Assembly: GCA_022822905.1 (NCBI GenBank)
Contig: JAJDYE010000016.1
Location: 344,731 to 408,730 of the forward strand
Reading direction: 5' to 3'
DNA from: Acidimicrobiia bacterium
Lineage (GTDB): Bacteria; Actinomycetota; Acidimicrobiia; Acidimicrobiales; Bin134
DNA: 64,000 nucleotides
In this document: positions 1-64,000 of the stretch, piece after piece
Position numbering within the stretch: position 1 is the first letter of the stretch
How the letters are laid out: every line of letters begins with the position of its first letter
Position numbers and translations under genes: made by a program
Notes under the pieces: model-generated
The model's database searches: none
What the model was told of the DNA's origin: nothing
Seen by the model: the letters and a program-made list of their open reading frames with translations, nothing else

Positions 1-690
1 CTGCGGGCGCCCAGCGGGTACGGAACCCGTTGGGACGGGGGGTACGAGGCCGGAGATGAGATCAGCCAGTTCTACGACAATCTGGTGGGCAAGCTGATCT
101 GCTGGGGCCGAGATCGGCCCACTGCCATTGCCCGCACCCTGCGGGCCCTCGACGAGCTGGAAGTGAGCGGGGTGGCCACCACCATTCCCGCCGACAAGGC
201 CATCCTGGCCCACCCCGATTTCGCCGCCCTCACCCACTCCACCAAGTGGGTGGAGGAGACGCTCGACCTGACCGGAGTCAAGAGCGCCCCGGCCAGCCCC
301 CCCTCCGACACCGAGCCCCTGGTGCAGCGGGACATCGACGTGGAGGTCAACGGCCAGCGCTATTCGGTGAAGATGTGGGTGCCGGAGACCGCCTCTGCCC
401 CATCCGCCGCCCCCGCATCGGGCGGCGCCAAGCGCCCCAAGCGGGCCGCCGCCAGCAAGAGCGGGGGCAGCGCGGGCAGCGGTGAGGTGACCGTGCCCAT
501 GCAGGGCACCATCGTCAAGGTGATGGTGGCTGCGGGCGACACGGTAGAGGCCGGCGATCCCATCGTGGTGCTCGAGGCCATGAAGATGGAGAACAACGTG
601 TGTGCCGAGAAGTCCGGCACGATAGCGGAGGTCCGGGTGTCCGAGGGCGACTCGGTGGGGGGCGGCGACGTAGTGGCGGTTATCGAATAA
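1..690 (+). CDS. acyl-CoA (acetyl/propionyl-CoA) carboxylase alpha subunit, C-terminal part (biotin carboxylase C-domain plus biotinyl carrier domain); 5' end lies outside the window
   Basis: Frame 1 is open from nt 1 (LRAPSGYGTRWDGGYEAGDEISQFYDNLVGKLICWG). The ORF ends with the biotinylation motif EAMKMEN inside a biotinyl/lipoyl-type fold. Confidence 0.85.
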   Translation: MRAPSGYGTRWDGGYEAGDEISQFYDNLVGKLICWGRDRPTAIARTLRALDELEVSGVATTIPADKAILAHPDFAALTHSTKWVEETLDLTGVKSAPASPPSDTEPLVQRDIDVEVNGQRYSVKMWVPETASAPSAAPASGGAKRPKRAAASKSGGSAGSGEVTVPMQGTIVKVMVAAGDTVEAGDPIVVLEAMKMENNVCAEKSGTIAEVRVSEGDSVGGGDVVAVIE

Positions 691-749
691 CCCGCACGCG
701 GCGCCGGCTGTCGGCCCGGCCCGCACGCCGGTAGCATCGATCACGCTTC

Positions 750-1982
750 ATGGTCGACTCCCAACCGCTTTCGCAGGCCAATACCTCGATCGTCATTCCC
801 AGCGCCGGCCACCTCCAGTCTGACGCCGACGCCTCCATGCTCCAGCGCTGCCTGGCCACGCTCACCCTGCTCGATCCGGCGCCCGCGGAGGTGATCGTAG
901 TGGTGGGCGACGAATTCCAGGGCGAGCCGCCTCAGCAGACCGCCGGCCTGCCCCTGCGAGTTGTCCACCGGGGCCCGGGGCCCTTCGACTTCTCCCGGGC
1001 CGTGAACTGCGGCGTGCTGGCCAGCCACGGCGAGCTGGTTCTGATGCTCAACGACGACATAGAGGCAGAAACCGGCGACTGGCTGGGAAAAATGGCCGCC
1101 CATCTCAGCGATCCGAGCATCGGCGCCGTAGGGGCCGCCCTGCTGTATCCCGACCGGTCGATCCAGCACATCGGCATGGAGTTCGACGGTGCTCATCCCA
1201 TCCACTCGTTCCGGGGATGCCAGCAGTCCGAAGCCGCCGCGGCCGGCGGCGACGGGGCTCGCGATGTGATCGGCGTCACCGGGGCCTGCTTTCTGGCCCG
1301 ACGCCGGGATCTGCTGGCCGTGGGCGGGATGTCGCTGGAGTTCCCCGCCTCCTACGGCGATGTCGATCTGTGCCTGCGGCTCATCCGGTCGGGCTTGCGG
1401 GTGGTGGTGGAGCCCACCGCCACCCTCATCCACCACGAGAGCGCCAGCCGGGAACCGGTCATCGAATCCTGGGAGTGGGAGAGGTTCGTCGCCCGCTGGG
1501 GCGAGCCGCCCCACCGGGGGCCACTCCCTGCCAATTCCGAATCCGACCGCAACTACGATTCAGCCATGACCGCCGATCAGGTGGATGGCGAGGATCGCGA
1601 TCAGCTCCGCCATGAACTCCTCAACCAGCGCGATCGGACCCTCGGAGCCGAAGCGCGCAACCAGTTCCTAACGAACCGCGTCGCCCACCAAGACGACCAG
1701 ATTGCCGAACTGGAAGGCCGGGTGGCCGAGCGGAACACCCGCATAGAGGAGTGGAAAAACCGGGTGGCCGAGCGGGACACCCGCATAGGCGAACGAGATG
1801 CCCGCATCGCCGAGCGGGACCTGCGCATGGCCGAGAAGGACGCCAGCGCCGACGAGAAGGACGCCCGCATCGCCGAGCTCGAGGCCGAGAACCTCCGCTT
1901 GCACGAGGACTTGGCCCGACCGGCCATCATCCGGCTTGCTCGTCGTCTAGTCCCAGGATCGGGCCGGCATGAGCGAGCTTGA
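750..1982 (+). CDS. family-2 glycosyltransferase with a C-terminal coiled-coil tail
   Basis: The N-terminal half has GT2 hallmarks (SIVIPSAG..., LMLNDDIE, LLYPDRSIQHIGMEF). The last ~130 aa are charged heptad-like repeats (AERNTRIEEWKNRVAERDTRIGERDARIAERDLRMAEKD...). Confidence 0.75.
   Translation: MVDSQPLSQANTSIVIPSAGHLQSDADASMLQRCLATLTLLDPAPAEVIVVVGDEFQGEPPQQTAGLPLRVVHRGPGPFDFSRAVNCGVLASHGELVLMLNDDIEAETGDWLGKMAAHLSDPSIGAVGAALLYPDRSIQHIGMEFDGAHPIHSFRGCQQSEAAAAGGDGARDVIGVTGACFLARRRDLLAVGGMSLEFPASYGDVDLCLRLIRSGLRVVVEPTATLIHHESASREPVIESWEWERFVARWGEPPHRGPLPANSESDRNYDSAMTADQVDGEDRDQLRHELLNQRDRTLGAEARNQFLTNRVAHQDDQIAELEGRVAERNTRIEEWKNRVAERDTRIGERDARIAERDLRMAEKDASADEKDARIAELEAENLRLHEDLARPAIIRLARRLVPGSGRHERA
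1718..1788 (+). repeat. 42-bp-period in-frame tandem repeat inside the GT2 coiled-coil tail
   Basis: ccgggtggccgagcggaacacccgcatag (1718-1746) recurs as ccgggtggccgagcgggacacccgcatag (1760-1788), with 1 mismatch. More degenerate copies follow to ~1900. Confidence 0.8.
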
Positions 1983-2931
1983 CCTCAAACAGGTCAGCGC
2001 GGAGATCGAGGCTGATGCCGACAAGCGCCGCCGCCAAGACCGGGAGATCGCCCAGCTTGAACACGACATAGAGCAAGCTTGGGCCGACATCGCCGAGTCC
2101 GAGTCCTGTCTGCACGTCATCGACGAAGACGGCGATTTCTTGAACCAGGCCGCCAATCTGGCCTCGCTCGACCCCCATGTCCCGATCGGGTCGCGCCGGG
2201 GACTCCGTGGCGTCAAGTGGCTTGTCCGCAAACTGTCCTACTGGTACGCCCGCTTTCTCACCGACCAGTTCAACGTGTTCGCCGGAGTGCTGATCCGGCA
2301 CCTGCGCAACGTCGAAACCCGACTGGGCCGACTGGAAGGCGCGGCCGGCTATCTGGGCGACGGCACCGTTCCGGCCGGCTTCGGTGTTCTCGACAGTCCT
2401 CCTGAGCCATCGTCCGAAGTGGTGTCCCACGTCGCCGGCTTGGCGGGCTCGGGGCCGTGTCTGGTGCTGTCCGGTGGGAAAGGCGCCATAGTCGAGGCCA
2501 TCAGCCAGCAGGGCATCAGCGTCCACGGCGTGGAACAAGACCCCGACCGGGTTCTCGCCGGACTCCGCCGTCGCCTCGACATTCGAGCGGGCGGCGTGCT
2601 CCCCCATCTGGTGGGCGCCGAGAACGGGGAATTCGGCACGATCGTGCTCACCGGGTTTGTGGAGACCCTCCCGCTCAGAGACCTGGTCGGAATGGTCAAC
2701 CAGGCCAGCCTGAAGCTGAAGAAAACCGGGCGGATCGTGGTGGCAGTGGCCGACCCCGCAGCCCGGGCCCGGGTAGAAGCCGAGCTGGGCTCGGGGCTGG
2801 GGATATCGCCGGTCACCTGGCGGCACCTGTTGGAGCAGGCCGGCTTCGACGCCAGCCTGGAGCCCTGCTCCGACTCCCGCATCACCGAGATAGTGGTCGC
2901 CCAGCGCACCGCCCCGCCGAGCCGGCCATGA
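1969..2931 (+). CDS. coiled-coil N-terminus plus class-I methyltransferase-like domain (degenerate SAM motif I)
   Basis: The N-terminus is helical and charged (EIEADADKRRRQDREIAQLEHDIEQAW). The C-terminal half resembles a Rossmann methyltransferase fold (CLVLSGGKGAIVEAISQQGISVHGVEQD ... GTIVLTGFVETLP ... LKKTGRIVV). It overlaps the upstream GT2 stop by 14 nt. Confidence 0.5.
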   Translation: MSELDLKQVSAEIEADADKRRRQDREIAQLEHDIEQAWADIAESESCLHVIDEDGDFLNQAANLASLDPHVPIGSRRGLRGVKWLVRKLSYWYARFLTDQFNVFAGVLIRHLRNVETRLGRLEGAAGYLGDGTVPAGFGVLDSPPEPSSEVVSHVAGLAGSGPCLVLSGGKGAIVEAISQQGISVHGVEQDPDRVLAGLRRRLDIRAGGVLPHLVGAENGEFGTIVLTGFVETLPLRDLVGMVNQASLKLKKTGRIVVAVADPAARARVEAELGSGLGISPVTWRHLLEQAGFDASLEPCSDSRITEIVVAQRTAPPSRP

Positions 2932-2968
2932 GCCTCGCTGTGCCAATCATGAGCCCACTGAGCCGGCC

Positions 2969-4030
2969 ATGAGCCCCACCGTCGACCTGTTGATCCCGCA
3001 GATGGCCACGGGAGACGCCACCAGCAATCACACCCGGCTGATCCAGCAGCTCCTCGAAGAGAAGGGGTTAGAGACCCGTGTCGTGGTAGAGCGCAAGAGC
3101 CGGTCCGACGGCAGCGACCTGTCGGTCGAGAAGTGGAAGGGCGACGCCCGGGTCTCGATTCTCCAGCACTCCATCGGGTCGGAGGTAGCTCAGTTCGTGA
3201 TCCGGAAGAAGACGCCGGTCGTGCTCAACTACCACAACATCACCCCCGCCAGTTACTTCCAGTCGTGGCAGCCCGAACTGGCCAAGAGCGTCCAGCGAGG
3301 ACGCCAGCAGCTCGGCCAACTGGCCCGGCTGACCCGTCGAGGGATCGCCGACTCGGAGTTCAACGCCCGGGAACTGAGGGACTTGGGCATCGACGACGTG
3401 GTGGTCGCCCCCGTGCTGTGGAAGCTGGGCAGCGGCGTGCCGCCGTCTGAGCCGGGCGACAGCACCGACATCGACGGCGGGGGGACCGTGTTGTTCGTCG
3501 GCCGGCTGGCCCCCAACAAGTGCCAGCACGATCTCATCGCCGCCTTCGCGGTGCTGTCGCGGTTCCGCCCCGAGGCCAGGCTGGTGCTCGTTGGACAAGC
3601 CTCTCCTCCCCAATACCTGCACTCTTTGAAGAGCCTCGCTCGCCGCCTCGGCGTACACGGTCGGGTGGTGTTCGCCGGCAAGGTGTCCGACAAGAACCTC
3701 CTCCAGTGGTATCAGCTGTCCGATGTGCTGGCCTGCACATCGGAGCACGAGGGCTTCGGAGTGCCCCTGGTCGAGGCCATGGCCAACGGCCTGCCCGTGG
3801 TGGCCTACGACGCGGCCGCGGTGGCCGAGACGGTCCAGGATGCGGGCATCGTGATACGCGACAAGCGGCCGGTGACCATGGCCCTGGCCCTCCACCGAGT
3901 GCTGAGCGACGGTCAGCTTCGCCAGAGCCTGCGCGACCGCGGCGTCAAGTCGGCCCAGCGGTTCGACATCTCCGTCACCCGCGAGCAGATGTGGATCGCC
4001 CTCAAAGACCTGGTGGAAGTCGGGGACTGA
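2969..4030 (+). CDS. GT4 (group-1) glycosyltransferase
   Basis: It carries the retaining GT-B signature EHEGFGVPLVEAMANGLPVVAYD and has the typical ~350 aa size. Confidence 0.85.
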   Translation: MSPTVDLLIPQMATGDATSNHTRLIQQLLEEKGLETRVVVERKSRSDGSDLSVEKWKGDARVSILQHSIGSEVAQFVIRKKTPVVLNYHNITPASYFQSWQPELAKSVQRGRQQLGQLARLTRRGIADSEFNARELRDLGIDDVVVAPVLWKLGSGVPPSEPGDSTDIDGGGTVLFVGRLAPNKCQHDLIAAFAVLSRFRPEARLVLVGQASPPQYLHSLKSLARRLGVHGRVVFAGKVSDKNLLQWYQLSDVLACTSEHEGFGVPLVEAMANGLPVVAYDAAAVAETVQDAGIVIRDKRPVTMALALHRVLSDGQLRQSLRDRGVKSAQRFDISVTREQMWIALKDLVEVGD

Positions 4031-4093
4031 TCCTCCGTCACCCGCGAGCATATGTGGATCGCCCTCAAAGACCTGGTGGAAGTCGGGGACTGA
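3968..4093 (+). repeat. 63-bp tandem duplication covering the last 20 codons and stop codon of the GT4 gene
   Basis: The 60-nt core of copy 1 (3971-4030) and of copy 2 (4034-4093) differ at 1 position (cagatg vs catatg). Both copies end in ggggactga. Confidence 0.9.
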
Positions 4094-4108
4094 TCCCGGC
4101 GGGCAGCC

Positions 4109-6037
4109 TCAGCGCCGGCCGAAGCCCCTTATCAACCCGGCAACCTTGTTGTGGACTCGCTCCCGCCACGCCACCCGGGCCAATCGGGCCTGGACCTCGG
4201 CCAGCTCAGACTGGAGCTGCGCCAGCCTGGCATCGGCTTGTGCCAGTTGCGCCTGGGCCTGCTCCAAGCCCACCGCCGTCTCGTGCTGCTCGGACAGCTG
4301 GGCCAGCAGCTCCTGTTGTCTATGGACCAGATGCTCCATGCGACGGTAGGGGGCCAGCGGCGATCCCAACCGGTCCATCCGGGACCGGGACCCCGCATCG
4401 TGCAGTTCGGCCAGCCTCACCGCCGGCTGGCGGTAGACCAGACCCATCAGCTCGCCCTCGGCCTGTCTCCACCGGCTGAGCAGGTCGTCGTCGATGTGTT
4501 CGCCGATCAGTCCGCCGAGATGAGCCACCAGGCGGTCGTTGCTCCAGGTCACCGGCCAGGGCAGATGGCAGCGGGCGCTCAGCAGGGCGGAGACCGTCTT
4601 CCACAGCCCTCTGACCACCGCCAAACGAACATCCACTCCCCCGGCGGCCACCCATTCCCGGTCCACGAACTTGAGGCCCTCCGCAGTCATCACAAAGTTG
4701 TCGGGCCCGGAATCCAACCACACCGGGGGCAGCGCCCGTTCGGCATCGGCCGGCAGATAGGGGTGGGGCGCGGCAACCGAGTCGATCGGAGTCTCCCGAG
4801 CAGACAGCGCGGCCCGCCAGTTCCGCAACAGCTCGGCGAATCCGTCCTCGTCGCCCTCCCGGGCGCAGTCCAGCAGACACTGCTCGAGGTTCCGGCCCGG
4901 GTAGTAGGGCTCCTCGGACACCTCCACCTGCCCGAGCCACCCGTCGAGATCACCGGCCCTGTCTTCATCCAGCAGACTGCGCCTCACCACCAGGCTCTGG
5001 TCCGAATCCACCACCACGGCCTGCAGTCTCCAGCGCCGTTGTCGATCCGGGGCCACGCGCCAGGCCAGCGACCGCTGGTCAACCCGCTCTGCCACCGCTT
5101 CTTTGCTCCGACCGGCGACCACCAGAAAAGAGTTGGCCACATCGGGTCCCAGGCCCGCCGTCAGCAGCGCTCGGTGGGCGGCCCGCTCATCGGCAACCAC
5201 CACCGGACGGGCATATTCGCTGCTGGTGGGGTGGCCCACGATTTGGTCGACCATGTCGACGCCATCGGGTCGGCCATAGATCTCCTCGGCCAGCACCGCG
5301 GTGGGCAGCTTGTAGTCGGGAAACGGGTACAGCCACTTCTGGGTCCCCAACCCGGCGTCGGCCAGCATCTCGGCCAGCTCCCGCCGCGACCAGGTGGTGG
5401 GCTCCCCGTCGCGGTAGCCCTCCCAGCCCACCCAGGGCAGCCCCAGATGGTCTTCGGGAAATCCCAGCAGGTACTTGAGCCCGAGGCGGTTCTCAATGGC
5501 CAACACCACCACTCCGTCGGGAGCGAGGGCATCCACCGCCCGGCTGAGAAGGGCCGCGGGCCCGTCTCCCCCACCCTGGCCGGTGCCGGCGTATTCCAGC
5601 ACTCCCACCAACAGAACCACGTCGTAGGCCTCGCTCCCGCCGTCGCCCAGCGCATCCAGCGGCCCACACAGAACCCCCACGTCGTGAAGTCCGGCACAGC
5701 GATGGGCGATCAGCTCGGCTCGGGCTTCACTGCCCTCCACCGCGGTCACCGCCGCCCCCCGGTCGGCGCAGATCCGGGTGTTGACTCCCGAGCCCGCCCC
5801 CACGTCCAACACCCTGTCGCCAGATCCGATGGCCACCGGGGCCAATAAGACGGCCCGTTCCGGCGCCAGGTGATAGGCCGTGGGCCAGTCGTGGATCGCC
5901 GACGCCAGCTCATCCGACCCCACTCGGCGGTCTTCCGCGGCTCGCAGCACGGCCAGCAGCTCGTCCTCAGCCCCGTCGGCATAGGGCAGCGAGTCGCCGA
6001 TCATGGTGATTGGCAAAGGTTCAGCGCTCATCAGCAC
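4109..6037 (-). CDS. SAM-dependent methyltransferase with a large middle domain and C-terminal coiled coil (WbdD-like chain-terminator candidate)
   Basis: SAM motif I VLDVGAGSGVNT lies near the N-terminus. A ~300 aa central domain is unassigned. The C-terminus is an alanine/glutamine-rich coiled coil (LLAQLSEQHETAVGLEQAQAQLAQADARLAQLQSELAEVQARLARV). It sits directly beside the Wzt/Wzm genes. Confidence 0.65.
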   Translation of the reverse strand: MLMSAEPLPITMIGDSLPYADGAEDELLAVLRAAEDRRVGSDELASAIHDWPTAYHLAPERAVLLAPVAIGSGDRVLDVGAGSGVNTRICADRGAAVTAVEGSEARAELIAHRCAGLHDVGVLCGPLDALGDGGSEAYDVVLLVGVLEYAGTGQGGGDGPAALLSRAVDALAPDGVVVLAIENRLGLKYLLGFPEDHLGLPWVGWEGYRDGEPTTWSRRELAEMLADAGLGTQKWLYPFPDYKLPTAVLAEEIYGRPDGVDMVDQIVGHPTSSEYARPVVVADERAAHRALLTAGLGPDVANSFLVVAGRSKEAVAERVDQRSLAWRVAPDRQRRWRLQAVVVDSDQSLVVRRSLLDEDRAGDLDGWLGQVEVSEEPYYPGRNLEQCLLDCAREGDEDGFAELLRNWRAALSARETPIDSVAAPHPYLPADAERALPPVWLDSGPDNFVMTAEGLKFVDREWVAAGGVDVRLAVVRGLWKTVSALLSARCHLPWPVTWSNDRLVAHLGGLIGEHIDDDLLSRWRQAEGELMGLVYRQPAVRLAELHDAGSRSRMDRLGSPLAPYRRMEHLVHRQQELLAQLSEQHETAVGLEQAQAQLAQADARLAQLQSELAEVQARLARVAWRERVHNKVAGLIRGFGRR

Positions 6038-6049
6038 ATCCCGGCCGGC

Positions 6050-7276
6050 TCAGACCCCGGCCCGCCAGTCGCCCTCCAGGTTCAACAGCCCGTTGGCCTG
6101 CGGATCGGGCTCACCGGAAATCTGAAGCCAGAACTCCCGGGCTCGGCGGTCGTAGAGAAACGAGGCGTCAGAATCCTGCACGGCGGCGTTGACATGAAAC
6201 GCACCCGAGCGGAACGGTATGCGGAGCAGGCGAAACTCCACCCACCCCTCGCCGTCCACCTTGCCCGGTCGGAACCCGTCGACGTGGGAGCGGGGGCCGG
6301 CCAGGTGCAGGTTGTTGTGGTCGTAGAACCCCAGTGAGAACACCGGGTCTTCAACCGGCTCCGAGGCGGAGTAGTGGATGCGCACGACCAGCGGATCGCC
6401 CGATGCGAAGGACTTGGGCCGGTGACCGGCCCCATCGAAGAATTCCAGGTTCGTGATGCGCAACGGCGTCTCCCCCTCGGTATCGGAGCGGGGACGGTGA
6501 CCCACCGAGGCGGCCCCCTCGGTGTCGATGGTGTCGAGGTAGGCGTTGACCACATCCTGGGGATCGCCCACCGCGGCCAGCAGCCCGCGGTTGAGCCAGG
6601 CCATCTGATCGCAGTTGGCCCGCAGCATCCCCAGATCGTGGCTGACCAACACGATGGTCACCCCTTGGGACCGCAGCGACTCCAAGTGGCTGAAACACCG
6701 GAGCTGGAACTCCTCGTCGCCCACGGCCACCACCTCGTCGACGATGAGGATCTCGGGGTCGACGTGGACGGCGACCGCGAAGCCCAGCCTCACGTACATG
6801 CCGCTGGAGTAGATCTTGACCGGGCTGTCGATGAACTCCTCCAAGCCGGCGAATTCGACGATCTGCTCCACTCGGTCATCAATCTGAGACTTCGGCACCC
6901 CGAGCACTGAGGCGTTGAGGTAGATGTTCTCCCGGCCGCTCAATGCGGGGTGGAACCCTGCCCCCAGCTCCAAGAGGGCCGACGTCCGGCCGTTGGCTTC
7001 GACTCGGCCTTCGGTGGGGCGGTAGATCCCGGCCATGACCCGCAGCAGGGTGGACTTGCCCGATCCGTTGCGTCCCACCAGCCCGTACATCGAACCCCGG
7101 GGCACCTCCAGGCTGATGTCTCGAAGCGCCCAGAACGGCTCACTGCGCACCCGGCGGAATGAGCGGCCCGATCCGGGGCGCAGCCCCGTCCACGCTTCCT
7201 TCAGGCTGAGGGGCCGGTCCAAGGTCACCCGGAAGCGCTTGGACACGCCCTCGACGACCACCGCGTTCTCGCCCAT
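6050..7276 (-). CDS. wzt: polysaccharide ABC exporter ATP-binding protein with a C-terminal substrate-binding-type extension (Wzt/TagH-like)
   Basis: It has Walker A GRNGSGKST, signature YSSGM and Walker B ILIVDE. A ~150 aa beta-rich C-terminal extension follows (LRITNLEFFDGAGHRPKSFASGDPLVVRIHY...). Confidence 0.85.
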   Translation of the reverse strand: MGENAVVVEGVSKRFRVTLDRPLSLKEAWTGLRPGSGRSFRRVRSEPFWALRDISLEVPRGSMYGLVGRNGSGKSTLLRVMAGIYRPTEGRVEANGRTSALLELGAGFHPALSGRENIYLNASVLGVPKSQIDDRVEQIVEFAGLEEFIDSPVKIYSSGMYVRLGFAVAVHVDPEILIVDEVVAVGDEEFQLRCFSHLESLRSQGVTIVLVSHDLGMLRANCDQMAWLNRGLLAAVGDPQDVVNAYLDTIDTEGAASVGHRPRSDTEGETPLRITNLEFFDGAGHRPKSFASGDPLVVRIHYSASEPVEDPVFSLGFYDHNNLHLAGPRSHVDGFRPGKVDGEGWVEFRLLRIPFRSGAFHVNAAVQDSDASFLYDRRAREFWLQISGEPDPQANGLLNLEGDWRAGV

Positions 7277-7279
7277 CGC

Positions 7280-8158
7280 CTAGAGCTCCTCGGCGATGTC
7301 GCGGGTTCGGACTTTGAACATCAACCAGCCACCCGCGCCCACCGCCAGCGAGATCAGCGCCATGAGCCCCAATCGAAGCAGACCGGGCCAGTCCAATCCG
7401 TACAGCAGCTCGCGAGAGGCCTCAGTGAACTGTGATAGCGGATTCAACCGGATGATGTCGCGCACCGGCAGCCCCATGGCCCGCTCGGGGATCAACGACA
7501 GCGGATAGACGATCGGCGTCACATAGAAGAGGAACTGCAAGACAATGGTGGACAGGTAGCCCACGTCGCGATAGCGCACGTTCCACACGCTGAGCACCAG
7601 GCCGATCCCCAGGGCAAAGATGGCCAAGAACAGCAGGAGGACAGGCCACAGCAGGAAGGTCCAACTCACGTTGACCAGGCAGATGAGGATCAGCATCAAG
7701 ATGGACGCCTCGATGGCCGCTTGGAACAGCACGGTGAGAAGGGCGGCGACCGCCGGGGCCTCCGGGGGGAAGTACACCTTGCCGAGAAGCGAGCCCAAGT
7801 CCAACAACGCGCTCATCGCCCCGGTGATGACTCCGTAGAAGGCGTTCCACATGACCAGGGCGCAAAACAGGTAGAGGGCGAAGTTGTCGAAGCGGCCGTT
7901 GCCGGCCCGAGGGGGGTCGAACTTCAACAGCACCCCGAACACCAGCGCGTAGATGGCCAGGGTGGCCGCCGGATTGAGCATCGACCACAGCCACCCCAGC
8001 ACCGATCGCTTGTAGCGCGACCCCAGCTCCCGCTGCACCAGGCGTCCGATCAGCTCCCGGTAGCCCCAGATCTCCAGGACGCCGCCCCGGTTTGTGAGCG
8101 CCGCCCAAGACCACCTCATCGATCCGAGGCGGCCCACTCCTCCCGCGCTGCCTTTCAT
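7280..8158 (-). CDS. wzm: ABC-2 type polysaccharide exporter permease (Wzm-like)
   Basis: It is a six-TM-type hydrophobic profile immediately upstream of wzt. The ORF is open to 8188, but the ATG at 8158 follows the upstream stop (8164) by 5 nt, so the start is uncertain. Confidence 0.8.
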   Translation of the reverse strand: MKGSAGGVGRLGSMRWSWAALTNRGGVLEIWGYRELIGRLVQRELGSRYKRSVLGWLWSMLNPAATLAIYALVFGVLLKFDPPRAGNGRFDNFALYLFCALVMWNAFYGVITGAMSALLDLGSLLGKVYFPPEAPAVAALLTVLFQAAIEASILMLILICLVNVSWTFLLWPVLLLFLAIFALGIGLVLSVWNVRYRDVGYLSTIVLQFLFYVTPIVYPLSLIPERAMGLPVRDIIRLNPLSQFTEASRELLYGLDWPGLLRLGLMALISLAVGAGGWLMFKVRTRDIAEEL

Positions 8159-8163
8159 AACCC

Positions 8164-11100
8164 TCACCGCGGCGGCTCGGGATCGCACAGAAAGCCGTAC
8201 ACGCCGCCCAGGTTCTGATCCCAGCGGGCGTGGCGGGCGGCTATGTCGGCCAGGCCCTGCTGGGCTAGACGCTGTCGGCGGGCGGGATCCCGCGCCAGGG
8301 CAACGATCTCGGCGGCCAGCCCGTCTGCCGTCTGGGGCGACTGCATGCAGTTGTGGTCGTGGCGCAGAAGCCAGTCCCCCGCCGGATTCTCAAAGGCCAC
8401 CACCGCGGTGCCGCAGGCCATCAGCTCCAGCGGCAGGTAGGAGGGGTGCTCGGAAGTGGTGAGCGCCACGCCGATGTCGCAGGATCGATAGAGCGGGCCG
8501 GTCTCCCGGTAGTCGAGCTGTCCCATATGGGTGACGAGGGAGTCCATGTGCTCGGGGAAGGCCCACGATCCCGCGGTCACAATGCGCACTTCGTCGGCCA
8601 GTTCGTCTTTCACCAGGCGCACGGCCCGAGCGGCCAACTCCCAGCAGTTGCGCAGATGGCCGGGACGGGCATAGATGAACACGGTCACCGGGCGGTCGGG
8701 ATCAGGGTCGATGCGGTTGCGGGCGTGGAACACCGAGTCGTCCACCGCGGGCCAGAAATGATCGGCCACTCCGCCGTAGCGATCCCGATAGATGTCGGCC
8801 AGATGGCCGGTGTTGCACAACCCGTAGAGCCCTAGCCGGTAGCTGTGCTCGGCCAGGGCGTAAAGCGTGCCCGCCGGGTAGAACATGGGCTCGAAATCCT
8901 GGATCAGGTAGAAGCGGCGCCTCTGGCCCGGGGTGCGGGCCGCGAAATAGGCGGTGGTCCACATGGTGGCGATGGCTGCATCGGCCGAAGGAACATCGCC
9001 GGGATCGAAGGCGAATGAATCGTGGTAGGCGATGGGGCTGTCGGCCAGCGACCGGAAGGCCGCAGAAATTCCCGACCGGTACCACCGTTCGTCGTGGTCG
9101 ACGGGACCGGCCATCACCATGAACCGGTTCTCCACCCCGTGATTCACGGCCAAATGGTTGGCCAGCCGGAACACCGTGTGGATGCCGCCGTAGAAGGGGT
9201 TCTGGAACTCGGGCACAAACCAGTTGGCGGTTCTCACCTCGTGTTGGCCCCGCACTGCTCGATGGCCTTGGCGAACCGACTCGGCCAACTGCCGATCCGC
9301 CTCGGAAGCGAAGGCCAGGGCGTGGGCCTCCCCGGTCTCGTTGCGCTGGTAGAAGACTTCCATGGGCCGACCCAGCATCTCGGTGAGCTGCTTCAGCACG
9401 CCCGGCTTCTCCTCGCAGTACACCGTCGGCTCGGGGTGGGCGGCACTGAGGTTCGGGGAGAAGTAGGGGTCACCCCCCATCAGCCAGCGCTGATAGACCC
9501 AATAGCTGGCGAACACGTCGCCGTCCGGGATGTCCGGGCCACGGGTGGCCGACTCCTTGTGGGTGATCGGGGTGGCCGCCGACACCACGTTGCGGTATCC
9601 GGCCTGCCGAGCCCGCAGCCCGAGCACCACATCGCTACCGCAGAGCTCTAGGCGCTCGTCGAACCCGCCGACTTCCTCGAACACCGAACGGCGCACGGCC
9701 ATACAGGCGCCGGTCACCGCCACTGCGTTGCGGGTCCAATCAGTGGACCCCAAGAGGCTGTCGGAATGCGGGGCCATGCCCTGGAACAGGTGGCCGGCCA
9801 GCCCGGTCATGCCGATGACTGCCCCGCCGTGCTGAATCAGCCCTTCGTCGTCGATGAGTTGGAGGCCGACGACGCCGACCTCGGATCGCTGAGCCCAGCC
9901 ACTGAGGTTGTCCAGCCATCCGGGATGACCGGGCGAGGTGTCGTCGTTCAAGAAAACCAGCACTTCTCCGGTGGCTTGGCCCGCCGCCCGGTTGTTGACC
10001 GCGGAGTAGTTGAACGGCTCATCCCACCAGATGACCTCGGGGTTCAGATCAACGGCTCGAGCCCGGTACCAGGCCTCGTTGTCGTCGCTACGGCCGCCGT
10101 TGTCCACGATGACGAGCTCAACGGCAGGGTGCTTGGCTGAACGGACCAAGTCGAATGCGCCCTCTAGCAGGCCTCGATTGTGGCGGGTGGCAACGATGAC
10201 GCTGACCGGCACATCCCGGGCGGGCGCCCACGCCAGGTTGACGCCGCTGGCCCCCGCCTCGGCCCGAGCCGGCCAGCCCTGCCGCGACAGCCAGCGGTTC
10301 ACCAACTCCAGATGGTGCGTCTCGACGCGGTCGTCGCGGCGGTCCCCGGTCTGCAACACCGCGGGCAGGCGGCACACCTGCTGGTCGGCCACGTCCAGCC
10401 CCAGCAGCAGATCCCACCACAGGGAGTCGTCAGTGGCCCCAGCATCGCGGTAGCGCAGGGCGGCTTCGACTTGAAGGCATCGGGCCCGAACGGCAAAGGC
10501 CCGTCCGATGTAGTTGGCACACACGAGGAGATCGGGCGACCAGCCCGGCTTGAAGCGGGGCCGGCTCAAGCGGTCCAGGTCGTCTTCGAAATAGACGCCT
10601 TCGGGCATCCCCGCGAGATGCCACTCCCATACTTCACCCAGATCGGCCAGGTCATCATCCCAATACACCAACTCCAGCCATGGGTCGCGCCACGCGGCCT
10701 GCGCGATCTGGAACACCGCATCGGGCCGAAGCCGGTCGCCAGCCCGCAGCAGCACCACTAGATCCCGGGGACAGTCCTGCGACAGCCGGTCGAACTCCTC
10801 AGCCAGCCCGCCAGCCTCGACTTTGACCACCTCGACCAGCCCCCACGACTGGCCGTGCAGCGACGCCTCGGTGGCAGCCACATCGCCGCCGCCGTCCACC
10901 ACCAGCCCCCACACCCTGAGCGGTCGGGTCCACTCGTCAAACCACTGCCGCTGAATCGCCAGGACGCTGGGATCGGCCGGCAGCCGGCAGAACCACTCTC
11001 GATAGGTCACACCGGCCGGCCGGCGCGGCGGAGCTGGTTCGGGCTCAGGCCCGGCGGGCGGCTCTGCTGTCTGGGTGCGGCGGACCGCGCGGCGTGCCTC

Positions 11101-11184
11101 CCGGATGATGGCCATCGCACTGCTGACCAGCCGTCGACGGCGGGTTTCTCGGGGGAGAGCTCGCTCAAGCAGACGACGAACCAC
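8164..11184 (-). CDS. large multidomain glycosyltransferase (central GT2 module plus C-terminal GT4/GT-B-like module), polymerase-type
   Basis: GT2 block: VSVIVATRHNRGLLEGAFDLV...VELVIVDNGG...FLNDD. C-terminal block: ALTTSEHPSYLPLELMACGTAVVAFEN, resembling the E(x7)E region of GT-B enzymes. Total length is 1006 aa. Confidence 0.75.
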   Translation of the reverse strand: MVRRLLERALPRETRRRRLVSSAMAIIREARRAVRRTQTAEPPAGPEPEPAPPRRPAGVTYREWFCRLPADPSVLAIQRQWFDEWTRPLRVWGLVVDGGGDVAATEASLHGQSWGLVEVVKVEAGGLAEEFDRLSQDCPRDLVVLLRAGDRLRPDAVFQIAQAAWRDPWLELVYWDDDLADLGEVWEWHLAGMPEGVYFEDDLDRLSRPRFKPGWSPDLLVCANYIGRAFAVRARCLQVEAALRYRDAGATDDSLWWDLLLGLDVADQQVCRLPAVLQTGDRRDDRVETHHLELVNRWLSRQGWPARAEAGASGVNLAWAPARDVPVSVIVATRHNRGLLEGAFDLVRSAKHPAVELVIVDNGGRSDDNEAWYRARAVDLNPEVIWWDEPFNYSAVNNRAAGQATGEVLVFLNDDTSPGHPGWLDNLSGWAQRSEVGVVGLQLIDDEGLIQHGGAVIGMTGLAGHLFQGMAPHSDSLLGSTDWTRNAVAVTGACMAVRRSVFEEVGGFDERLELCGSDVVLGLRARQAGYRNVVSAATPITHKESATRGPDIPDGDVFASYWVYQRWLMGGDPYFSPNLSAAHPEPTVYCEEKPGVLKQLTEMLGRPMEVFYQRNETGEAHALAFASEADRQLAESVRQGHRAVRGQHEVRTANWFVPEFQNPFYGGIHTVFRLANHLAVNHGVENRFMVMAGPVDHDERWYRSGISAAFRSLADSPIAYHDSFAFDPGDVPSADAAIATMWTTAYFAARTPGQRRRFYLIQDFEPMFYPAGTLYALAEHSYRLGLYGLCNTGHLADIYRDRYGGVADHFWPAVDDSVFHARNRIDPDPDRPVTVFIYARPGHLRNCWELAARAVRLVKDELADEVRIVTAGSWAFPEHMDSLVTHMGQLDYRETGPLYRSCDIGVALTTSEHPSYLPLELMACGTAVVAFENPAGDWLLRHDHNCMQSPQTADGLAAEIVALARDPARRQRLAQQGLADIAARHARWDQNLGGVYGFLCDPEPPR

Positions 11185-11249
11185 TACGACACCCTACCTG
11201 TACTCCTGGTTTCGCTTTCACCCGAGAAGCCTCCCACCGCAGTGAAGAC

Positions 11250-11286
11250 GGCTTCTGCCATGGCGGTGCACTTGATGGCAGAAGCC
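11250..11286. promoter_or_regulatory. perfect 12-bp inverted repeat (stem-loop or protein-binding palindrome) in the divergent gap upstream of the SpoIID-like gene
   Basis: ggcttctgccat (11250-11261), a 13-nt spacer, then atggcagaagcc (11275-11286). Confidence 0.45.
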
Positions 11287-11335
11287 GAAGCTGGGAGAAT
11301 TGCCCGGCGGGCGGCCAACCGGTTTTGGACGTTCT

Positions 11336-14300
11336 ATGCATTGGCAGCGATTGACGGTGTTGAACCGCCCTCGCTTATCACAGATTGTTGCCGCCTCGAC
11401 AGCACTCATGGTCGCGGCATCATTGCTGATCGCGGCCCCCTCCTCCGCCCAGCAGAATCCCAATCCCTCACCGGTGCTCGTCGTCGATCCCACCGCAACC
11501 GCCACGTTCACCGGCAGCGGCTGGGGCCACGGAGTGGGAATGAGCCAGTGGGGAGGCCTTGCCCGAGCCCAGGCCGGACACAGTGCCCAGCAGATCCTGG
11601 GCTTCTATTACGAGAACACCGTGCTTGCAGAGAACTATGGGCGCCCGGACAACGGTGCGGAACCGCCTTCCTCCCCCGAACCGAGCTCTCCCGCCACGCC
11701 CGCTGCCGGGGAGAGTGCGACACCGTTGGCACTGGCCACCACCGGCAGCACCACGCTCACTCCCGAGGGTCTCAACCGGATCACCATCGACAACCAGAAC
11801 ATCGCCGTCGGCGACCAGAGCGCAGCTCGAGCCCCCGCGGGAACGCCCATCGACTTTTCCCGCAGCGGCGGGCTCTGGCAGATCACATTCGGCACCACCA
11901 ACGTGTGCGGCAACGGCTGTTCCGGGCAAACCGTCCAGCTCCATTTCGCCACCGACACCGCGGTGGCCGTGTCCACTACCGGCCGCTCCTACTCCCACGG
12001 CCGCATCAACCTCGTGGCCGTGGCCAACGATCCCAGCCAGTTCCACATCACTCTCGATTCGCTCTCCGTGGAGACCTTCCTCAACGACCCCCACAACGAC
12101 CCCGCGGTGCCCAACACCGGCGTTGACCAGACAACCGGTTCGACCCACTTCGTGCTGGCCGTCACCCAGGCCGCCACGCTCACGCCCCAGGGCTTGAACC
12201 GCATCACCATCGACAACCAGAACATCACCATCGGCGGCCAGAGCGCAGCCCGAGCCCCAGCCGGCACCCCTATCATCGTCACCCGCGTCGGCGGACGCTG
12301 GCGCATTCGATACGGCAATGCCGACCTCTGCGGCAGCGGCTGCTCGGGACAGACTGTCCAGCTCCACTTCGGCACCGACACCGCGGTCGCGTTGTCCACC
12401 ACCGGCCGCTCCTATTCCCACGGCCGCTTCAACCTCGTGGCCGAGGCCGGTGATCCGAACCTATTCCGGGTTGTCTTGGACTCGCTGACCCCCGAGAGAT
12501 TCCTCAGCGATCCCCACAACACGCCACCTGAGATCCCGAAAGCCGACTCCACGCCCATCACCGAAACGGTCATCCAACCTCCGCCCGACCCCGTGCATCC
12601 CGAAGACGCCATTCGCGTCCACCTGAGCACAACTACCGGAACCACGCTCACCCCCCGGGGGGCAAACCGCATCACCGTTGACGGCCAAGGCGAGATCCGG
12701 GTGCCCGCCGGAACACCGGTAAATGTCGTCTACCACCCCGGCCACTGGCATTTCACCATCAACGGAGTCGACGCCTGTGGCAGCAACGGTTGTCCGGGCC
12801 ATACCGCCCAGTTTCACTTCGCCACCGGCACGTCGGTGGCGGTGTCCAACACCGGACACTCCTACTCCCACGGCCGCATAAATTTGGTGCCCGCCGGCGG
12901 AGACCCCGGCACCTTCTACGTCACCCTCGATTCCCTCTCGATGGAGCAGTATCTGTGGGGCATCGCCGAGACGCCCATGAATTGGCCGCTGGCCATTCAC
13001 GAGGCCCAGGCCATCGCCGCCCGCAGCTACGCCACCGCCACCCTGCGGGAGCGGCGGGCCTCCAACACCTGGACTCGGCCATTCGACCTATACGCCAGCG
13101 TGTGGGACCAGGCCTACGTGGGCGATACCCGGGAGAGGCACGCCGACGCCGCCACCTGGCTTCAAGCCGTGCAAAACACCGCAGGACAGGTGATGCTCCA
13201 CAACGGGGCGCCCATCCGAGCCTTCTATTCGGCCTCCAACGGCGGCCACACCGAGCGCAGCGGATATGTGTTCTCCACTGATTTGGCCTATCTGCCGGCC
13301 AAGCCCGACCCGTTCGACAGCATGGGATCCAACCCGTATGCCTCCTGGTCGCGCTCCTACTCGGTGGCCGACCTCAACCGGTGGCTGAACGACCACACCG
13401 ACACGGCGATAGGCCGGCTCATCAGCATGGACGTGATTGGCGGCACCGGCGGCTCCGGCCGGTTGGACAAGGCCCAAGTCCGGATAACCGGCACGTCTAG
13501 AACCGTCACCGTCAGCGGCAATCGGCTTCAGGCTCGGATCAATACCGCCGCCCGGGAGAGCGGACAGAACCAGCTGCTGTCCACGCTGTTCAGCTTCACC
13601 GTTCCTCTCGCCAGCGTTCCCTCCACAACGACCACGCCGGGAGATCCCGGGGATACACCCCCGATCGACTCCATTCCCGCCGACCAGAAGTACTACTCCG
13701 GTGTCATCGACGGCCCGGACTTCTGCTTAAACCGGAGCCTGGGCGGACCGATCACCTACCCCTTCGACCGGGATGGCGACGGTGTGGCCGATATCTGCGC
13801 CCTGCCCCGCACCCGACGGGAGGCGGTGGCCCACCAGAAGACCATTGAACATCTTGCCCTGGTGGAACGGGAGATTTTCAGCGCTCGGTTCGCAGAGGAA
13901 TGCCGCTCGGTGGCCAACACCTTCGGCGAACCGGAGAAGGAGACGGCAGACGAGTGCCAGCAATATCGGGACTTCACGGCTAATTTACCGGGCGGATCGG
14001 CTGCGCCCAATGGCGGCACCGGCGCTCAGACTCCGAGGTCGGCGGTCGGTCAGGACGACTACGCAGTGGACGACCGGCAGTACTACTCCGGGATCATCGA
14101 CGGCCCCGACTTCTGCTTGAACTTCAGCCTCGGAGGTCCCACCACCTATGCCTTCGACAGCAACGGCGACAACGTGGCCGACATCTGCGCCCTTCCCCGC
14201 ACTCGACGGGCCGCCGTGGCCCGCCAGCGGGCCCTCGAGCACCTGGCCCACGCCTCCCCTGAACTAGAAACCCTCTACCAGGCGCTCTTCATCGTGAACT

Positions 14301-14386
14301 GCCACATGGGGCCGGTGACGCTCGGCGAATCCGCCAAAGAGGCCAACGATGCCTGCGAGCCCCACATTCAGGCGGGGGCGGCTTAG
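11336..14386 (+). CDS. secreted SpoIID/LytB-domain protein with a triplicated pre-domain and two C-terminal Cys/Asp-rich repeats
   Basis: Signal-like N-terminus MHWQRLTVLNRPRLSQIVAASTALMVAASLLIAAPSSAQ. SpoIID motifs: MEQYLWGIAETPMNWPLAIHEAQAIAARSYA, RAFYSASNGGHTERS and GWGHGVGMSQWG. The ORF is open from a TTG at 11300. Confidence 0.8.
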   Translation: MHWQRLTVLNRPRLSQIVAASTALMVAASLLIAAPSSAQQNPNPSPVLVVDPTATATFTGSGWGHGVGMSQWGGLARAQAGHSAQQILGFYYENTVLAENYGRPDNGAEPPSSPEPSSPATPAAGESATPLALATTGSTTLTPEGLNRITIDNQNIAVGDQSAARAPAGTPIDFSRSGGLWQITFGTTNVCGNGCSGQTVQLHFATDTAVAVSTTGRSYSHGRINLVAVANDPSQFHITLDSLSVETFLNDPHNDPAVPNTGVDQTTGSTHFVLAVTQAATLTPQGLNRITIDNQNITIGGQSAARAPAGTPIIVTRVGGRWRIRYGNADLCGSGCSGQTVQLHFGTDTAVALSTTGRSYSHGRFNLVAEAGDPNLFRVVLDSLTPERFLSDPHNTPPEIPKADSTPITETVIQPPPDPVHPEDAIRVHLSTTTGTTLTPRGANRITVDGQGEIRVPAGTPVNVVYHPGHWHFTINGVDACGSNGCPGHTAQFHFATGTSVAVSNTGHSYSHGRINLVPAGGDPGTFYVTLDSLSMEQYLWGIAETPMNWPLAIHEAQAIAARSYATATLRERRASNTWTRPFDLYASVWDQAYVGDTRERHADAATWLQAVQNTAGQVMLHNGAPIRAFYSASNGGHTERSGYVFSTDLAYLPAKPDPFDSMGSNPYASWSRSYSVADLNRWLNDHTDTAIGRLISMDVIGGTGGSGRLDKAQVRITGTSRTVTVSGNRLQARINTAARESGQNQLLSTLFSFTVPLASVPSTTTTPGDPGDTPPIDSIPADQKYYSGVIDGPDFCLNRSLGGPITYPFDRDGDGVADICALPRTRREAVAHQKTIEHLALVEREIFSARFAEECRSVANTFGEPEKETADECQQYRDFTANLPGGSAAPNGGTGAQTPRSAVGQDDYAVDDRQYYSGIIDGPDFCLNFSLGGPTTYAFDSNGDNVADICALPRTRRAAVARQRALEHLAHASPELETLYQALFIVNCHMGPVTLGESAKEANDACEPHIQAGAA

Positions 14387-15228
14387 CCCAGCAGCTCGGC
14401 CACCAAGCGCCTCAGCGGCTCTCGAAAGTCGCCTGGGCTCCTCATGCCGGCCAAGGCCAAGGCCCGATTCTCCAACGCCGAGTTGGCCGGACGGGGGGCG
14501 GGGCGGGGCGGCTGCAAATCAGCGGTTGAGATGGGCGCAACCCGGTCGGGGTCATGGCCCGCAGCGGCCATCACCTCCCGAGCGAACTCATACCAAGACA
14601 CGTCTCCCTGATTGGCCGCGTGGTACAGGCCGGGACGCCGGTCAACACACAGCCTCTCGATCACTGCGGCCACATCAGCGGTGAACGACGGCGAACCCCG
14701 CTGATCGCTCACGAACCGAAGGGGACTGTCTTCGGCGGCGAGCCGCAATACGGTGCCCACCATGTTGGACCCGTGCCGCCCGCACAGCCAGGAGGTTCGG
14801 ACCACGGTGGCGTCCTCGCCCGCTTCCCTCTCGCCGGCCAGCTTGCTGGCGCCGTACACCGACTGAGGATCGGGCCGGTCCCATTCGTGATAGGGCTCGG
14901 CCTTGTTGCCGGAGAACACGTAGTCAGTGGAAACGTGGCAGAAGTGGGCATCGAACCGCCGAGCGGCCTCGGCCATGTGGCGTACCGCGAGAGCGTTGAC
15001 CTGGTAGGCCCGGTCGGCCTCGGTCTCGCAAGCGTCCACCGCGGTATAGGCCGCGCAGTTGACCACGGTGTCAGGCCGAATGGCGCTCACCGCGCTGAGC
15101 ACTTGGTCTCGTTGGGACACGTCCAGTTCTTGGCGGCGAGCAGCGATGGGCTCGTGGCCAGATGCGGCCAACTTCGCGGCAACGTCGTGGCCGAGCTGCC
15201 CCGCCGCTCCGGTGACCAGCACCCTCAC
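14383..15228 (-). CDS. rmlD: dTDP-4-dehydrorhamnose reductase
   Basis: VRVLVTGAAGQLGHDV Rossmann N-terminus and the catalytic-type motif YGASKLAGE. It lies in an rmlA-C-B-D operon (transcription order on the minus strand). The GTG at 15228 avoids the overlap with rmlB; the ORF is open to 15300. Confidence 0.85.
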   Translation of the reverse strand: MRVLVTGAAGQLGHDVAAKLAASGHEPIAARRQELDVSQRDQVLSAVSAIRPDTVVNCAAYTAVDACETEADRAYQVNALAVRHMAEAARRFDAHFCHVSTDYVFSGNKAEPYHEWDRPDPQSVYGASKLAGEREAGEDATVVRTSWLCGRHGSNMVGTVLRLAAEDSPLRFVSDQRGSPSFTADVAAVIERLCVDRRPGLYHAANQGDVSWYEFAREVMAAAGHDPDRVAPISTADLQPPRPAPRPANSALENRALALAGMRSPGDFREPLRRLVAELLG

Positions 15229-15241
15229 GGCCCCGCGGCCC

Positions 15242-16204
15242 TCATGTTGCAGCTTTCTTGAGCGGTTCCCACCACCAGCGGTTGTCCCGGTACCAGGCAA
15301 CGGTGGCGGCCAGGGCCTCGTCCAGCTCCCGGACCGGCGACCACCCCAGCTCTTTCATCTTGGCCGCGTCCACCGAATAGCGCCGGTCGTGGCCCAGACG
15401 GTCGGCCACCGGTTGGATGAACGACTCGTCCCGCCCGCACAGGGCCAGCAGGCGGCTGGTCAGGTCCCGGTTGGTGAGCTGGTTGCCGCCGGCGATGTTG
15501 TAGATCTCTCCGGCCTGGCCTTGGCGCAGCACCTGGTCGATGGCCGCACAGTTGTCGTCCACATGGCACCAGTCCCGCACATTCTGGCCATCGCCGTACA
15601 GGGGCACCTTCAATCCGTCCAGCAAATTGGTGGTGAACAGGGGGATGAGCTTTTCGGGGTGCTGGTAGGGGCCGAAGTTGTTGGTGCTGCGGGTAACCGC
15701 CACCGGCAGGCCGAAGGTCTCCCGGTAGGCCAGCGCGATCAAGTCGGCGCCGGCCTTGGACGCCGAGTAGGGCGAGCTGGGCCCCAGACGGTCGGTCTCG
15801 GTGAACGACCCCTCAGCGATCGACCCGTACACCTCATCGGTGGACACGTGGACCACCTTGTCCACCTCCAGCAGCCGAGCGGTGTCGCACACCACGTTGG
15901 TGCCGTCGCAGTTGGTGCGAACGAAGGCGTCGGGGCCGACAATGGAGCGGTCTACATGGCTCTCGGCGGCGAAATGAACCACCCCATCGCAGCCATCCAT
16001 GGCCTTGGCCACCCCGTCGCGGTCGCAGACGTCGCCATGGATGAACTCCAAGCGGGGGTCGTCTTCTAGGCCCCGCAGGTTGTCGCGGTTTCCGGCGTAG
16101 GTAAGGGCGTCGTACACCAACACGGCATCGTCGGTGCGAGCCAGCACCCAGCGCACGTAATTCGATCCGATGAACCCCGCGCCCCCGGTCACAAAGAGCT
16201 TCAT
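15242..16204 (-). CDS. rmlB: dTDP-glucose 4,6-dehydratase
   Basis: MKLFVTGGAGFIGSNYVRWVL and YSASKAGADL, typical of extended SDR 4,6-dehydratases. Confidence 0.9.
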   Translation of the reverse strand: MKLFVTGGAGFIGSNYVRWVLARTDDAVLVYDALTYAGNRDNLRGLEDDPRLEFIHGDVCDRDGVAKAMDGCDGVVHFAAESHVDRSIVGPDAFVRTNCDGTNVVCDTARLLEVDKVVHVSTDEVYGSIAEGSFTETDRLGPSSPYSASKAGADLIALAYRETFGLPVAVTRSTNNFGPYQHPEKLIPLFTTNLLDGLKVPLYGDGQNVRDWCHVDDNCAAIDQVLRQGQAGEIYNIAGGNQLTNRDLTSRLLALCGRDESFIQPVADRLGHDRRYSVDAAKMKELGWSPVRELDEALAATVAWYRDNRWWWEPLKKAAT

Positions 16205-16205
16205 G

Positions 16206-16772
16206 TCACCCTTGGGCTTCGAAGCGGGGAATCAGATGATCCGGTATCGCCGAGCGGCGGGGATTGGACTGGTCCCGAGCCGACAGCACGGGGTTGCCCA
16301 CCCCCCAGTCGGCCCCAACCTCGGGGTCGTTCCAGGCCACCCCCAGCTCGTCGTCTGGGTTGTAATAGCCGTCCACGAGATAGCTGATGGTCATGTCCGA
16401 CAACGCGGCAAACCCGTGGGCCACCCCCGGCGGGATGTACACCCCCCGATGGTGGTTCACGCCGTCGGGCTCGGTGCCCAGGGGCAGCGTCATTGTGCGC
16501 CCGTCGGTGGGTGAGCCTGACCGCAGATCATGGAGCACCACCCGGGCCTGGCCCACGGGCACATACCAGTAGTCGGCCTGATGGAGGTGGTAGTGCAAAC
16601 CCACCACCGAGCCGGCTCGCCGGTCGCCCCGGTTGGCCTGGATCATCTCCCGGACCCCGGGAATCCACTCCCGCCGGTAGGTCTCCACAAACACGCCCCG
16701 CTCGTCGCCATGGATTTCGGGGGACACGATGAACACACCCGATATCGCCTCACAGCGGCTTACCTCAGCCAT
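16206..16772 (-). CDS. rmlC: dTDP-4-dehydrorhamnose 3,5-epimerase
   Basis: Cupin-type sequence (HGDERGVFVETYR..., GLHYH, PPGVAHGF), 188 aa, lying between rmlA and rmlB. Confidence 0.9.
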   Translation of the reverse strand: MAEVSRCEAISGVFIVSPEIHGDERGVFVETYRREWIPGVREMIQANRGDRRAGSVVGLHYHLHQADYWYVPVGQARVVLHDLRSGSPTDGRTMTLPLGTEPDGVNHHRGVYIPPGVAHGFAALSDMTISYLVDGYYNPDDELGVAWNDPEVGADWGVGNPVLSARDQSNPRRSAIPDHLIPRFEAQG

Positions 16773-16812
16773 GGCCCTACCTCAGTTCCAAGTGAGAATG
16801 ACCAGCCGACAT

Positions 16813-17904
16813 CTACCCCAGCTCCAGATGGGAGTGGTCGCCCAGCATGAGCCGGGACACTGGGCGGCGCTCGGGCGACTGGGTCACCTGAACGTGCTGG
16901 CCGATCAAGGAGTCGGTGATCCGGCTGATCCCGTCGATGCGGCAGCCTTCGAGCACCACCGAGTGGTCCAGCTCGGCGTCGCTGATCACGCATTCGTCGC
17001 CGATGGAGGTGTAGGGGCCGATGAACGTGTTCTCTATGCGGGTGTTCGCGCCGATCACCGCCGGACCCCGCACGGTGGAGTTGACGATCTTGGCCCCCTC
17101 CGACACCACCACCCGCCCCTCGACCTTGGAGGCATCGTCCACCGCTCCGTCCACCCGGCGCGCCAGGATGTCGAGCACCAGGCGATTGCACTCCAGCAGA
17201 GGATCCTTCTTGCCGGTGTCGATCCACCAGCCGCCCAGCATCCGATGGCTCACCCGGTGGCCGTTCTGGATGAGCCAGTCGATGGCGTCGGTGATCTCCA
17301 ACTCGCCTCGGGCCGACGGCTCGATGGCGGCCACCGCGTCGTGGATGGAGGAATCAAAGATGTACACCCCCACCAAGGCCAGGTTGGAGGGCGGATCGGC
17401 GGGCTTCTCCACTAGGTTCACCACATCGCCATCGGGACCGAGCTCGGCCACCCCGAACGACGAGGGGTTGTCCACAGGGGTCAGCAGGATCTGCGCCTGA
17501 CTGTGGCCGGGGCCCTGCTCTTGCTCCCCTTCGAACTGCGCCACGAACTCGGCCAGGCCCTGCTCCAGCATGTTGTCACCCAGATACATCACAAAGCAGT
17601 CGTCGCCCAAGAAATCTTGGGCCACCAGCACGCAGTGGGCCAGCCCCAATGGCGCCTCCTGGCGGATGTAGGTGACGCTCACCCCGAAGCGCGATCCGTC
17701 GCCCACTGCGCCCCGGATCTCCTGGTGGGTGTCGCCCACCACGATGGCGATGTCGGTGATGCCCGCCGCGGCCATGTCCTCGATGCCGTAGAACAGCACC
17801 GGCTTGTTGGCGATGGGCACGAGTTGCTTGGCCCGAGTGTGGGTCAGCGGACGCAGCCTCGTGCCGGCACCTCCCGACAAGATCAACCCCTTCATTCGCC
17901 GCAC
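16813..17904 (-). CDS. rmlA: glucose-1-phosphate thymidylyltransferase, long form with a C-terminal left-handed beta-helix
   Basis: MKGLILSGGAGTRLRPLTHTRAKQLVPIANKP, followed by hexapeptide-like repeats in the C-terminal third. Confidence 0.85.
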   Translation of the reverse strand: MRRMKGLILSGGAGTRLRPLTHTRAKQLVPIANKPVLFYGIEDMAAAGITDIAIVVGDTHQEIRGAVGDGSRFGVSVTYIRQEAPLGLAHCVLVAQDFLGDDCFVMYLGDNMLEQGLAEFVAQFEGEQEQGPGHSQAQILLTPVDNPSSFGVAELGPDGDVVNLVEKPADPPSNLALVGVYIFDSSIHDAVAAIEPSARGELEITDAIDWLIQNGHRVSHRMLGGWWIDTGKKDPLLECNRLVLDILARRVDGAVDDASKVEGRVVVSEGAKIVNSTVRGPAVIGANTRIENTFIGPYTSIGDECVISDAELDHSVVLEGCRIDGISRITDSLIGQHVQVTQSPERRPVSRLMLGDHSHLELG

Positions 17905-17965
17905 AGTGTACGGCCCCCCTGTTGGCGAGGCACTAGGTGAGCTCTGGCTTCAAGGCGGGGGCCGA

Positions 17966-19897
17966 TCAGGGCTGGGGGCGGCAAACCGTCTCCACCGTGC
18001 CTTCTGTGTTCCAGCCGTCGGGGTTGCCGGCCTGCACATACAGCACGTCGCCGGCATCAGACCTGGATTTGTCGATGGTGACTGTGAGCCGGTTGATCTC
18101 GAACCACGGGTGGGCCCGATCCCACCGCACTCGGTACCAAGTGGCGTCATCTACCGGATCCCACGTCCAGGTGTATGAGGTGGAGGTGGTGGTGCAGACC
18201 ACGTTCGGCCTGCCTTCCGGGGCAGTGCGACAGGCCTTGCTGCCAGAAGGGCCGCCGTCCCACTCTTCGGCGCTGCCGGCCTGCACATAGAGCACCGCTT
18301 CGGTATTGGCGGGCTGGCCGGTCAACACCAGGGTGGTGCCCTCGTGCTCCTCCCACGACCACCCGTCGAGACTCACGTGATAGACGGTGTCGTCTTCTAC
18401 CTCATTCCAGCGCCAGGAATAAGACGTCGAAGTGGTGGAGCACCAAACTCCCATGGTGGTCTCGCTGTCGGGCGATGACGCCATCGTGGGCTTCGGCCCG
18501 TAGAACAGAACCCCGTACACCATCACGGCCGCGGTGGCACAGGCCAACGCCCCGATCAGCGCCCGGGCCAAGACCTGACGGCGCACCACCGGCGCAACCG
18601 CCACCGCGGCAAACGGAAGCACCGAAAGGCCGTACCGCCCCGGGGTGAGGGAGTCGAGCCCCAGGGCCAGGTGGAATGAGACCATCGTCACCACACCCAT
18701 GGCCACCATCGACGCGAACACCCCCACTACGAGGGCGCGATGAGCCGACTTGGCCGCGGTCACCGCTAGCGCGGCCCCCAAGAGCACCAGCAGGCCGATG
18801 TCGGCAATTCCGCCCAGCGGCAAGAGCGCGCTGCGAGGCATGGCGAAGGGCACCCACTGATCCCGAAACGGCGTGACCACGCTGCGAAGCTGATCGTCCA
18901 GCGACGTCCATTGGAATGAGTCGAATCGCATGTTGGTGAAGATGGGGAGGTCTTTCTCCTCATCCAGTTGGCGGGCGCCCTGCCACAGCCGCCACGCCAG
19001 CACCGACCCCAGGGCCACCAGCGCAGAAGAGAATGCCACCAGCACCCGTTGGCGCGCCCTGGCCCAGTTCCGGCGATCCCGCTCTTGCCAGATCCGAAAG
19101 GCCAGGTACACGGTCACAACTCCGGCCGCATGCGCGTTGGTCAGCTTCAACCACACCGCCACCGCGGTGGCCACCGTCACCCACCACCACGGCCACCGCC
19201 CCGATTCCCACTTCAACAGCGCAACCAGCACCAGCCCGCCACCCACAATGGCGGTGGCATCGGGATTCAAGAACGCCGATGCGTGGACCACCGCGGGCGA
19301 CACCCCCAGCAGTCCCACCACCGCGGCCCGACCCCACACCCCCACGTTCACCAAACCCAGCGCGTACCACACCAATATGAGGCCGGCAGCCAGCCATGCC
19401 GCCCCTACCAGCCGATACGCCACCAGAGGGCTGTCCACGCCAGGGAGGCGCAACACCACCTCCCCCGCCAGCCAGGTCGCCGAGTAGTACGTGGGCGTGT
19501 GCAGATAAGACGTGTTGTAGCCATTGGAATGGCTGCGGGTTGGATCAGGCTGCGGATCGCCGCACGCAGGCCACCTCTCGCTGCCCGGCTGCCACCCCGG
19601 CCACGCCATTCCCCGGCACGAGGCCACCTTGATGGCCTCCAAGCCGAACTGCTCGCCGATGCGAACACCGGCCGACGGCGACTTCAGCACATAGTCGAGA
19701 TGCTGAAGCTCGTCCACCGGCGAAAGCTGGGGATGGTCTCGCACCTGCAAGGCCACGATCCCCACTGCCACCGCCACCACCGCCACCAGCACGGCAATGT
19801 CGATCTTCCACCATGATCTGAGCACCGCCCCATCGATCTTCCACCATGATCTGAGCCTCTCAGTCGAGCGGTGGGGTGACCCTGCTGAGTCGCTCAT
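17966..19897 (-). CDS. polytopic membrane protein (GT-C-like / DUF2142-like, tentative) with two C-terminal FN3-like extracytoplasmic domains
   Basis: Many hydrophobic segments. The first loop carries VDELQHLDYVLKSP. The C-terminus has two repeats of C.TTSTSY.W.W..V.D.T.Y.V...LYVQAG. Start chosen at ATG 19897; the ORF is open to 19978. Confidence 0.55.
   Translation of the reverse strand: MSDSAGSPHRSTERLRSWWKIDGAVLRSWWKIDIAVLVAVVAVAVGIVALQVRDHPQLSPVDELQHLDYVLKSPSAGVRIGEQFGLEAIKVASCRGMAWPGWQPGSERWPACGDPQPDPTRSHSNGYNTSYLHTPTYYSATWLAGEVVLRLPGVDSPLVAYRLVGAAWLAAGLILVWYALGLVNVGVWGRAAVVGLLGVSPAVVHASAFLNPDATAIVGGGLVLVALLKWESGRWPWWWVTVATAVAVWLKLTNAHAAGVVTVYLAFRIWQERDRRNWARARQRVLVAFSSALVALGSVLAWRLWQGARQLDEEKDLPIFTNMRFDSFQWTSLDDQLRSVVTPFRDQWVPFAMPRSALLPLGGIADIGLLVLLGAALAVTAAKSAHRALVVGVFASMVAMGVVTMVSFHLALGLDSLTPGRYGLSVLPFAAVAVAPVVRRQVLARALIGALACATAAVMVYGVLFYGPKPTMASSPDSETTMGVWCSTTSTSYSWRWNEVEDDTVYHVSLDGWSWEEHEGTTLVLTGQPANTEAVLYVQAGSAEEWDGGPSGSKACRTAPEGRPNVVCTTTSTSYTWTWDPVDDATWYRVRWDRAHPWFEINRLTVTIDKSRSDAGDVLYVQAGNPDGWNTEGTVETVCRPQP
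19801..19856. repeat. 33-bp-period tandem duplication in the 5' coding region of the membrane protein gene
   Basis: cgatcttccaccatgatctgagc occurs at 19801-19823 and again at 19834-19856. It encodes RSWWKID..VL twice on the minus strand. Confidence 0.9.
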
Positions 19898-19971
19898 CGC
19901 TAGAAGGCGTAGCACAGCCACCGCACATTGTCTGACCAGAGGCGGTAATTCCCAAGGTCTACGCTTGGCAG

Positions 19972-21360
19972 GTGTCACGTGGGAACTGCGACAGGGTGGC
20001 GCTGGCCGCAGTGCTGGTGGCGGTGGCGGTGCTGGTGGGGCTGCACGTGCGAGACCACCCGGCCCTGTCGCACGTTGACGAGCTCCAGCACACCGACTAC
20101 ACCCTCAAGTCGCCGTTCCACGTCCCCCGCCACGGCGACACCATCGGCCAGGAGACCATGGAGGAGGCCGCCTGTCGGGGCATCGACTATCCGACGCGGC
20201 TGTCCATTGATGCCTTGAACAACTGGCTGCATCTGACCGGCGAACGGGGAATCGAAACCCTCAGCCCCGACAGCATCGCCCGGGTGCAGCTGCCCCCCTG
20301 CCGGTCGCTCCTGCTGAGCCCCGACCAATTTCCCAACTGGGGGCTGAACACCGCCTCGCCCCACCCGCCGGTCTACTACACCGCCACCGCGCTGGGAGGG
20401 GCGGCGATCGAGGCCGCCCCCGGCGTCGACAGCCCGGTCACTGGCGCCCGGTTGGTGGGAATCCTGTGGCTGGGCGCCGCAGCAATCGTGCTGTGGTATG
20501 TGCTGGGCAGCTTGGGGGCGTCGAGTTGGGCCAAGGCGCTGCTGATCATCCTTTTGGTCGTGTCCCCCCGGGTATTGCACGCATCGTCGATCATCAATCC
20601 CGACACCACCGCCCTGTTGGGCGGGGCGCTGGTGCTGGCCGCCGCCCTGCGCTTGGAGGCCGGGCGGGCCCCGGCGTGGCTGCTCCCTGTGGCCTCGATG
20701 GCCGCGGTGTGGCTCAAGTTCACCAACTCGGTAGCGGTGGGGGCGGCCGTGGTGTACCTCGCGGTGCGGGGCTGGCAGCAGCGAAACAACCTCACCCGGC
20801 GCCAAATCCGGGCCTGGTCGGCGGCCGCCGGGGCCGCGGTCATCTTGACGGTGGCCTCGATCGTCTCGTGGTCGGCGGTTCAGGAAGCCCGAGGCCACAT
20901 CCCCGCCGAGCAACTGCCCACCAACGCCATCTACCAGGTGGACAGCTTCCAGTGGGACAACCTCGGCGACGAGCTTTTTTCCACACTCACCCCCCTGCGG
21001 GATCCCTTCGTGCCCGACACCCTGCCCCGAAACCTGCTGGAGCCCCTCGGCGATCTCATGAACCTGCTGGTTCTGGTGGGCCTGGGGGCGGTGGCGCTGT
21101 TCGCGGCAAAGGGATCGAACCACCGGGCGCTGGCCGCCGCCGCGGTCACCGGGATGGTGGCCACCGGAGTGGTGACCATGGTCACTAGCTACCTGACGCT
21201 GGGAATCTACTTCGACACCAATCCCCGGTACGGACTGTCGCTATTGCCCTTTGCGGCGGCCGCTCTAGTACCGGTGCTCGACAACCGCTTGATCCGCTGG
21301 GGCCTCACCGCAGTGGTGTTGGCGGCCGCGGGGGCAACCTTGGCCGGTGTCGCTACCTAG
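19972..21360 (+). CDS. polytopic membrane protein, paralog of 17966-19897 lacking the FN3-like tail
   Basis: It shares N-terminal blocks with its divergent neighbour (VAVAVLVGLHVRDHPALSHVDELQHTDYTLKSP vs VAVAVGIVALQVRDHPQLSPVDELQHLDYVLKSP). GTG start. Confidence 0.55.
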   Translation: MSRGNCDRVALAAVLVAVAVLVGLHVRDHPALSHVDELQHTDYTLKSPFHVPRHGDTIGQETMEEAACRGIDYPTRLSIDALNNWLHLTGERGIETLSPDSIARVQLPPCRSLLLSPDQFPNWGLNTASPHPPVYYTATALGGAAIEAAPGVDSPVTGARLVGILWLGAAAIVLWYVLGSLGASSWAKALLIILLVVSPRVLHASSIINPDTTALLGGALVLAAALRLEAGRAPAWLLPVASMAAVWLKFTNSVAVGAAVVYLAVRGWQQRNNLTRRQIRAWSAAAGAAVILTVASIVSWSAVQEARGHIPAEQLPTNAIYQVDSFQWDNLGDELFSTLTPLRDPFVPDTLPRNLLEPLGDLMNLLVLVGLGAVALFAAKGSNHRALAAAAVTGMVATGVVTMVTSYLTLGIYFDTNPRYGLSLLPFAAAALVPVLDNRLIRWGLTAVVLAAAGATLAGVAT

Positions 21361-21363
21361 GCT

Positions 21364-22104
21364 GTGGCTGTGGACAACTCGGGCCTGATCGCCGTAATCC
21401 CGGCCTACAACGAGGAGAACACCGTGGGAGCGGTGATCGCCGAGGTGCAGCGGACCTGCTCCGGGCCAGCAGAAGTGAGGCCAGCTGAAGTGAGGCCAGT
21501 AGAGGTGGTGGTGGTGGACGACGGATCCGCCGACTCCACCGCGGAAACGGCAGCCGCCGCAGGCGCCACGGTGCTGCGATTGCCGGTCAACCTGGGGTAC
21601 GGGGCCGCTCTTCGACTGGGCTTCCGCTACGCCGCCGGACGCCAGTGGGACTGCGCCCTAGTGCTGGACGCCGACGGCCAGCACATCGCCACCGATATCC
21701 CCTCCCTGGTGGCCGCCTGCCATTCGGGGGCCGATCTGGTGCTGGGCAGCCGATTCCACCCCGATTGCGCGGTTGCCTACCCGGTGTCCCGCATCCGGCG
21801 AGCAGCCATACGCGTGGTCAGCCGAGTGCTCCGCCATCGCCGCGGGGTGGCGCTCACCGACCCCACATCTGGGTTCTGGGCGATGTCGAGGCCCTGCGTG
21901 GAGCTGTTCTCCCGGCAGCTTCCGGCCGGGTACCTAGACAACCTGCTCGGGCTGTCGATAGCCGCCCGGGCCGGGCTGGCCATTGCTGAAGTGCCGGTGA
22001 CGATGGCCCCTCGCCAGGGAGGCCAGCCCTCCACCCAGGGGGCCCGGCTGGTTTTCCACTATCTGCGAACCTTGCTCGCCATCTCGATCGGAGGTCGATC
22101 ATGA
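21364..22104 (+). CDS. GT2 polyprenol-phosphate glycosyltransferase-like enzyme (GtrB/DPM1-like)
   Basis: IAVIPAYNEENTVGAVIAEV ... VVVDDGSADSTAETA ... VLDADGQH, ~245 aa, GTG start. Confidence 0.75.
   Translation: MAVDNSGLIAVIPAYNEENTVGAVIAEVQRTCSGPAEVRPAEVRPVEVVVVDDGSADSTAETAAAAGATVLRLPVNLGYGAALRLGFRYAAGRQWDCALVLDADGQHIATDIPSLVAACHSGADLVLGSRFHPDCAVAYPVSRIRRAAIRVVSRVLRHRRGVALTDPTSGFWAMSRPCVELFSRQLPAGYLDNLLGLSIAARAGLAIAEVPVTMAPRQGGQPSTQGARLVFHYLRTLLAISIGGRS
21472..21501 (+). repeat. 15-bp tandem duplication inside the GT2 gene (AEVRP AEVRP)
   Basis: gaagtgaggccag occurs at 21472-21484 and again at 21487-21499. Confidence 0.8.
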
Positions 22105-22466
22105 GCCTCACCGCCCGAATCGTTTCCGCGCTGCTGGCCGCCTTTGTGGTGGCCATCATCCTCAAACTCCAGCGGCGAGGGGGCTTGGTCTCCAAGTACG
22201 GGCTGCTGTGGATGGCCACCTCCGCGGTGATGCTGGTGATGGCGGCAGCCCCCGACGTGGTCGATACGGTGGGCGGCTGGCTCGGAGTGGAGTACACCCC
22301 ATCACTGGTGTTCATGGCCGCCCTGGGATTCGTGCTGGTTGTGCTGGTGCAGTACTCGTGGGAGCTCAGCCGCTCCGAGCAGCGCATCCAGATCCTCATG
22401 GAAGAGGTGGCGCTTTTGCGCCGAGAACTCGACGAACAGAGAAAAGACGCTGAGGCTGAGGGTTAG
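22101..22466 (+). CDS. small membrane protein (DUF2304-like, tentative) translationally coupled to the GT2 gene
   Basis: The ATGA overlap with the GT2 stop indicates coupling. It has three to four hydrophobic helices followed by a charged helix (LLRRELDEQRKDAEAEG). Confidence 0.5.
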   Translation: MSLTARIVSALLAAFVVAIILKLQRRGGLVSKYGLLWMATSAVMLVMAAAPDVVDTVGGWLGVEYTPSLVFMAALGFVLVVLVQYSWELSRSEQRIQILMEEVALLRRELDEQRKDAEAEG

Positions 22467-22502
22467 CCGGCAATTCCGGCGGCGAGCTGGCGATTCTGAC
22501 CG

Positions 22503-23666
22503 CTAGCCGATCGGGGCCGGGGCGCAGAGGCCGTCGAGTTCCACCACTTGGATCTTGTCCCGGTTCTCCCAGGTGATGGGCTGGTCCGGGTCGGGCCGCA
22601 GCCTGTACTCCCGGAATGACATCTCGCTGGCGTCAAACGCCAGCAGCCGGCCCACCAGAGTGTCGCCGTGGCCCAGGATCAGCTTGATGGCCTCCAGCGC
22701 CTGGATCGACCCCACGATTCCGGGCAGCACGCCCAGCACCCCGGCCTCGGCGCAGCTCGGGGCCATCTCGGCGGGAGGCGGCTCGGGGATCATGTCCCGG
22801 TAGGTGGGGCCGTTGCGGGGGTCGAACACCGTGACCTGGCCCTCGAACCGGAAGATCGACCCGTGGACCACGGGGATGCCCAGCTTTACCGAGGCGTCGT
22901 TGAGCATGTAGCGCACCGGGAAGTTGTCGGCGCCGTCCACGATTACGTCGTAGTCCTTGATGACGTCCACGATGTTGTCGGCGCCCAGCCGCACGTCGTA
23001 GGTCACCACGTTCACATCAGGGTTCAAGGCGTTGAGGGTCTTCTTGGCCGAGTCCACCTTGCGATCCCCCACCCGGTCGAGGTTGTGGAGAATCTGGCGC
23101 TGGAGGTTGGAGGCGTCCACCACGTCCATGTCCACGATGCCCACGGTGCCCACTCCCGCCGCGGCCAAGTACAGGGCCGCAGGCGAGCCCAGCCCGCCGG
23201 CGCCCAGGCACAGCACCTTGGCTTCCAGCAGCTTGAGCTGTCCCTCCACTCCTACTTCGGGCAGCAGCAGGTGGCGGTGGTAGCGGTTGGTCTGATCCGG
23301 GGTGAGCGACACCGGCACCCCCCAATTGCGGCCCTGGTCCTTCCAGCGGTTGAAGCCGCCGTCCATGGACACCACGTCGCGGTAGCCCATCTCATGGAGA
23401 GTCTGGGCCGCGAACGCCGAGCGCACTCCGCCCGCGCACATCACCACCAACGCCGCGTCCTTGTCGGGCAGGCGGTTCTCCACGTTGGGCTCCAGATTGC
23501 CCCGGGGGATGTGGACCGAGCCCGGTATCGCTCCCTGCTCGAACTCATCGGGCTCCCTCACATCGAGGAGCACCGCGCCCTGCGCCAGCATCGCCTCAGC
23601 ACCAGCCGGGTCGGTCTCCCTGATTACAGCCTTGGCCTCTCGGAGCAGATCTCTGAACGTGGACAT
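22503..23666 (-). CDS. rhodanese-ThiF/MoeB fusion (adenylyltransferase/sulfurtransferase, MoeZ-like but with the rhodanese domain N-terminal)
   Basis: Rhodanese block at the N-terminus (LLDVREPDEFEQGAIPGSVHIPRG...VVMCAGGVRS). ThiF block follows (RYHRHLLLPEVGVEGQLKLLEAKVLCLGAGGLGSPAALYLAAAGVGTVGIVDMDVVDASNLQRQ). Confidence 0.8.
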   Translation of the reverse strand: MSTFRDLLREAKAVIRETDPAGAEAMLAQGAVLLDVREPDEFEQGAIPGSVHIPRGNLEPNVENRLPDKDAALVVMCAGGVRSAFAAQTLHEMGYRDVVSMDGGFNRWKDQGRNWGVPVSLTPDQTNRYHRHLLLPEVGVEGQLKLLEAKVLCLGAGGLGSPAALYLAAAGVGTVGIVDMDVVDASNLQRQILHNLDRVGDRKVDSAKKTLNALNPDVNVVTYDVRLGADNIVDVIKDYDVIVDGADNFPVRYMLNDASVKLGIPVVHGSIFRFEGQVTVFDPRNGPTYRDMIPEPPPAEMAPSCAEAGVLGVLPGIVGSIQALEAIKLILGHGDTLVGRLLAFDASEMSFREYRLRPDPDQPITWENRDKIQVVELDGLCAPAPIG

Positions 23667-23714
23667 AGCGATAGAAATCCTACCTAGTTAGTCCGATTTT
23701 ACCAATCCCCCAAT

Positions 23715-24488
23715 TCATGGCGCCACGATCAACGGCAGCGCGTCGCTGATCGAGGCCGGCACCACCGCGGCGGCCAGTCCGTCGAACGGCGTGGGCTCGG
23801 CGTTCACGATCACAATTTGGGCCCCGGCCTGATGGGCGATGGGCACCACGTTGGCAATCGGGTACACGGTGAGGGTGGAGCCCACCGCCAGCAGCACGTC
23901 GCAGGCCATGGCGGCCTGCTCCGACCGGTGCAGGTCGGCCATCACCAGGTTCTGGCCGAACGAGATGGTGGCCGACTTCAATATCCCGCCGCAGATCCGA
24001 CACGGCGGGTCGGCCTCCCCCGCCCTCACCCGCTCCAGGGCAAACTCCATCGGGGCGGTGTCCCCGCAATCGAGGCACCGGAACTTGGAGGTTGTGCCGT
24101 GGATCTCCACCAACCGCTCTTCAGAGGTGCCCGCGGCCCGGTGCAAACCGTCGACGTTCTGGGTGATCAGCGTGTGCAGCTTGCCTTGCAGCTCCAGTTC
24201 CACCAGCGCCCGGTGGCCCGGGTTGGGCTCCTTGCCCTCCCACATCGACCCCTCGGCCAGCCGCTGCCAGTTGCGCTTGCGCAACTCGGGGTCGGACACA
24301 TACGACGACAGCGTGGCCGTCTTCTCGGCCTCGGGGTTCTTGGTCCACAGCCCCTCCGGCCCCCGGAAGTCGGGGATACCGCTGTCGGTGGAGATCCCCG
24401 CCCCGGTGAGCACCACAATTCTCTCGGCCGGGCCCAGCACTGCCCGGGCTGCGTCGATCTCGGCCGTCAGCTCATCAATCGGCCGCAT
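23715..24488 (-). CDS. cobB: NAD-dependent protein deacylase (sirtuin, Sir2 family)
   Basis: GAGISTDSGIPDFRGPEGLW, QNVDGLH and the Zn ribbon cysteines CLDCG...CRICGG. Confidence 0.85.
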   Translation of the reverse strand: MRPIDELTAEIDAARAVLGPAERIVVLTGAGISTDSGIPDFRGPEGLWTKNPEAEKTATLSSYVSDPELRKRNWQRLAEGSMWEGKEPNPGHRALVELELQGKLHTLITQNVDGLHRAAGTSEERLVEIHGTTSKFRCLDCGDTAPMEFALERVRAGEADPPCRICGGILKSATISFGQNLVMADLHRSEQAAMACDVLLAVGSTLTVYPIANVVPIAHQAGAQIVIVNAEPTPFDGLAAAVVPASISDALPLIVAP

Positions 24489-24506
24489 GAATTCCCGATC
24501 TGACTA

Positions 24507-24536
24507 TTGACAATATTACATGAACATAGGCAAAAT
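24507..24536 (+). promoter_or_regulatory. possible sigma70-type promoter (TTGACA, 18-nt spacer, CAAAAT)
   Basis: An AT-rich gap holds ttgaca at 24507-24512 and caaaat at 24531-24536. If real, the downstream CDS starts at ATG 24565, not 24520. Confidence 0.3.
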
Positions 24537-25020
24537 ACACCAAAACTTCCTCCTTGAATCTGGCATGGCGACTGCCGGCAGAAACGATCCTCCCATGACA
24601 TCCCTACTCACGCATTCTTCTCTGTGGATTGAACCGTGGCGCGACCTGGTCACCGAGGAGAACGGGCACGACCCCCGATCCAAATACGTGGAGCAGTTCT
24701 GGCTCGGGGTGATCGGCCCCACCGCGGCGTGGCTCATGCGCTACGTGGCCCAAGAGTTCGACAACTCCCCCGACGGGTTCGAGCTTCCCGTGGCCCCCAT
24801 CGCCTTGCAGTTGGGGATCAGCCCCAAGGCCGGACCCCGAGGCGGCCTCCATCGCACCCTGCACCGCCTGGTGATGTTCCGGCTGGCCTCTGAAAGCCAT
24901 ACCGGCTACGCCATCCGGCGCCGGCTGCCCCCGCTCAACCACGCCCAACTCCGCCGGCTGCCCACTCATCTCCAGCGCTCCCACACCTCCTACTACTCCC
25001 CTCCCAAGACCGCAGCCTGA
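24520..25020 (+). CDS. hypothetical protein
   Basis: ORF with codon usage like its neighbours. I recognise no motif. An alternative start exists at ATG 24565. Confidence 0.4.
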   Translation: MNIGKIHQNFLLESGMATAGRNDPPMTSLLTHSSLWIEPWRDLVTEENGHDPRSKYVEQFWLGVIGPTAAWLMRYVAQEFDNSPDGFELPVAPIALQLGISPKAGPRGGLHRTLHRLVMFRLASESHTGYAIRRRLPPLNHAQLRRLPTHLQRSHTSYYSPPKTAA

Positions 25021-25057
25021 GGCGGTCCCAGCCACGAGGGGGCGCTAGACATAGGGC

Positions 25058-26245
25058 GTGGACAATGAACTGAAGGCTGCCTGGGATCGGCTGTGCGACG
25101 GCCTCAAGCAGTCGGCCGACTACGTGTTCGACCCGGCGCGGGGAGCAGATCCCTCTGAGCAAGCCGAGGGCCTGCGCCACCATCTGAGGATGCTGTTTTG
25201 GGCCTACGACCGGATCGTGGAGAACAACGACCCCGAACACCCCGAGCTGGGCTGGGTGTACCCGTTCAAAGTGGGCCAGGACAATCCCGATGCGATGTAC
25301 ATGACCGCTCCGGTGGACCTGAGCCACACCTACCGCCTCACCGGCCGCATCGATACGCTGCGCTACCTGGGGGTGTCGCTGATGGACCACAGCTTCGGCC
25401 GGGGGCGCATCATCCAGCTCGTCGACGTCGGCAGCCCCGATCTGACCGACATCGGCGATGGCCGCATAAACGTGGTCTTCAGCCCCGACCCCGACCCCGG
25501 CGACCACATCGGCGACTGGTTCCAGGTGGAGCCGCGCGAGAGTCGGCTGTTCGTGCGCCAGTTCTTCTCCGACTGGGCCGCCGAGAGCCAAGCCGAGCTC
25601 TATTTCGAATGCCTCGACCCGTCGGGCCCGCCCGGCCGGCTCGACCCGGTGCGAACCTGCGAGCTGTTCGACGAGTTGACCCGGGAGGTGGACACCGTGC
25701 CCAAGTTCTGGACCGATTTCGCCGGAGGCCAGCGCGACCGGGGCCAGATCAACTCGTTCGACCATGTTCCCGCCCACAAGGTGAGCCAGAGCGCCCAGGG
25801 GGGAAGCGAGAAGCAGTCCTACGGGCAGTGCTGGTACGAGGTGGGCCCCGACCAGGCCCTGTTGTTTGAAGTAACCCCGCCCGACTGCCTGTACTGGAAC
25901 ATCCAAGTGGGCGACACCTGGTACCAGAGCCTCGACTACATCAACCTCCCCTCCACCATGAACGACTCCCAGGCCCGCCTCGACCCCGACGGCGTGCTGC
26001 GGGTGGTGATCTCCCACCAAGATCCCGGCATCCAGAACTGGATCGCCCTCGGCGGCTGCCCCCAAGGCGCAATCACCTACCGGTGGAACAACGCCGACAC
26101 CGCGCCGGTGCCCACGCTGCGGCTCATGGCGGTGGCCGAGGTCCACAATCACCTCCATCCCGACACCCCCCGGCTCAGCGCCGAAGACCGTGCCGCCCTG
26201 GATGCTGAGCGCCGCCGCCACGCCCTGCGCCGCTTCACCAGATAG
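25058..26245 (+). CDS. hypothetical protein (395 aa)
   Basis: Long ORF with a GTG start in a non-overlapping position. I can name no family with confidence. Confidence 0.5.
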   Translation: MDNELKAAWDRLCDGLKQSADYVFDPARGADPSEQAEGLRHHLRMLFWAYDRIVENNDPEHPELGWVYPFKVGQDNPDAMYMTAPVDLSHTYRLTGRIDTLRYLGVSLMDHSFGRGRIIQLVDVGSPDLTDIGDGRINVVFSPDPDPGDHIGDWFQVEPRESRLFVRQFFSDWAAESQAELYFECLDPSGPPGRLDPVRTCELFDELTREVDTVPKFWTDFAGGQRDRGQINSFDHVPAHKVSQSAQGGSEKQSYGQCWYEVGPDQALLFEVTPPDCLYWNIQVGDTWYQSLDYINLPSTMNDSQARLDPDGVLRVVISHQDPGIQNWIALGGCPQGAITYRWNNADTAPVPTLRLMAVAEVHNHLHPDTPRLSAEDRAALDAERRRHALRRFTR

Positions 26246-26284
26246 CCCATGGAAACGACTCAGACCGCGGAGATCAGATAACCC

Positions 26285-26782
26285 ATGGAGTACGCGGCCG
26301 CGGTCTACCTGATGGCCGCGGTCCTGCTGGGCGCGGCAGGAGCTTCAAAAGCCGTAACCCCCGAGCCGGCGTCGGCTGCGCTCTCCCGCCTCGGGCTCTA
26401 CCACCGCCAGTGGGCGGTGCGGCTGTTGGGCCTGGTAGAGCTCATAGTGGCGGCTAGTGCCTTCATCGTGGAGGGCGTCGTACCCGCCACAGCCCTCGCC
26501 GCGCTGTACGCCGGGTTCGCGGTGGTGGCCGCAGCCATGGTCCGCTCAGGATCAGCAGAACCCTGCGGTTGCTTCGGCCGCATCGAAATGGCTGCGACCA
26601 GGCGACATGTGGTGGTCAACGTTTTGGCCGCGGTGGCTGGGCTGGTGGCGGCTTCCTGGCCCGTCGAAGCCGTCGACAAGCTGTTCGAGACCCAGCAATG
26701 GCTCCTCGCCCCCTTCTTCGTGGTCGTAGTGGGGGGTGCCTATGGGGTGTTTACCTGGCTCATTCGCCCTACTTCCAGGTGA
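26285..26782 (+). CDS. MauE/DoxX-like membrane protein
   Basis: Four hydrophobic helices and the PCGCFG motif typical of MauE-family proteins. Confidence 0.6.
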   Translation: MEYAAAVYLMAAVLLGAAGASKAVTPEPASAALSRLGLYHRQWAVRLLGLVELIVAASAFIVEGVVPATALAALYAGFAVVAAAMVRSGSAEPCGCFGRIEMAATRRHVVVNVLAAVAGLVAASWPVEAVDKLFETQQWLLAPFFVVVVGGAYGVFTWLIRPTSR

Positions 26783-26802
26783 CCTATTGGAAGCGGTATC
26801 TG

Positions 26803-27234
26803 TCAGCTTGCTGGGTCGAACCAGTTGAGCCCTTCGAATCGGGAGAAGCCGGCATCAGCGGTCGCGATCCTCGCCCCGGAGGTGACTGCTATCGCAGCCA
26901 GCCATGCGTCGGGCACCAAGTTGCCCCGCAGGAGCCGATCAGCCTCCGCGAATGCTGCGAACTGCTCCCATGCTGCTCCGGTACCATGAATAACCCGGGC
27001 CGGACTCGCGGCTCGCAATGCGGCCACAAACGAAAGCGCATCGCTCAATGGAGCTGGTTCGGCATAGATCCGGCGGTTGGTGACAATGCGGAGAAAGCCG
27101 GTCAACACCACATCGACGAGGCCAAGAGCCTCGGCGCCAGCCGCAACATCGTTGAGCCAATCGGCATATTGACCATGCATCTCTTCTTCGCGCTTGTAGG
27201 CGTAGACGATGATGTTGACGTCGGGAAGGATCAT
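26803..27234 (-). CDS. vapC: type II toxin, PIN-domain VapC family
   Basis: MILPDVNIIVYAY (N-terminal acidic residue), C-terminal DAWLAAIAV...ATADAGF. A 4-nt overlap links it to the upstream antitoxin gene. Confidence 0.8.
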   Translation of the reverse strand: MILPDVNIIVYAYKREEEMHGQYADWLNDVAAGAEALGLVDVVLTGFLRIVTNRRIYAEPAPLSDALSFVAALRAASPARVIHGTGAAWEQFAAFAEADRLLRGNLVPDAWLAAIAVTSGARIATADAGFSRFEGLNWFDPAS

Positions 27235-35875: not shown

Positions 35876-36733
35876 TTACGCCGTATCCAGCAACACTCGA
35901 GCCACCAAGTCCATCCCAAACCCGGTCAGTATCCCCAGATACAAGAGCCCTGTTGCCGCCATCACCGCCGAGTAGAACCGCTCCCGCAACGCGGCGCGGG
36001 CCAGCACCACGAGACCTGCGGTAGTCACCACGCACGCTACCCAGAACCAGCCCAGCAGCCCGTTGTAGCCATCGTCGATGGTTCCGCTGAGCACCGATCC
36101 CATGCCAGTGGGCCACAGCATCACCACCAGCTCGGGCAGCCACAACAGCCCGGTCCAACGCACCAGCTCCAGCAGCGGGCCCCGAGCCAAGCCGGGCTGC
36201 ACCAGATACCAGTGGCCCAAGAGCATGGCATCGGTCACCGCACCGAGGAAGAACGCCCCGATCACGGTGCGGGCCACGGCCAGTGCGGCCGGATCGCCCG
36301 CGTCCAACCCTCCGGCCACCACCCCGATCAAACCCACTGCCGGCGCGATCAGGTCCAGCACGGGGGGGAACTCCGGCTGGGTGCGGTCGAACCGCTGCTC
36401 CTCCCGGTCGATGCCGGTCATCTCGGCGATCTCCGCGCTGCGCCGTTCCACCCGCTCCCGCTGCCCGCTCACGCCAGCCCTTCGCCGCACCACCGACACC
36501 GCCAAAGCCAGACCAGTGGCCGCGGCGGTCGCCACTGCGGTCCAGTTCCGCACCGGCACCGGGTCGGTGGCAAAGCCCAGCCAGGCACCGCCCGCGGCAA
36601 CCAGCCCAAAGGTGCTGCGCATAAGCCAGCCGTAGCCCAGCCCGGCCTCCCGCCGTCGGGTGGTGAGCCAGGTGAACGCCAGCCCGCCCACAGCGAGTTG
36701 CAGCAGAAGCGTGGCCGGCTGAAGCTCGATCAC
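35876..36733 (-). CDS. hypothetical integral membrane protein (285 aa)
   Basis: It has about eight hydrophobic segments and no motif I recognise. A diverged copy of its last ~27 codons lies at 59807-59890. Confidence 0.55.
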   Translation of the reverse strand: MIELQPATLLLQLAVGGLAFTWLTTRRREAGLGYGWLMRSTFGLVAAGGAWLGFATDPVPVRNWTAVATAAATGLALAVSVVRRRAGVSGQRERVERRSAEIAEMTGIDREEQRFDRTQPEFPPVLDLIAPAVGLIGVVAGGLDAGDPAALAVARTVIGAFFLGAVTDAMLLGHWYLVQPGLARGPLLELVRWTGLLWLPELVVMLWPTGMGSVLSGTIDDGYNGLLGWFWVACVVTTAGLVVLARAALRERFYSAVMAATGLLYLGILTGFGMDLVARVLLDTA

Positions 36734-36784
36734 CTGCTGAGCGTAGGCCCGATGATTTCTCCGACTGGAACCGTGGGTTGCCAG

Positions 36785-37843
36785 CTATTCGGCGTTGCCC
36801 AATCGGACCCGCAAGCGGTCGAACGACACAGCGATGATCAGAAGGGCACCTTCGCTGAACTCGATCCAGAACGTGGGCACATCGGTTTGGATGAGCCCGT
36901 TCTCCAGCACATTCAGCACGAGCAAAGCGAGAAAGGTGCCGGCGATTGAACCCCGGCCACCCGAAAGGCTGGCGCCGCCGAGGATGATCGCGGTGACCAC
37001 TGTGAGCTCGAAACCGGCGCCGCCGTTGGTGGCTGCGCTGCCCACCTGCGACACCCGGATCAGCCCAGCCAAGGCCGTGGCCACCGTGGTCAGCACAAAC
37101 GCGATGAACAGCACTCGCCCGGTCCGGATGCCGGCGAGCCGGGCGGCATGGGGATTGGCGCCGACGGCGTACACCGAGCGCCCATACACGGTGTACTTGA
37201 GCAGGAGGTGGCAAGCGATGGACACCCCGATGAAGATCCACACCGGCGTGGGAATGTCCAAGAACGGGCGGCTCACCCCCAAATCGCCGAAGCCGTTTAT
37301 CCGGATGGTCTGCCCGTCACCGAGAACTTTGGTCAGCCCGCGGAACATGGCCAGACCGCCCAGCGTCACGATGATCGAGTTCAATCCGATCTTGGTCACC
37401 GCGAATCCGTTGAATGCGCCGATCAAAAATCCCAGGGCAATGGTGATCAGGAGCGCGACCCCGATGCTCACCCCCAGCCCGTACGGCGTGGTTTCGGCAT
37501 CAGTGGCTGTGGTGGCCACGGCCATGGTCATTCCCATGAGCCCGGCCACTGATCCAACTGAGAGGTCCACCTGGCCGCCGATGAGCAGCACCGTGGCCGG
37601 CATGGCGATGATGCCGATCACCGCAGAGTTCTGGGCAATGTTGACGAAGTTGTCGAAGTCGAAGAAGTACTCAGAAGCCAGCGAGAAGTAGAGGATCAAC
37701 CCCACCAGCACAAACAGCAGCGCCGCCGTCTCCGGGAGAGAGGCAATGGTCCTGCCCAACCAACCCAACCCACTGGACTCGGGGCCAGTTGAGCCGTCCC
37801 CGGTCGGCGCAGAGGCTTCAACGGTCTCGGCAGTCTCGTTCAT
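36785..37843 (-). CDS. sugar ABC transporter permease (RbsC/AraH-type)
   Basis: Polytopic protein directly downstream of a two-NBD ATPase and an RbsB-like binding protein. Confidence 0.8.
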   Translation of the reverse strand: MNETAETVEASAPTGDGSTGPESSGLGWLGRTIASLPETAALLFVLVGLILYFSLASEYFFDFDNFVNIAQNSAVIGIIAMPATVLLIGGQVDLSVGSVAGLMGMTMAVATTATDAETTPYGLGVSIGVALLITIALGFLIGAFNGFAVTKIGLNSIIVTLGGLAMFRGLTKVLGDGQTIRINGFGDLGVSRPFLDIPTPVWIFIGVSIACHLLLKYTVYGRSVYAVGANPHAARLAGIRTGRVLFIAFVLTTVATALAGLIRVSQVGSAATNGGAGFELTVVTAIILGGASLSGGRGSIAGTFLALLVLNVLENGLIQTDVPTFWIEFSEGALLIIAVSFDRLRVRLGNAE

Positions 37844-37844
37844 C

Positions 37845-39359
37845 TCATCCTCCTGCCTGGGTGAGCAACAAGCTCATGGTGATTTCATCTCCCGGCACTT
37901 CTGCGGTGATTCTGCCCTTGGCCGCTACATAGGCGCGATCGGCTACCGCCACCACTTCCTCATGATCCGAGGTGACGATCAATATGGCGGCACCCTCTGC
38001 GGCCAAATCGCGCAGAACCTTGTAGAGATCGGCACGGGCACCCACGTCGACACCCCGGGTGGGCTCGAGCAACACCAGCGCCTCCGCTCCTCGCTCGAGC
38101 CAGCGGGCCACCAGAACCTTTTGCTGATTCCCTCCCGAGAGCTCTTCCATCGGCTGGGTGGCTCGACCCTTGCTGCGAATAGACAGGCGGTCGTACCAGC
38201 GGTCGAATGCCTTCTGCTCAGTATCGGAGGTCAGAAGACCGCGGGTGGCGAGTTGGGGCCAAGAGGCCACCGCGACATTCTCTCCGACCGGACGCGACGC
38301 GAATGCCCCTCCAACCTTGCGGTCTTCGCTCAAAAACCCGATACCCCGACTTACGGCATCAACCGGACTAGACAGTTCAACTTGCTCACCGGCAACCTCG
38401 ATTTCGCCCGAGTGGATCGGCTCAAGTCCGAAGGCGCTGCGTCCAACCTCCAACGCCCCTGATCCGAGCTTGCCGTACAAAGCCACGACCTCGCCCCGGC
38501 ACACCTCGATGTTGATGTCGCTGAATCCACCGTGTGACGACGCCTCCCGCCAGCGAAGAGCCACCTCTCCACGCTCGCCGGCGGCATCTTCTGGTCGGCC
38601 TGTGACGATGTCGTACCGCCCCACCATGGCCGCCACCAACTGGCCGCGGTCCACGGCGTCGGTGTCGGCGACAAGGGCGACATCCCCATCCCTTAACACT
38701 TGAACCCGATCAGCCAGTTCGAACACCTCGTCGAGACGGTGGGTTATGTAGATGATCGCCTTGCCCTGGTCGCGCAGGCGTCGCACCCGCTCGAACAGAA
38801 CATCCGCCTCGTGCTGGGACAGCGCTGCCGTGGGCTCGTCGAGAATGAGCACGCGGGCCTCGCTGGAGAGTGCCCGGGCGATCTCGACGATCTGCCGCTC
38901 TCCCACCGCCAGTGATGACACGTTCGCCTTGGGGTCGATTTCTGCTTCAAGAGATTCGAGAACCTCCTGGGCCAACTGATTCATCTCCCGCCAGAGGACC
39001 ATTCCCCGCTTCTGGGGCAGCCGGCCCAAAGCGATGTTCTCAGCCACCGTCAAGGTGGGGGCATCGTTGAACTCCTGGGCGATCATGGCGATGCCCGCGG
39101 CTCTCGACTCGATGGGGGTGAGGACGTGATGAGCCTCACCGTCGATCACCACCGATCCCGCAGAGGGCCGGTAGTCGCCCGCCATGATCTTGACCAGGGT
39201 GGATTTCCCGGCGCCGTTCTCACCGAGCAAGGCGAGAACAGAGCCGGAACGAGCCTCGAGGTCCACGCCCTTGAGCACCTCGACTCCGCCGAACGACTTC
39301 CTGATCCCCGCCGTGGCGATCACAGGCACCGTTGACACCGCGGTATCGGCGGCGCTCAT
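37845..39359 (-). CDS. sugar ABC transporter ATP-binding protein (duplicated NBD, RbsA-type)
   Basis: Walker A GENGAGKST; two LSxGxxQ-type signatures (LAVGERQ, LSGGNQQ); Walker B LILDEPT; 504 aa. Confidence 0.88.
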   Translation of the reverse strand: MSAADTAVSTVPVIATAGIRKSFGGVEVLKGVDLEARSGSVLALLGENGAGKSTLVKIMAGDYRPSAGSVVIDGEAHHVLTPIESRAAGIAMIAQEFNDAPTLTVAENIALGRLPQKRGMVLWREMNQLAQEVLESLEAEIDPKANVSSLAVGERQIVEIARALSSEARVLILDEPTAALSQHEADVLFERVRRLRDQGKAIIYITHRLDEVFELADRVQVLRDGDVALVADTDAVDRGQLVAAMVGRYDIVTGRPEDAAGERGEVALRWREASSHGGFSDINIEVCRGEVVALYGKLGSGALEVGRSAFGLEPIHSGEIEVAGEQVELSSPVDAVSRGIGFLSEDRKVGGAFASRPVGENVAVASWPQLATRGLLTSDTEQKAFDRWYDRLSIRSKGRATQPMEELSGGNQQKVLVARWLERGAEALVLLEPTRGVDVGARADLYKVLRDLAAEGAAILIVTSDHEEVVAVADRAYVAAKGRITAEVPGDEITMSLLLTQAGG

Positions 39360-39413
39360 CAGCAGGCCCTCATCTCAATGCAGCTTGCCACTGACAATGA
39401 GATTCGTCAGGGA

Positions 39414-40385
39414 TCAGCCGCAGTCGGTGACCTCGTAGATGTCCTCGATGTTCTCCGAGTTGATGATCTGATGCTCGGTGAACAGGAGTTCGTCAACGGA
39501 CTCCCCGGCCAGGAGCTTCTGAGCAGCGGGAATCAGAATCTCTCCATACCGCTCGGGGAAGTACGCCGTGGAAGCGACGTAGTTCGGATTGTCGCGAACC
39601 TCGCACCAGATGCTCGGATCGGTGCCCTGTCCGGAGTAGTAGAGGTCGCCGTCGCGCCCGAGGGTGCGAGCCGCGGCCAATGCGCCGATGATCCCGTCCT
39701 CGTTGATGGCCACAACGGCAATCCGATTGCCGGGCAGAGCCGGTAGCAGGTCGGTCACCTGCTCGAGGGCGGTATCAGTGCGGTCGGCGCCGTCGAGGAC
39801 TCGCTCGTTCACGATGTCGCAGTGCTGGGTGAATCCTGTGCGATAGCCGCCCATGCGGTCGGTGTTGGCCGCACCCGCTGCGGTGGACTCAAGGGAGATG
39901 TAGCCGTCGTACTCGCAATTGAAGTTGTCCTTGAAGTACTTCCCTATCGCGGCACCGGCCATCTCCCCGGCACCGGCGTTGTTGGCCCCCATGAAGGCCA
40001 CTTCACAGGGCGGCTGCACAATGTCGATGGCAATGGTGGGCACATCCCCGTAGGCCGCACAGATCTCGGGGCTGGACTCCTGGAAGACCTGGAAGTTCAA
40101 CACCACATCCACATCGCGCTGGCCGAGAAGCTGAGCGCACGACAGTGCCTTGGCCGCGTCAATTTCTGAGTCGCAGAACACCAGATCTAGACCGGCGGCG
40201 TCAGCTTCCTTTTGGATCGAGTCCGAGACCAGCTTGACGAACGGAACCGAATCTCCCAGGGAGATGTAGCCAACCGTGCCGTCGCCGCCGTCGTCATCGT
40301 TGCCGCATGCGGTGGCAACCAGCGTGAATACCGCCAAAACGGCGATCACCATCTTGAGGCTCTTCCTCATCGTATCTCCCCTCAT
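39414..40385 (-). CDS. sugar ABC transporter substrate-binding lipoprotein (RbsB/LacI-type periplasmic binding fold)
   Basis: Signal peptide with a lipobox-like LVATAC, followed by GNDDDGG. ~320 aa. Confidence 0.75.
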   Translation of the reverse strand: MRGDTMRKSLKMVIAVLAVFTLVATACGNDDDGGDGTVGYISLGDSVPFVKLVSDSIQKEADAAGLDLVFCDSEIDAAKALSCAQLLGQRDVDVVLNFQVFQESSPEICAAYGDVPTIAIDIVQPPCEVAFMGANNAGAGEMAGAAIGKYFKDNFNCEYDGYISLESTAAGAANTDRMGGYRTGFTQHCDIVNERVLDGADRTDTALEQVTDLLPALPGNRIAVVAINEDGIIGALAAARTLGRDGDLYYSGQGTDPSIWCEVRDNPNYVASTAYFPERYGEILIPAAQKLLAGESVDELLFTEHQIINSENIEDIYEVTDCG

Positions 40386-40405
40386 CGCCGGGCATTCGCC
40401 GTGGC

Positions 40406-40419
40406 TGGAAACGTTTCTA
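40406..40419. promoter_or_regulatory. LacI-type operator palindrome, copy 1 (TGGAAACGTTTCTA)
   Basis: It lies 21 nt upstream of the binding-protein start codon and belongs to a 7-member motif family in this island. Confidence 0.6.
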
Positions 40420-40493
40420 GTCGAAAAAACTAGCGGGGGCCGATTGACAGCGCAACTCGCGTGTTGAGCCCTGCCCCAGTACTGCTCAGACCG

Positions 40494-41516
40494 CTAGGGA
40501 ATCAGCACCGAACGCAGCACTCTTCCGGCTTCGAGGTCGTCAAGCGCCTCGTTGGCCTCCGAGAGCGGGCGTTGGCGGCCCAACAGATGGTCGACTTTCA
40601 GCACACCCGAACGGTTGAGAGCCAACACCTCGCGGATGTCATCGGGAACAAATCCCCGAGAACCATGGACCGAAGCCTCTTTCCAGATCAGGTCCACCGC
40701 CCGAATGGAGAACGGCTCCACGCTGGAGCCTATGAGCAGCACCTGGCCCCCGATGCCCACCGCGGCAACCGCCTGGGCGTCCACTTCGGCCGACCCCACG
40801 GTCTGGACCACTATGGGCGGGCCGCCCGGCCCCGCGGCGGCGCGGACGGCTTCCACCACGTCACCGGCGCCGTCGGCCGCAGAAATGAGCACCCGAGCGC
40901 CCAACTGCTCGGCCAATTCCAGTTTGGCCGGCGAGCGGCTCACTGCGATCACGTCACAGCCCAGATGAGCAGCCACCTGGACGGCGTTCGACCCGATCCC
41001 GCCGACACCGAAGACCACCACGGTCATTCCGGGCTGGACATCTCCAACCCGGACGAGGGCGTGGTACGGCGTGGCCACCGCGTCGGTGAGCACCGCCACC
41101 GCGGCCAGGTCGTCATCGGGTTCCACCGGGATAAGGTTGCGGGCTGGGACCAGCACCTCGCTGGCGAAGGCACCGTCGTACTCCACTCCCATGCGCCGTA
41201 CCGACAGGCACATGTTCACCCGCCCGACGGAGCACATCGAACACTCCCCGCAATGCTCGATGTAGTAGATGGCCACCGGGTCGCCCTCTTGCACACCGCT
41301 CACCCCGGGGCCGATGCGGGACACCACCCCGGCAGCCTCGTGACCAGGCACGATGGGGAGCACCGAGTCGAATCCACCTTTGCGGAGAAAGACATCGCTG
41401 CCGCACACGCCACAGGCCTTGACCTGCACCACCACCTGATCAGGGCCGGGGGTCAGCGGCGATCGCTCGACAAACTCCAGCGCTTGCCCGTAGCCCCGTA
41501 GTTCAGCAGCTCGCAT
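40494..41516 (-). CDS. zinc-dependent medium-chain alcohol/polyol dehydrogenase
   Basis: CGVCGSD, GHEAAGVV, the structural-zinc cysteine cluster CGECSMCSVGRVNMC and the Rossmann motif VFGVGGIG. Confidence 0.85.
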   Translation of the reverse strand: MRAAELRGYGQALEFVERSPLTPGPDQVVVQVKACGVCGSDVFLRKGGFDSVLPIVPGHEAAGVVSRIGPGVSGVQEGDPVAIYYIEHCGECSMCSVGRVNMCLSVRRMGVEYDGAFASEVLVPARNLIPVEPDDDLAAVAVLTDAVATPYHALVRVGDVQPGMTVVVFGVGGIGSNAVQVAAHLGCDVIAVSRSPAKLELAEQLGARVLISAADGAGDVVEAVRAAAGPGGPPIVVQTVGSAEVDAQAVAAVGIGGQVLLIGSSVEPFSIRAVDLIWKEASVHGSRGFVPDDIREVLALNRSGVLKVDHLLGRQRPLSEANEALDDLEAGRVLRSVLIP

Positions 41517-41528
41517 ATCGACCTCCGA

Positions 41529-42647
41529 TCAGCCGGTGCCGGGCATCCCGAGCGCTCCGGCGTCGGGCAGCTCGGGGGCGTCGAAGTTGCTGGAGCCGAA
41601 CCGGTCGGGCTTTGTCCGACCGACCCGTATGTAATACTCCTCGGGCACCTGGGTGGGATCCTTGAACATCTGCCACTGGCACTTCTGGCGGGCGTCGGGA
41701 TCGCGGTCGGTGTCGGGATACACCGGAGGGTCGATCACCCGAACCGGATAGCCGAAGCGGTCGATGGGAAGCTCCTCCATCAAAACGATGCAGTGGGCGC
41801 AGTAGAGGCAGACCCCTTTGGTGAAGTGGTTCCACGAGGCCTCTTCTTTGGCCACATCCCAGTTGTAGGGGGGATCCATCCGGGCTGGTGTGTCCTCGAT
41901 CCAGTCGCCCCGCACGGTGCGCTGCCCCGATCCACACGGGTCGAACCGCAGTATGAATCGGTCGTCGGTCTCGATCAGATCGAAATCACCGGTGCGCTCA
42001 GGGCCGACGAGGTGGCCCCGCATCGCCTCGCAAGCCACCAGCATCAGCGTTTCCAGCCCCTCGTCCCACGGGTGCTGGTCGATGTCGAACTTGTTGTATC
42101 GCCACGAGAACAGCGGAACCAGCACTCGCTGGTACATGTCGGCGATGCCCTGGGCCCCATGGCGCTCCTGAATGGCATGCATGAGGCCGTAGGTGTGGTC
42201 GACATCGCGGTCGTGGGTCTGCCGCCACGTCTCCTTCATGGCGACCAGGTTCTCCAGCGCCTCTTGGGGCTGTTCCCGATAGATGCTGGCCAACAGTTGA
42301 CGCTGCTCGGAGCGATACTGGTCCCAATGACGGTGGGGGTTCCACTGGCGTCCGTCGGGACAGGTGAGCTTGGACTGCACGTCAGAGTCAATGGCCTCGA
42401 CCACCTCGGCCGACGCCCCGCCGTCCCGCAGAAAGCCCCGCAAGTCGTTGATCCACTGGCGATAGAGGCTGAAGCACACGTTGGCCTCGTCGGTGAAGTA
42501 GTCGGCCAAATCGGCTGCGCTATCCCAGTCCCCGGCCTCGACGCTCTCGGCGATCTTCCGATATGTCGAGATCTTCTGGTCTTCCCACGATCCGAGGCGA
42601 ACCCGTCGTCCCACCACTTCAGAGAACTCGATTCTGGTCTCAGCCAT
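41529..42647 (-). CDS. uncharacterised Cys-rich protein, paralog 1 (372 aa)
   Basis: I recognise no family. It shares conserved blocks with 58620-59738: AMR.HLVGP.RTGD, FDPCGSG, KGVC.YCAHC, KC.W. Confidence 0.7.
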   Translation of the reverse strand: MAETRIEFSEVVGRRVRLGSWEDQKISTYRKIAESVEAGDWDSAADLADYFTDEANVCFSLYRQWINDLRGFLRDGGASAEVVEAIDSDVQSKLTCPDGRQWNPHRHWDQYRSEQRQLLASIYREQPQEALENLVAMKETWRQTHDRDVDHTYGLMHAIQERHGAQGIADMYQRVLVPLFSWRYNKFDIDQHPWDEGLETLMLVACEAMRGHLVGPERTGDFDLIETDDRFILRFDPCGSGQRTVRGDWIEDTPARMDPPYNWDVAKEEASWNHFTKGVCLYCAHCIVLMEELPIDRFGYPVRVIDPPVYPDTDRDPDARQKCQWQMFKDPTQVPEEYYIRVGRTKPDRFGSSNFDAPELPDAGALGMPGTG

Positions 42648-42665
42648 CCGGCTGCTCCTCCCGCT

Positions 42666-42679
42666 TGGTAACGTTTCCA
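42666..42679. promoter_or_regulatory. LacI-type operator palindrome, copy 2 (TGGTAACGTTTCCA)
   Basis: It sits in the centre of the 35-bp divergent gap between 42647 (-) and 42683 (+). Confidence 0.6.
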
Positions 42680-42682
42680 GCG

Positions 42683-44131
42683 ATGAGTATACCCAGCCCC
42701 TACGAACCGGGCCATCGTCGGTCGGTTGTGCCCCGGGTTGCCGTGGTCGCCCCGTACTGGGACTTCTGGGAACCGACGGTAGGGCCGGAGCTTCGCACCA
42801 GGCGCGAGCGCCTGCTGGGCACCGTGGCCGACCGCATGGGCGAGTTGGGCGCTGAAGTGGTGTGGCAAGGACTTGTCGACCATGCCGACCAGGGCACGAG
42901 CATGGGGGCTGAGGCCGCCAGTGTCGGCCCCGACGCCGTGCTGGTGGTTCAGACGATGGCGGTGCCCCCGTCCTATGTCCAAGCGATGCTGGAACACCTC
43001 CCCCAGCCGGTGGTGATCTGGGCCATACAGGACTCCACCACCATCTCTCCCGACTTCGACGCCTCCCAAATCACCTCGCTGGGCGCCACCGTGGGCACGC
43101 CCATGCTCACCAACCTGCTTCACCGTACGAGTCGGCCCTTCGAACTGGTGGTGTCGTCGACGGATGACCCAACGGCCGGCGAGGCGGTGGCCGACCGGCT
43201 CCGGGCCGGTGCCGTGGCCCATCGGCTCCGGGGGGCCCGGTTGGCCCGAGTGGGCCGACCCATGGACGGATACGTGTGCGTGGACGCCGACGACGACGAT
43301 CTCCACCGGGCCCTCGGAATGCAGGTGGTACACATCAGCCCCCAGGAGGTGAAGGATCGCTACCAGGCCGTTGGCGACGACGAAATCGCCGCAGCGCGAC
43401 AAGAAGTGGACCGGCATTTTGCGGTTGGTGACAGCCCTCCCCAGGAAAACCTGGCCCGAACGCTGCGGCTGGCCGTGGCCATGGAGACGCTCGATCGGGA
43501 CAACTCCATCGCCGCAGGGGCCATCAACTGCCACGTTCCCGAGATCCGCTTCGGCGACGATCCGGGGCTGACTCCGTGCTTCGGACTGGGCTGCGAGACC
43601 ACCCGGGGCATCCCCTGGAGCTGCACGGGAGACGTGCTCACCGCGGTGGCCATGCTGGTGGCCAAGGGGCTGTCTGGCGCCGCCCTCTACCACGAGGTGG
43701 AGGCCATCGACTTCGAGACCGGGGAGGTGGCCATTGCCAACTCCGGCGAGCACGACTTGGGTTGGACCGCCGAAGGGCAGGCCCCCGGCTTCGAGCCCAA
43801 TCCGTGGTTCGCCCACGACCCCCGCACGAGCTTTCGGGCGCATTTCGAGCTGCCCGCGGGCCCGGCTTCGTTGGTGGGGTTTACCCACCAGCCCGATCAC
43901 CCATCCGGGTTCGGATTAGTGGTGGCCGAAGGGGAGATCACCGGCCGTGAGCTGCCCTGGAATCCCACCGCAGGAGGGGTATTCCGTTTCACTACCAGCC
44001 CGGTGACCGAGGCATGGACCCGCTGGGCCAGTGCCGGAGTCAACCACCACAGCGCCATAGCCCCAGGACACTTGGCCCAGCCGGTGGCGTCGGTGGCCAG
44101 ATTCGCCGGGGTGGAGTGCGTGGTGGTTTGA
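42683..44131 (+). CDS. L-arabinose/L-fucose isomerase-superfamily protein (tentative)
   Basis: Overall layout resembles AraA: VAVVAPYWDFW..., AVLVVQTMAVPPSYVQAML..PVVIWAIQ, C-terminal GVNHHSAIAPGH...A.FAGVECVVV. Start at ATG 42683, downstream of the operator. Confidence 0.5.
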   Translation: MSIPSPYEPGHRRSVVPRVAVVAPYWDFWEPTVGPELRTRRERLLGTVADRMGELGAEVVWQGLVDHADQGTSMGAEAASVGPDAVLVVQTMAVPPSYVQAMLEHLPQPVVIWAIQDSTTISPDFDASQITSLGATVGTPMLTNLLHRTSRPFELVVSSTDDPTAGEAVADRLRAGAVAHRLRGARLARVGRPMDGYVCVDADDDDLHRALGMQVVHISPQEVKDRYQAVGDDEIAAARQEVDRHFAVGDSPPQENLARTLRLAVAMETLDRDNSIAAGAINCHVPEIRFGDDPGLTPCFGLGCETTRGIPWSCTGDVLTAVAMLVAKGLSGAALYHEVEAIDFETGEVAIANSGEHDLGWTAEGQAPGFEPNPWFAHDPRTSFRAHFELPAGPASLVGFTHQPDHPSGFGLVVAEGEITGRELPWNPTAGGVFRFTTSPVTEAWTRWASAGVNHHSAIAPGHLAQPVASVARFAGVECVVV

Positions 44132-44165
44132 GGCCGCGGCCTTCACGCCTAAGCCGTCGAACCCC

Positions 44166-45557
44166 TCACACCGTGGCCAGCTGAATCCCCAGCAAGTCGG
44201 CCACTGCACCGAGGTCGCCGCGGCAAGCGCCGGGAAGAAGCGCCGCATGGTGGGTGGCGCCCGCCTGACACCAGCGCTGGTACGCCTCAGCCACCGGCGA
44301 CGATGAGAATCGGAACATGGCGTTGGGACCTTCCATTCGGTGATGCCGGGAGCCGATGACCTCTCCCTCTGCCACCACCAAGATCCAGCCGCCCGCCGCC
44401 CCCGAGGCCGGGGTCAGGCTCACCAGCGTGGCCGGACCAACGGGCATCTCGAAGGCCACCGCCACGCCGGGGCCGTTGTCGCCGCGGTAGTGGTCTTCGG
44501 GCAATAGCCGAATGGTCGATCCCGGCGCCCGACCCGAGTAGTCGCCCTCTCCTCCGTTTGCCACCAAGATCCAGTTGCCGGACAGGTCGAGCTGATAGAG
44601 CTCGCAATACAGGGCCGAGTTTGCCACCGCCTTGCCCAGCATGAGCGCGATGGCGGTAGGGACGTCCCCGGTGCAGGCAAACGGGCTGCCCCTCTCGCTC
44701 ATCCGGCTCACCCCCAAACAGGCGGTTATCCCCACTCCTGGATTCCACCGCAGGGTGGGGCCGTGGCAGTTCACCGCCCCGCCACCCAGCCCGCGGGCGT
44801 CGCACAGGCCTTCGAGGGCAACGCTCAACCGGCACGACCGCTCCAACACCTCATCGGAAACCGCCTCGGCGTCGGCTACCCCTTGCACTTCCTCGATCTC
44901 CTGCCGCACATGGGCCTCGGCGACCGCGGCGTATGCCTCCGATAGCTCCGGGGCGGTGACGGCCTCCACCTGCACGCCCAGCCGAGCCAGATCGTCGTCG
45001 GTGGCCAGCACATCGCTGTAGCCGTCCATGGGCTGGCCCACCAGCGCGATCGGCCGCCGCCGTATGGCGGTCACCGCCGCCGCGGCCCGCATCGCCTGAT
45101 CCAGCGTGGCCGACAGCTCCGGCGTGCCCAACTCCCCCACCACAGAGGCAAAGGGGCACCCGTTGCGCACCAGCACGTTGGTGAACATCACCAAGCCCAC
45201 CGGGAGGCTACGAGCAGTTGCCATCTCCGTGTCGTAGTCGTCGGGCACCACCCCGCTCTCTTGGGCGCCCAGAACCACCACCGGCACGTCCGCGCCGCTC
45301 AAAGCTTGCTCGGACCAGGCCGGAGGCGCGGCCATGGTGGGGGCGAACACCACCATGTCCACCTCCTCGCGGGCGAACACCTTGGCCGCGTGCACCGCTT
45401 GGTCCATGCTGTCCACCAGTCCGGGATCCACCACCTCGCCGTAGGCGGCCAGCAACTCCCCCACCGCCGTGGCATATTGGCGGCGGGTCTCGCGGAACCC
45501 GGCCGGCATGGCCTCGTCGAAGAGCCCGAAGTACACCGAGAGCTGACCAATCCTCAC
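44166..45557 (-). CDS. L-arabinose/L-fucose isomerase-superfamily protein, diverged paralog (tentative)
   Basis: Same block structure (QLSVYFGLFDE..., C-terminal GATHHAALLPGA...LLGIQLATV). GTG 45557 is preceded by AAGGAAGG. The longer ORF to 45668 would run across the operator. Confidence 0.5.
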   Translation of the reverse strand: MRIGQLSVYFGLFDEAMPAGFRETRRQYATAVGELLAAYGEVVDPGLVDSMDQAVHAAKVFAREEVDMVVFAPTMAAPPAWSEQALSGADVPVVVLGAQESGVVPDDYDTEMATARSLPVGLVMFTNVLVRNGCPFASVVGELGTPELSATLDQAMRAAAAVTAIRRRPIALVGQPMDGYSDVLATDDDLARLGVQVEAVTAPELSEAYAAVAEAHVRQEIEEVQGVADAEAVSDEVLERSCRLSVALEGLCDARGLGGGAVNCHGPTLRWNPGVGITACLGVSRMSERGSPFACTGDVPTAIALMLGKAVANSALYCELYQLDLSGNWILVANGGEGDYSGRAPGSTIRLLPEDHYRGDNGPGVAVAFEMPVGPATLVSLTPASGAAGGWILVVAEGEVIGSRHHRMEGPNAMFRFSSSPVAEAYQRWCQAGATHHAALLPGACRGDLGAVADLLGIQLATV

Positions 45558-45591
45558 TGCAATCCCTTCCTTGCCGAGCGGCCCTGCATAC

Positions 45592-45605
45592 TGGAAACGA
45601 TTCTG
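45592..45605. promoter_or_regulatory. LacI-type operator palindrome, copy 3 (TGGAAACGATTCTG)
   Basis: It lies in the divergent gap between 45557 (-) and 45619 (+). Confidence 0.5.
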
Positions 45606-45618
45606 GCACAATGCCTCC

Positions 45619-47037
45619 ATGCTCACCGCCGGCATCGCCCGAGTGGACATCACCCCGTCGGTCCCCATCGATGTGGTCGGCTATTCCCGTCGAGCGGAGC
45701 CGGCCCGGCACATAAGGGCGCCCCTGACCGCCACTGCGCTGGCCCTGAGCTCAGGTTCCACCACCGCAGTGGTCATCGCCGCCGACGTGCCGTTCCTGCT
45801 GCCCGCCCACGCCGACCGGCTGCGAGCCGAGATCGCCGACGCACTAGGCACCTCGGCCGACCATGTGATGATCAGCGTCAGCCACACCCACGGCGGACCC
45901 ACCACCCATGCCCACGGCGTGAAGATCGGCGGACGCCAGCGAGAGCGCTCGGCCAATGAACGCGAGTTCATCGACTCATTCCCCCAACAGCTCGCCGCCG
46001 CCGCGATTCAGGCGGCGGGCTGCATGGAACCGGTGCGGGCTGCCGGCGGGGTCGGCTCGGTGGACTTGGCCGTGAACCGGCGCGAGAAGAACGCCGAGGG
46101 CCGGGTGATCCTCGGGTGGAATCCCGACAAGCCCGTGGACCGCGACGTGGGAGTGCTGAGAATCGACCGCCTAGACGGCACGACGTTGGCCGTGGTGGTG
46201 AACTACGCCTGCCATCCGGTGGTGGTCGGGCCCGAGGATCCGGGGGTGAACCCCGACTTTCCCGGTCCAATGCGCGATCTGGTGGAGCAGGTGACCGGTG
46301 CCACCTGCCTGTTCTTGCAGGGGGGCTGCGGCAATCTGCTCCCGTTGGAGGGCTTTTTCGACCATCCCGGGCCCGAACAGGCCTTCGGACGCAAGCTGGG
46401 GGTGGAGGTGCTGCACGTGCTGGAGCAGATCGACCCGATCGAACGGCGGTTGGAGCGGATCGACTACGGCTCGGTCACCCCGATCGTGCTGCACCGGCGG
46501 GTGGCCATCGAGCCCCAACCCGATCAGGAGCTGGCCGCGGTGGGACGCGTGGTGGAGCTACCGCTCAAACCGCTGCCGTCGCTGGCCGACCTGGAAGCTG
46601 AGCGCGATGGCTATCAGCGGGAACTCGAAGACGCTCGCCAAGCAGGCGCCGACCAGGCAGCGCTCAATCCCATCGAGTACCACCTCAACTGGGCCGAGGA
46701 CGCCATCGACCAACTGAGCCAGGGCGAGGTCGCCCCCAGCGTCCCGGCCTTCCTCCAAGCCCTGAAGATCGGTGACACGGTGATCGCCACCATGCCCGGA
46801 GAGGCGTTCTCGGAGCTGTCTATCGAGGTGAAACAGCGCTCAGCAGCCGCCACTACCCTGTTCTCGGCCTACACCAACGGCGTGCTCACCTACATGCCCC
46901 CGGCGGCGGAGTACCCCGACGGCGGGTATGAATGCGACTACGCCCACCACTCCTACGGGCTGGTCGAGCAGATCGCGCCCCAAAGCGAGCGGATCCTGGT
47001 GGAGACCAGCGTGGAGTTGATCTCAGCCACCTGGTGA
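45619..47037 (+). CDS. neutral/alkaline ceramidase-like hydrolase family protein
   Basis: AGIARVDITPSVPIDVVGYSRR and SVSHTHGGP match the N-terminal signature of the neutral ceramidase-like family. Start at MLTAGIARVD. Confidence 0.55.
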   Translation: MLTAGIARVDITPSVPIDVVGYSRRAEPARHIRAPLTATALALSSGSTTAVVIAADVPFLLPAHADRLRAEIADALGTSADHVMISVSHTHGGPTTHAHGVKIGGRQRERSANEREFIDSFPQQLAAAAIQAAGCMEPVRAAGGVGSVDLAVNRREKNAEGRVILGWNPDKPVDRDVGVLRIDRLDGTTLAVVVNYACHPVVVGPEDPGVNPDFPGPMRDLVEQVTGATCLFLQGGCGNLLPLEGFFDHPGPEQAFGRKLGVEVLHVLEQIDPIERRLERIDYGSVTPIVLHRRVAIEPQPDQELAAVGRVVELPLKPLPSLADLEAERDGYQRELEDARQAGADQAALNPIEYHLNWAEDAIDQLSQGEVAPSVPAFLQALKIGDTVIATMPGEAFSELSIEVKQRSAAATTLFSAYTNGVLTYMPPAAEYPDGGYECDYAHHSYGLVEQIAPQSERILVETSVELISATW

Positions 47038-47068
47038 GCGGCTCGCCCCGAGGTCGATCTTCAGGAGG

Positions 47069-47383
47069 TCAATCCTGGTGCCACACCTCGTCGGCCCAAT
47101 ACAGGTTGCCCTCGTCGTCGGCCAAGCTCACGATCACTTCCTCGAACCACTTCGACCAGCGGGCGTTGACCTCCGACTCGCCCACCTTGGCGAACGCGGT
47201 CTCGACATCGGGATGGCACTCCACGTAGGCGATCACCTGCGTGCCCCGTCGAAACAGGGTGTAGTTCTTCAAACCGGCGGTCTGGATGAGCTCGACAAGC
47301 TCTGGCCAGATCTCGTCATGGCGCTTCTTGTACTCATCAGCCATGTCCGGGTAGATCTCGAAGGTAAAACAGGCACGCTCCAT
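47069..47383 (-). CDS. rhaM: L-rhamnose mutarotase
   Basis: About 104 aa. MERACFTFEIYPDMADEYKKRHDEIWPELVELI...NYTLF...ARWSKWF aligns by eye with E. coli YiiL/RhaM (EY..RH..IWPEL, NY, RW). Confidence 0.85.
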   Translation of the reverse strand: MERACFTFEIYPDMADEYKKRHDEIWPELVELIQTAGLKNYTLFRRGTQVIAYVECHPDVETAFAKVGESEVNARWSKWFEEVIVSLADDEGNLYWADEVWHQD

Positions 47384-47406
47384 AGCCGGCAAGTTACCCG
47401 GTGGCT

Positions 47407-47420
47407 GCGAAACGTTTCCA
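47407..47420. promoter_or_regulatory. LacI-type operator palindrome, copy 4 (GCGAAACGTTTCCA)
   Basis: It lies 24 nt upstream of the rhaM ATG (47383). Confidence 0.55.
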
Positions 47421-47467
47421 GCGGCAACCGCGGGGGAGGTCTCCTCTCCCTCTGGACCCATCGCCCC

Positions 47468-48220
47468 TCAGTCGATGAGGAAGCCCCCGTTCACATCCAT
47501 CACCTCGCCGGTGATGAACTCAGCTTGCTCGCCGGCCAGGAACAGCACTGCTTGGGCCACGTCGGTCGGACGACCCAGCCGCCCAACCGGGATGCGGTCG
47601 GCCAGATCGGCGATCCCGGTGACCATGTCGGTGTTGATGAGGGCAGGGGCCAGCGCATTGGAGGTGATCCCAAACGGGGCGTATTCGGTGGCGATGGCCT
47701 TGGCCAGGGCCATCACCCCGGCTTTGGACGCGCCGTAGGCCGCGGTGTTCTTGGACCCGCCGGTCTTGCCCGCGCTCGACCCGATGGAGATGACCCGGCC
47801 CCAACCCCGCTCCCGCATCTTGGGCAGCACCCGCTTGCTGCACAGAAAGCAACCCGTGAGGTTAACCGCCATCATCTGGTTCCAGTCACCCAGCTCGGTT
47901 TCCTCCAGGGGCTGGATGGCGAAGATCCCGGCATTGTTCACCAGGATGTCCACCTGTCCCCATGCCGCCTCCACTTGGGAGAAGGCCGCGTCCACCGAAG
48001 ACTCGCTGGTCACGTCGCATTCGGCGAACATGGTGTTGTCGGCTTGGTCTAGCGCCGACCGGTCTTCGGGTGCTCGAACATCTAGGAGGGCAACCCGAGC
48101 TCCGCCGGCCAGCAGCGCTTCGGCCACCGCCCTTCCGATTCCCTGGGCGGCACCGGTCACCGCCGCGATCCGCCCGGCCACACACCCATACCCGACATCA
48201 GAACTCGAGATGTCCGTCAT
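47468..48220 (-). CDS. short-chain dehydrogenase/reductase (sugar or 2-keto-3-deoxy-sugar-acid dehydrogenase candidate)
   Basis: VTGAAQGIGRAVA, NNAG and YGASKAG. Confidence 0.8.
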   Translation of the reverse strand: MTDISSSDVGYGCVAGRIAAVTGAAQGIGRAVAEALLAGGARVALLDVRAPEDRSALDQADNTMFAECDVTSESSVDAAFSQVEAAWGQVDILVNNAGIFAIQPLEETELGDWNQMMAVNLTGCFLCSKRVLPKMRERGWGRVISIGSSAGKTGGSKNTAAYGASKAGVMALAKAIATEYAPFGITSNALAPALINTDMVTGIADLADRIPVGRLGRPTDVAQAVLFLAGEQAEFITGEVMDVNGGFLID

Positions 48221-48253
48221 CGCTTTGCAGGCTCCTCTGCTCGCTTCCTAGGC

Positions 48254-48267
48254 TGGAAACGTTACCG
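48254..48267. promoter_or_regulatory. LacI-type operator palindrome, copy 5 (TGGAAACGTTACCG)
   Basis: It lies in the divergent gap between 48220 (-) and 48287 (+). Confidence 0.55.
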
Positions 48268-48286
48268 GCTCTTTTCAGGAGGCGAC

Positions 48287-49387
48287 ATGACGGCCAACGA
48301 GAAAAAGGTCCGTGTCGGTGTCATCGGCGCGGGGTCTTGGGCAATCAGCAACCACATTCCCGTCCTGGCGGCGCGGGACGACGTGGAGCTGGTGTCGGCC
48401 GTTCGCAAGGGACGCGACGCATTGGAGTCGATCGGCGAGCGGTTCGGCTTTTCCCACCTGAGCGAAGACTATCGAGATGCCCTCGACCAGGGACTCGATG
48501 CCGTGGTGGTGGCCAGCCCCTCCGGCCTCCACCACGAGCACGCCAAGGCCGCCATGGAGGCAGGCGCAGACGTGCTCTGTGAGAAGCCCTTCACCGTGGA
48601 GCCCGCCGACGCTTGGGACCTCCACCGCACCGCCGAGGAGTTGGGCCGAAATCTGGTGATCTCCTTCGGTTGGAACTACGGGCCACTGGGCATGGAGGCC
48701 AAGAGACTCATGGACGAAGAGGGCGGCGTGGGCGAGGTGGAGCACGTCATGGTGTCCATGGCGTCGGGGACCCGCGAGCTGCTCACCTCCACTGGCGGCG
48801 GCGGATATGAGGGATCGGCCGAGGGATTCGCGCCCGAGGCCGCCACGTGGACCGACCCCGCCTTATCGGGTGGCGGATACGCCCCGGCCCAGATCTCCCA
48901 CGCCATGGGCCTGGCAATGTGGCTGACCGGCGATCGGGCCCGAGAGGTCTTCGCTTTCATGAACAACCGGGGGGCGCGGGTAGACCTCCACGACGCCATC
49001 TCGGTGCGATATGCCTCGGGGGCCACCGGATCAATTAGCGGCGCAAGCTGCCCTGGTCCCGCCAACGCCATCGACGATCCCGACGAACCGTGGCCCCGCC
49101 ACCAGCTCCTAGTGCGCCTCTACGGCTCCGAGGGGCAGCTCATCGCCGACTTGGAGCGGGATTTCCTTTGGCTGTACCGCAACGACGGCTTCGACTTAAA
49201 GGTAGACCTGCCCCGCCACGCCGGCCTCTACACCTGCGATGGGCCTCCCAACACGCTGGTGGATCTGGCCCAGGGTCGGGATGCGACCAACCTATCGCCC
49301 GCCGAGTTGGGCGCCCGCACGGTGGAGGTGGTGGCCGCCGCCGAGCACAGCGCCCAGTCGGGCAGCGTCGTGCAGGTCGGCGATTGA
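48287..49387 (+). CDS. Gfo/Idh/MocA-family NAD(P)-dependent oxidoreductase
   Basis: VGVIGAGSWAISNHIPVL and EKP. AGGAGG lies upstream of the ATG. Confidence 0.8.
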   Translation: MTANEKKVRVGVIGAGSWAISNHIPVLAARDDVELVSAVRKGRDALESIGERFGFSHLSEDYRDALDQGLDAVVVASPSGLHHEHAKAAMEAGADVLCEKPFTVEPADAWDLHRTAEELGRNLVISFGWNYGPLGMEAKRLMDEEGGVGEVEHVMVSMASGTRELLTSTGGGGYEGSAEGFAPEAATWTDPALSGGGYAPAQISHAMGLAMWLTGDRAREVFAFMNNRGARVDLHDAISVRYASGATGSISGASCPGPANAIDDPDEPWPRHQLLVRLYGSEGQLIADLERDFLWLYRNDGFDLKVDLPRHAGLYTCDGPPNTLVDLAQGRDATNLSPAELGARTVEVVAAAEHSAQSGSVVQVGD

Positions 49388-49427
49388 GACCAGCTTGCGC
49401 ATAGAGGAAACCAGCTTGCGCATAGGT
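49386..49427 (+). repeat. 21-bp tandem duplication spanning the stop of the Gfo-type gene and the start region of the next gene
   Basis: gag acc agc ttg cgc ata gag / gaa acc agc ttg cgc ata ggt. The 16-nt core accagcttgcgcatag occurs at 49389-49404 and 49410-49425. Confidence 0.9.
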
Positions 49428-50285
49428 GTTGACAGCTACTCGTTCCACAGGTACTTCGGGGAGCTGAGAGAGGGCGAATCCCCTGTCGACCAGCGCTGGA
49501 CTACCGATGACTTCCTGAACTTCTGTTCCGAACTAGGCGTCGACGGAGTTTCGCTGGAGACCTGCTTCTTGGACTGCGACTCCGACGCCGAGGTGGCATC
49601 GCTTCGCCAGCGCCTCGACCAGCACGGCTTCGAGCGGGTGCTGGCCTGGGGCCACCCTGACGGACTGGCCATGGGCCTCGATCCCGAGGCGTTTGCCGAC
49701 GCGCTCGCTGCGGTGGACCGGGCCGCCGGGCTGGGGTGCGGGCTGCTCCGCATCGTGGTGGGCATAACCCGTCATTTCGGCCAGGAGAGCGAAACCGAGG
49801 TGCTCCGCCGGGTGGTCCCCCAGGTAGCCGAGATCACCGACCGAGCCGAACAGCGCGGCCTGGACGTGGCCGTCGAAACCCACTGCGATCTCACCACCGC
49901 CTCCGTCGGCACCCTCGTCGAGCAGGTGGCCAGCCCCCGGCTGGGCGTGGTGTTCGACAGCGCCAATGTTGTCCGCATCGGCGAGAACCTATTGGCCGCC
50001 GCGACTGCTCTGGCCCCCTATACCAAGATGATCCACGTCAAAGACCTGGATCTTCAGTCGTCCACGCCCGGCGAGCCCGGGGGCCACTGGCCCGGGGTGC
50101 CCCTCGGTCTCGGCGACTTGGACATTGCCGGCACCTTGGAGTTGATGGAAGCGGCCGGATTCGACGGGCTGGCCTACGTAGAAGTGGCCGACATGGCCTC
50201 TGGCTGGTCAGAGCACGAGATCGTGGCCCAGTCTGTGGATTGGCTAGGCAAGTTCGCTACCGAAAGGCACCCATGCCCAGAATGA
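49416..50285 (+). CDS. sugar phosphate isomerase/epimerase (xylose isomerase-like TIM barrel)
   Basis: RIGVDSYSFHRYF, VSLETCF and IHVKDLD. TTG 49416 has GAGGA 7 nt upstream. An in-frame TTG at 49395 is an alternative created by the duplication. Confidence 0.75.
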   Translation: MRIGVDSYSFHRYFGELREGESPVDQRWTTDDFLNFCSELGVDGVSLETCFLDCDSDAEVASLRQRLDQHGFERVLAWGHPDGLAMGLDPEAFADALAAVDRAAGLGCGLLRIVVGITRHFGQESETEVLRRVVPQVAEITDRAEQRGLDVAVETHCDLTTASVGTLVEQVASPRLGVVFDSANVVRIGENLLAAATALAPYTKMIHVKDLDLQSSTPGEPGGHWPGVPLGLGDLDIAGTLELMEAAGFDGLAYVEVADMASGWSEHEIVAQSVDWLGKFATERHPCPE

Positions 50286-51289
50286 GAATGAACCAGGCCA
50301 TCTCGGCGGCCATCGCCGATGAGATGCGCTCTGATCCCGACGTGATCGTGTTGGGAGAAGACATCGCCGTAGCCGAGGGGCCGTTCAAGACATCGGCCGG
50401 GCTGCTGGATGAGTTCGGCCCGCTGCGGGTGCGAGACACGCCGATCTCCGAGATGGGTTTCTTGGGCGCGGCGGTAGGGGCCGCAGCCACCGGATTGCGC
50501 CCGGTGGTGGAGATCATGTTTGTGGAGTTCCTCGGGGTGGCCCTTGACCAGCTCTCCACTGAGGGGGCCAAGTTCCACTACCTGTCGGGCGGGCTGGTCA
50601 AGGTGCCGCTAACCGTGCGGGCCTCTGTAGGCGCGGGGCTGGGCTTCGGCACCCAGCACTCCCAGACCCTGGAGAGCTGGGTGGTGGGCACTCCCGGTCT
50701 CAAGCTGGCCGTGGCCTCCGGACCAGCGAACGCATACGGCTTGATGCGGGCCGCCATCCGGGACGACAACCCGGTGGTGGTGCTCGAGCCTCGGCGGCTG
50801 TACGCCCAGCGCGAAGAGGTCACCGTGGGAGAAGAGGGCATCATCGCCTTGGGGACTGCCCGCCAGGCGGTTTCCGGGGACGCCGCCACCGTGGTGGCGC
50901 TGGGATCAACCGTGGGCGCCGCCACCGAGGCGGCTGCCGCCGCATCATGGTCGGCCGATGTGATCGACCTGCAATCGCTGCAACCGTGGGACAAAGAAAT
51001 GGTATACGAATCGGTGGCTCGCACTGGACGGCTGGTCACCGTGGAGGAGAACCCGCTCTCGGGCGGTTGGGGCGCCGACATCGTGGCCGCAGTGGCCTCT
51101 GACTTATTCGGTGAGCTGAAGGCCCCGCCCCTGAGGATCACCGCTCCCGATGTGCCCGTGCCGTTTGGCAAGGAGCTAGAGGAGCGGTACATGCCGTCTT
51201 CGACCTATGTGGGCGAGCAGGTCATAGAGCTGCTGGACACCGGTCGGGTGCCGCCCCCGTGGTGGCAACGCGAGGAGATAACACCATGA
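50273..51289 (+). CDS. 2-oxoacid (pyruvate/acetoin-type) dehydrogenase E1 component beta subunit
   Basis: NQAISAAIADEMRSDPDVIVLGEDIA...FGPLRVRDTPISEMGFLGAAVGAA..GLRPVVEIMFVEF. Three ATG candidates at 50273, 50282 and 50288. Confidence 0.85.
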   Translation: MPRMRMNQAISAAIADEMRSDPDVIVLGEDIAVAEGPFKTSAGLLDEFGPLRVRDTPISEMGFLGAAVGAAATGLRPVVEIMFVEFLGVALDQLSTEGAKFHYLSGGLVKVPLTVRASVGAGLGFGTQHSQTLESWVVGTPGLKLAVASGPANAYGLMRAAIRDDNPVVVLEPRRLYAQREEVTVGEEGIIALGTARQAVSGDAATVVALGSTVGAATEAAAAASWSADVIDLQSLQPWDKEMVYESVARTGRLVTVEENPLSGGWGADIVAAVASDLFGELKAPPLRITAPDVPVPFGKELEERYMPSSTYVGEQVIELLDTGRVPPPWWQREEITP

Positions 51290-52269
51290 GCACACCACTG
51301 GAACGCCGACAGGCACTGCAACAAGACCGCCGGGTTCGCTACGAGCGGATGGTGGAGATCCGGGCGCTGGAGAACAAGGTGCAAGACCTGTTCGACGAAG
51401 GTCTGGTTCACGGAACCACCCACCTGTGCCTGGGCCAGGAGGCCGTGGCCGTGGGAGTGGCGGCCGCCGCCCGGACCACCGACCAGGTGACCTGCACCTA
51501 CCGGGGACACGGCGTGGCCTTGGCCCTCGGACTGACACCGGTGCAACTCCTAGGAGAGATCCTGGGCCGAGAAGCGGGATCCATCGGCGGCATAGGCGGC
51601 TCCATGCACCTTTGCGACCCGGAGATCGGCCTGATGCCCACATTCGCCATCGTCGGCGCCGGAATCCCGGTGGCCGCGGGGGCAGCGCTCACCGCCCAAG
51701 TGCGGGGAACCGACGATGCCGCGATCGCCGTCTTCGGCGACGGGTCAACCAACATCGGCGCGTTTCACGAGGCTCTAAACCTCGCTGCCATTTGGAAGCT
51801 CCCGGTAGTCTTCGTGTGCGAGAACAACCAGTACGGCGAGTACAGCCGCATCGACCTGACCACACCGGTGGACGACATCGCCTGTCGGGCCGAGTCCTAT
51901 GCCATCCCCAGCGCCATCGTGGACGGACAAGATCCCGACGCGGTGGCCGAGGCCGTGTCCGGCGCCCTGGACCAAGCCCGCGGCGGGTCCGGACCGACGC
52001 TGCTTGAGCTCAAGACTTACCGCTACGCGGGGCACTCCCGGGCCGACACCGCCCCCTATCGCCCCGAAGGGGAGTTCGAGCGCTGGTACGAGAAGGATCC
52101 CATCGTCAACTTCGGCCGCCAGCTGGTTGACGAGGGCGTTTTGGGCGATGACGGCATTGAGGAGGTCCAAGCCGCGGTCGACGCCCGGATCGACGCCGCG
52201 GTGGAACTCGTGCTGGCCAGCGCTCCCGCCCCGGTGGAGGCCATGTTCGCCAACGTGCTGGCACCCTGA
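51286..52269 (+). CDS. 2-oxoacid dehydrogenase E1 component alpha subunit (TPP-binding)
   Basis: An ATGA overlap links it to the beta subunit gene. TPP motif GDGSTNIGAFHEALNLAAIWKLPVVFVCENNQYG. Confidence 0.85.
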   Translation: MSTPLERRQALQQDRRVRYERMVEIRALENKVQDLFDEGLVHGTTHLCLGQEAVAVGVAAAARTTDQVTCTYRGHGVALALGLTPVQLLGEILGREAGSIGGIGGSMHLCDPEIGLMPTFAIVGAGIPVAAGAALTAQVRGTDDAAIAVFGDGSTNIGAFHEALNLAAIWKLPVVFVCENNQYGEYSRIDLTTPVDDIACRAESYAIPSAIVDGQDPDAVAEAVSGALDQARGGSGPTLLELKTYRYAGHSRADTAPYRPEGEFERWYEKDPIVNFGRQLVDEGVLGDDGIEEVQAAVDARIDAAVELVLASAPAPVEAMFANVLAP

Positions 52270-52280
52270 GGAGCGATTCC

Positions 52281-52520
52281 GTGCGCTACACCATCAAGCT
52301 CCCCAAGTTGGGGGATACCACCGAGCTGGTGGTGGTTCTCGAATGGCTGGCCGAGGTGGGCGACGCCGTGACCGCGGGCGACGACTTGGTGCGGGTTGAG
52401 ACTGACAAAGTGGACTCTGATGTCCCCAGCCCGGTGTCGGGAACCCTCGTGGAACACCTCGTGGCCGTGGACGATGAGGTGGACATCGGCGACCCCATCG
52501 CCATCATCGTCTCCGACTGA
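52281..52520 (+). CDS. stand-alone lipoyl-domain protein (79 aa)
   Basis: IKLPKLGDTT...GDDLVRVETDKVDSDVPSPVSGTL carries the lipoyl-lysine motif ETDK. The ORF ends after the domain, with no linker or acyltransferase core. Confidence 0.8.
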   Translation: MRYTIKLPKLGDTTELVVVLEWLAEVGDAVTAGDDLVRVETDKVDSDVPSPVSGTLVEHLVAVDDEVDIGDPIAIIVSD

Positions 52521-52524
52521 AGTA

Positions 52525-52556
52525 CGCCCCGGTCGAAAAACGCCCCGGTCGAAAGA
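52525..52556. repeat. 16-bp tandem duplication in the convergent intergenic gap
   Basis: cgccccggtcgaaa occurs at 52525-52538 and 52541-52554. Confidence 0.8.
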
Positions 52557-52562
52557 CTCAGG

Positions 52563-53633
52563 TCAGCCCGCCGGCCCCGGCTGGGTGGAGGCCCGCCGAA
52601 TCAGGGATGTGGGAATCTCGGTAACCAGGGGACCTTCGCCGCCGGCCAGCAATTTGAGCAACAGCTCCGCCGCCGCCTCTCCCATCTGCACTGCGTCCCG
52701 GTCGATCACCGTGATAGGCGGCGAGTGCAGTTCTGTGAGGGGAACGTCGTCACAAGACACCAGCGAGATGTCGGCCCCCACCGTTCGCCCGGCCGCTTGC
52801 AGCGCGCGCAATACCCCGGTGAGCAGGAGATTCCCGCCGGCCACGATGGCAGTGGGCGGATCGTCGGCCGCCAGCAGTTCATGGGTGGCCTGCTGGCCGA
52901 AGGTGGCCGAGAAGCTGTCGAGCTTCAACAGGTCTTCGGGAAGGTCGAGACCCCGGGCCCGGAATGCGGCCTTGAAGCCACTCAAACGCTCTCGAACCGG
53001 TCGGAGCCCCGGTCGTCCTGAGATCAACGCCACCCGCCGATGTCCCAGGTCCAGCAGGTGGTCGATCGCGGCCCGCATCCCATTGGCATGGTCGGACAAA
53101 ACGGCCGAAGCCTCATCTGCCCCGCGCACCTGCCGATCTATCAACACCACTGGTTCGGACAGCTTGGCCAGCTCGGCCAAGGTGCCCGCCCGTTCTTCGT
53201 CGGCCACCGAGAGGATGAGCCCGTCGATTCGCCGCCACCGAAGCAGCCGGATCATGGCCTCATCCCGCTCCGGACTCCCCTCCGAATTGGTCAGCACCAT
53301 GGAATAGCCCGCCTCGTTCAAGCGGCGTTCGGCGCCCATGGCGATCTCGGCAAAGAGCGGATTGGAGATGTCGTTGGCGATGAACCCCACCGTCATGGTG
53401 GAGCCCCTTCTCAGGCTGGACGCCAAGAGGTTCGGCTCATAGCCCACGGCTTCGATGGCGTCGAGCACCTGCTTTCGCATCGACTCACTCACATCGGAAT
53501 GGTCGTTCAGCACTCGGGAAACCGACGACAAGGCCACACCGGCATGGGCGGCCACTTCCTTCATGGTGACTTCTTTGGCAGGGATCGGCTTTTCGGCTGC
53601 CTCGTTGGTGCCGGCCTCATCGGGATTGGCCAT
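52563..53633 (-). CDS. LacI-family transcriptional regulator
   Basis: HTH TMKEVAAHAGVALSSVSRVLN plus a periplasmic-binding-fold effector domain. ATG 53633 (MANPDEAG) has a G-rich SD-like sequence upstream. The ORF open to 53732 would cover operator copy 6. Confidence 0.85.
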   Translation of the reverse strand: MANPDEAGTNEAAEKPIPAKEVTMKEVAAHAGVALSSVSRVLNDHSDVSESMRKQVLDAIEAVGYEPNLLASSLRRGSTMTVGFIANDISNPLFAEIAMGAERRLNEAGYSMVLTNSEGSPERDEAMIRLLRWRRIDGLILSVADEERAGTLAELAKLSEPVVLIDRQVRGADEASAVLSDHANGMRAAIDHLLDLGHRRVALISGRPGLRPVRERLSGFKAAFRARGLDLPEDLLKLDSFSATFGQQATHELLAADDPPTAIVAGGNLLLTGVLRALQAAGRTVGADISLVSCDDVPLTELHSPPITVIDRDAVQMGEAAAELLLKLLAGGEGPLVTEIPTSLIRRASTQPGPAG

Positions 53634-53717
53634 ATCCACCCCCCTTCTCAGGCTCGGTAGCGCAAGAGCATGTTTTCGCCGTATCGACAGTAGCGGGAAT
53701 GGCATGGTTTGTGTTAC

Positions 53718-53731
53718 TGGAAACGTTGCCA
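53718..53731. promoter_or_regulatory. LacI-type operator palindrome, copy 6 (TGGAAACGTTGCCA)
   Basis: It lies in the divergent gap between the lacI-family gene and the enolase-superfamily gene (GTG 53771). Confidence 0.6.
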
Positions 53732-53770
53732 ATACGCTGACTGACTGGACTAGATGAGGTAGTCAAGATC

Positions 53771-54877
53771 GTGAAGATCGAGCGCATTGAGGTAATTCCC
53801 GTCGCGGTCCCCCTTACGGAGACCTTCATGGGATCGAAGTACTCCATGTCGGAGCGAGCAACCTTGATCACTCGCGTCTACACCGATGACGGCGCCATGG
53901 GTGAGTGCTACAACGGCGACGAACCCGACACCCACCACGAGATCGCCCGGATCATCATCGACGAACTCCAGCCGCTCATCATCGGGGAGGACCCGCTGCT
54001 GGTGGAGCGGTGCTGGGAAGCCATGCTGCCTCCCACTTTCGACATTCTCCGGAACCGCAAGCTGGTGGTGATGGCGATAGGCGCGGTCGACTCCGCCCTT
54101 TGGGACCTGGCCGGCAAGGTAACCGGCCTGCCCGTGTACAAGCTGTGGGGCGGCTACCGCACCAGCTTGCCCATCGTGGCCATCGGGGGCTACTACGGCA
54201 AGACCGACGCCCAGCTGGCCGCCGAGATGGAGGACTACCTGGAGATGGGCCTGGGCGGGTGCAAGCTCAAGATCGGCGGACTATCCCCGGCCGAGGATGC
54301 CCACCGGTTCAAAGTTGCCCAAGCAGCCGCCGGCGACGGCTTCGTGTTCACCGTGGACGCCAATCAGGGCTACACCGTGGCTGAGGCAGTGGAGTTCGTC
54401 CGCCTGGTCGGCCCCGAGAACATCCGATGGTTCGAAGAGCCGGTGCGCTGGTACAACGACGTGCGGGGAATGCGCGACGTGCGGTTCATGGCCGGAGTGC
54501 CGGTGGCCGCCGGGCAGAGCGAATTCAACCGCCAGGGCATGGGCGAGTTGATGAGCGCCGGGGCTATCGATGTCTGCAACTACGACGCATCTTGGGGGGG
54601 CGGGCCCACCGAGTGGCGCCGGATCGCGGGAATGGCCCAGGTCTATGGAGTGGAGATGGGCCATCATGAAGAGGCCCAGATCGCAGCCCACATGCTGGCC
54701 TCAGTTCCCCACGGGACCTTTGTCGAGGTGTTCCATCCCACCCGAGACCCGCTGTTCTGGGACCTGATCGCCAACCTGCCCCCCATCGCCAACGGGACCT
54801 ACACCGTCCCCTCGGGACCGGGCTGGGGCCTGAAGTTGGACTGGGACTACGTGGAGCACCACCGCGACGACCGGTAG
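53771..54877 (+). CDS. enolase-superfamily (MR/MLE) sugar-acid dehydratase candidate
   Basis: MKIERIEVIPVAVPL, CKLKIGG, VDANQGY, WFEEP and AAGQSE: the capping-domain plus barrel-motif pattern of acid-sugar dehydratases. Confidence 0.8.
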   Translation: MKIERIEVIPVAVPLTETFMGSKYSMSERATLITRVYTDDGAMGECYNGDEPDTHHEIARIIIDELQPLIIGEDPLLVERCWEAMLPPTFDILRNRKLVVMAIGAVDSALWDLAGKVTGLPVYKLWGGYRTSLPIVAIGGYYGKTDAQLAAEMEDYLEMGLGGCKLKIGGLSPAEDAHRFKVAQAAAGDGFVFTVDANQGYTVAEAVEFVRLVGPENIRWFEEPVRWYNDVRGMRDVRFMAGVPVAAGQSEFNRQGMGELMSAGAIDVCNYDASWGGGPTEWRRIAGMAQVYGVEMGHHEEAQIAAHMLASVPHGTFVEVFHPTRDPLFWDLIANLPPIANGTYTVPSGPGWGLKLDWDYVEHHRDDR

Positions 54878-54928
54878 TCCGCGCCGCGGCACCGCCCCTT
54901 CGGCGACCCCGGTTGATCTCTTGGTGAC

Positions 54929-55816
54929 TTAGATCCGATAGATTCGCTCGGCGTTGGCCGAGAACAACGCCACCTGCTCGTCGGGTGAGAAGTCGGCCAC
55001 CAGCTCTACATAGGCGTCGAGCTGCTCCCGGTAGGTGGAGTACATCCGATCCACCGGCCAGTTGCTGCCGAAGAACGAGCGCTCCACCCCGAAGGCCTCG
55101 ATGCAGCCGTACACGTAGGGGCGGATGCTGTCCACCGTCCAGTTGGTTCCGGCCATTTGATCGCCCATGCCCAGGCCCGAGATCTTCACCACCGCGTTCT
55201 CCGCCTCGGCCAGTTTGGCCATGCCCTGGCGCCAGTTTGCGAAGTACTCGTCGTTGCGCTCCTGGGGGAACCCGGCGTGGTCGCAGATCAAGATGATGTT
55301 GGGGAACTTGCGGGCCAGGTCGGCGGCCTTGCCCATGTCCTCCCAGAGCACATCGAGGTCGTAGACCAAGTTGTATTTCTCCAACAGGGCGTAGCCCCGG
55401 TGAAAGGCCGGATCTACCAGATAGTCGCCCTCGCCGAAGTCGCGCAGGCCCCGCATGTTGGCAAACTCGCAGTGGCGCTCGAGGGTTCCCTCCACATCGG
55501 ATTGCTGGAGGCGGGCGTCACCGGTAATGCCGGTGGGCCACCCGGTTTCGTCGGCCATGGCCTGAAGCCACTCGGTCTCGTCCACCGGGTCGGCCGAGCC
55601 GATGGCCGCTTGGACATGGACGATCTTGGTTACGTTGAGGCCCGCGGTGTCAGCTTGAAGACTCTCCACTGTGTAGCTGGTCAGGTTCTTCAGCGGGCGA
55701 ATCGCCCCTAACTGGGGATGAATGGCGTCATCGGCCAGCCAGGCCCACTCCAGCTTTGAATGGGGCCGCTCCCAGAAGTGGACGTGTGTGTCAACAAATT
55801 CAAGCCCTTCAGCCAT
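54929..55816 (-). CDS. amidohydrolase-2 family protein (sugar lactonase candidate)
   Basis: The N-terminal FVDTHVHFW resembles the IDxHxHFW start of L-fucono/rhamnono-lactonase-type amidohydrolases. 295 aa. Confidence 0.7.
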   Translation of the reverse strand: MAEGLEFVDTHVHFWERPHSKLEWAWLADDAIHPQLGAIRPLKNLTSYTVESLQADTAGLNVTKIVHVQAAIGSADPVDETEWLQAMADETGWPTGITGDARLQQSDVEGTLERHCEFANMRGLRDFGEGDYLVDPAFHRGYALLEKYNLVYDLDVLWEDMGKAADLARKFPNIILICDHAGFPQERNDEYFANWRQGMAKLAEAENAVVKISGLGMGDQMAGTNWTVDSIRPYVYGCIEAFGVERSFFGSNWPVDRMYSTYREQLDAYVELVADFSPDEQVALFSANAERIYRI

Positions 55817-55855
55817 GCTGATTCCTCCCGGACAGTCGATTGGCCGTTACCCTAC

Positions 55856-55869
55856 TAAAAACGTTTCCA
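55856..55869. promoter_or_regulatory. LacI-type operator palindrome, copy 7 (TAAAAACGTTTCCA)
   Basis: It lies in the divergent gap between 55816 (-) and the SDR start at 55915 (+). Confidence 0.55.
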
Positions 55870-55914
55870 GAAGTTCGGTGGGAGGAAGATGCGAACCACA
55901 CCACCCCGCGTGGC

Positions 55915-56661
55915 ATGAGCGCTCCCGAGAGGCGGCGGGCGCTGGTCACCGGCGCGGCCAGCGGCATCGGTGCCGGTGCCGCCAGGCGCCTGCTGGGCGG
56001 AGGGGTGGAAGTGCTCGCCACCGATATCGACCGCCGCGGCCTCGCGGCGCTGTCCGAGCTCGGGGCCGAGACGCTGATCGTCGACCTGGCCGACCTCCGC
56101 GATCGAGACCGGGTAATCGAGGCCGCCGTCGGAGTGGACTATCTAGTGCAGGCCGCCGGCATCATTCGCCTGCTACCCATAGAGAAGGTCACCGTTGAAG
56201 ACTGGCGTGACGTGTTCGCGGTAAACGCCGAGGCGATGTTCTTCCTGTGCCAGGGGATCGGTGCCACCATGCCGGCGGGCGGTGCCATCGTGAACCTATC
56301 CTCCTCCTCCGCCAAGCTGGCCAACACCACCGAGGCGGCGGTCTATGCCGCCTCCAAGTCCGCAGTGCTGTCGATCACCCGGTCGTTCGCCTACTCGTTG
56401 GCGCCGATACCGGTGCGGGTCAACGCCATCTGCCCGGGCATCATCGACACGCCGATGCAGGACGCCGTGCTCGAGCAGGTGTCCGCCATCAGGGGGATGA
56501 CCCCTGAGCAGCTATCCGACCTGCGGGAGACATCGGTGCCGCTGGGGCGGGGCGCAAGCCCGGACGAGATTGCCGAGCTGATCTGGTTCCTGCTCTCCGA
56601 CGGCGCCGGTTACATGACCGGTCAGGCCGTCAACTTCGACGGAGGGCTGGTTACCTGGTGA
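55915..56661 (+). CDS. short-chain dehydrogenase/reductase
   Basis: ALVTGAASGIGAGAA and YAASKSA. The start was moved to ATG 55915, downstream of the operator. Confidence 0.8.
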   Translation: MSAPERRRALVTGAASGIGAGAARRLLGGGVEVLATDIDRRGLAALSELGAETLIVDLADLRDRDRVIEAAVGVDYLVQAAGIIRLLPIEKVTVEDWRDVFAVNAEAMFFLCQGIGATMPAGGAIVNLSSSSAKLANTTEAAVYAASKSAVLSITRSFAYSLAPIPVRVNAICPGIIDTPMQDAVLEQVSAIRGMTPEQLSDLRETSVPLGRGASPDEIAELIWFLLSDGAGYMTGQAVNFDGGLVTW

Positions 56662-56689
56662 GCACGACGAAAATGAGACGAGGTCGACC

Positions 56690-57838
56690 ATGAAGATCGC
56701 CCATGTCGAGGCCATTCCGGTCAGCTACCCCGAACCCAATGACTTCGACGCCATCCGCCACCTGTGCTTGGCCAAGATCACCGCTGACGACGGCACGGTG
56801 GGGTGGGGCGAGTCGGTCACCATGTGGCCCGAGTCCAACTTCGCCACCAAGGCGATCATCGAGGGGATGGCCGATCTGGTGGTGGGCCAAGACCCAATCC
56901 ACTTGGATGCCATCTACCGATCCCTCAAAGACAGGGCCTGGTGGTACGGATACGACGGCGGGATCGCCTCGTTCGCCATTTCAGCCATCGACATCGCGCT
57001 GTGGGACCTCAAGGGCAAGGCCCTGGGGTGCCGAGTGCTGGACTTGCTGGGCGGACCGGTTCACGACCGACTGCCGGCCATCGCCTCCTCCCACGCCCAC
57101 CACGAGTCCATCCCCGACATGGCTGAGGAGGCCATCGACTGGCTCTCCGATGGCCTGCAAGGCATGAAGGTGGGTTTCGGAAAGCGAGGCAACGCCCGCT
57201 TGGGATTCGAGCACGATCGCGACGTGTCCTATGTGCGGGCCATGCGGGAGGCAATCGGTCCCGACAAGCACCTCATGATCGACTTGGGCTGGGCCATCAA
57301 GTGGGACATCCCCACCGCGGTCCGACGCACTCAAGCATTCGACGAATACGGGATCGACTGGATAGAGGAACCGCTTGGCGCCTGGAATCCCAGCGGATAC
57401 GCCGAATTGCGAAGCAAGACCACGACGGCCATGGCCTACGGGGAAAAGGAGTGGACCGCGGATGGGTTCCAGCGGATCTTGGCCACCGGAACTGTCGACG
57501 TGGTGGGCTGCGACCCCGGCCGGGCCGAGGGGATAACCGGGTTCAAGAAGGTAACCGAGCTAGTGGAGCGGCACCGCCGGCAAGCCAACGCCCACGCGTG
57601 GTCGTCAGCCATTGTCTCCGCGGCCAGCCTGGCGGTGAGCTTCTCCAGTTCGGCGTGCAAGCTGTTCGAGCTGAAGCCGCTGGAGAACCCTATGCAGCAT
57701 GAATTGGTGCCCGATCCCCTCGTCCATGTGGATGGGTGGGTCTACCCCCCGACAGGGGCCGGCTTGGGCATAGAGGTGGACGAGCGGGTGGTGGACCGCT
57801 ACCGCAGCGAGAGAGTCCTGGACAAAGGAGGCGGCTAA
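56690..57838 (+). CDS. enolase-superfamily (MR/MLE) sugar-acid dehydratase candidate, second copy
   Basis: MKIAHVEAIPVSYP, MKVGFG, WIEEP and the acidic ligand spacing typical of MR/MLE barrels. Confidence 0.8.
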   Translation: MKIAHVEAIPVSYPEPNDFDAIRHLCLAKITADDGTVGWGESVTMWPESNFATKAIIEGMADLVVGQDPIHLDAIYRSLKDRAWWYGYDGGIASFAISAIDIALWDLKGKALGCRVLDLLGGPVHDRLPAIASSHAHHESIPDMAEEAIDWLSDGLQGMKVGFGKRGNARLGFEHDRDVSYVRAMREAIGPDKHLMIDLGWAIKWDIPTAVRRTQAFDEYGIDWIEEPLGAWNPSGYAELRSKTTTAMAYGEKEWTADGFQRILATGTVDVVGCDPGRAEGITGFKKVTELVERHRRQANAHAWSSAIVSAASLAVSFSSSACKLFELKPLENPMQHELVPDPLVHVDGWVYPPTGAGLGIEVDERVVDRYRSERVLDKGGG

Positions 57839-58605
57839 TGGCATGGAGTGTGGGAGCAGGGCTGGAGGGCCGTGGCGTGATCGTGACCGGGGCAGCTGGC
57901 GGCATGGGCAAACCGGTGGCCGAGGCTTTCGCCACCACCGGAGCCCGGGTCATGGCCGTGGACTTGCATCAGAGCGCAGCTGACGAGGTGGTCTCCGGGC
58001 TGGAGGGAACGGGCCACGTGGCTGTAGGCGCCGACCTGTCCGACCTAGGTGCCCACCAAGAGCTGGTGGACCGTGCTCGACGCGAGCTGGGTGGGGTGTA
58101 TGCCCTCGCCCATCTGGCCGCCGTGCTGCAACGACGGGATTCCATGGACGAGGTGACCGAGCAAGACTGGGACTTCCAGGTGGACACCAACTTGAAGGCC
58201 ACATTTTTCTTGTGCCGGACCGCGGCCAACACCATGCGGAGCGCTGGCGAAGGCGGCCGCATCATCGCCTTCACCTCCCAAGGCTGGTGGACGGGAGGCT
58301 TCGGGGGCTCGGTAGTTTACTGCGCGTCCAAGGGGGGCATCGTCTCGATGGTCCGAGGGATGGCTCGCACCTACGGCTCTGATCAGATCACCGTGAATGC
58401 GGTGTCGCCGGGCCAGATCAACACCCCCATGCTGATGACCGACCTCGACCCCGAAGTGCTCGAGCAGCTCAGAGTGGCCACCCCGCTGGGCCGGGTGGCC
58501 GAGCCTGAGGAGTTGGCCGGAACGGTGGTGTTCTTGGCCAGCCAGCACGCATCTTTCATCTCCGGCGCCACCATCAACGTGAGCGGCGCCATGTTGATGT
58601 ACTAA
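57838..58605 (+). CDS. short-chain dehydrogenase/reductase
   Basis: A TAATG overlap links it to the upstream gene. VIVTGAAGGMGKPVA and YCASKGG. Confidence 0.8.
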   Translation: MAWSVGAGLEGRGVIVTGAAGGMGKPVAEAFATTGARVMAVDLHQSAADEVVSGLEGTGHVAVGADLSDLGAHQELVDRARRELGGVYALAHLAAVLQRRDSMDEVTEQDWDFQVDTNLKATFFLCRTAANTMRSAGEGGRIIAFTSQGWWTGGFGGSVVYCASKGGIVSMVRGMARTYGSDQITVNAVSPGQINTPMLMTDLDPEVLEQLRVATPLGRVAEPEELAGTVVFLASQHASFISGATINVSGAMLMY

Positions 58606-58619
58606 CTGAAGGGGGCAGC

Positions 58620-59738
58620 GTGAGCGACGAGCCAACGAACCAAGCGGGCGACAGCCGTCCGGCGCGAAGCATCTCGGGGACGGCATCGGCCCCGGCCACC
58701 CACTTGACCTGGTCGGACGCCATCAACAAGCGGGTCCGCACCGGCGACTGGGCTGACCAAGCCGTCTCCACAACGGCCAAGATCGCCGAGGCCATCGACG
58801 GAGGAGACTGGGAGACCGCCGCCCAACTGGTGGACTACTGGATGGAGGAAGCCAAAGTCGTCCATGTGATCTATCAGGTTTGGGGCCAAGGATGGGGTTC
58901 CTTCTTGACCACCGCGGGCGTGGCCCAAGAGGATCTCGAAGCCGAGGTCATGCGAATCCGGGAACTGCTGGCCTTCCCCGACGGCGAGCCGTTCAATCCC
59001 GAGCCGCGATGGACTTCACTGGCCCACCTCGCCGGCGAACTGGGAAACCGGCTGCGCGCCTACGAGATCGATCCCGCTGAAGCTCACCGCCGACTGGATG
59101 AGCTGCAAGAAGCCTGGCGTCAGCTCCACGACCGAGGGGCCGATTTCCAGTCGGGCATGCTGAGCTTCGTGGCCGGGCGGTTGGGCGAGGCCGCGGTGGG
59201 CGACGCTTACGCCCATGTGCTCGCCCCCTACCTCGAAGAGCGCTATTCACCGTTCGACCTGCGCGAGCAGAACTACGAGGACACCCTGTACCGCAACCTC
59301 TATCTGGCATTCGAGGCGATGCGGGCCCACCTCGTCGGTCCCGATCGCACCGGCGACATGGAGGTGACCGAGGACGACGACAAGTTTGTGATCTCCTTCG
59401 ATCCGTGCGGGTCGGGCAATCGAGGCCAACGCGGCGACCCAGTTGAGGGCACCGGCTCCCGCTCCGAGCCGCCTTACGACTTCGGGGTCACCACTGAGGA
59501 GCACGACTGGGCCTGGAACGAGAAGGGCGTGTGCTATTACTGCGCCCACTGCTGCTACACGCTGGAACTATGGCCAGCCCGCCAGTGGGGCCACCCGATC
59601 CGGGTGGTGGACTCCCCTCTCTACCCCGAAGAGACCGCCGGCTCAGAGCCGGCCAAGTGCACCTGGACCGTCTACAAGTCGCTCGAGGCAATTCCCGCAG
59701 AGGCGTACGTCCGAATAGGCCTCACAAAGCCGGAGTAG
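58620..59738 (+). CDS. uncharacterised Cys-rich protein, paralog 2 (372 aa)
   Basis: GTG start with AAGGGGG upstream. It carries the same conserved blocks as 41529-42647 (FDPCGSG, KGVCYYCAHC, KCTW). Confidence 0.7.
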   Translation: MSDEPTNQAGDSRPARSISGTASAPATHLTWSDAINKRVRTGDWADQAVSTTAKIAEAIDGGDWETAAQLVDYWMEEAKVVHVIYQVWGQGWGSFLTTAGVAQEDLEAEVMRIRELLAFPDGEPFNPEPRWTSLAHLAGELGNRLRAYEIDPAEAHRRLDELQEAWRQLHDRGADFQSGMLSFVAGRLGEAAVGDAYAHVLAPYLEERYSPFDLREQNYEDTLYRNLYLAFEAMRAHLVGPDRTGDMEVTEDDDKFVISFDPCGSGNRGQRGDPVEGTGSRSEPPYDFGVTTEEHDWAWNEKGVCYYCAHCCYTLELWPARQWGHPIRVVDSPLYPEETAGSEPAKCTWTVYKSLEAIPAEAYVRIGLTKPE

Positions 59739-59745
59739 ACCCTCC

Positions 59746-59815
59746 TCAGACGTCGATCTCGGCTAGGCAGTGATCGGTGGTGGTGAGGTTGGCGGGACCA
59801 TCGACGGCAGCAACC
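59746..59815 (-). pseudogene. remnant of a pepP-like (M24 peptidase) 3' end
   Basis: The minus strand reads VAAVDGPANLTTTDHCLAEIDV*. The intact gene end at 60731 reads VAATDGPDNLTTTDHRLAVLDV*. 12 of 70 nt differ by hand alignment. Confidence 0.7.
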
Positions 59816-59890
59816 GGGTTGTTGTACCTGGGCATCCTGACCGGCTTCGGCATGGATCTAGTCGCCCGTGTGCTGCTAGATACTACATGA
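59807..59890 (+). pseudogene. remnant of the 3' end of a homolog of the membrane-protein gene at 35876-36733
   Basis: It reads AATGLLYLGILTGFGMDLVARVLLDTT*. The intact gene reads AATGLLYLGILTGFGMDLVARVLLDTA*. 21 of the last 75 nt differ, almost all at synonymous positions. Confidence 0.7.
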
Positions 59891-59917
59891 TATTTATTTT
59901 CTTTCAATGATATTTAT
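59887..59917. promoter_or_regulatory. direct repeat ATGATATTTAT x2 (20-bp spacing) in the AT-rich leader of the phd-vapC operon; probable operator/promoter (TATAGT at 59921-59926)
   Basis: atgatatttat occurs at 59887-59897 and 59907-59917. Confidence 0.4.
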
Positions 59918-59994
59918 CATTATAGTGTTCTTCGTGAGCGCCTTTGGGCTAATATTGGCTAGACTTTTTGTACAAGATTTGGGAATCTTGGGGG

Positions 59995-60282
59995 ATGAGC
60001 ACCGGAGAGCGAACCATTCCTGCATCCCAGTTCAGGAACCACTGTCTGCGGCTCATGGATGAGATAAATGAGACCGGCGACACACTGATTGTCACCAAAC
60101 ACGGGAAACCGGTCGCCGTCGTCGGACCTGCCCGCCGCGACAAGGGCAGCCTCTGGGGGTTCATGGAAGGGACCACCCGCATACTTGGGGACATCGACAG
60201 CCCAGCCATCCCTCCCGATGACTGGGACATCGTCAGTGACCCCGATCGGGTCTTCAACCCCGCTTCTGCTCCACCCGAATGA
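59995..60282 (+). CDS. type II antitoxin, Phd/YefM family
   Basis: MSTGERTIPASQFRNHCLRLMDEINETGDTLIVTKHGKPVAVV is a typical Phd/YefM N-terminal fold. A 4-nt overlap links it to the toxin gene. Confidence 0.75.
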   Translation: MSTGERTIPASQFRNHCLRLMDEINETGDTLIVTKHGKPVAVVGPARRDKGSLWGFMEGTTRILGDIDSPAIPPDDWDIVSDPDRVFNPASAPPE

Positions 60283-60698
60283 TCCTTCTGGACACCAACG
60301 TGCTGTTGCGAATGACAGCCGGAGATCCCAAGATTGGCAAACGCGCTCGACAGGTCATCGACGATGCCATCCACGCTCAAGGTATCGGCGTGCCCACCAT
60401 CGTGTTCCTCGAAGCCGCCAGGCTCCACTGGGACAACAGAGTTGATCTCGGCATGCCTCCAGAAGAATGGCGTCACGCCCACATTCGCCGAGGAGTGGCC
60501 GAGGTGCACCTGACGGGGAGAATTGCAGTCCAAGCCGCTGACCTTCATGCTCGCCATGGTTTCCACCGAGACCCTGGCGACCAGATCATCGCGGCGACGG
60601 CCATTGCCGAAAGAAGCACTCTTGCCACTACCGACGAGCGCATCCTCAAGTGGGCAAGAATCACCCAAGCGATCGCGGTGCTCGACGCTACTGAGTAG
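60279..60698 (+). CDS. vapC: type II toxin, PIN-domain VapC family
   Basis: MILLDTNVLL, FHRDPGDQIIAATAI, TTDERI. Confidence 0.8.
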   Translation: MILLDTNVLLRMTAGDPKIGKRARQVIDDAIHAQGIGVPTIVFLEAARLHWDNRVDLGMPPEEWRHAHIRRGVAEVHLTGRIAVQAADLHARHGFHRDPGDQIIAATAIAERSTLATTDERILKWARITQAIAVLDATE

Positions 60699-60730
60699 CG
60701 GCCCCGTTCAACCGGCGGCCAGGCACTCCG

Positions 60731-61846
60731 TCAGACGTCGAGAACGGCCAGGCGGTGATCGGTGGTGGTGAGGTTGTCGGGGCCGTCGGTGGCGGCCACC
60801 ACGATGTCCTCCAGGCGCAAACCCCATTTGCCGGGGATATAGATGCCGGGCTCGATGGAGAAGGCGTGGCCGGGGCGCAATTCCTGAGTGTTGCCCTCCA
60901 CGATGTAGGGGTCTTCGTGGGCCTCGGTGCCGATCCCGTGGCCGGTGCGGTGGATGAAGTTGTCGCCGAACCCGGCCTCGGCGATCATGCCCCTCCCCAC
61001 CCGGTCGACCGACTCGCAGCTGTTTCCGACCACCGAGGCGGCGACTTGAGCGGCTTGGGCTTCGAACAGCACGTCGTAGGCCTCGACCAGGTCAGCGGGC
61101 GGCTCGCCCAAGTGCACACACCGGGTGATGTCGGAGCAGTAGCCCACCCCGTCGGCATCCATCATCGTCCCCCCAATGTCGCACAGCACCACCTCGCCCG
61201 GCTTGATCACCCGCTCCCCGGCCTCGTGGTGGGGGCTGGCCGCGTTCTCCCCCGCAGCCACGATGGCGAAGTTCACCCGCTGGTGGCCCTCAGCCAATAG
61301 TCGGCGGCCCAGCTCGGCCGACACCTCGGCCTCGGTACGCCCCACCAGCTCGATGTTGCCGGATCGGAGATCGACGGTCACCCGGTCGGCTGCCGCCGCC
61401 GCCGCCCTCAGCGACTCCACTTCGGCGGCATCCTTCACCGAGCGCAGCGGACTGGTCACCTCCGAAGCCCGGCGGAACTCGACCCGAGGCAGTAGTCGAG
61501 CCAGGTCCACCAGAAAGCCGGCCCACATACGGTCTCCAACGGCAATCACCGAGGCTGATCCGATGAGCGACCGCGCCAGTTCGATGGGGTCGTCGGTCTC
61601 ATCCCAAGCCACGACCTCAAATACACCAGTACGCTCCACCACCCTGGGCGCTTCCAGGCGGGGCACGATGAGCCGGGCATCACCTTCGCAGGGCACCACC
61701 AGCATGGTCAGCCTCGGTAGAGGCATGGCCTCGTAGCCGCAGAAGTAGGGCAGTTCGGCGCCCACCGACAACAGCAATACATCCACCTGCTGCTCGGCCA
61801 TCTGAGCCCGCAATCGCTCCATTCGCTGACTGAACATCGGGATCAA
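60731..61846 (-). CDS. Xaa-Pro aminopeptidase/dipeptidase (M24B)
   Basis: HRTGHGIGTEAHEDPYIV, FSIEPGIY and the creatinase-like N-domain. Confidence 0.85.
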   Translation of the reverse strand: MIPMFSQRMERLRAQMAEQQVDVLLLSVGAELPYFCGYEAMPLPRLTMLVVPCEGDARLIVPRLEAPRVVERTGVFEVVAWDETDDPIELARSLIGSASVIAVGDRMWAGFLVDLARLLPRVEFRRASEVTSPLRSVKDAAEVESLRAAAAAADRVTVDLRSGNIELVGRTEAEVSAELGRRLLAEGHQRVNFAIVAAGENAASPHHEAGERVIKPGEVVLCDIGGTMMDADGVGYCSDITRCVHLGEPPADLVEAYDVLFEAQAAQVAASVVGNSCESVDRVGRGMIAEAGFGDNFIHRTGHGIGTEAHEDPYIVEGNTQELRPGHAFSIEPGIYIPGKWGLRLEDIVVAATDGPDNLTTTDHRLAVLDV

Positions 61847-61850
61847 CCTA

Positions 61851-61871
61851 CTCCTGCAACCCCGGCAGGAG
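61851..61871 (-). terminator. 7-bp-stem hairpin between lipA stop and the M24 peptidase start (weak terminator or RBS-occluding structure)
   Basis: ctcctgc aaccccg gcaggag. On the mRNA strand the 3' arm contains AGGAG ~13 nt before the ATG. Confidence 0.3.
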
Positions 61872-61909
61872 AAGCCAAAGCCGCAGCAAACACGCCAACA
61901 CGGCCAGGA

Positions 61910-64000: not shown

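Follow-up and report, generated by a model that had tools for sequence, protein, structure and literature searches.

The closing step of the non-phosphorylative L-fucose and L-rhamnose pathways, in which a diketo- or keto-3-deoxy-hexonate is split, is normally carried out by FAH-family (PF01557) 2,4-diketo-3-deoxy-L-fuconate/-L-rhamnonate hydrolases, such as XCC4068 of Xanthomonas and LRA6 of Sphingomonas. The alternative closing step is provided by HpcH/HpaI class II aldolases, including the E. coli 2-keto-3-deoxy-L-rhamnonate aldolase YfaU, or by DHDPS-type aldolases of KD-sugar acids. IolN, the converting enzyme of the Thermotoga inositol route, is said to be a hydrolase, a result attributed to Rodionova in 2013. 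By the intermediates given in PMC5931981, the inositol route of Thermotoga maritima uses a GFO dehydrogenase and an IolM-type Zn-dependent alcohol dehydrogenase (Zn-ADH) to reach a diketo intermediate, which then gives 5-keto-L-gluconate. Kinase-free oxidation of fucose, rhamnose and related sugars is considered a main way for Actinomycetota and for the abundant Chloroflexota of sea and soil, for example SAR202 (PMC10444878), to obtain dissolved carbohydrate.

We analyzed a 64,000-nucleotide stretch of an Acidimicrobiia genome (henceforth referred to as the window). The original prediction was that two paralogous Cys-rich proteins of an unnamed family are encoded there. Both open reading frames (ORFs) are present (Table 1) and their products share 40% identity over 347 amino acids (BLASTP, E = 2e-96). 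The conserved blocks that had been aligned by hand were all recovered in this alignment. The equal length of 372 amino acids is real but coincidental, as the ends differ: copy 2 has an N-terminal extension of ~23 amino acids and copy 1 a C-terminal tail of ~24 amino acids. Copy 2 begins with GTG, 14 nt past the stop codon of the preceding SDR gene, and has a good Shine-Dalgarno sequence (AAGGGGG). Long spurious ORFs are common in high-GC DNA, and the two genes might in principle be such chance ORFs. This is vanishingly improbable, given a GC3 of 0.81-0.82 in both ORFs, hundreds of full-length homologs with shared motifs in several phyla, a confident AlphaFold model (pLDDT 91.9 for copy 1) and synteny that is kept among homologous loci; judged by homology and conservation, the idea is already refuted. 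The host is a sponge-symbiont actinobacterium, and both copies lie in a sugar-breakdown island.

Table 1. Coordinates of the two family genes, their core codons, the operators and the surrounding island genes in the window
Feature	Position	Strand	Remarks
CUT2-type sugar ABC transporter	36785..40385	-	SBP 39414-40385; double ATPase 37845-39359; permease 36785-37843
Operator of CUT2 transporter	40406-40419		
Zn-dependent medium-chain alcohol dehydrogenase	40494..41516	-	12 nt downstream of copy 1; Pfam ADH_N/ADH_zinc_N
Family copy 1, 372 aa, pI 4.8	41529..42647	-	ORF from ATG; first gene of operon copy 1 - Zn-ADH (- ABC transporter)
Copy 1 Cys/His core codons	41679..41936	-	C238 41934-41936; C280 41808-41810; C283 41799-41801; H285 41793-41795; C286 41790-41792; C323 41679-41681
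LacI-type palindromic operator TGGTAACGTTTCCA	42666..42679		35-nt divergent promoter, copy 1 / isomerase-like gene; 19 nt upstream of copy 1 start
Divergent isomerase-like gene, distant SftI (sulfoquinovose isomerase)/AraA relative	42683..44131	+	
Paralog of isomerase-like gene	44166-45668	-	
L-rhamnose mutarotase RhaM	47069-47461	-	
SDR	47468-48220	-	
Operator of GFO/IDH/MocA - E1 - lipoyl carrier operon	48254-48267		
Operon GFO/IDH/MocA oxidoreductase - AP_endonuc_2 TIM barrel - E1 beta - E1 alpha - lipoyl carrier	48287..52520	+	E1 beta ~50300-51289; E1 alpha 51259-52269; free 79-aa lipoyl carrier 52281-52520
LacI-family regulator, presumed binder of island operators	52563..53732	-	
Enolase-superfamily dehydratase	53771-54877	+	
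Amidohydro_2 lactonase	54929-55816	-	Best match L-fucono-1,5-lactonase
SDR	55840-56661	+	First gene of copy 2 operon
Operator TAAAAACGTTTCCA	55856..55869		Divergent promoter, lactonase gene / SDR-enolase-SDR-copy 2 operon
Enolase in copy 2 operon	56690-57838	+	
SDR	57736-58605	+	Directly before copy 2
Family copy 2, 372 aa, pI 4.6	58620..59738	+	ORF from GTG; last gene of operon SDR-enolase-SDR-copy 2
Copy 2 core Cys codons	59406-59408, 59532-59534, 59541-59543, 59550-59552, 59658-59660	+	

We retrieved 616 homologs for copy 1, annotated as "hypothetical", and 580 for copy 2. At 50% identity the family falls into 869 clusters, and it was found at 408 species-level genome loci. Acidimicrobiia and Chloroflexota orthologs are 65-70% identical, and members also occur on plasmids of cultured Rhodococcus, which makes the function directly testable. 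The prediction that this is an unrecognized family held in all of our profile and fold searches, none of which gave a confident match to a characterized family. Neither copy matched a Pfam-A (E ≤ 1) or NCBIfam profile or, by phmmer and profile-versus-PDB comparison, a sequence in the PDB, and a scan of distant, long and short relatives found no known domains. The literature on non-FAH diketo-hydrolases, Poriferisocius and Rhodococcus clusters yielded nothing about the family. Weak matches to DUF4363, FCD, the XXXCH domain, DsbA and NDH subunit I (E 0.09-2.9) were taken as noise, the JGI label "IscX/YfhJ" on one homolog is backed by no profile match, and what look like fusions with CoA-transferase, GFO and SDR are fragments produced by read-through at the ends of contigs.

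In the AlphaFold model of copy 1, an N-terminal beta-hairpin precedes a long helical bundle, in which the HD and E..R.H motifs are conserved; the C-terminal alpha/beta domain is small and carries DPCGSGGR, YCxHC and a late Cys. Foldseek searches against the PDB, using the full-length model and a separately predicted C-terminal domain, returned no hit at E ≤ 0.001 and only chance helical matches, as did a search of the full model against BFVD. The family differs from the known closing enzymes. It has no sequence or fold kinship with the FAH hydrolases, which are not Cys-rich: PF01557 gave no Pfam match at E ≤ 1, and long helices with a small alpha/beta domain replace the FAH mixed beta-sandwich/roll, for which Foldseek found no PDB match. 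Unlike the HpcH/HpaI class II (PF03328) and DHDPS aldolases, it shows no TIM-barrel fold or sequence match. Radical SAM was rejected on the spacing (CxxCxxC, not CxxxCxxC) and on the lack of a PF04055 match. Both genes encode cytoplasmic members of a previously undescribed superfamily without a solved structural relative.

The motifs that define the family are an N-terminal R-x-R hairpin, HD, E..R.H, DPCG[ST]GGR, YCxHC and a late Cys that precedes an aromatic residue. They occur in the two copies of the window as well as in 240 close homologs, the short forms and the Rhodococcus proteins. Five cysteines (C238, C280, C283, C286 and C323 in copy 1; C263, C305, C308, C311 and C347 in copy 2) had been predicted to be invariant. 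This is true of a 61-sequence alignment and nearly so of the 240 close homologs (99-100%), but C280 is a Cys in just 65% of the divergent family members. The other core positions are better conserved in these members (C238 97%, C283 89%, H285 92%, C286 91%, C323 100%, H145 90%, D146 95%, H212 91%, R17 96%), and the core residues are also kept in the short forms and Rhodococcus proteins. The C-x2-C-x2-C run, first proposed as a cluster or zinc ligand set, does occur in both copies. Because its first Cys varies across the superfamily, that reading is weakened, and the conserved set is a CxxC with two distant Cys rather than CxxCxxC. As read from the alignments, the superfamily core is four Cys (C238, C283, C286, C323) together with H145, D146, H212 and H285.

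The four conserved Cys may bind a metal, as an Fe-S cluster or as Zn with a structural or catalytic function, and the conserved His, Asp, Glu and Arg would provide a site for an anionic carbonyl substrate. The arrangement recalls CxxC redox and zinc modules (DsbA CPHC, Cys4 zinc ribbons, ferredoxin), as in the model a C-x-H-C pair sits at a helix N-terminus and two further conserved Cys lie elsewhere. In contrast to thioredoxin, zinc-ribbon and ferredoxin proteins, however, there is no sequence or fold match. A 4Fe-4S ferredoxin-type domain (CxxCxxCxxxCP) was rejected since the run is not followed by the fourth Cys-Pro, its first Cys is variable and Pfam Fer4 did not match. The only phmmer match to a DsbA-like thioredoxin fold was at chance level (E 0.28), covered a region without the Cys and had no Foldseek counterpart. 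Going by conservation, the family probably binds metal, and it probably acts beside dehydrogenases.

The operator motif TGGAAACGTTTCCA, with ≤3 mismatches allowed, was found at 8 sites, compared with 1.27 expected, and none of 100 shuffles reached 8. Seven of the 8 sites are inside the island. As anticipated, copy 1 heads its operon, with the operator 19 nt upstream of its start. The claim that both copies are under the island operator applies directly to copy 1, whereas copy 2 is the last gene of an operon whose operator is at 55856-55869. The seven island operators, which include both relevant promoters, and the kept synteny place the two genes in a non-phosphorylative 6-deoxy-hexose regulon. 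We conclude that a single LacI regulon for 6-deoxy-sugar catabolism includes both copies. The position of copy 1, first in its operon and beside the operator, would also suit a ligand sensor or regulatory factor, in which a helical metal- or carboxylate-binding domain is combined with a Cys4 zinc module whose partner would be DNA, RNA polymerase, a transporter or the local repressor. The family is portable across many catabolic operons, with its own paralog in each island, and family genes often adjoin transporters or regulators (LacI then the family gene in L002; TRAP, ABC or MFS genes beside short forms). We nevertheless consider this role very unlikely. A DNA-binding domain, HTH or other, is absent from the proteins. 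The operons already have regulators of their own, namely LacI in the window and FCD-GntR and TetR in Rhodococcus, a point that, like the acidic pI of 4.6-4.8, argues against a DNA-binding regulator. Cross-phylum conservation is very high (65-70%), and translational coupling midway through enzyme operons is atypical of regulators.

The original prediction noted that the island lacks an FAH-type hydrolase or aldolase, and we found the same in the window and in 96 homologous long-form loci (1.67 Mb, ±10 kb), which contain no FAH, YfaU-type HpcH, DHDPS or KDPG aldolase gene. The HpcH genes of L005-L007 are of the CoA-lyase type. In these loci and the window, aldehyde dehydrogenase, which would be required for the lactaldehyde product of an aldolase, is represented by one ALDH fragment. 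FAH, DHDPS and Aldedh were absent from every Pfam-annotated locus, and phmmer with E. coli YcgM gave no match in the window. This near-complete absence makes a C-C cleavage role plausible for the family; the suggestion that it supplies the missing step fits the data, although the data are not specific to it. The E1 subunits and lipoyl carrier, found in the window at 50300-52520 and as ThDP E1 genes within 10 kb in 24 of 93 long-form loci, could themselves cleave a C-C bond or decarboxylate, in which case the hole in the pathway would vanish.

We tentatively suggest, as one possibility, that the family is a metal-dependent enzyme whose substrate is the carbonyl compound formed by the dehydrogenase next to it. 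It would catalyze the step following an NAD(P)-dependent dehydrogenase, and in this island it would most plausibly break the C-C bond in the last step of kinase-free 6-deoxy-sugar catabolism. The substrate of copy 2 would be the 2,4-diketo-3-deoxy- (or 2-keto-3-deoxy-) 6-deoxy-hexonate delivered by the SDR-enolase-SDR set, whereas copy 1 would cleave, in an analogous way, what its coupled Zn-ADH produces, and would share a module with RhaM and SftI-like isomerases. The family takes the operon slot of the FAH hydrolases, after the second SDR of a mutarotase/SDR/lactonase/enolase/SDR set; in contrast to them, copy-1 orthologs and short forms also occur in settings in which a diketo-acid is not expected.

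Gene neighborhoods confirmed, as a strong one, the predicted association with sugar-catabolic genes, which include enolase-superfamily, SDR, Amidohydro_2 lactonase, RhaM and CUT2 ABC transporter genes. Neighbors of copy-1 orthologs were counted within ±10 kb at 93 loci, a set in which sponge-associated Acidimicrobiia are over-represented and near-duplicates are included. The commonest immediate partner is a Zn-ADH directly downstream (50/93). An SftI/AraA-like divergent isomerase is linked to 51 of the 93 orthologs, and an isomerase-like gene lies ≤3 kb from the family gene at 67. RhaM is present within 10 kb at 56 loci, a lactonase at 37/93 and an enolase at 27. As isomerase, Zn-ADH and RhaM are far commoner partners than enolase and lactonase, the classic diketo-acid is not the obvious substrate for copy 1.

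The family gene is tightly or translationally coupled to dehydrogenases and pathway enzymes. It follows an SDR in the window, L005, L100, L101 and R. opacus, a Zn-ADH in L097 and a lactonase in L096. Genes of the copy 2 type are frequently coupled to the Amidohydro_2 lactonase (L001, L085, L096), and in L100 the family gene sits between an SDR and an acetoacetate-decarboxylase-family gene. These partners would also fit an enzyme for some other step on the hydroxy- or oxo-acid made by the dehydrogenase, such as a ketol/keto-enol isomerase, an epimerase, an aconitase-like Fe-S (de)hydratase, a beta-keto acid decarboxylase or a lactone-processing enzyme. This alternative shares the conservation and coupling evidence with the cleavage reading, and the wide range of contexts would suit a generic carbonyl or carboxylate transformation. 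We regard it as rather doubtful because isomerases, enolase dehydratases and lactonases are already encoded in the islands and no such step is obviously missing. In addition, Fe-S hydro-lyases usually have three Cys ligands, whereas four Cys are conserved here. A hydratase slot for the short forms was set aside as L146 appears, from N-terminal sequence motifs only, to hold crotonase-type hydratase genes.

The operons of short and intermediate relatives are varied, with acyl-CoA, AMP-ligase, ACAD, E1/E2/E3, B12 mutase, carboxylase, TRAP/ABC transporter and gamma-glutamyl-amine pathway genes. The family is therefore not a dedicated deoxy-sugar enzyme, and its use in many unrelated operons fits an accessory or general-purpose protein better than a single specific C-C lyase. 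One such role would be that of an accessory, non-catalytic or redox-active, to dehydrogenase or lipoyl systems. The CxHC at a helix N-terminus, or an Fe-S cluster, would then relay electrons or take part in thiol-disulfide exchange, or would serve in off-loading the ThDP E1, lipoyl carrier and E3 machinery. In R. jostii RHA1, the gene belongs to an ACAD-E1a-E1b-E2-...-E3 operon, where it is flanked by a Zn-ADH and lpdA and where stop and start codons overlap. Several metagenomic short forms directly follow E3-like genes (E1b-E2-E3-family gene), and the window and L008-L013 have genes for E1 beta, E1 alpha and a free lipoyl carrier but none for E3 or the E2 catalytic domain. The C-x-H-C also resembles redox CxxC motifs such as the CPHC of DsbA. 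We consider this role unlikely, however: only 24 of 93 long-form loci have E1 genes within 10 kb, many contexts are without any lipoyl system, the fold is not thioredoxin-like and had no such Foldseek match, and the conserved His, Asp and Arg of the helical domain suggest a ligand site rather than a simple relay.

The islands that are without every known closing enzyme consistently bear this unnamed, very strongly conserved protein. Assigning its function would close a gap in pathway reconstruction for hundreds of uncultured lineages and contribute a fold that has no solved relative, and the outcome could be a new kind of metal-dependent C-C bond breakage or a new lipoyl/ThDP accessory. For the C-C cleavage reading, two dehydrogenations to a diketone followed by C-C hydrolysis would find a precedent in the Thermotoga inositol route. 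As with IolG/IolM/IolN/IolO, the island has a GFO oxidoreductase, an IolM-like Zn-ADH and an AP_endonuc_2 protein beside the family, but all similarities are far under the curated cutoffs (190 bits for the best NCBIfam match of the Zn-ADH, IolM, against a cutoff of 450). The family itself has no NCBIfam match and is thus not an IolN homolog. A more specific, and quite unlikely, version is a novel-fold metalloenzyme superfamily that hydrolyzes beta-dicarbonyls. Copy 1, with RhaM, the SftI-like isomerase and the Zn-ADH, would then complete an undescribed kinase-free four-enzyme 6-deoxy-hexose route from aldose via ketose and 2,4-diulose to L-lactate and dihydroxyacetone, and copy 2 would stand in, without homology, for the FAH hydrolase of the classical oxidative route. 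The isomerase-like gene next to copy 1 likely starts at the ATG at 42683, as the longest ORF, from 42563, would overlap copy 1.

Both predicted open reading frames of the Cys-rich family (copy 1 and copy 2; see the table) were confirmed, with a coding-frame GC3 of 0.81-0.82 in a window of 65.6% GC. The proteins share 40% identity over 347 residues (BLASTP, E 2e-96), and this alignment recovered all of the conserved blocks previously aligned by hand. The original prediction had stressed two paralogs of identical length. The paralogy stands, but the common length is coincidental, given ~23 extra N-terminal residues in copy 2 and ~24 extra C-terminal residues in copy 1. We also agree that the family is unrecognised. 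Even at E <= 1, neither copy had a match in Pfam-A or in NCBIfam, and PDB chain sequences matched neither copy singly nor a 61-sequence profile. In a collection of 5.8 billion proteins, copy 1 had 616 relatives and copy 2 had 580; every one is unnamed or 'hypothetical' and carries no precomputed Pfam domain. Searching 1.84 billion cluster representatives with a profile retrieved 869 clusters at E <= 1e-3 (544 at E <= 1e-10), and scanning GTDB genomes by pattern, one per species, gave 408 confirmed family loci. Our literature searches yielded no account of the family. The closest matches (99% identity) are from Candidatus Poriferisocius and other sponge-associated Acidimicrobiia MAGs, and loci with 64-70% identity occur in Chloroflexota, Limnocylindria, Gaiellales and Euzebyaceae, an unusually high conservation between phyla. 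The family is real, very large, unannotated and strongly constrained.

We assessed the conservation of the putative ligands (copy 1 numbering). The 61-sequence alignment, which covers both subfamilies, has 67 invariant columns, including C238, C280, C283, C286, C323, H145, D146, D150, E207, R210, H212, H285 and many Arg, Trp and Tyr. The five cysteines, originally called invariant, are so in this alignment and are 99-100% conserved in 240 close homologs. This does not extend to C280 in divergent representatives, where it is Cys in only 65% and often Pro or Ser. The other residues are largely retained there: C238 97%, C283 89%, H285 92%, C286 91%, C323 100% (n = 41), H145 90%, D146 95%, H212 91% and R17 96%. 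Because C280 varies, the conserved ligand-like set consists of a CxxC, two remote Cys and a His/Asp group rather than the proposed C-x2-C-x2-C run. Short forms of ~250 aa lack a helical insert and retain HD, E..R.H, DPCGSGGR, YCxHC and the late Cys. The superfamily also includes tandem duplications of ~500 aa. In four of these, P0282 (498 aa), P0314 (549 aa), P0374 and P0387, the Cys set of the second repeat is degenerate (e.g., PSRCARAC). The duplicates suggest a pseudo-dimeric architecture, and single-domain forms possibly dimerise.

An AlphaFold2 model built from the 61-sequence alignment (mean pLDDT 91.9, pTM 0.89) predicts a beta-hairpin (5-18), then long helices (28-211), and finally a small alpha/beta domain (223-340) bearing the cysteines, with C283 and C286 at a helix N-terminus. 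We infer that the Cys residues converge on one site. Foldseek against 350,542 PDB chains returned nothing at E <= 0.001; the best E was 0.013, every TM-score was < 0.3, and these sub-threshold matches were generic helical bundles. No structural neighbour was found in BFVD, or for the C-terminal domain predicted separately (pLDDT 82). The model is predicted with confidence and has no solved structural relative. In both sequence and fold, the family is new.

Features of the window. "Island" in the position column marks genes of the sugar-catabolic region.
Feature	Position	Strand	Remarks
dTDP-L-rhamnose biosynthesis set	14383-17904	-	RmlD, RmlB, RmlC, RmlA-like
Stretch before Uma2 gene	26800-30000
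TGGAAACGTTTCCA site beyond island	29213-29226		LacI-type palindrome
Uma2-family endonuclease	30013-30711
M17 leucyl aminopeptidase ORF	30769-32361	-
MetH, B12-dependent methionine synthase	31886-35824	+	1312-aa ORF
Sugar island	~35.8-59.7 kb
285-aa protein	35876-36733	-	end of copy-1/ABC operon
TGGAAACGTTTCCA sites, island	40406-40419, 45592-45605, 47407-47420, 48254-48267, 53718-53731		LacI-type palindrome
TGGAAACGTTTCCA site, island	42666-42679		LacI-type palindrome, 19 nt upstream of copy 1
TGGAAACGTTTCCA site, island	55856-55869		LacI-type palindrome, promoter of SDR-enolase-SDR-copy 2 operon
Family copy 1	41529-42647	-	ATG start, 372 aa
Isomerase-like gene	42683-44131	+	divergent from copy 1
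Isomerase-like paralog	44166-45668	-
488-aa protein	45571-47037	+
RhaM and SDR	island
GFO oxidoreductase, AP_endonuc_2, E1 beta, E1 alpha, free lipoyl carrier	island		one operon
E1 beta	~50300-51289		ThDP-dependent
E1 alpha	51259-52269		ThDP-dependent
Lipoyl carrier	52281-52520		79 aa, ETDK motif
LacI regulator	52563-53732		island
Two enolase-superfamily dehydratases	island
Amidohydro_2 lactonase	island		best match L-fucono-1,5-lactonase
Two further SDRs	island
Family copy 2	58620-59738	+	GTG start, AAGGGGG in front, 372 aa
Small ORF	59968-60282	+	directly past copy 2
Lipoyl/octanoyl transferase-lipoyl synthase fusion	61910-63742	-	610 aa

The palindrome TGGAAACGTTTCCA occurs eight times in the window with <=3 mismatches (1.27 expected), and seven sites are at island promoters. 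These seven define the island as one LacI regulon, presumably controlled by the LacI gene within it. Both copies had been placed under this motif; copy 1 has its own site, and copy 2 is reached through the promoter of its operon. The family thus belongs to a 6-deoxy-sugar LacI regulon. As predicted, copy 1 heads an operon, followed by Zn-ADH (12 nt downstream) and a CUT2 ABC transporter. A sensor or regulator role for the family is improbable: the proteins have an acidic pI and no DNA-binding domain, are translationally coupled within enzyme operons, and occur where dedicated regulators already exist.

Profile annotation and homology searches bore out the claim that the island has no FAH-type hydrolase or aldolase (YfaU-, DHDPS- or KDPG-type), and likewise found no IlvD/Edd or aldehyde dehydrogenase. 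For the isomerase-like gene next to copy 1, the only relatives are SftI, the sulfoquinovose isomerase (75 bits, cutoff 700), and L-arabinose isomerase; both it and its paralog are only distantly related to these two. No E2 catalytic domain or E3 accompanies the island's E1 subunits and lipoyl carrier, a trio that recurs in homologous loci (L008-L013). Taken with the SftI-like isomerases and the lack of kinases, the trio hints that 6-deoxy-sugar catabolism may include a cleavage step, so far undescribed, that depends on ThDP and lipoyl. That the family is a redox or lipoyl-system accessory seems unlikely. At 2 kb from copy 2, and close to the island's lipoyl carrier, is a fusion protein that joins a lipoyl/octanoyl transferase (LplA-B_cat) to a radical-SAM lipoyl synthase.

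We compared 93 loci elsewhere, mostly copy-1 orthologs and including some near-duplicates. The anticipated association with sugar-catabolic genes was found: within 10 kb, isomerase-like proteins are the commonest neighbours (76 of 93 loci), followed by Zn-ADH (65), SDR (58), RhaM (56), ABC ATPase (55), lactonase (37), AP_endonuc_2 (36), GFO (30), enolase (27), E1 alpha (24) and a second family copy (16). Zn-ADH is the next annotated same-strand downstream gene in 50/93 loci, and an isomerase-like gene is the upstream divergent neighbour in 51/93. Copy-2-type genes are in sugar islands in every case, frequently coupled to lactonase, SDR or RhaM and sometimes in tandem with a copy-1-type gene. 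Searching 1.67 Mb of these loci with E. coli YcgM, YfaU, DapA, Eda, Edd and AldA (phmmer) gave no FAH, aldolase or IlvD homologs and a single ALDH fragment. Pfam-annotated loci agreed; their sole HpcH genes are CoA-lyase-like, followed by CoA-transferase and MaoC hydratase. Every known pathway-closing enzyme is missing from these islands. The 285-aa protein (no Pfam, NCBIfam or PDB match) is in only 7/93 loci, and the 488-aa protein, whose only match is a sub-threshold one to the neutral ceramidase N-terminal domain (28.9 bits vs cutoff 32.1), is in 18/93.

The wider superfamily is not sugar-specific. In 73 metagenomic loci, short forms are found at the ends of operons of the types E1b-E2-E3, E3-ACAD-ACAD-(family)-SDR, ACAD-ACAD-AMP-ligase, B12-mutase and carboxylase-(family)-TRAP transporter. 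One short-form operon (L100) echoes the copy-1 module of the window: ABC transporter, FucI/AraA isomerase, GFO, AP_endonuc_2, SDR, (family), acetoacetate-decarboxylase-family gene, SDR, 2-hydroxyacid dehydrogenase and RhaM, with neither enolase nor lactonase. Cultured Rhodococcus strains, in which the family's role is directly testable, bear homologs on megaplasmids; these retain H145, D146, C238, C283, H285, C286 and C323. The R. jostii RHA1 pRHL3 operon reads ACAD, E1a, E1b, E2, Zn-ADH, (family), E3, SDR, AMP-ligase, with the family gene flanked by Zn-ADH and lpdA after an IS3 insertion. This homolog, RHA1_RS42950 (255 aa; locus L183, 7764-9813), directly behind the IS3-family insertion, is without the N-terminal part, H212 and R303, and has possibly been disrupted. 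A full-length form is encoded by R. pyridinivorans SB3094 and R. opacus 1CP in SDR-DUF1116-SDR-(family)-GS-like-GS-like, a gamma-glutamylation-type amine cluster.

Tight coupling to NAD(P) dehydrogenases, either Zn-ADH or SDR, is a recurrent feature of the family. From this coupling, the conserved Cys4 and His/Asp/Arg set, the regulon and the missing closing enzymes, we tentatively infer a metal-binding enzyme that acts on the carbonyl product of the neighbouring dehydrogenase, with terminal C-C cleavage the most plausible reaction in the island. The dehydrogenase would form the carbonyl product and the family protein, with its bound metal, would process it. Copy 2 would perform the terminal cleavage, filling the FAH or aldolase slot, and copy 1 an analogous beta-dicarbonyl cleavage following Zn-ADH. 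The Thermotoga inositol route, with partner families the same as the island's, is a precedent: two dehydrogenations occur, and a further enzyme cleaves the diketone. The original interpretation is partly supported: the regulon, dehydrogenase coupling and absent closing enzymes fit the missing step, and portability across unrelated pathways, which one dedicated lyase would not be expected to show, counts against it. Our confidence is low for this reason and because the ThDP E1 and lipoyl-carrier genes could close the pathway themselves. A doubtful alternative is that the protein catalyses some other step on those intermediates. At the system level, the family is most likely a new scaffold whose job and pathway are both of known kinds. 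Its role matters for reconstructing the pathways of uncultured lineages that abound in the sea and in soil (PMC10444878).

Several other features of the window were noted. The small ORF past copy 2 (…TIPASQFRNHCLRLMDEINETGDTLIVTKHGKPVAVV…), recognised by eye, looks like a Phd/YefM-type antitoxin. As called, the MetH and M17 leucyl aminopeptidase ORFs overlap by ~475 nt; since the first Pfam domain starts at residue 158, translation of MetH probably begins further into the called ORF. The stretch before the Uma2-family gene, with no high-GC3 ORF, tRNA or Rfam match, is possibly a foreign or degraded segment. The dTDP-L-rhamnose set is complete and adjoins glycosyltransferase and ABC-2/Wzt export genes; together with the island, one piece of the genome therefore encodes both the synthesis and the breakdown of 6-deoxy-hexoses.
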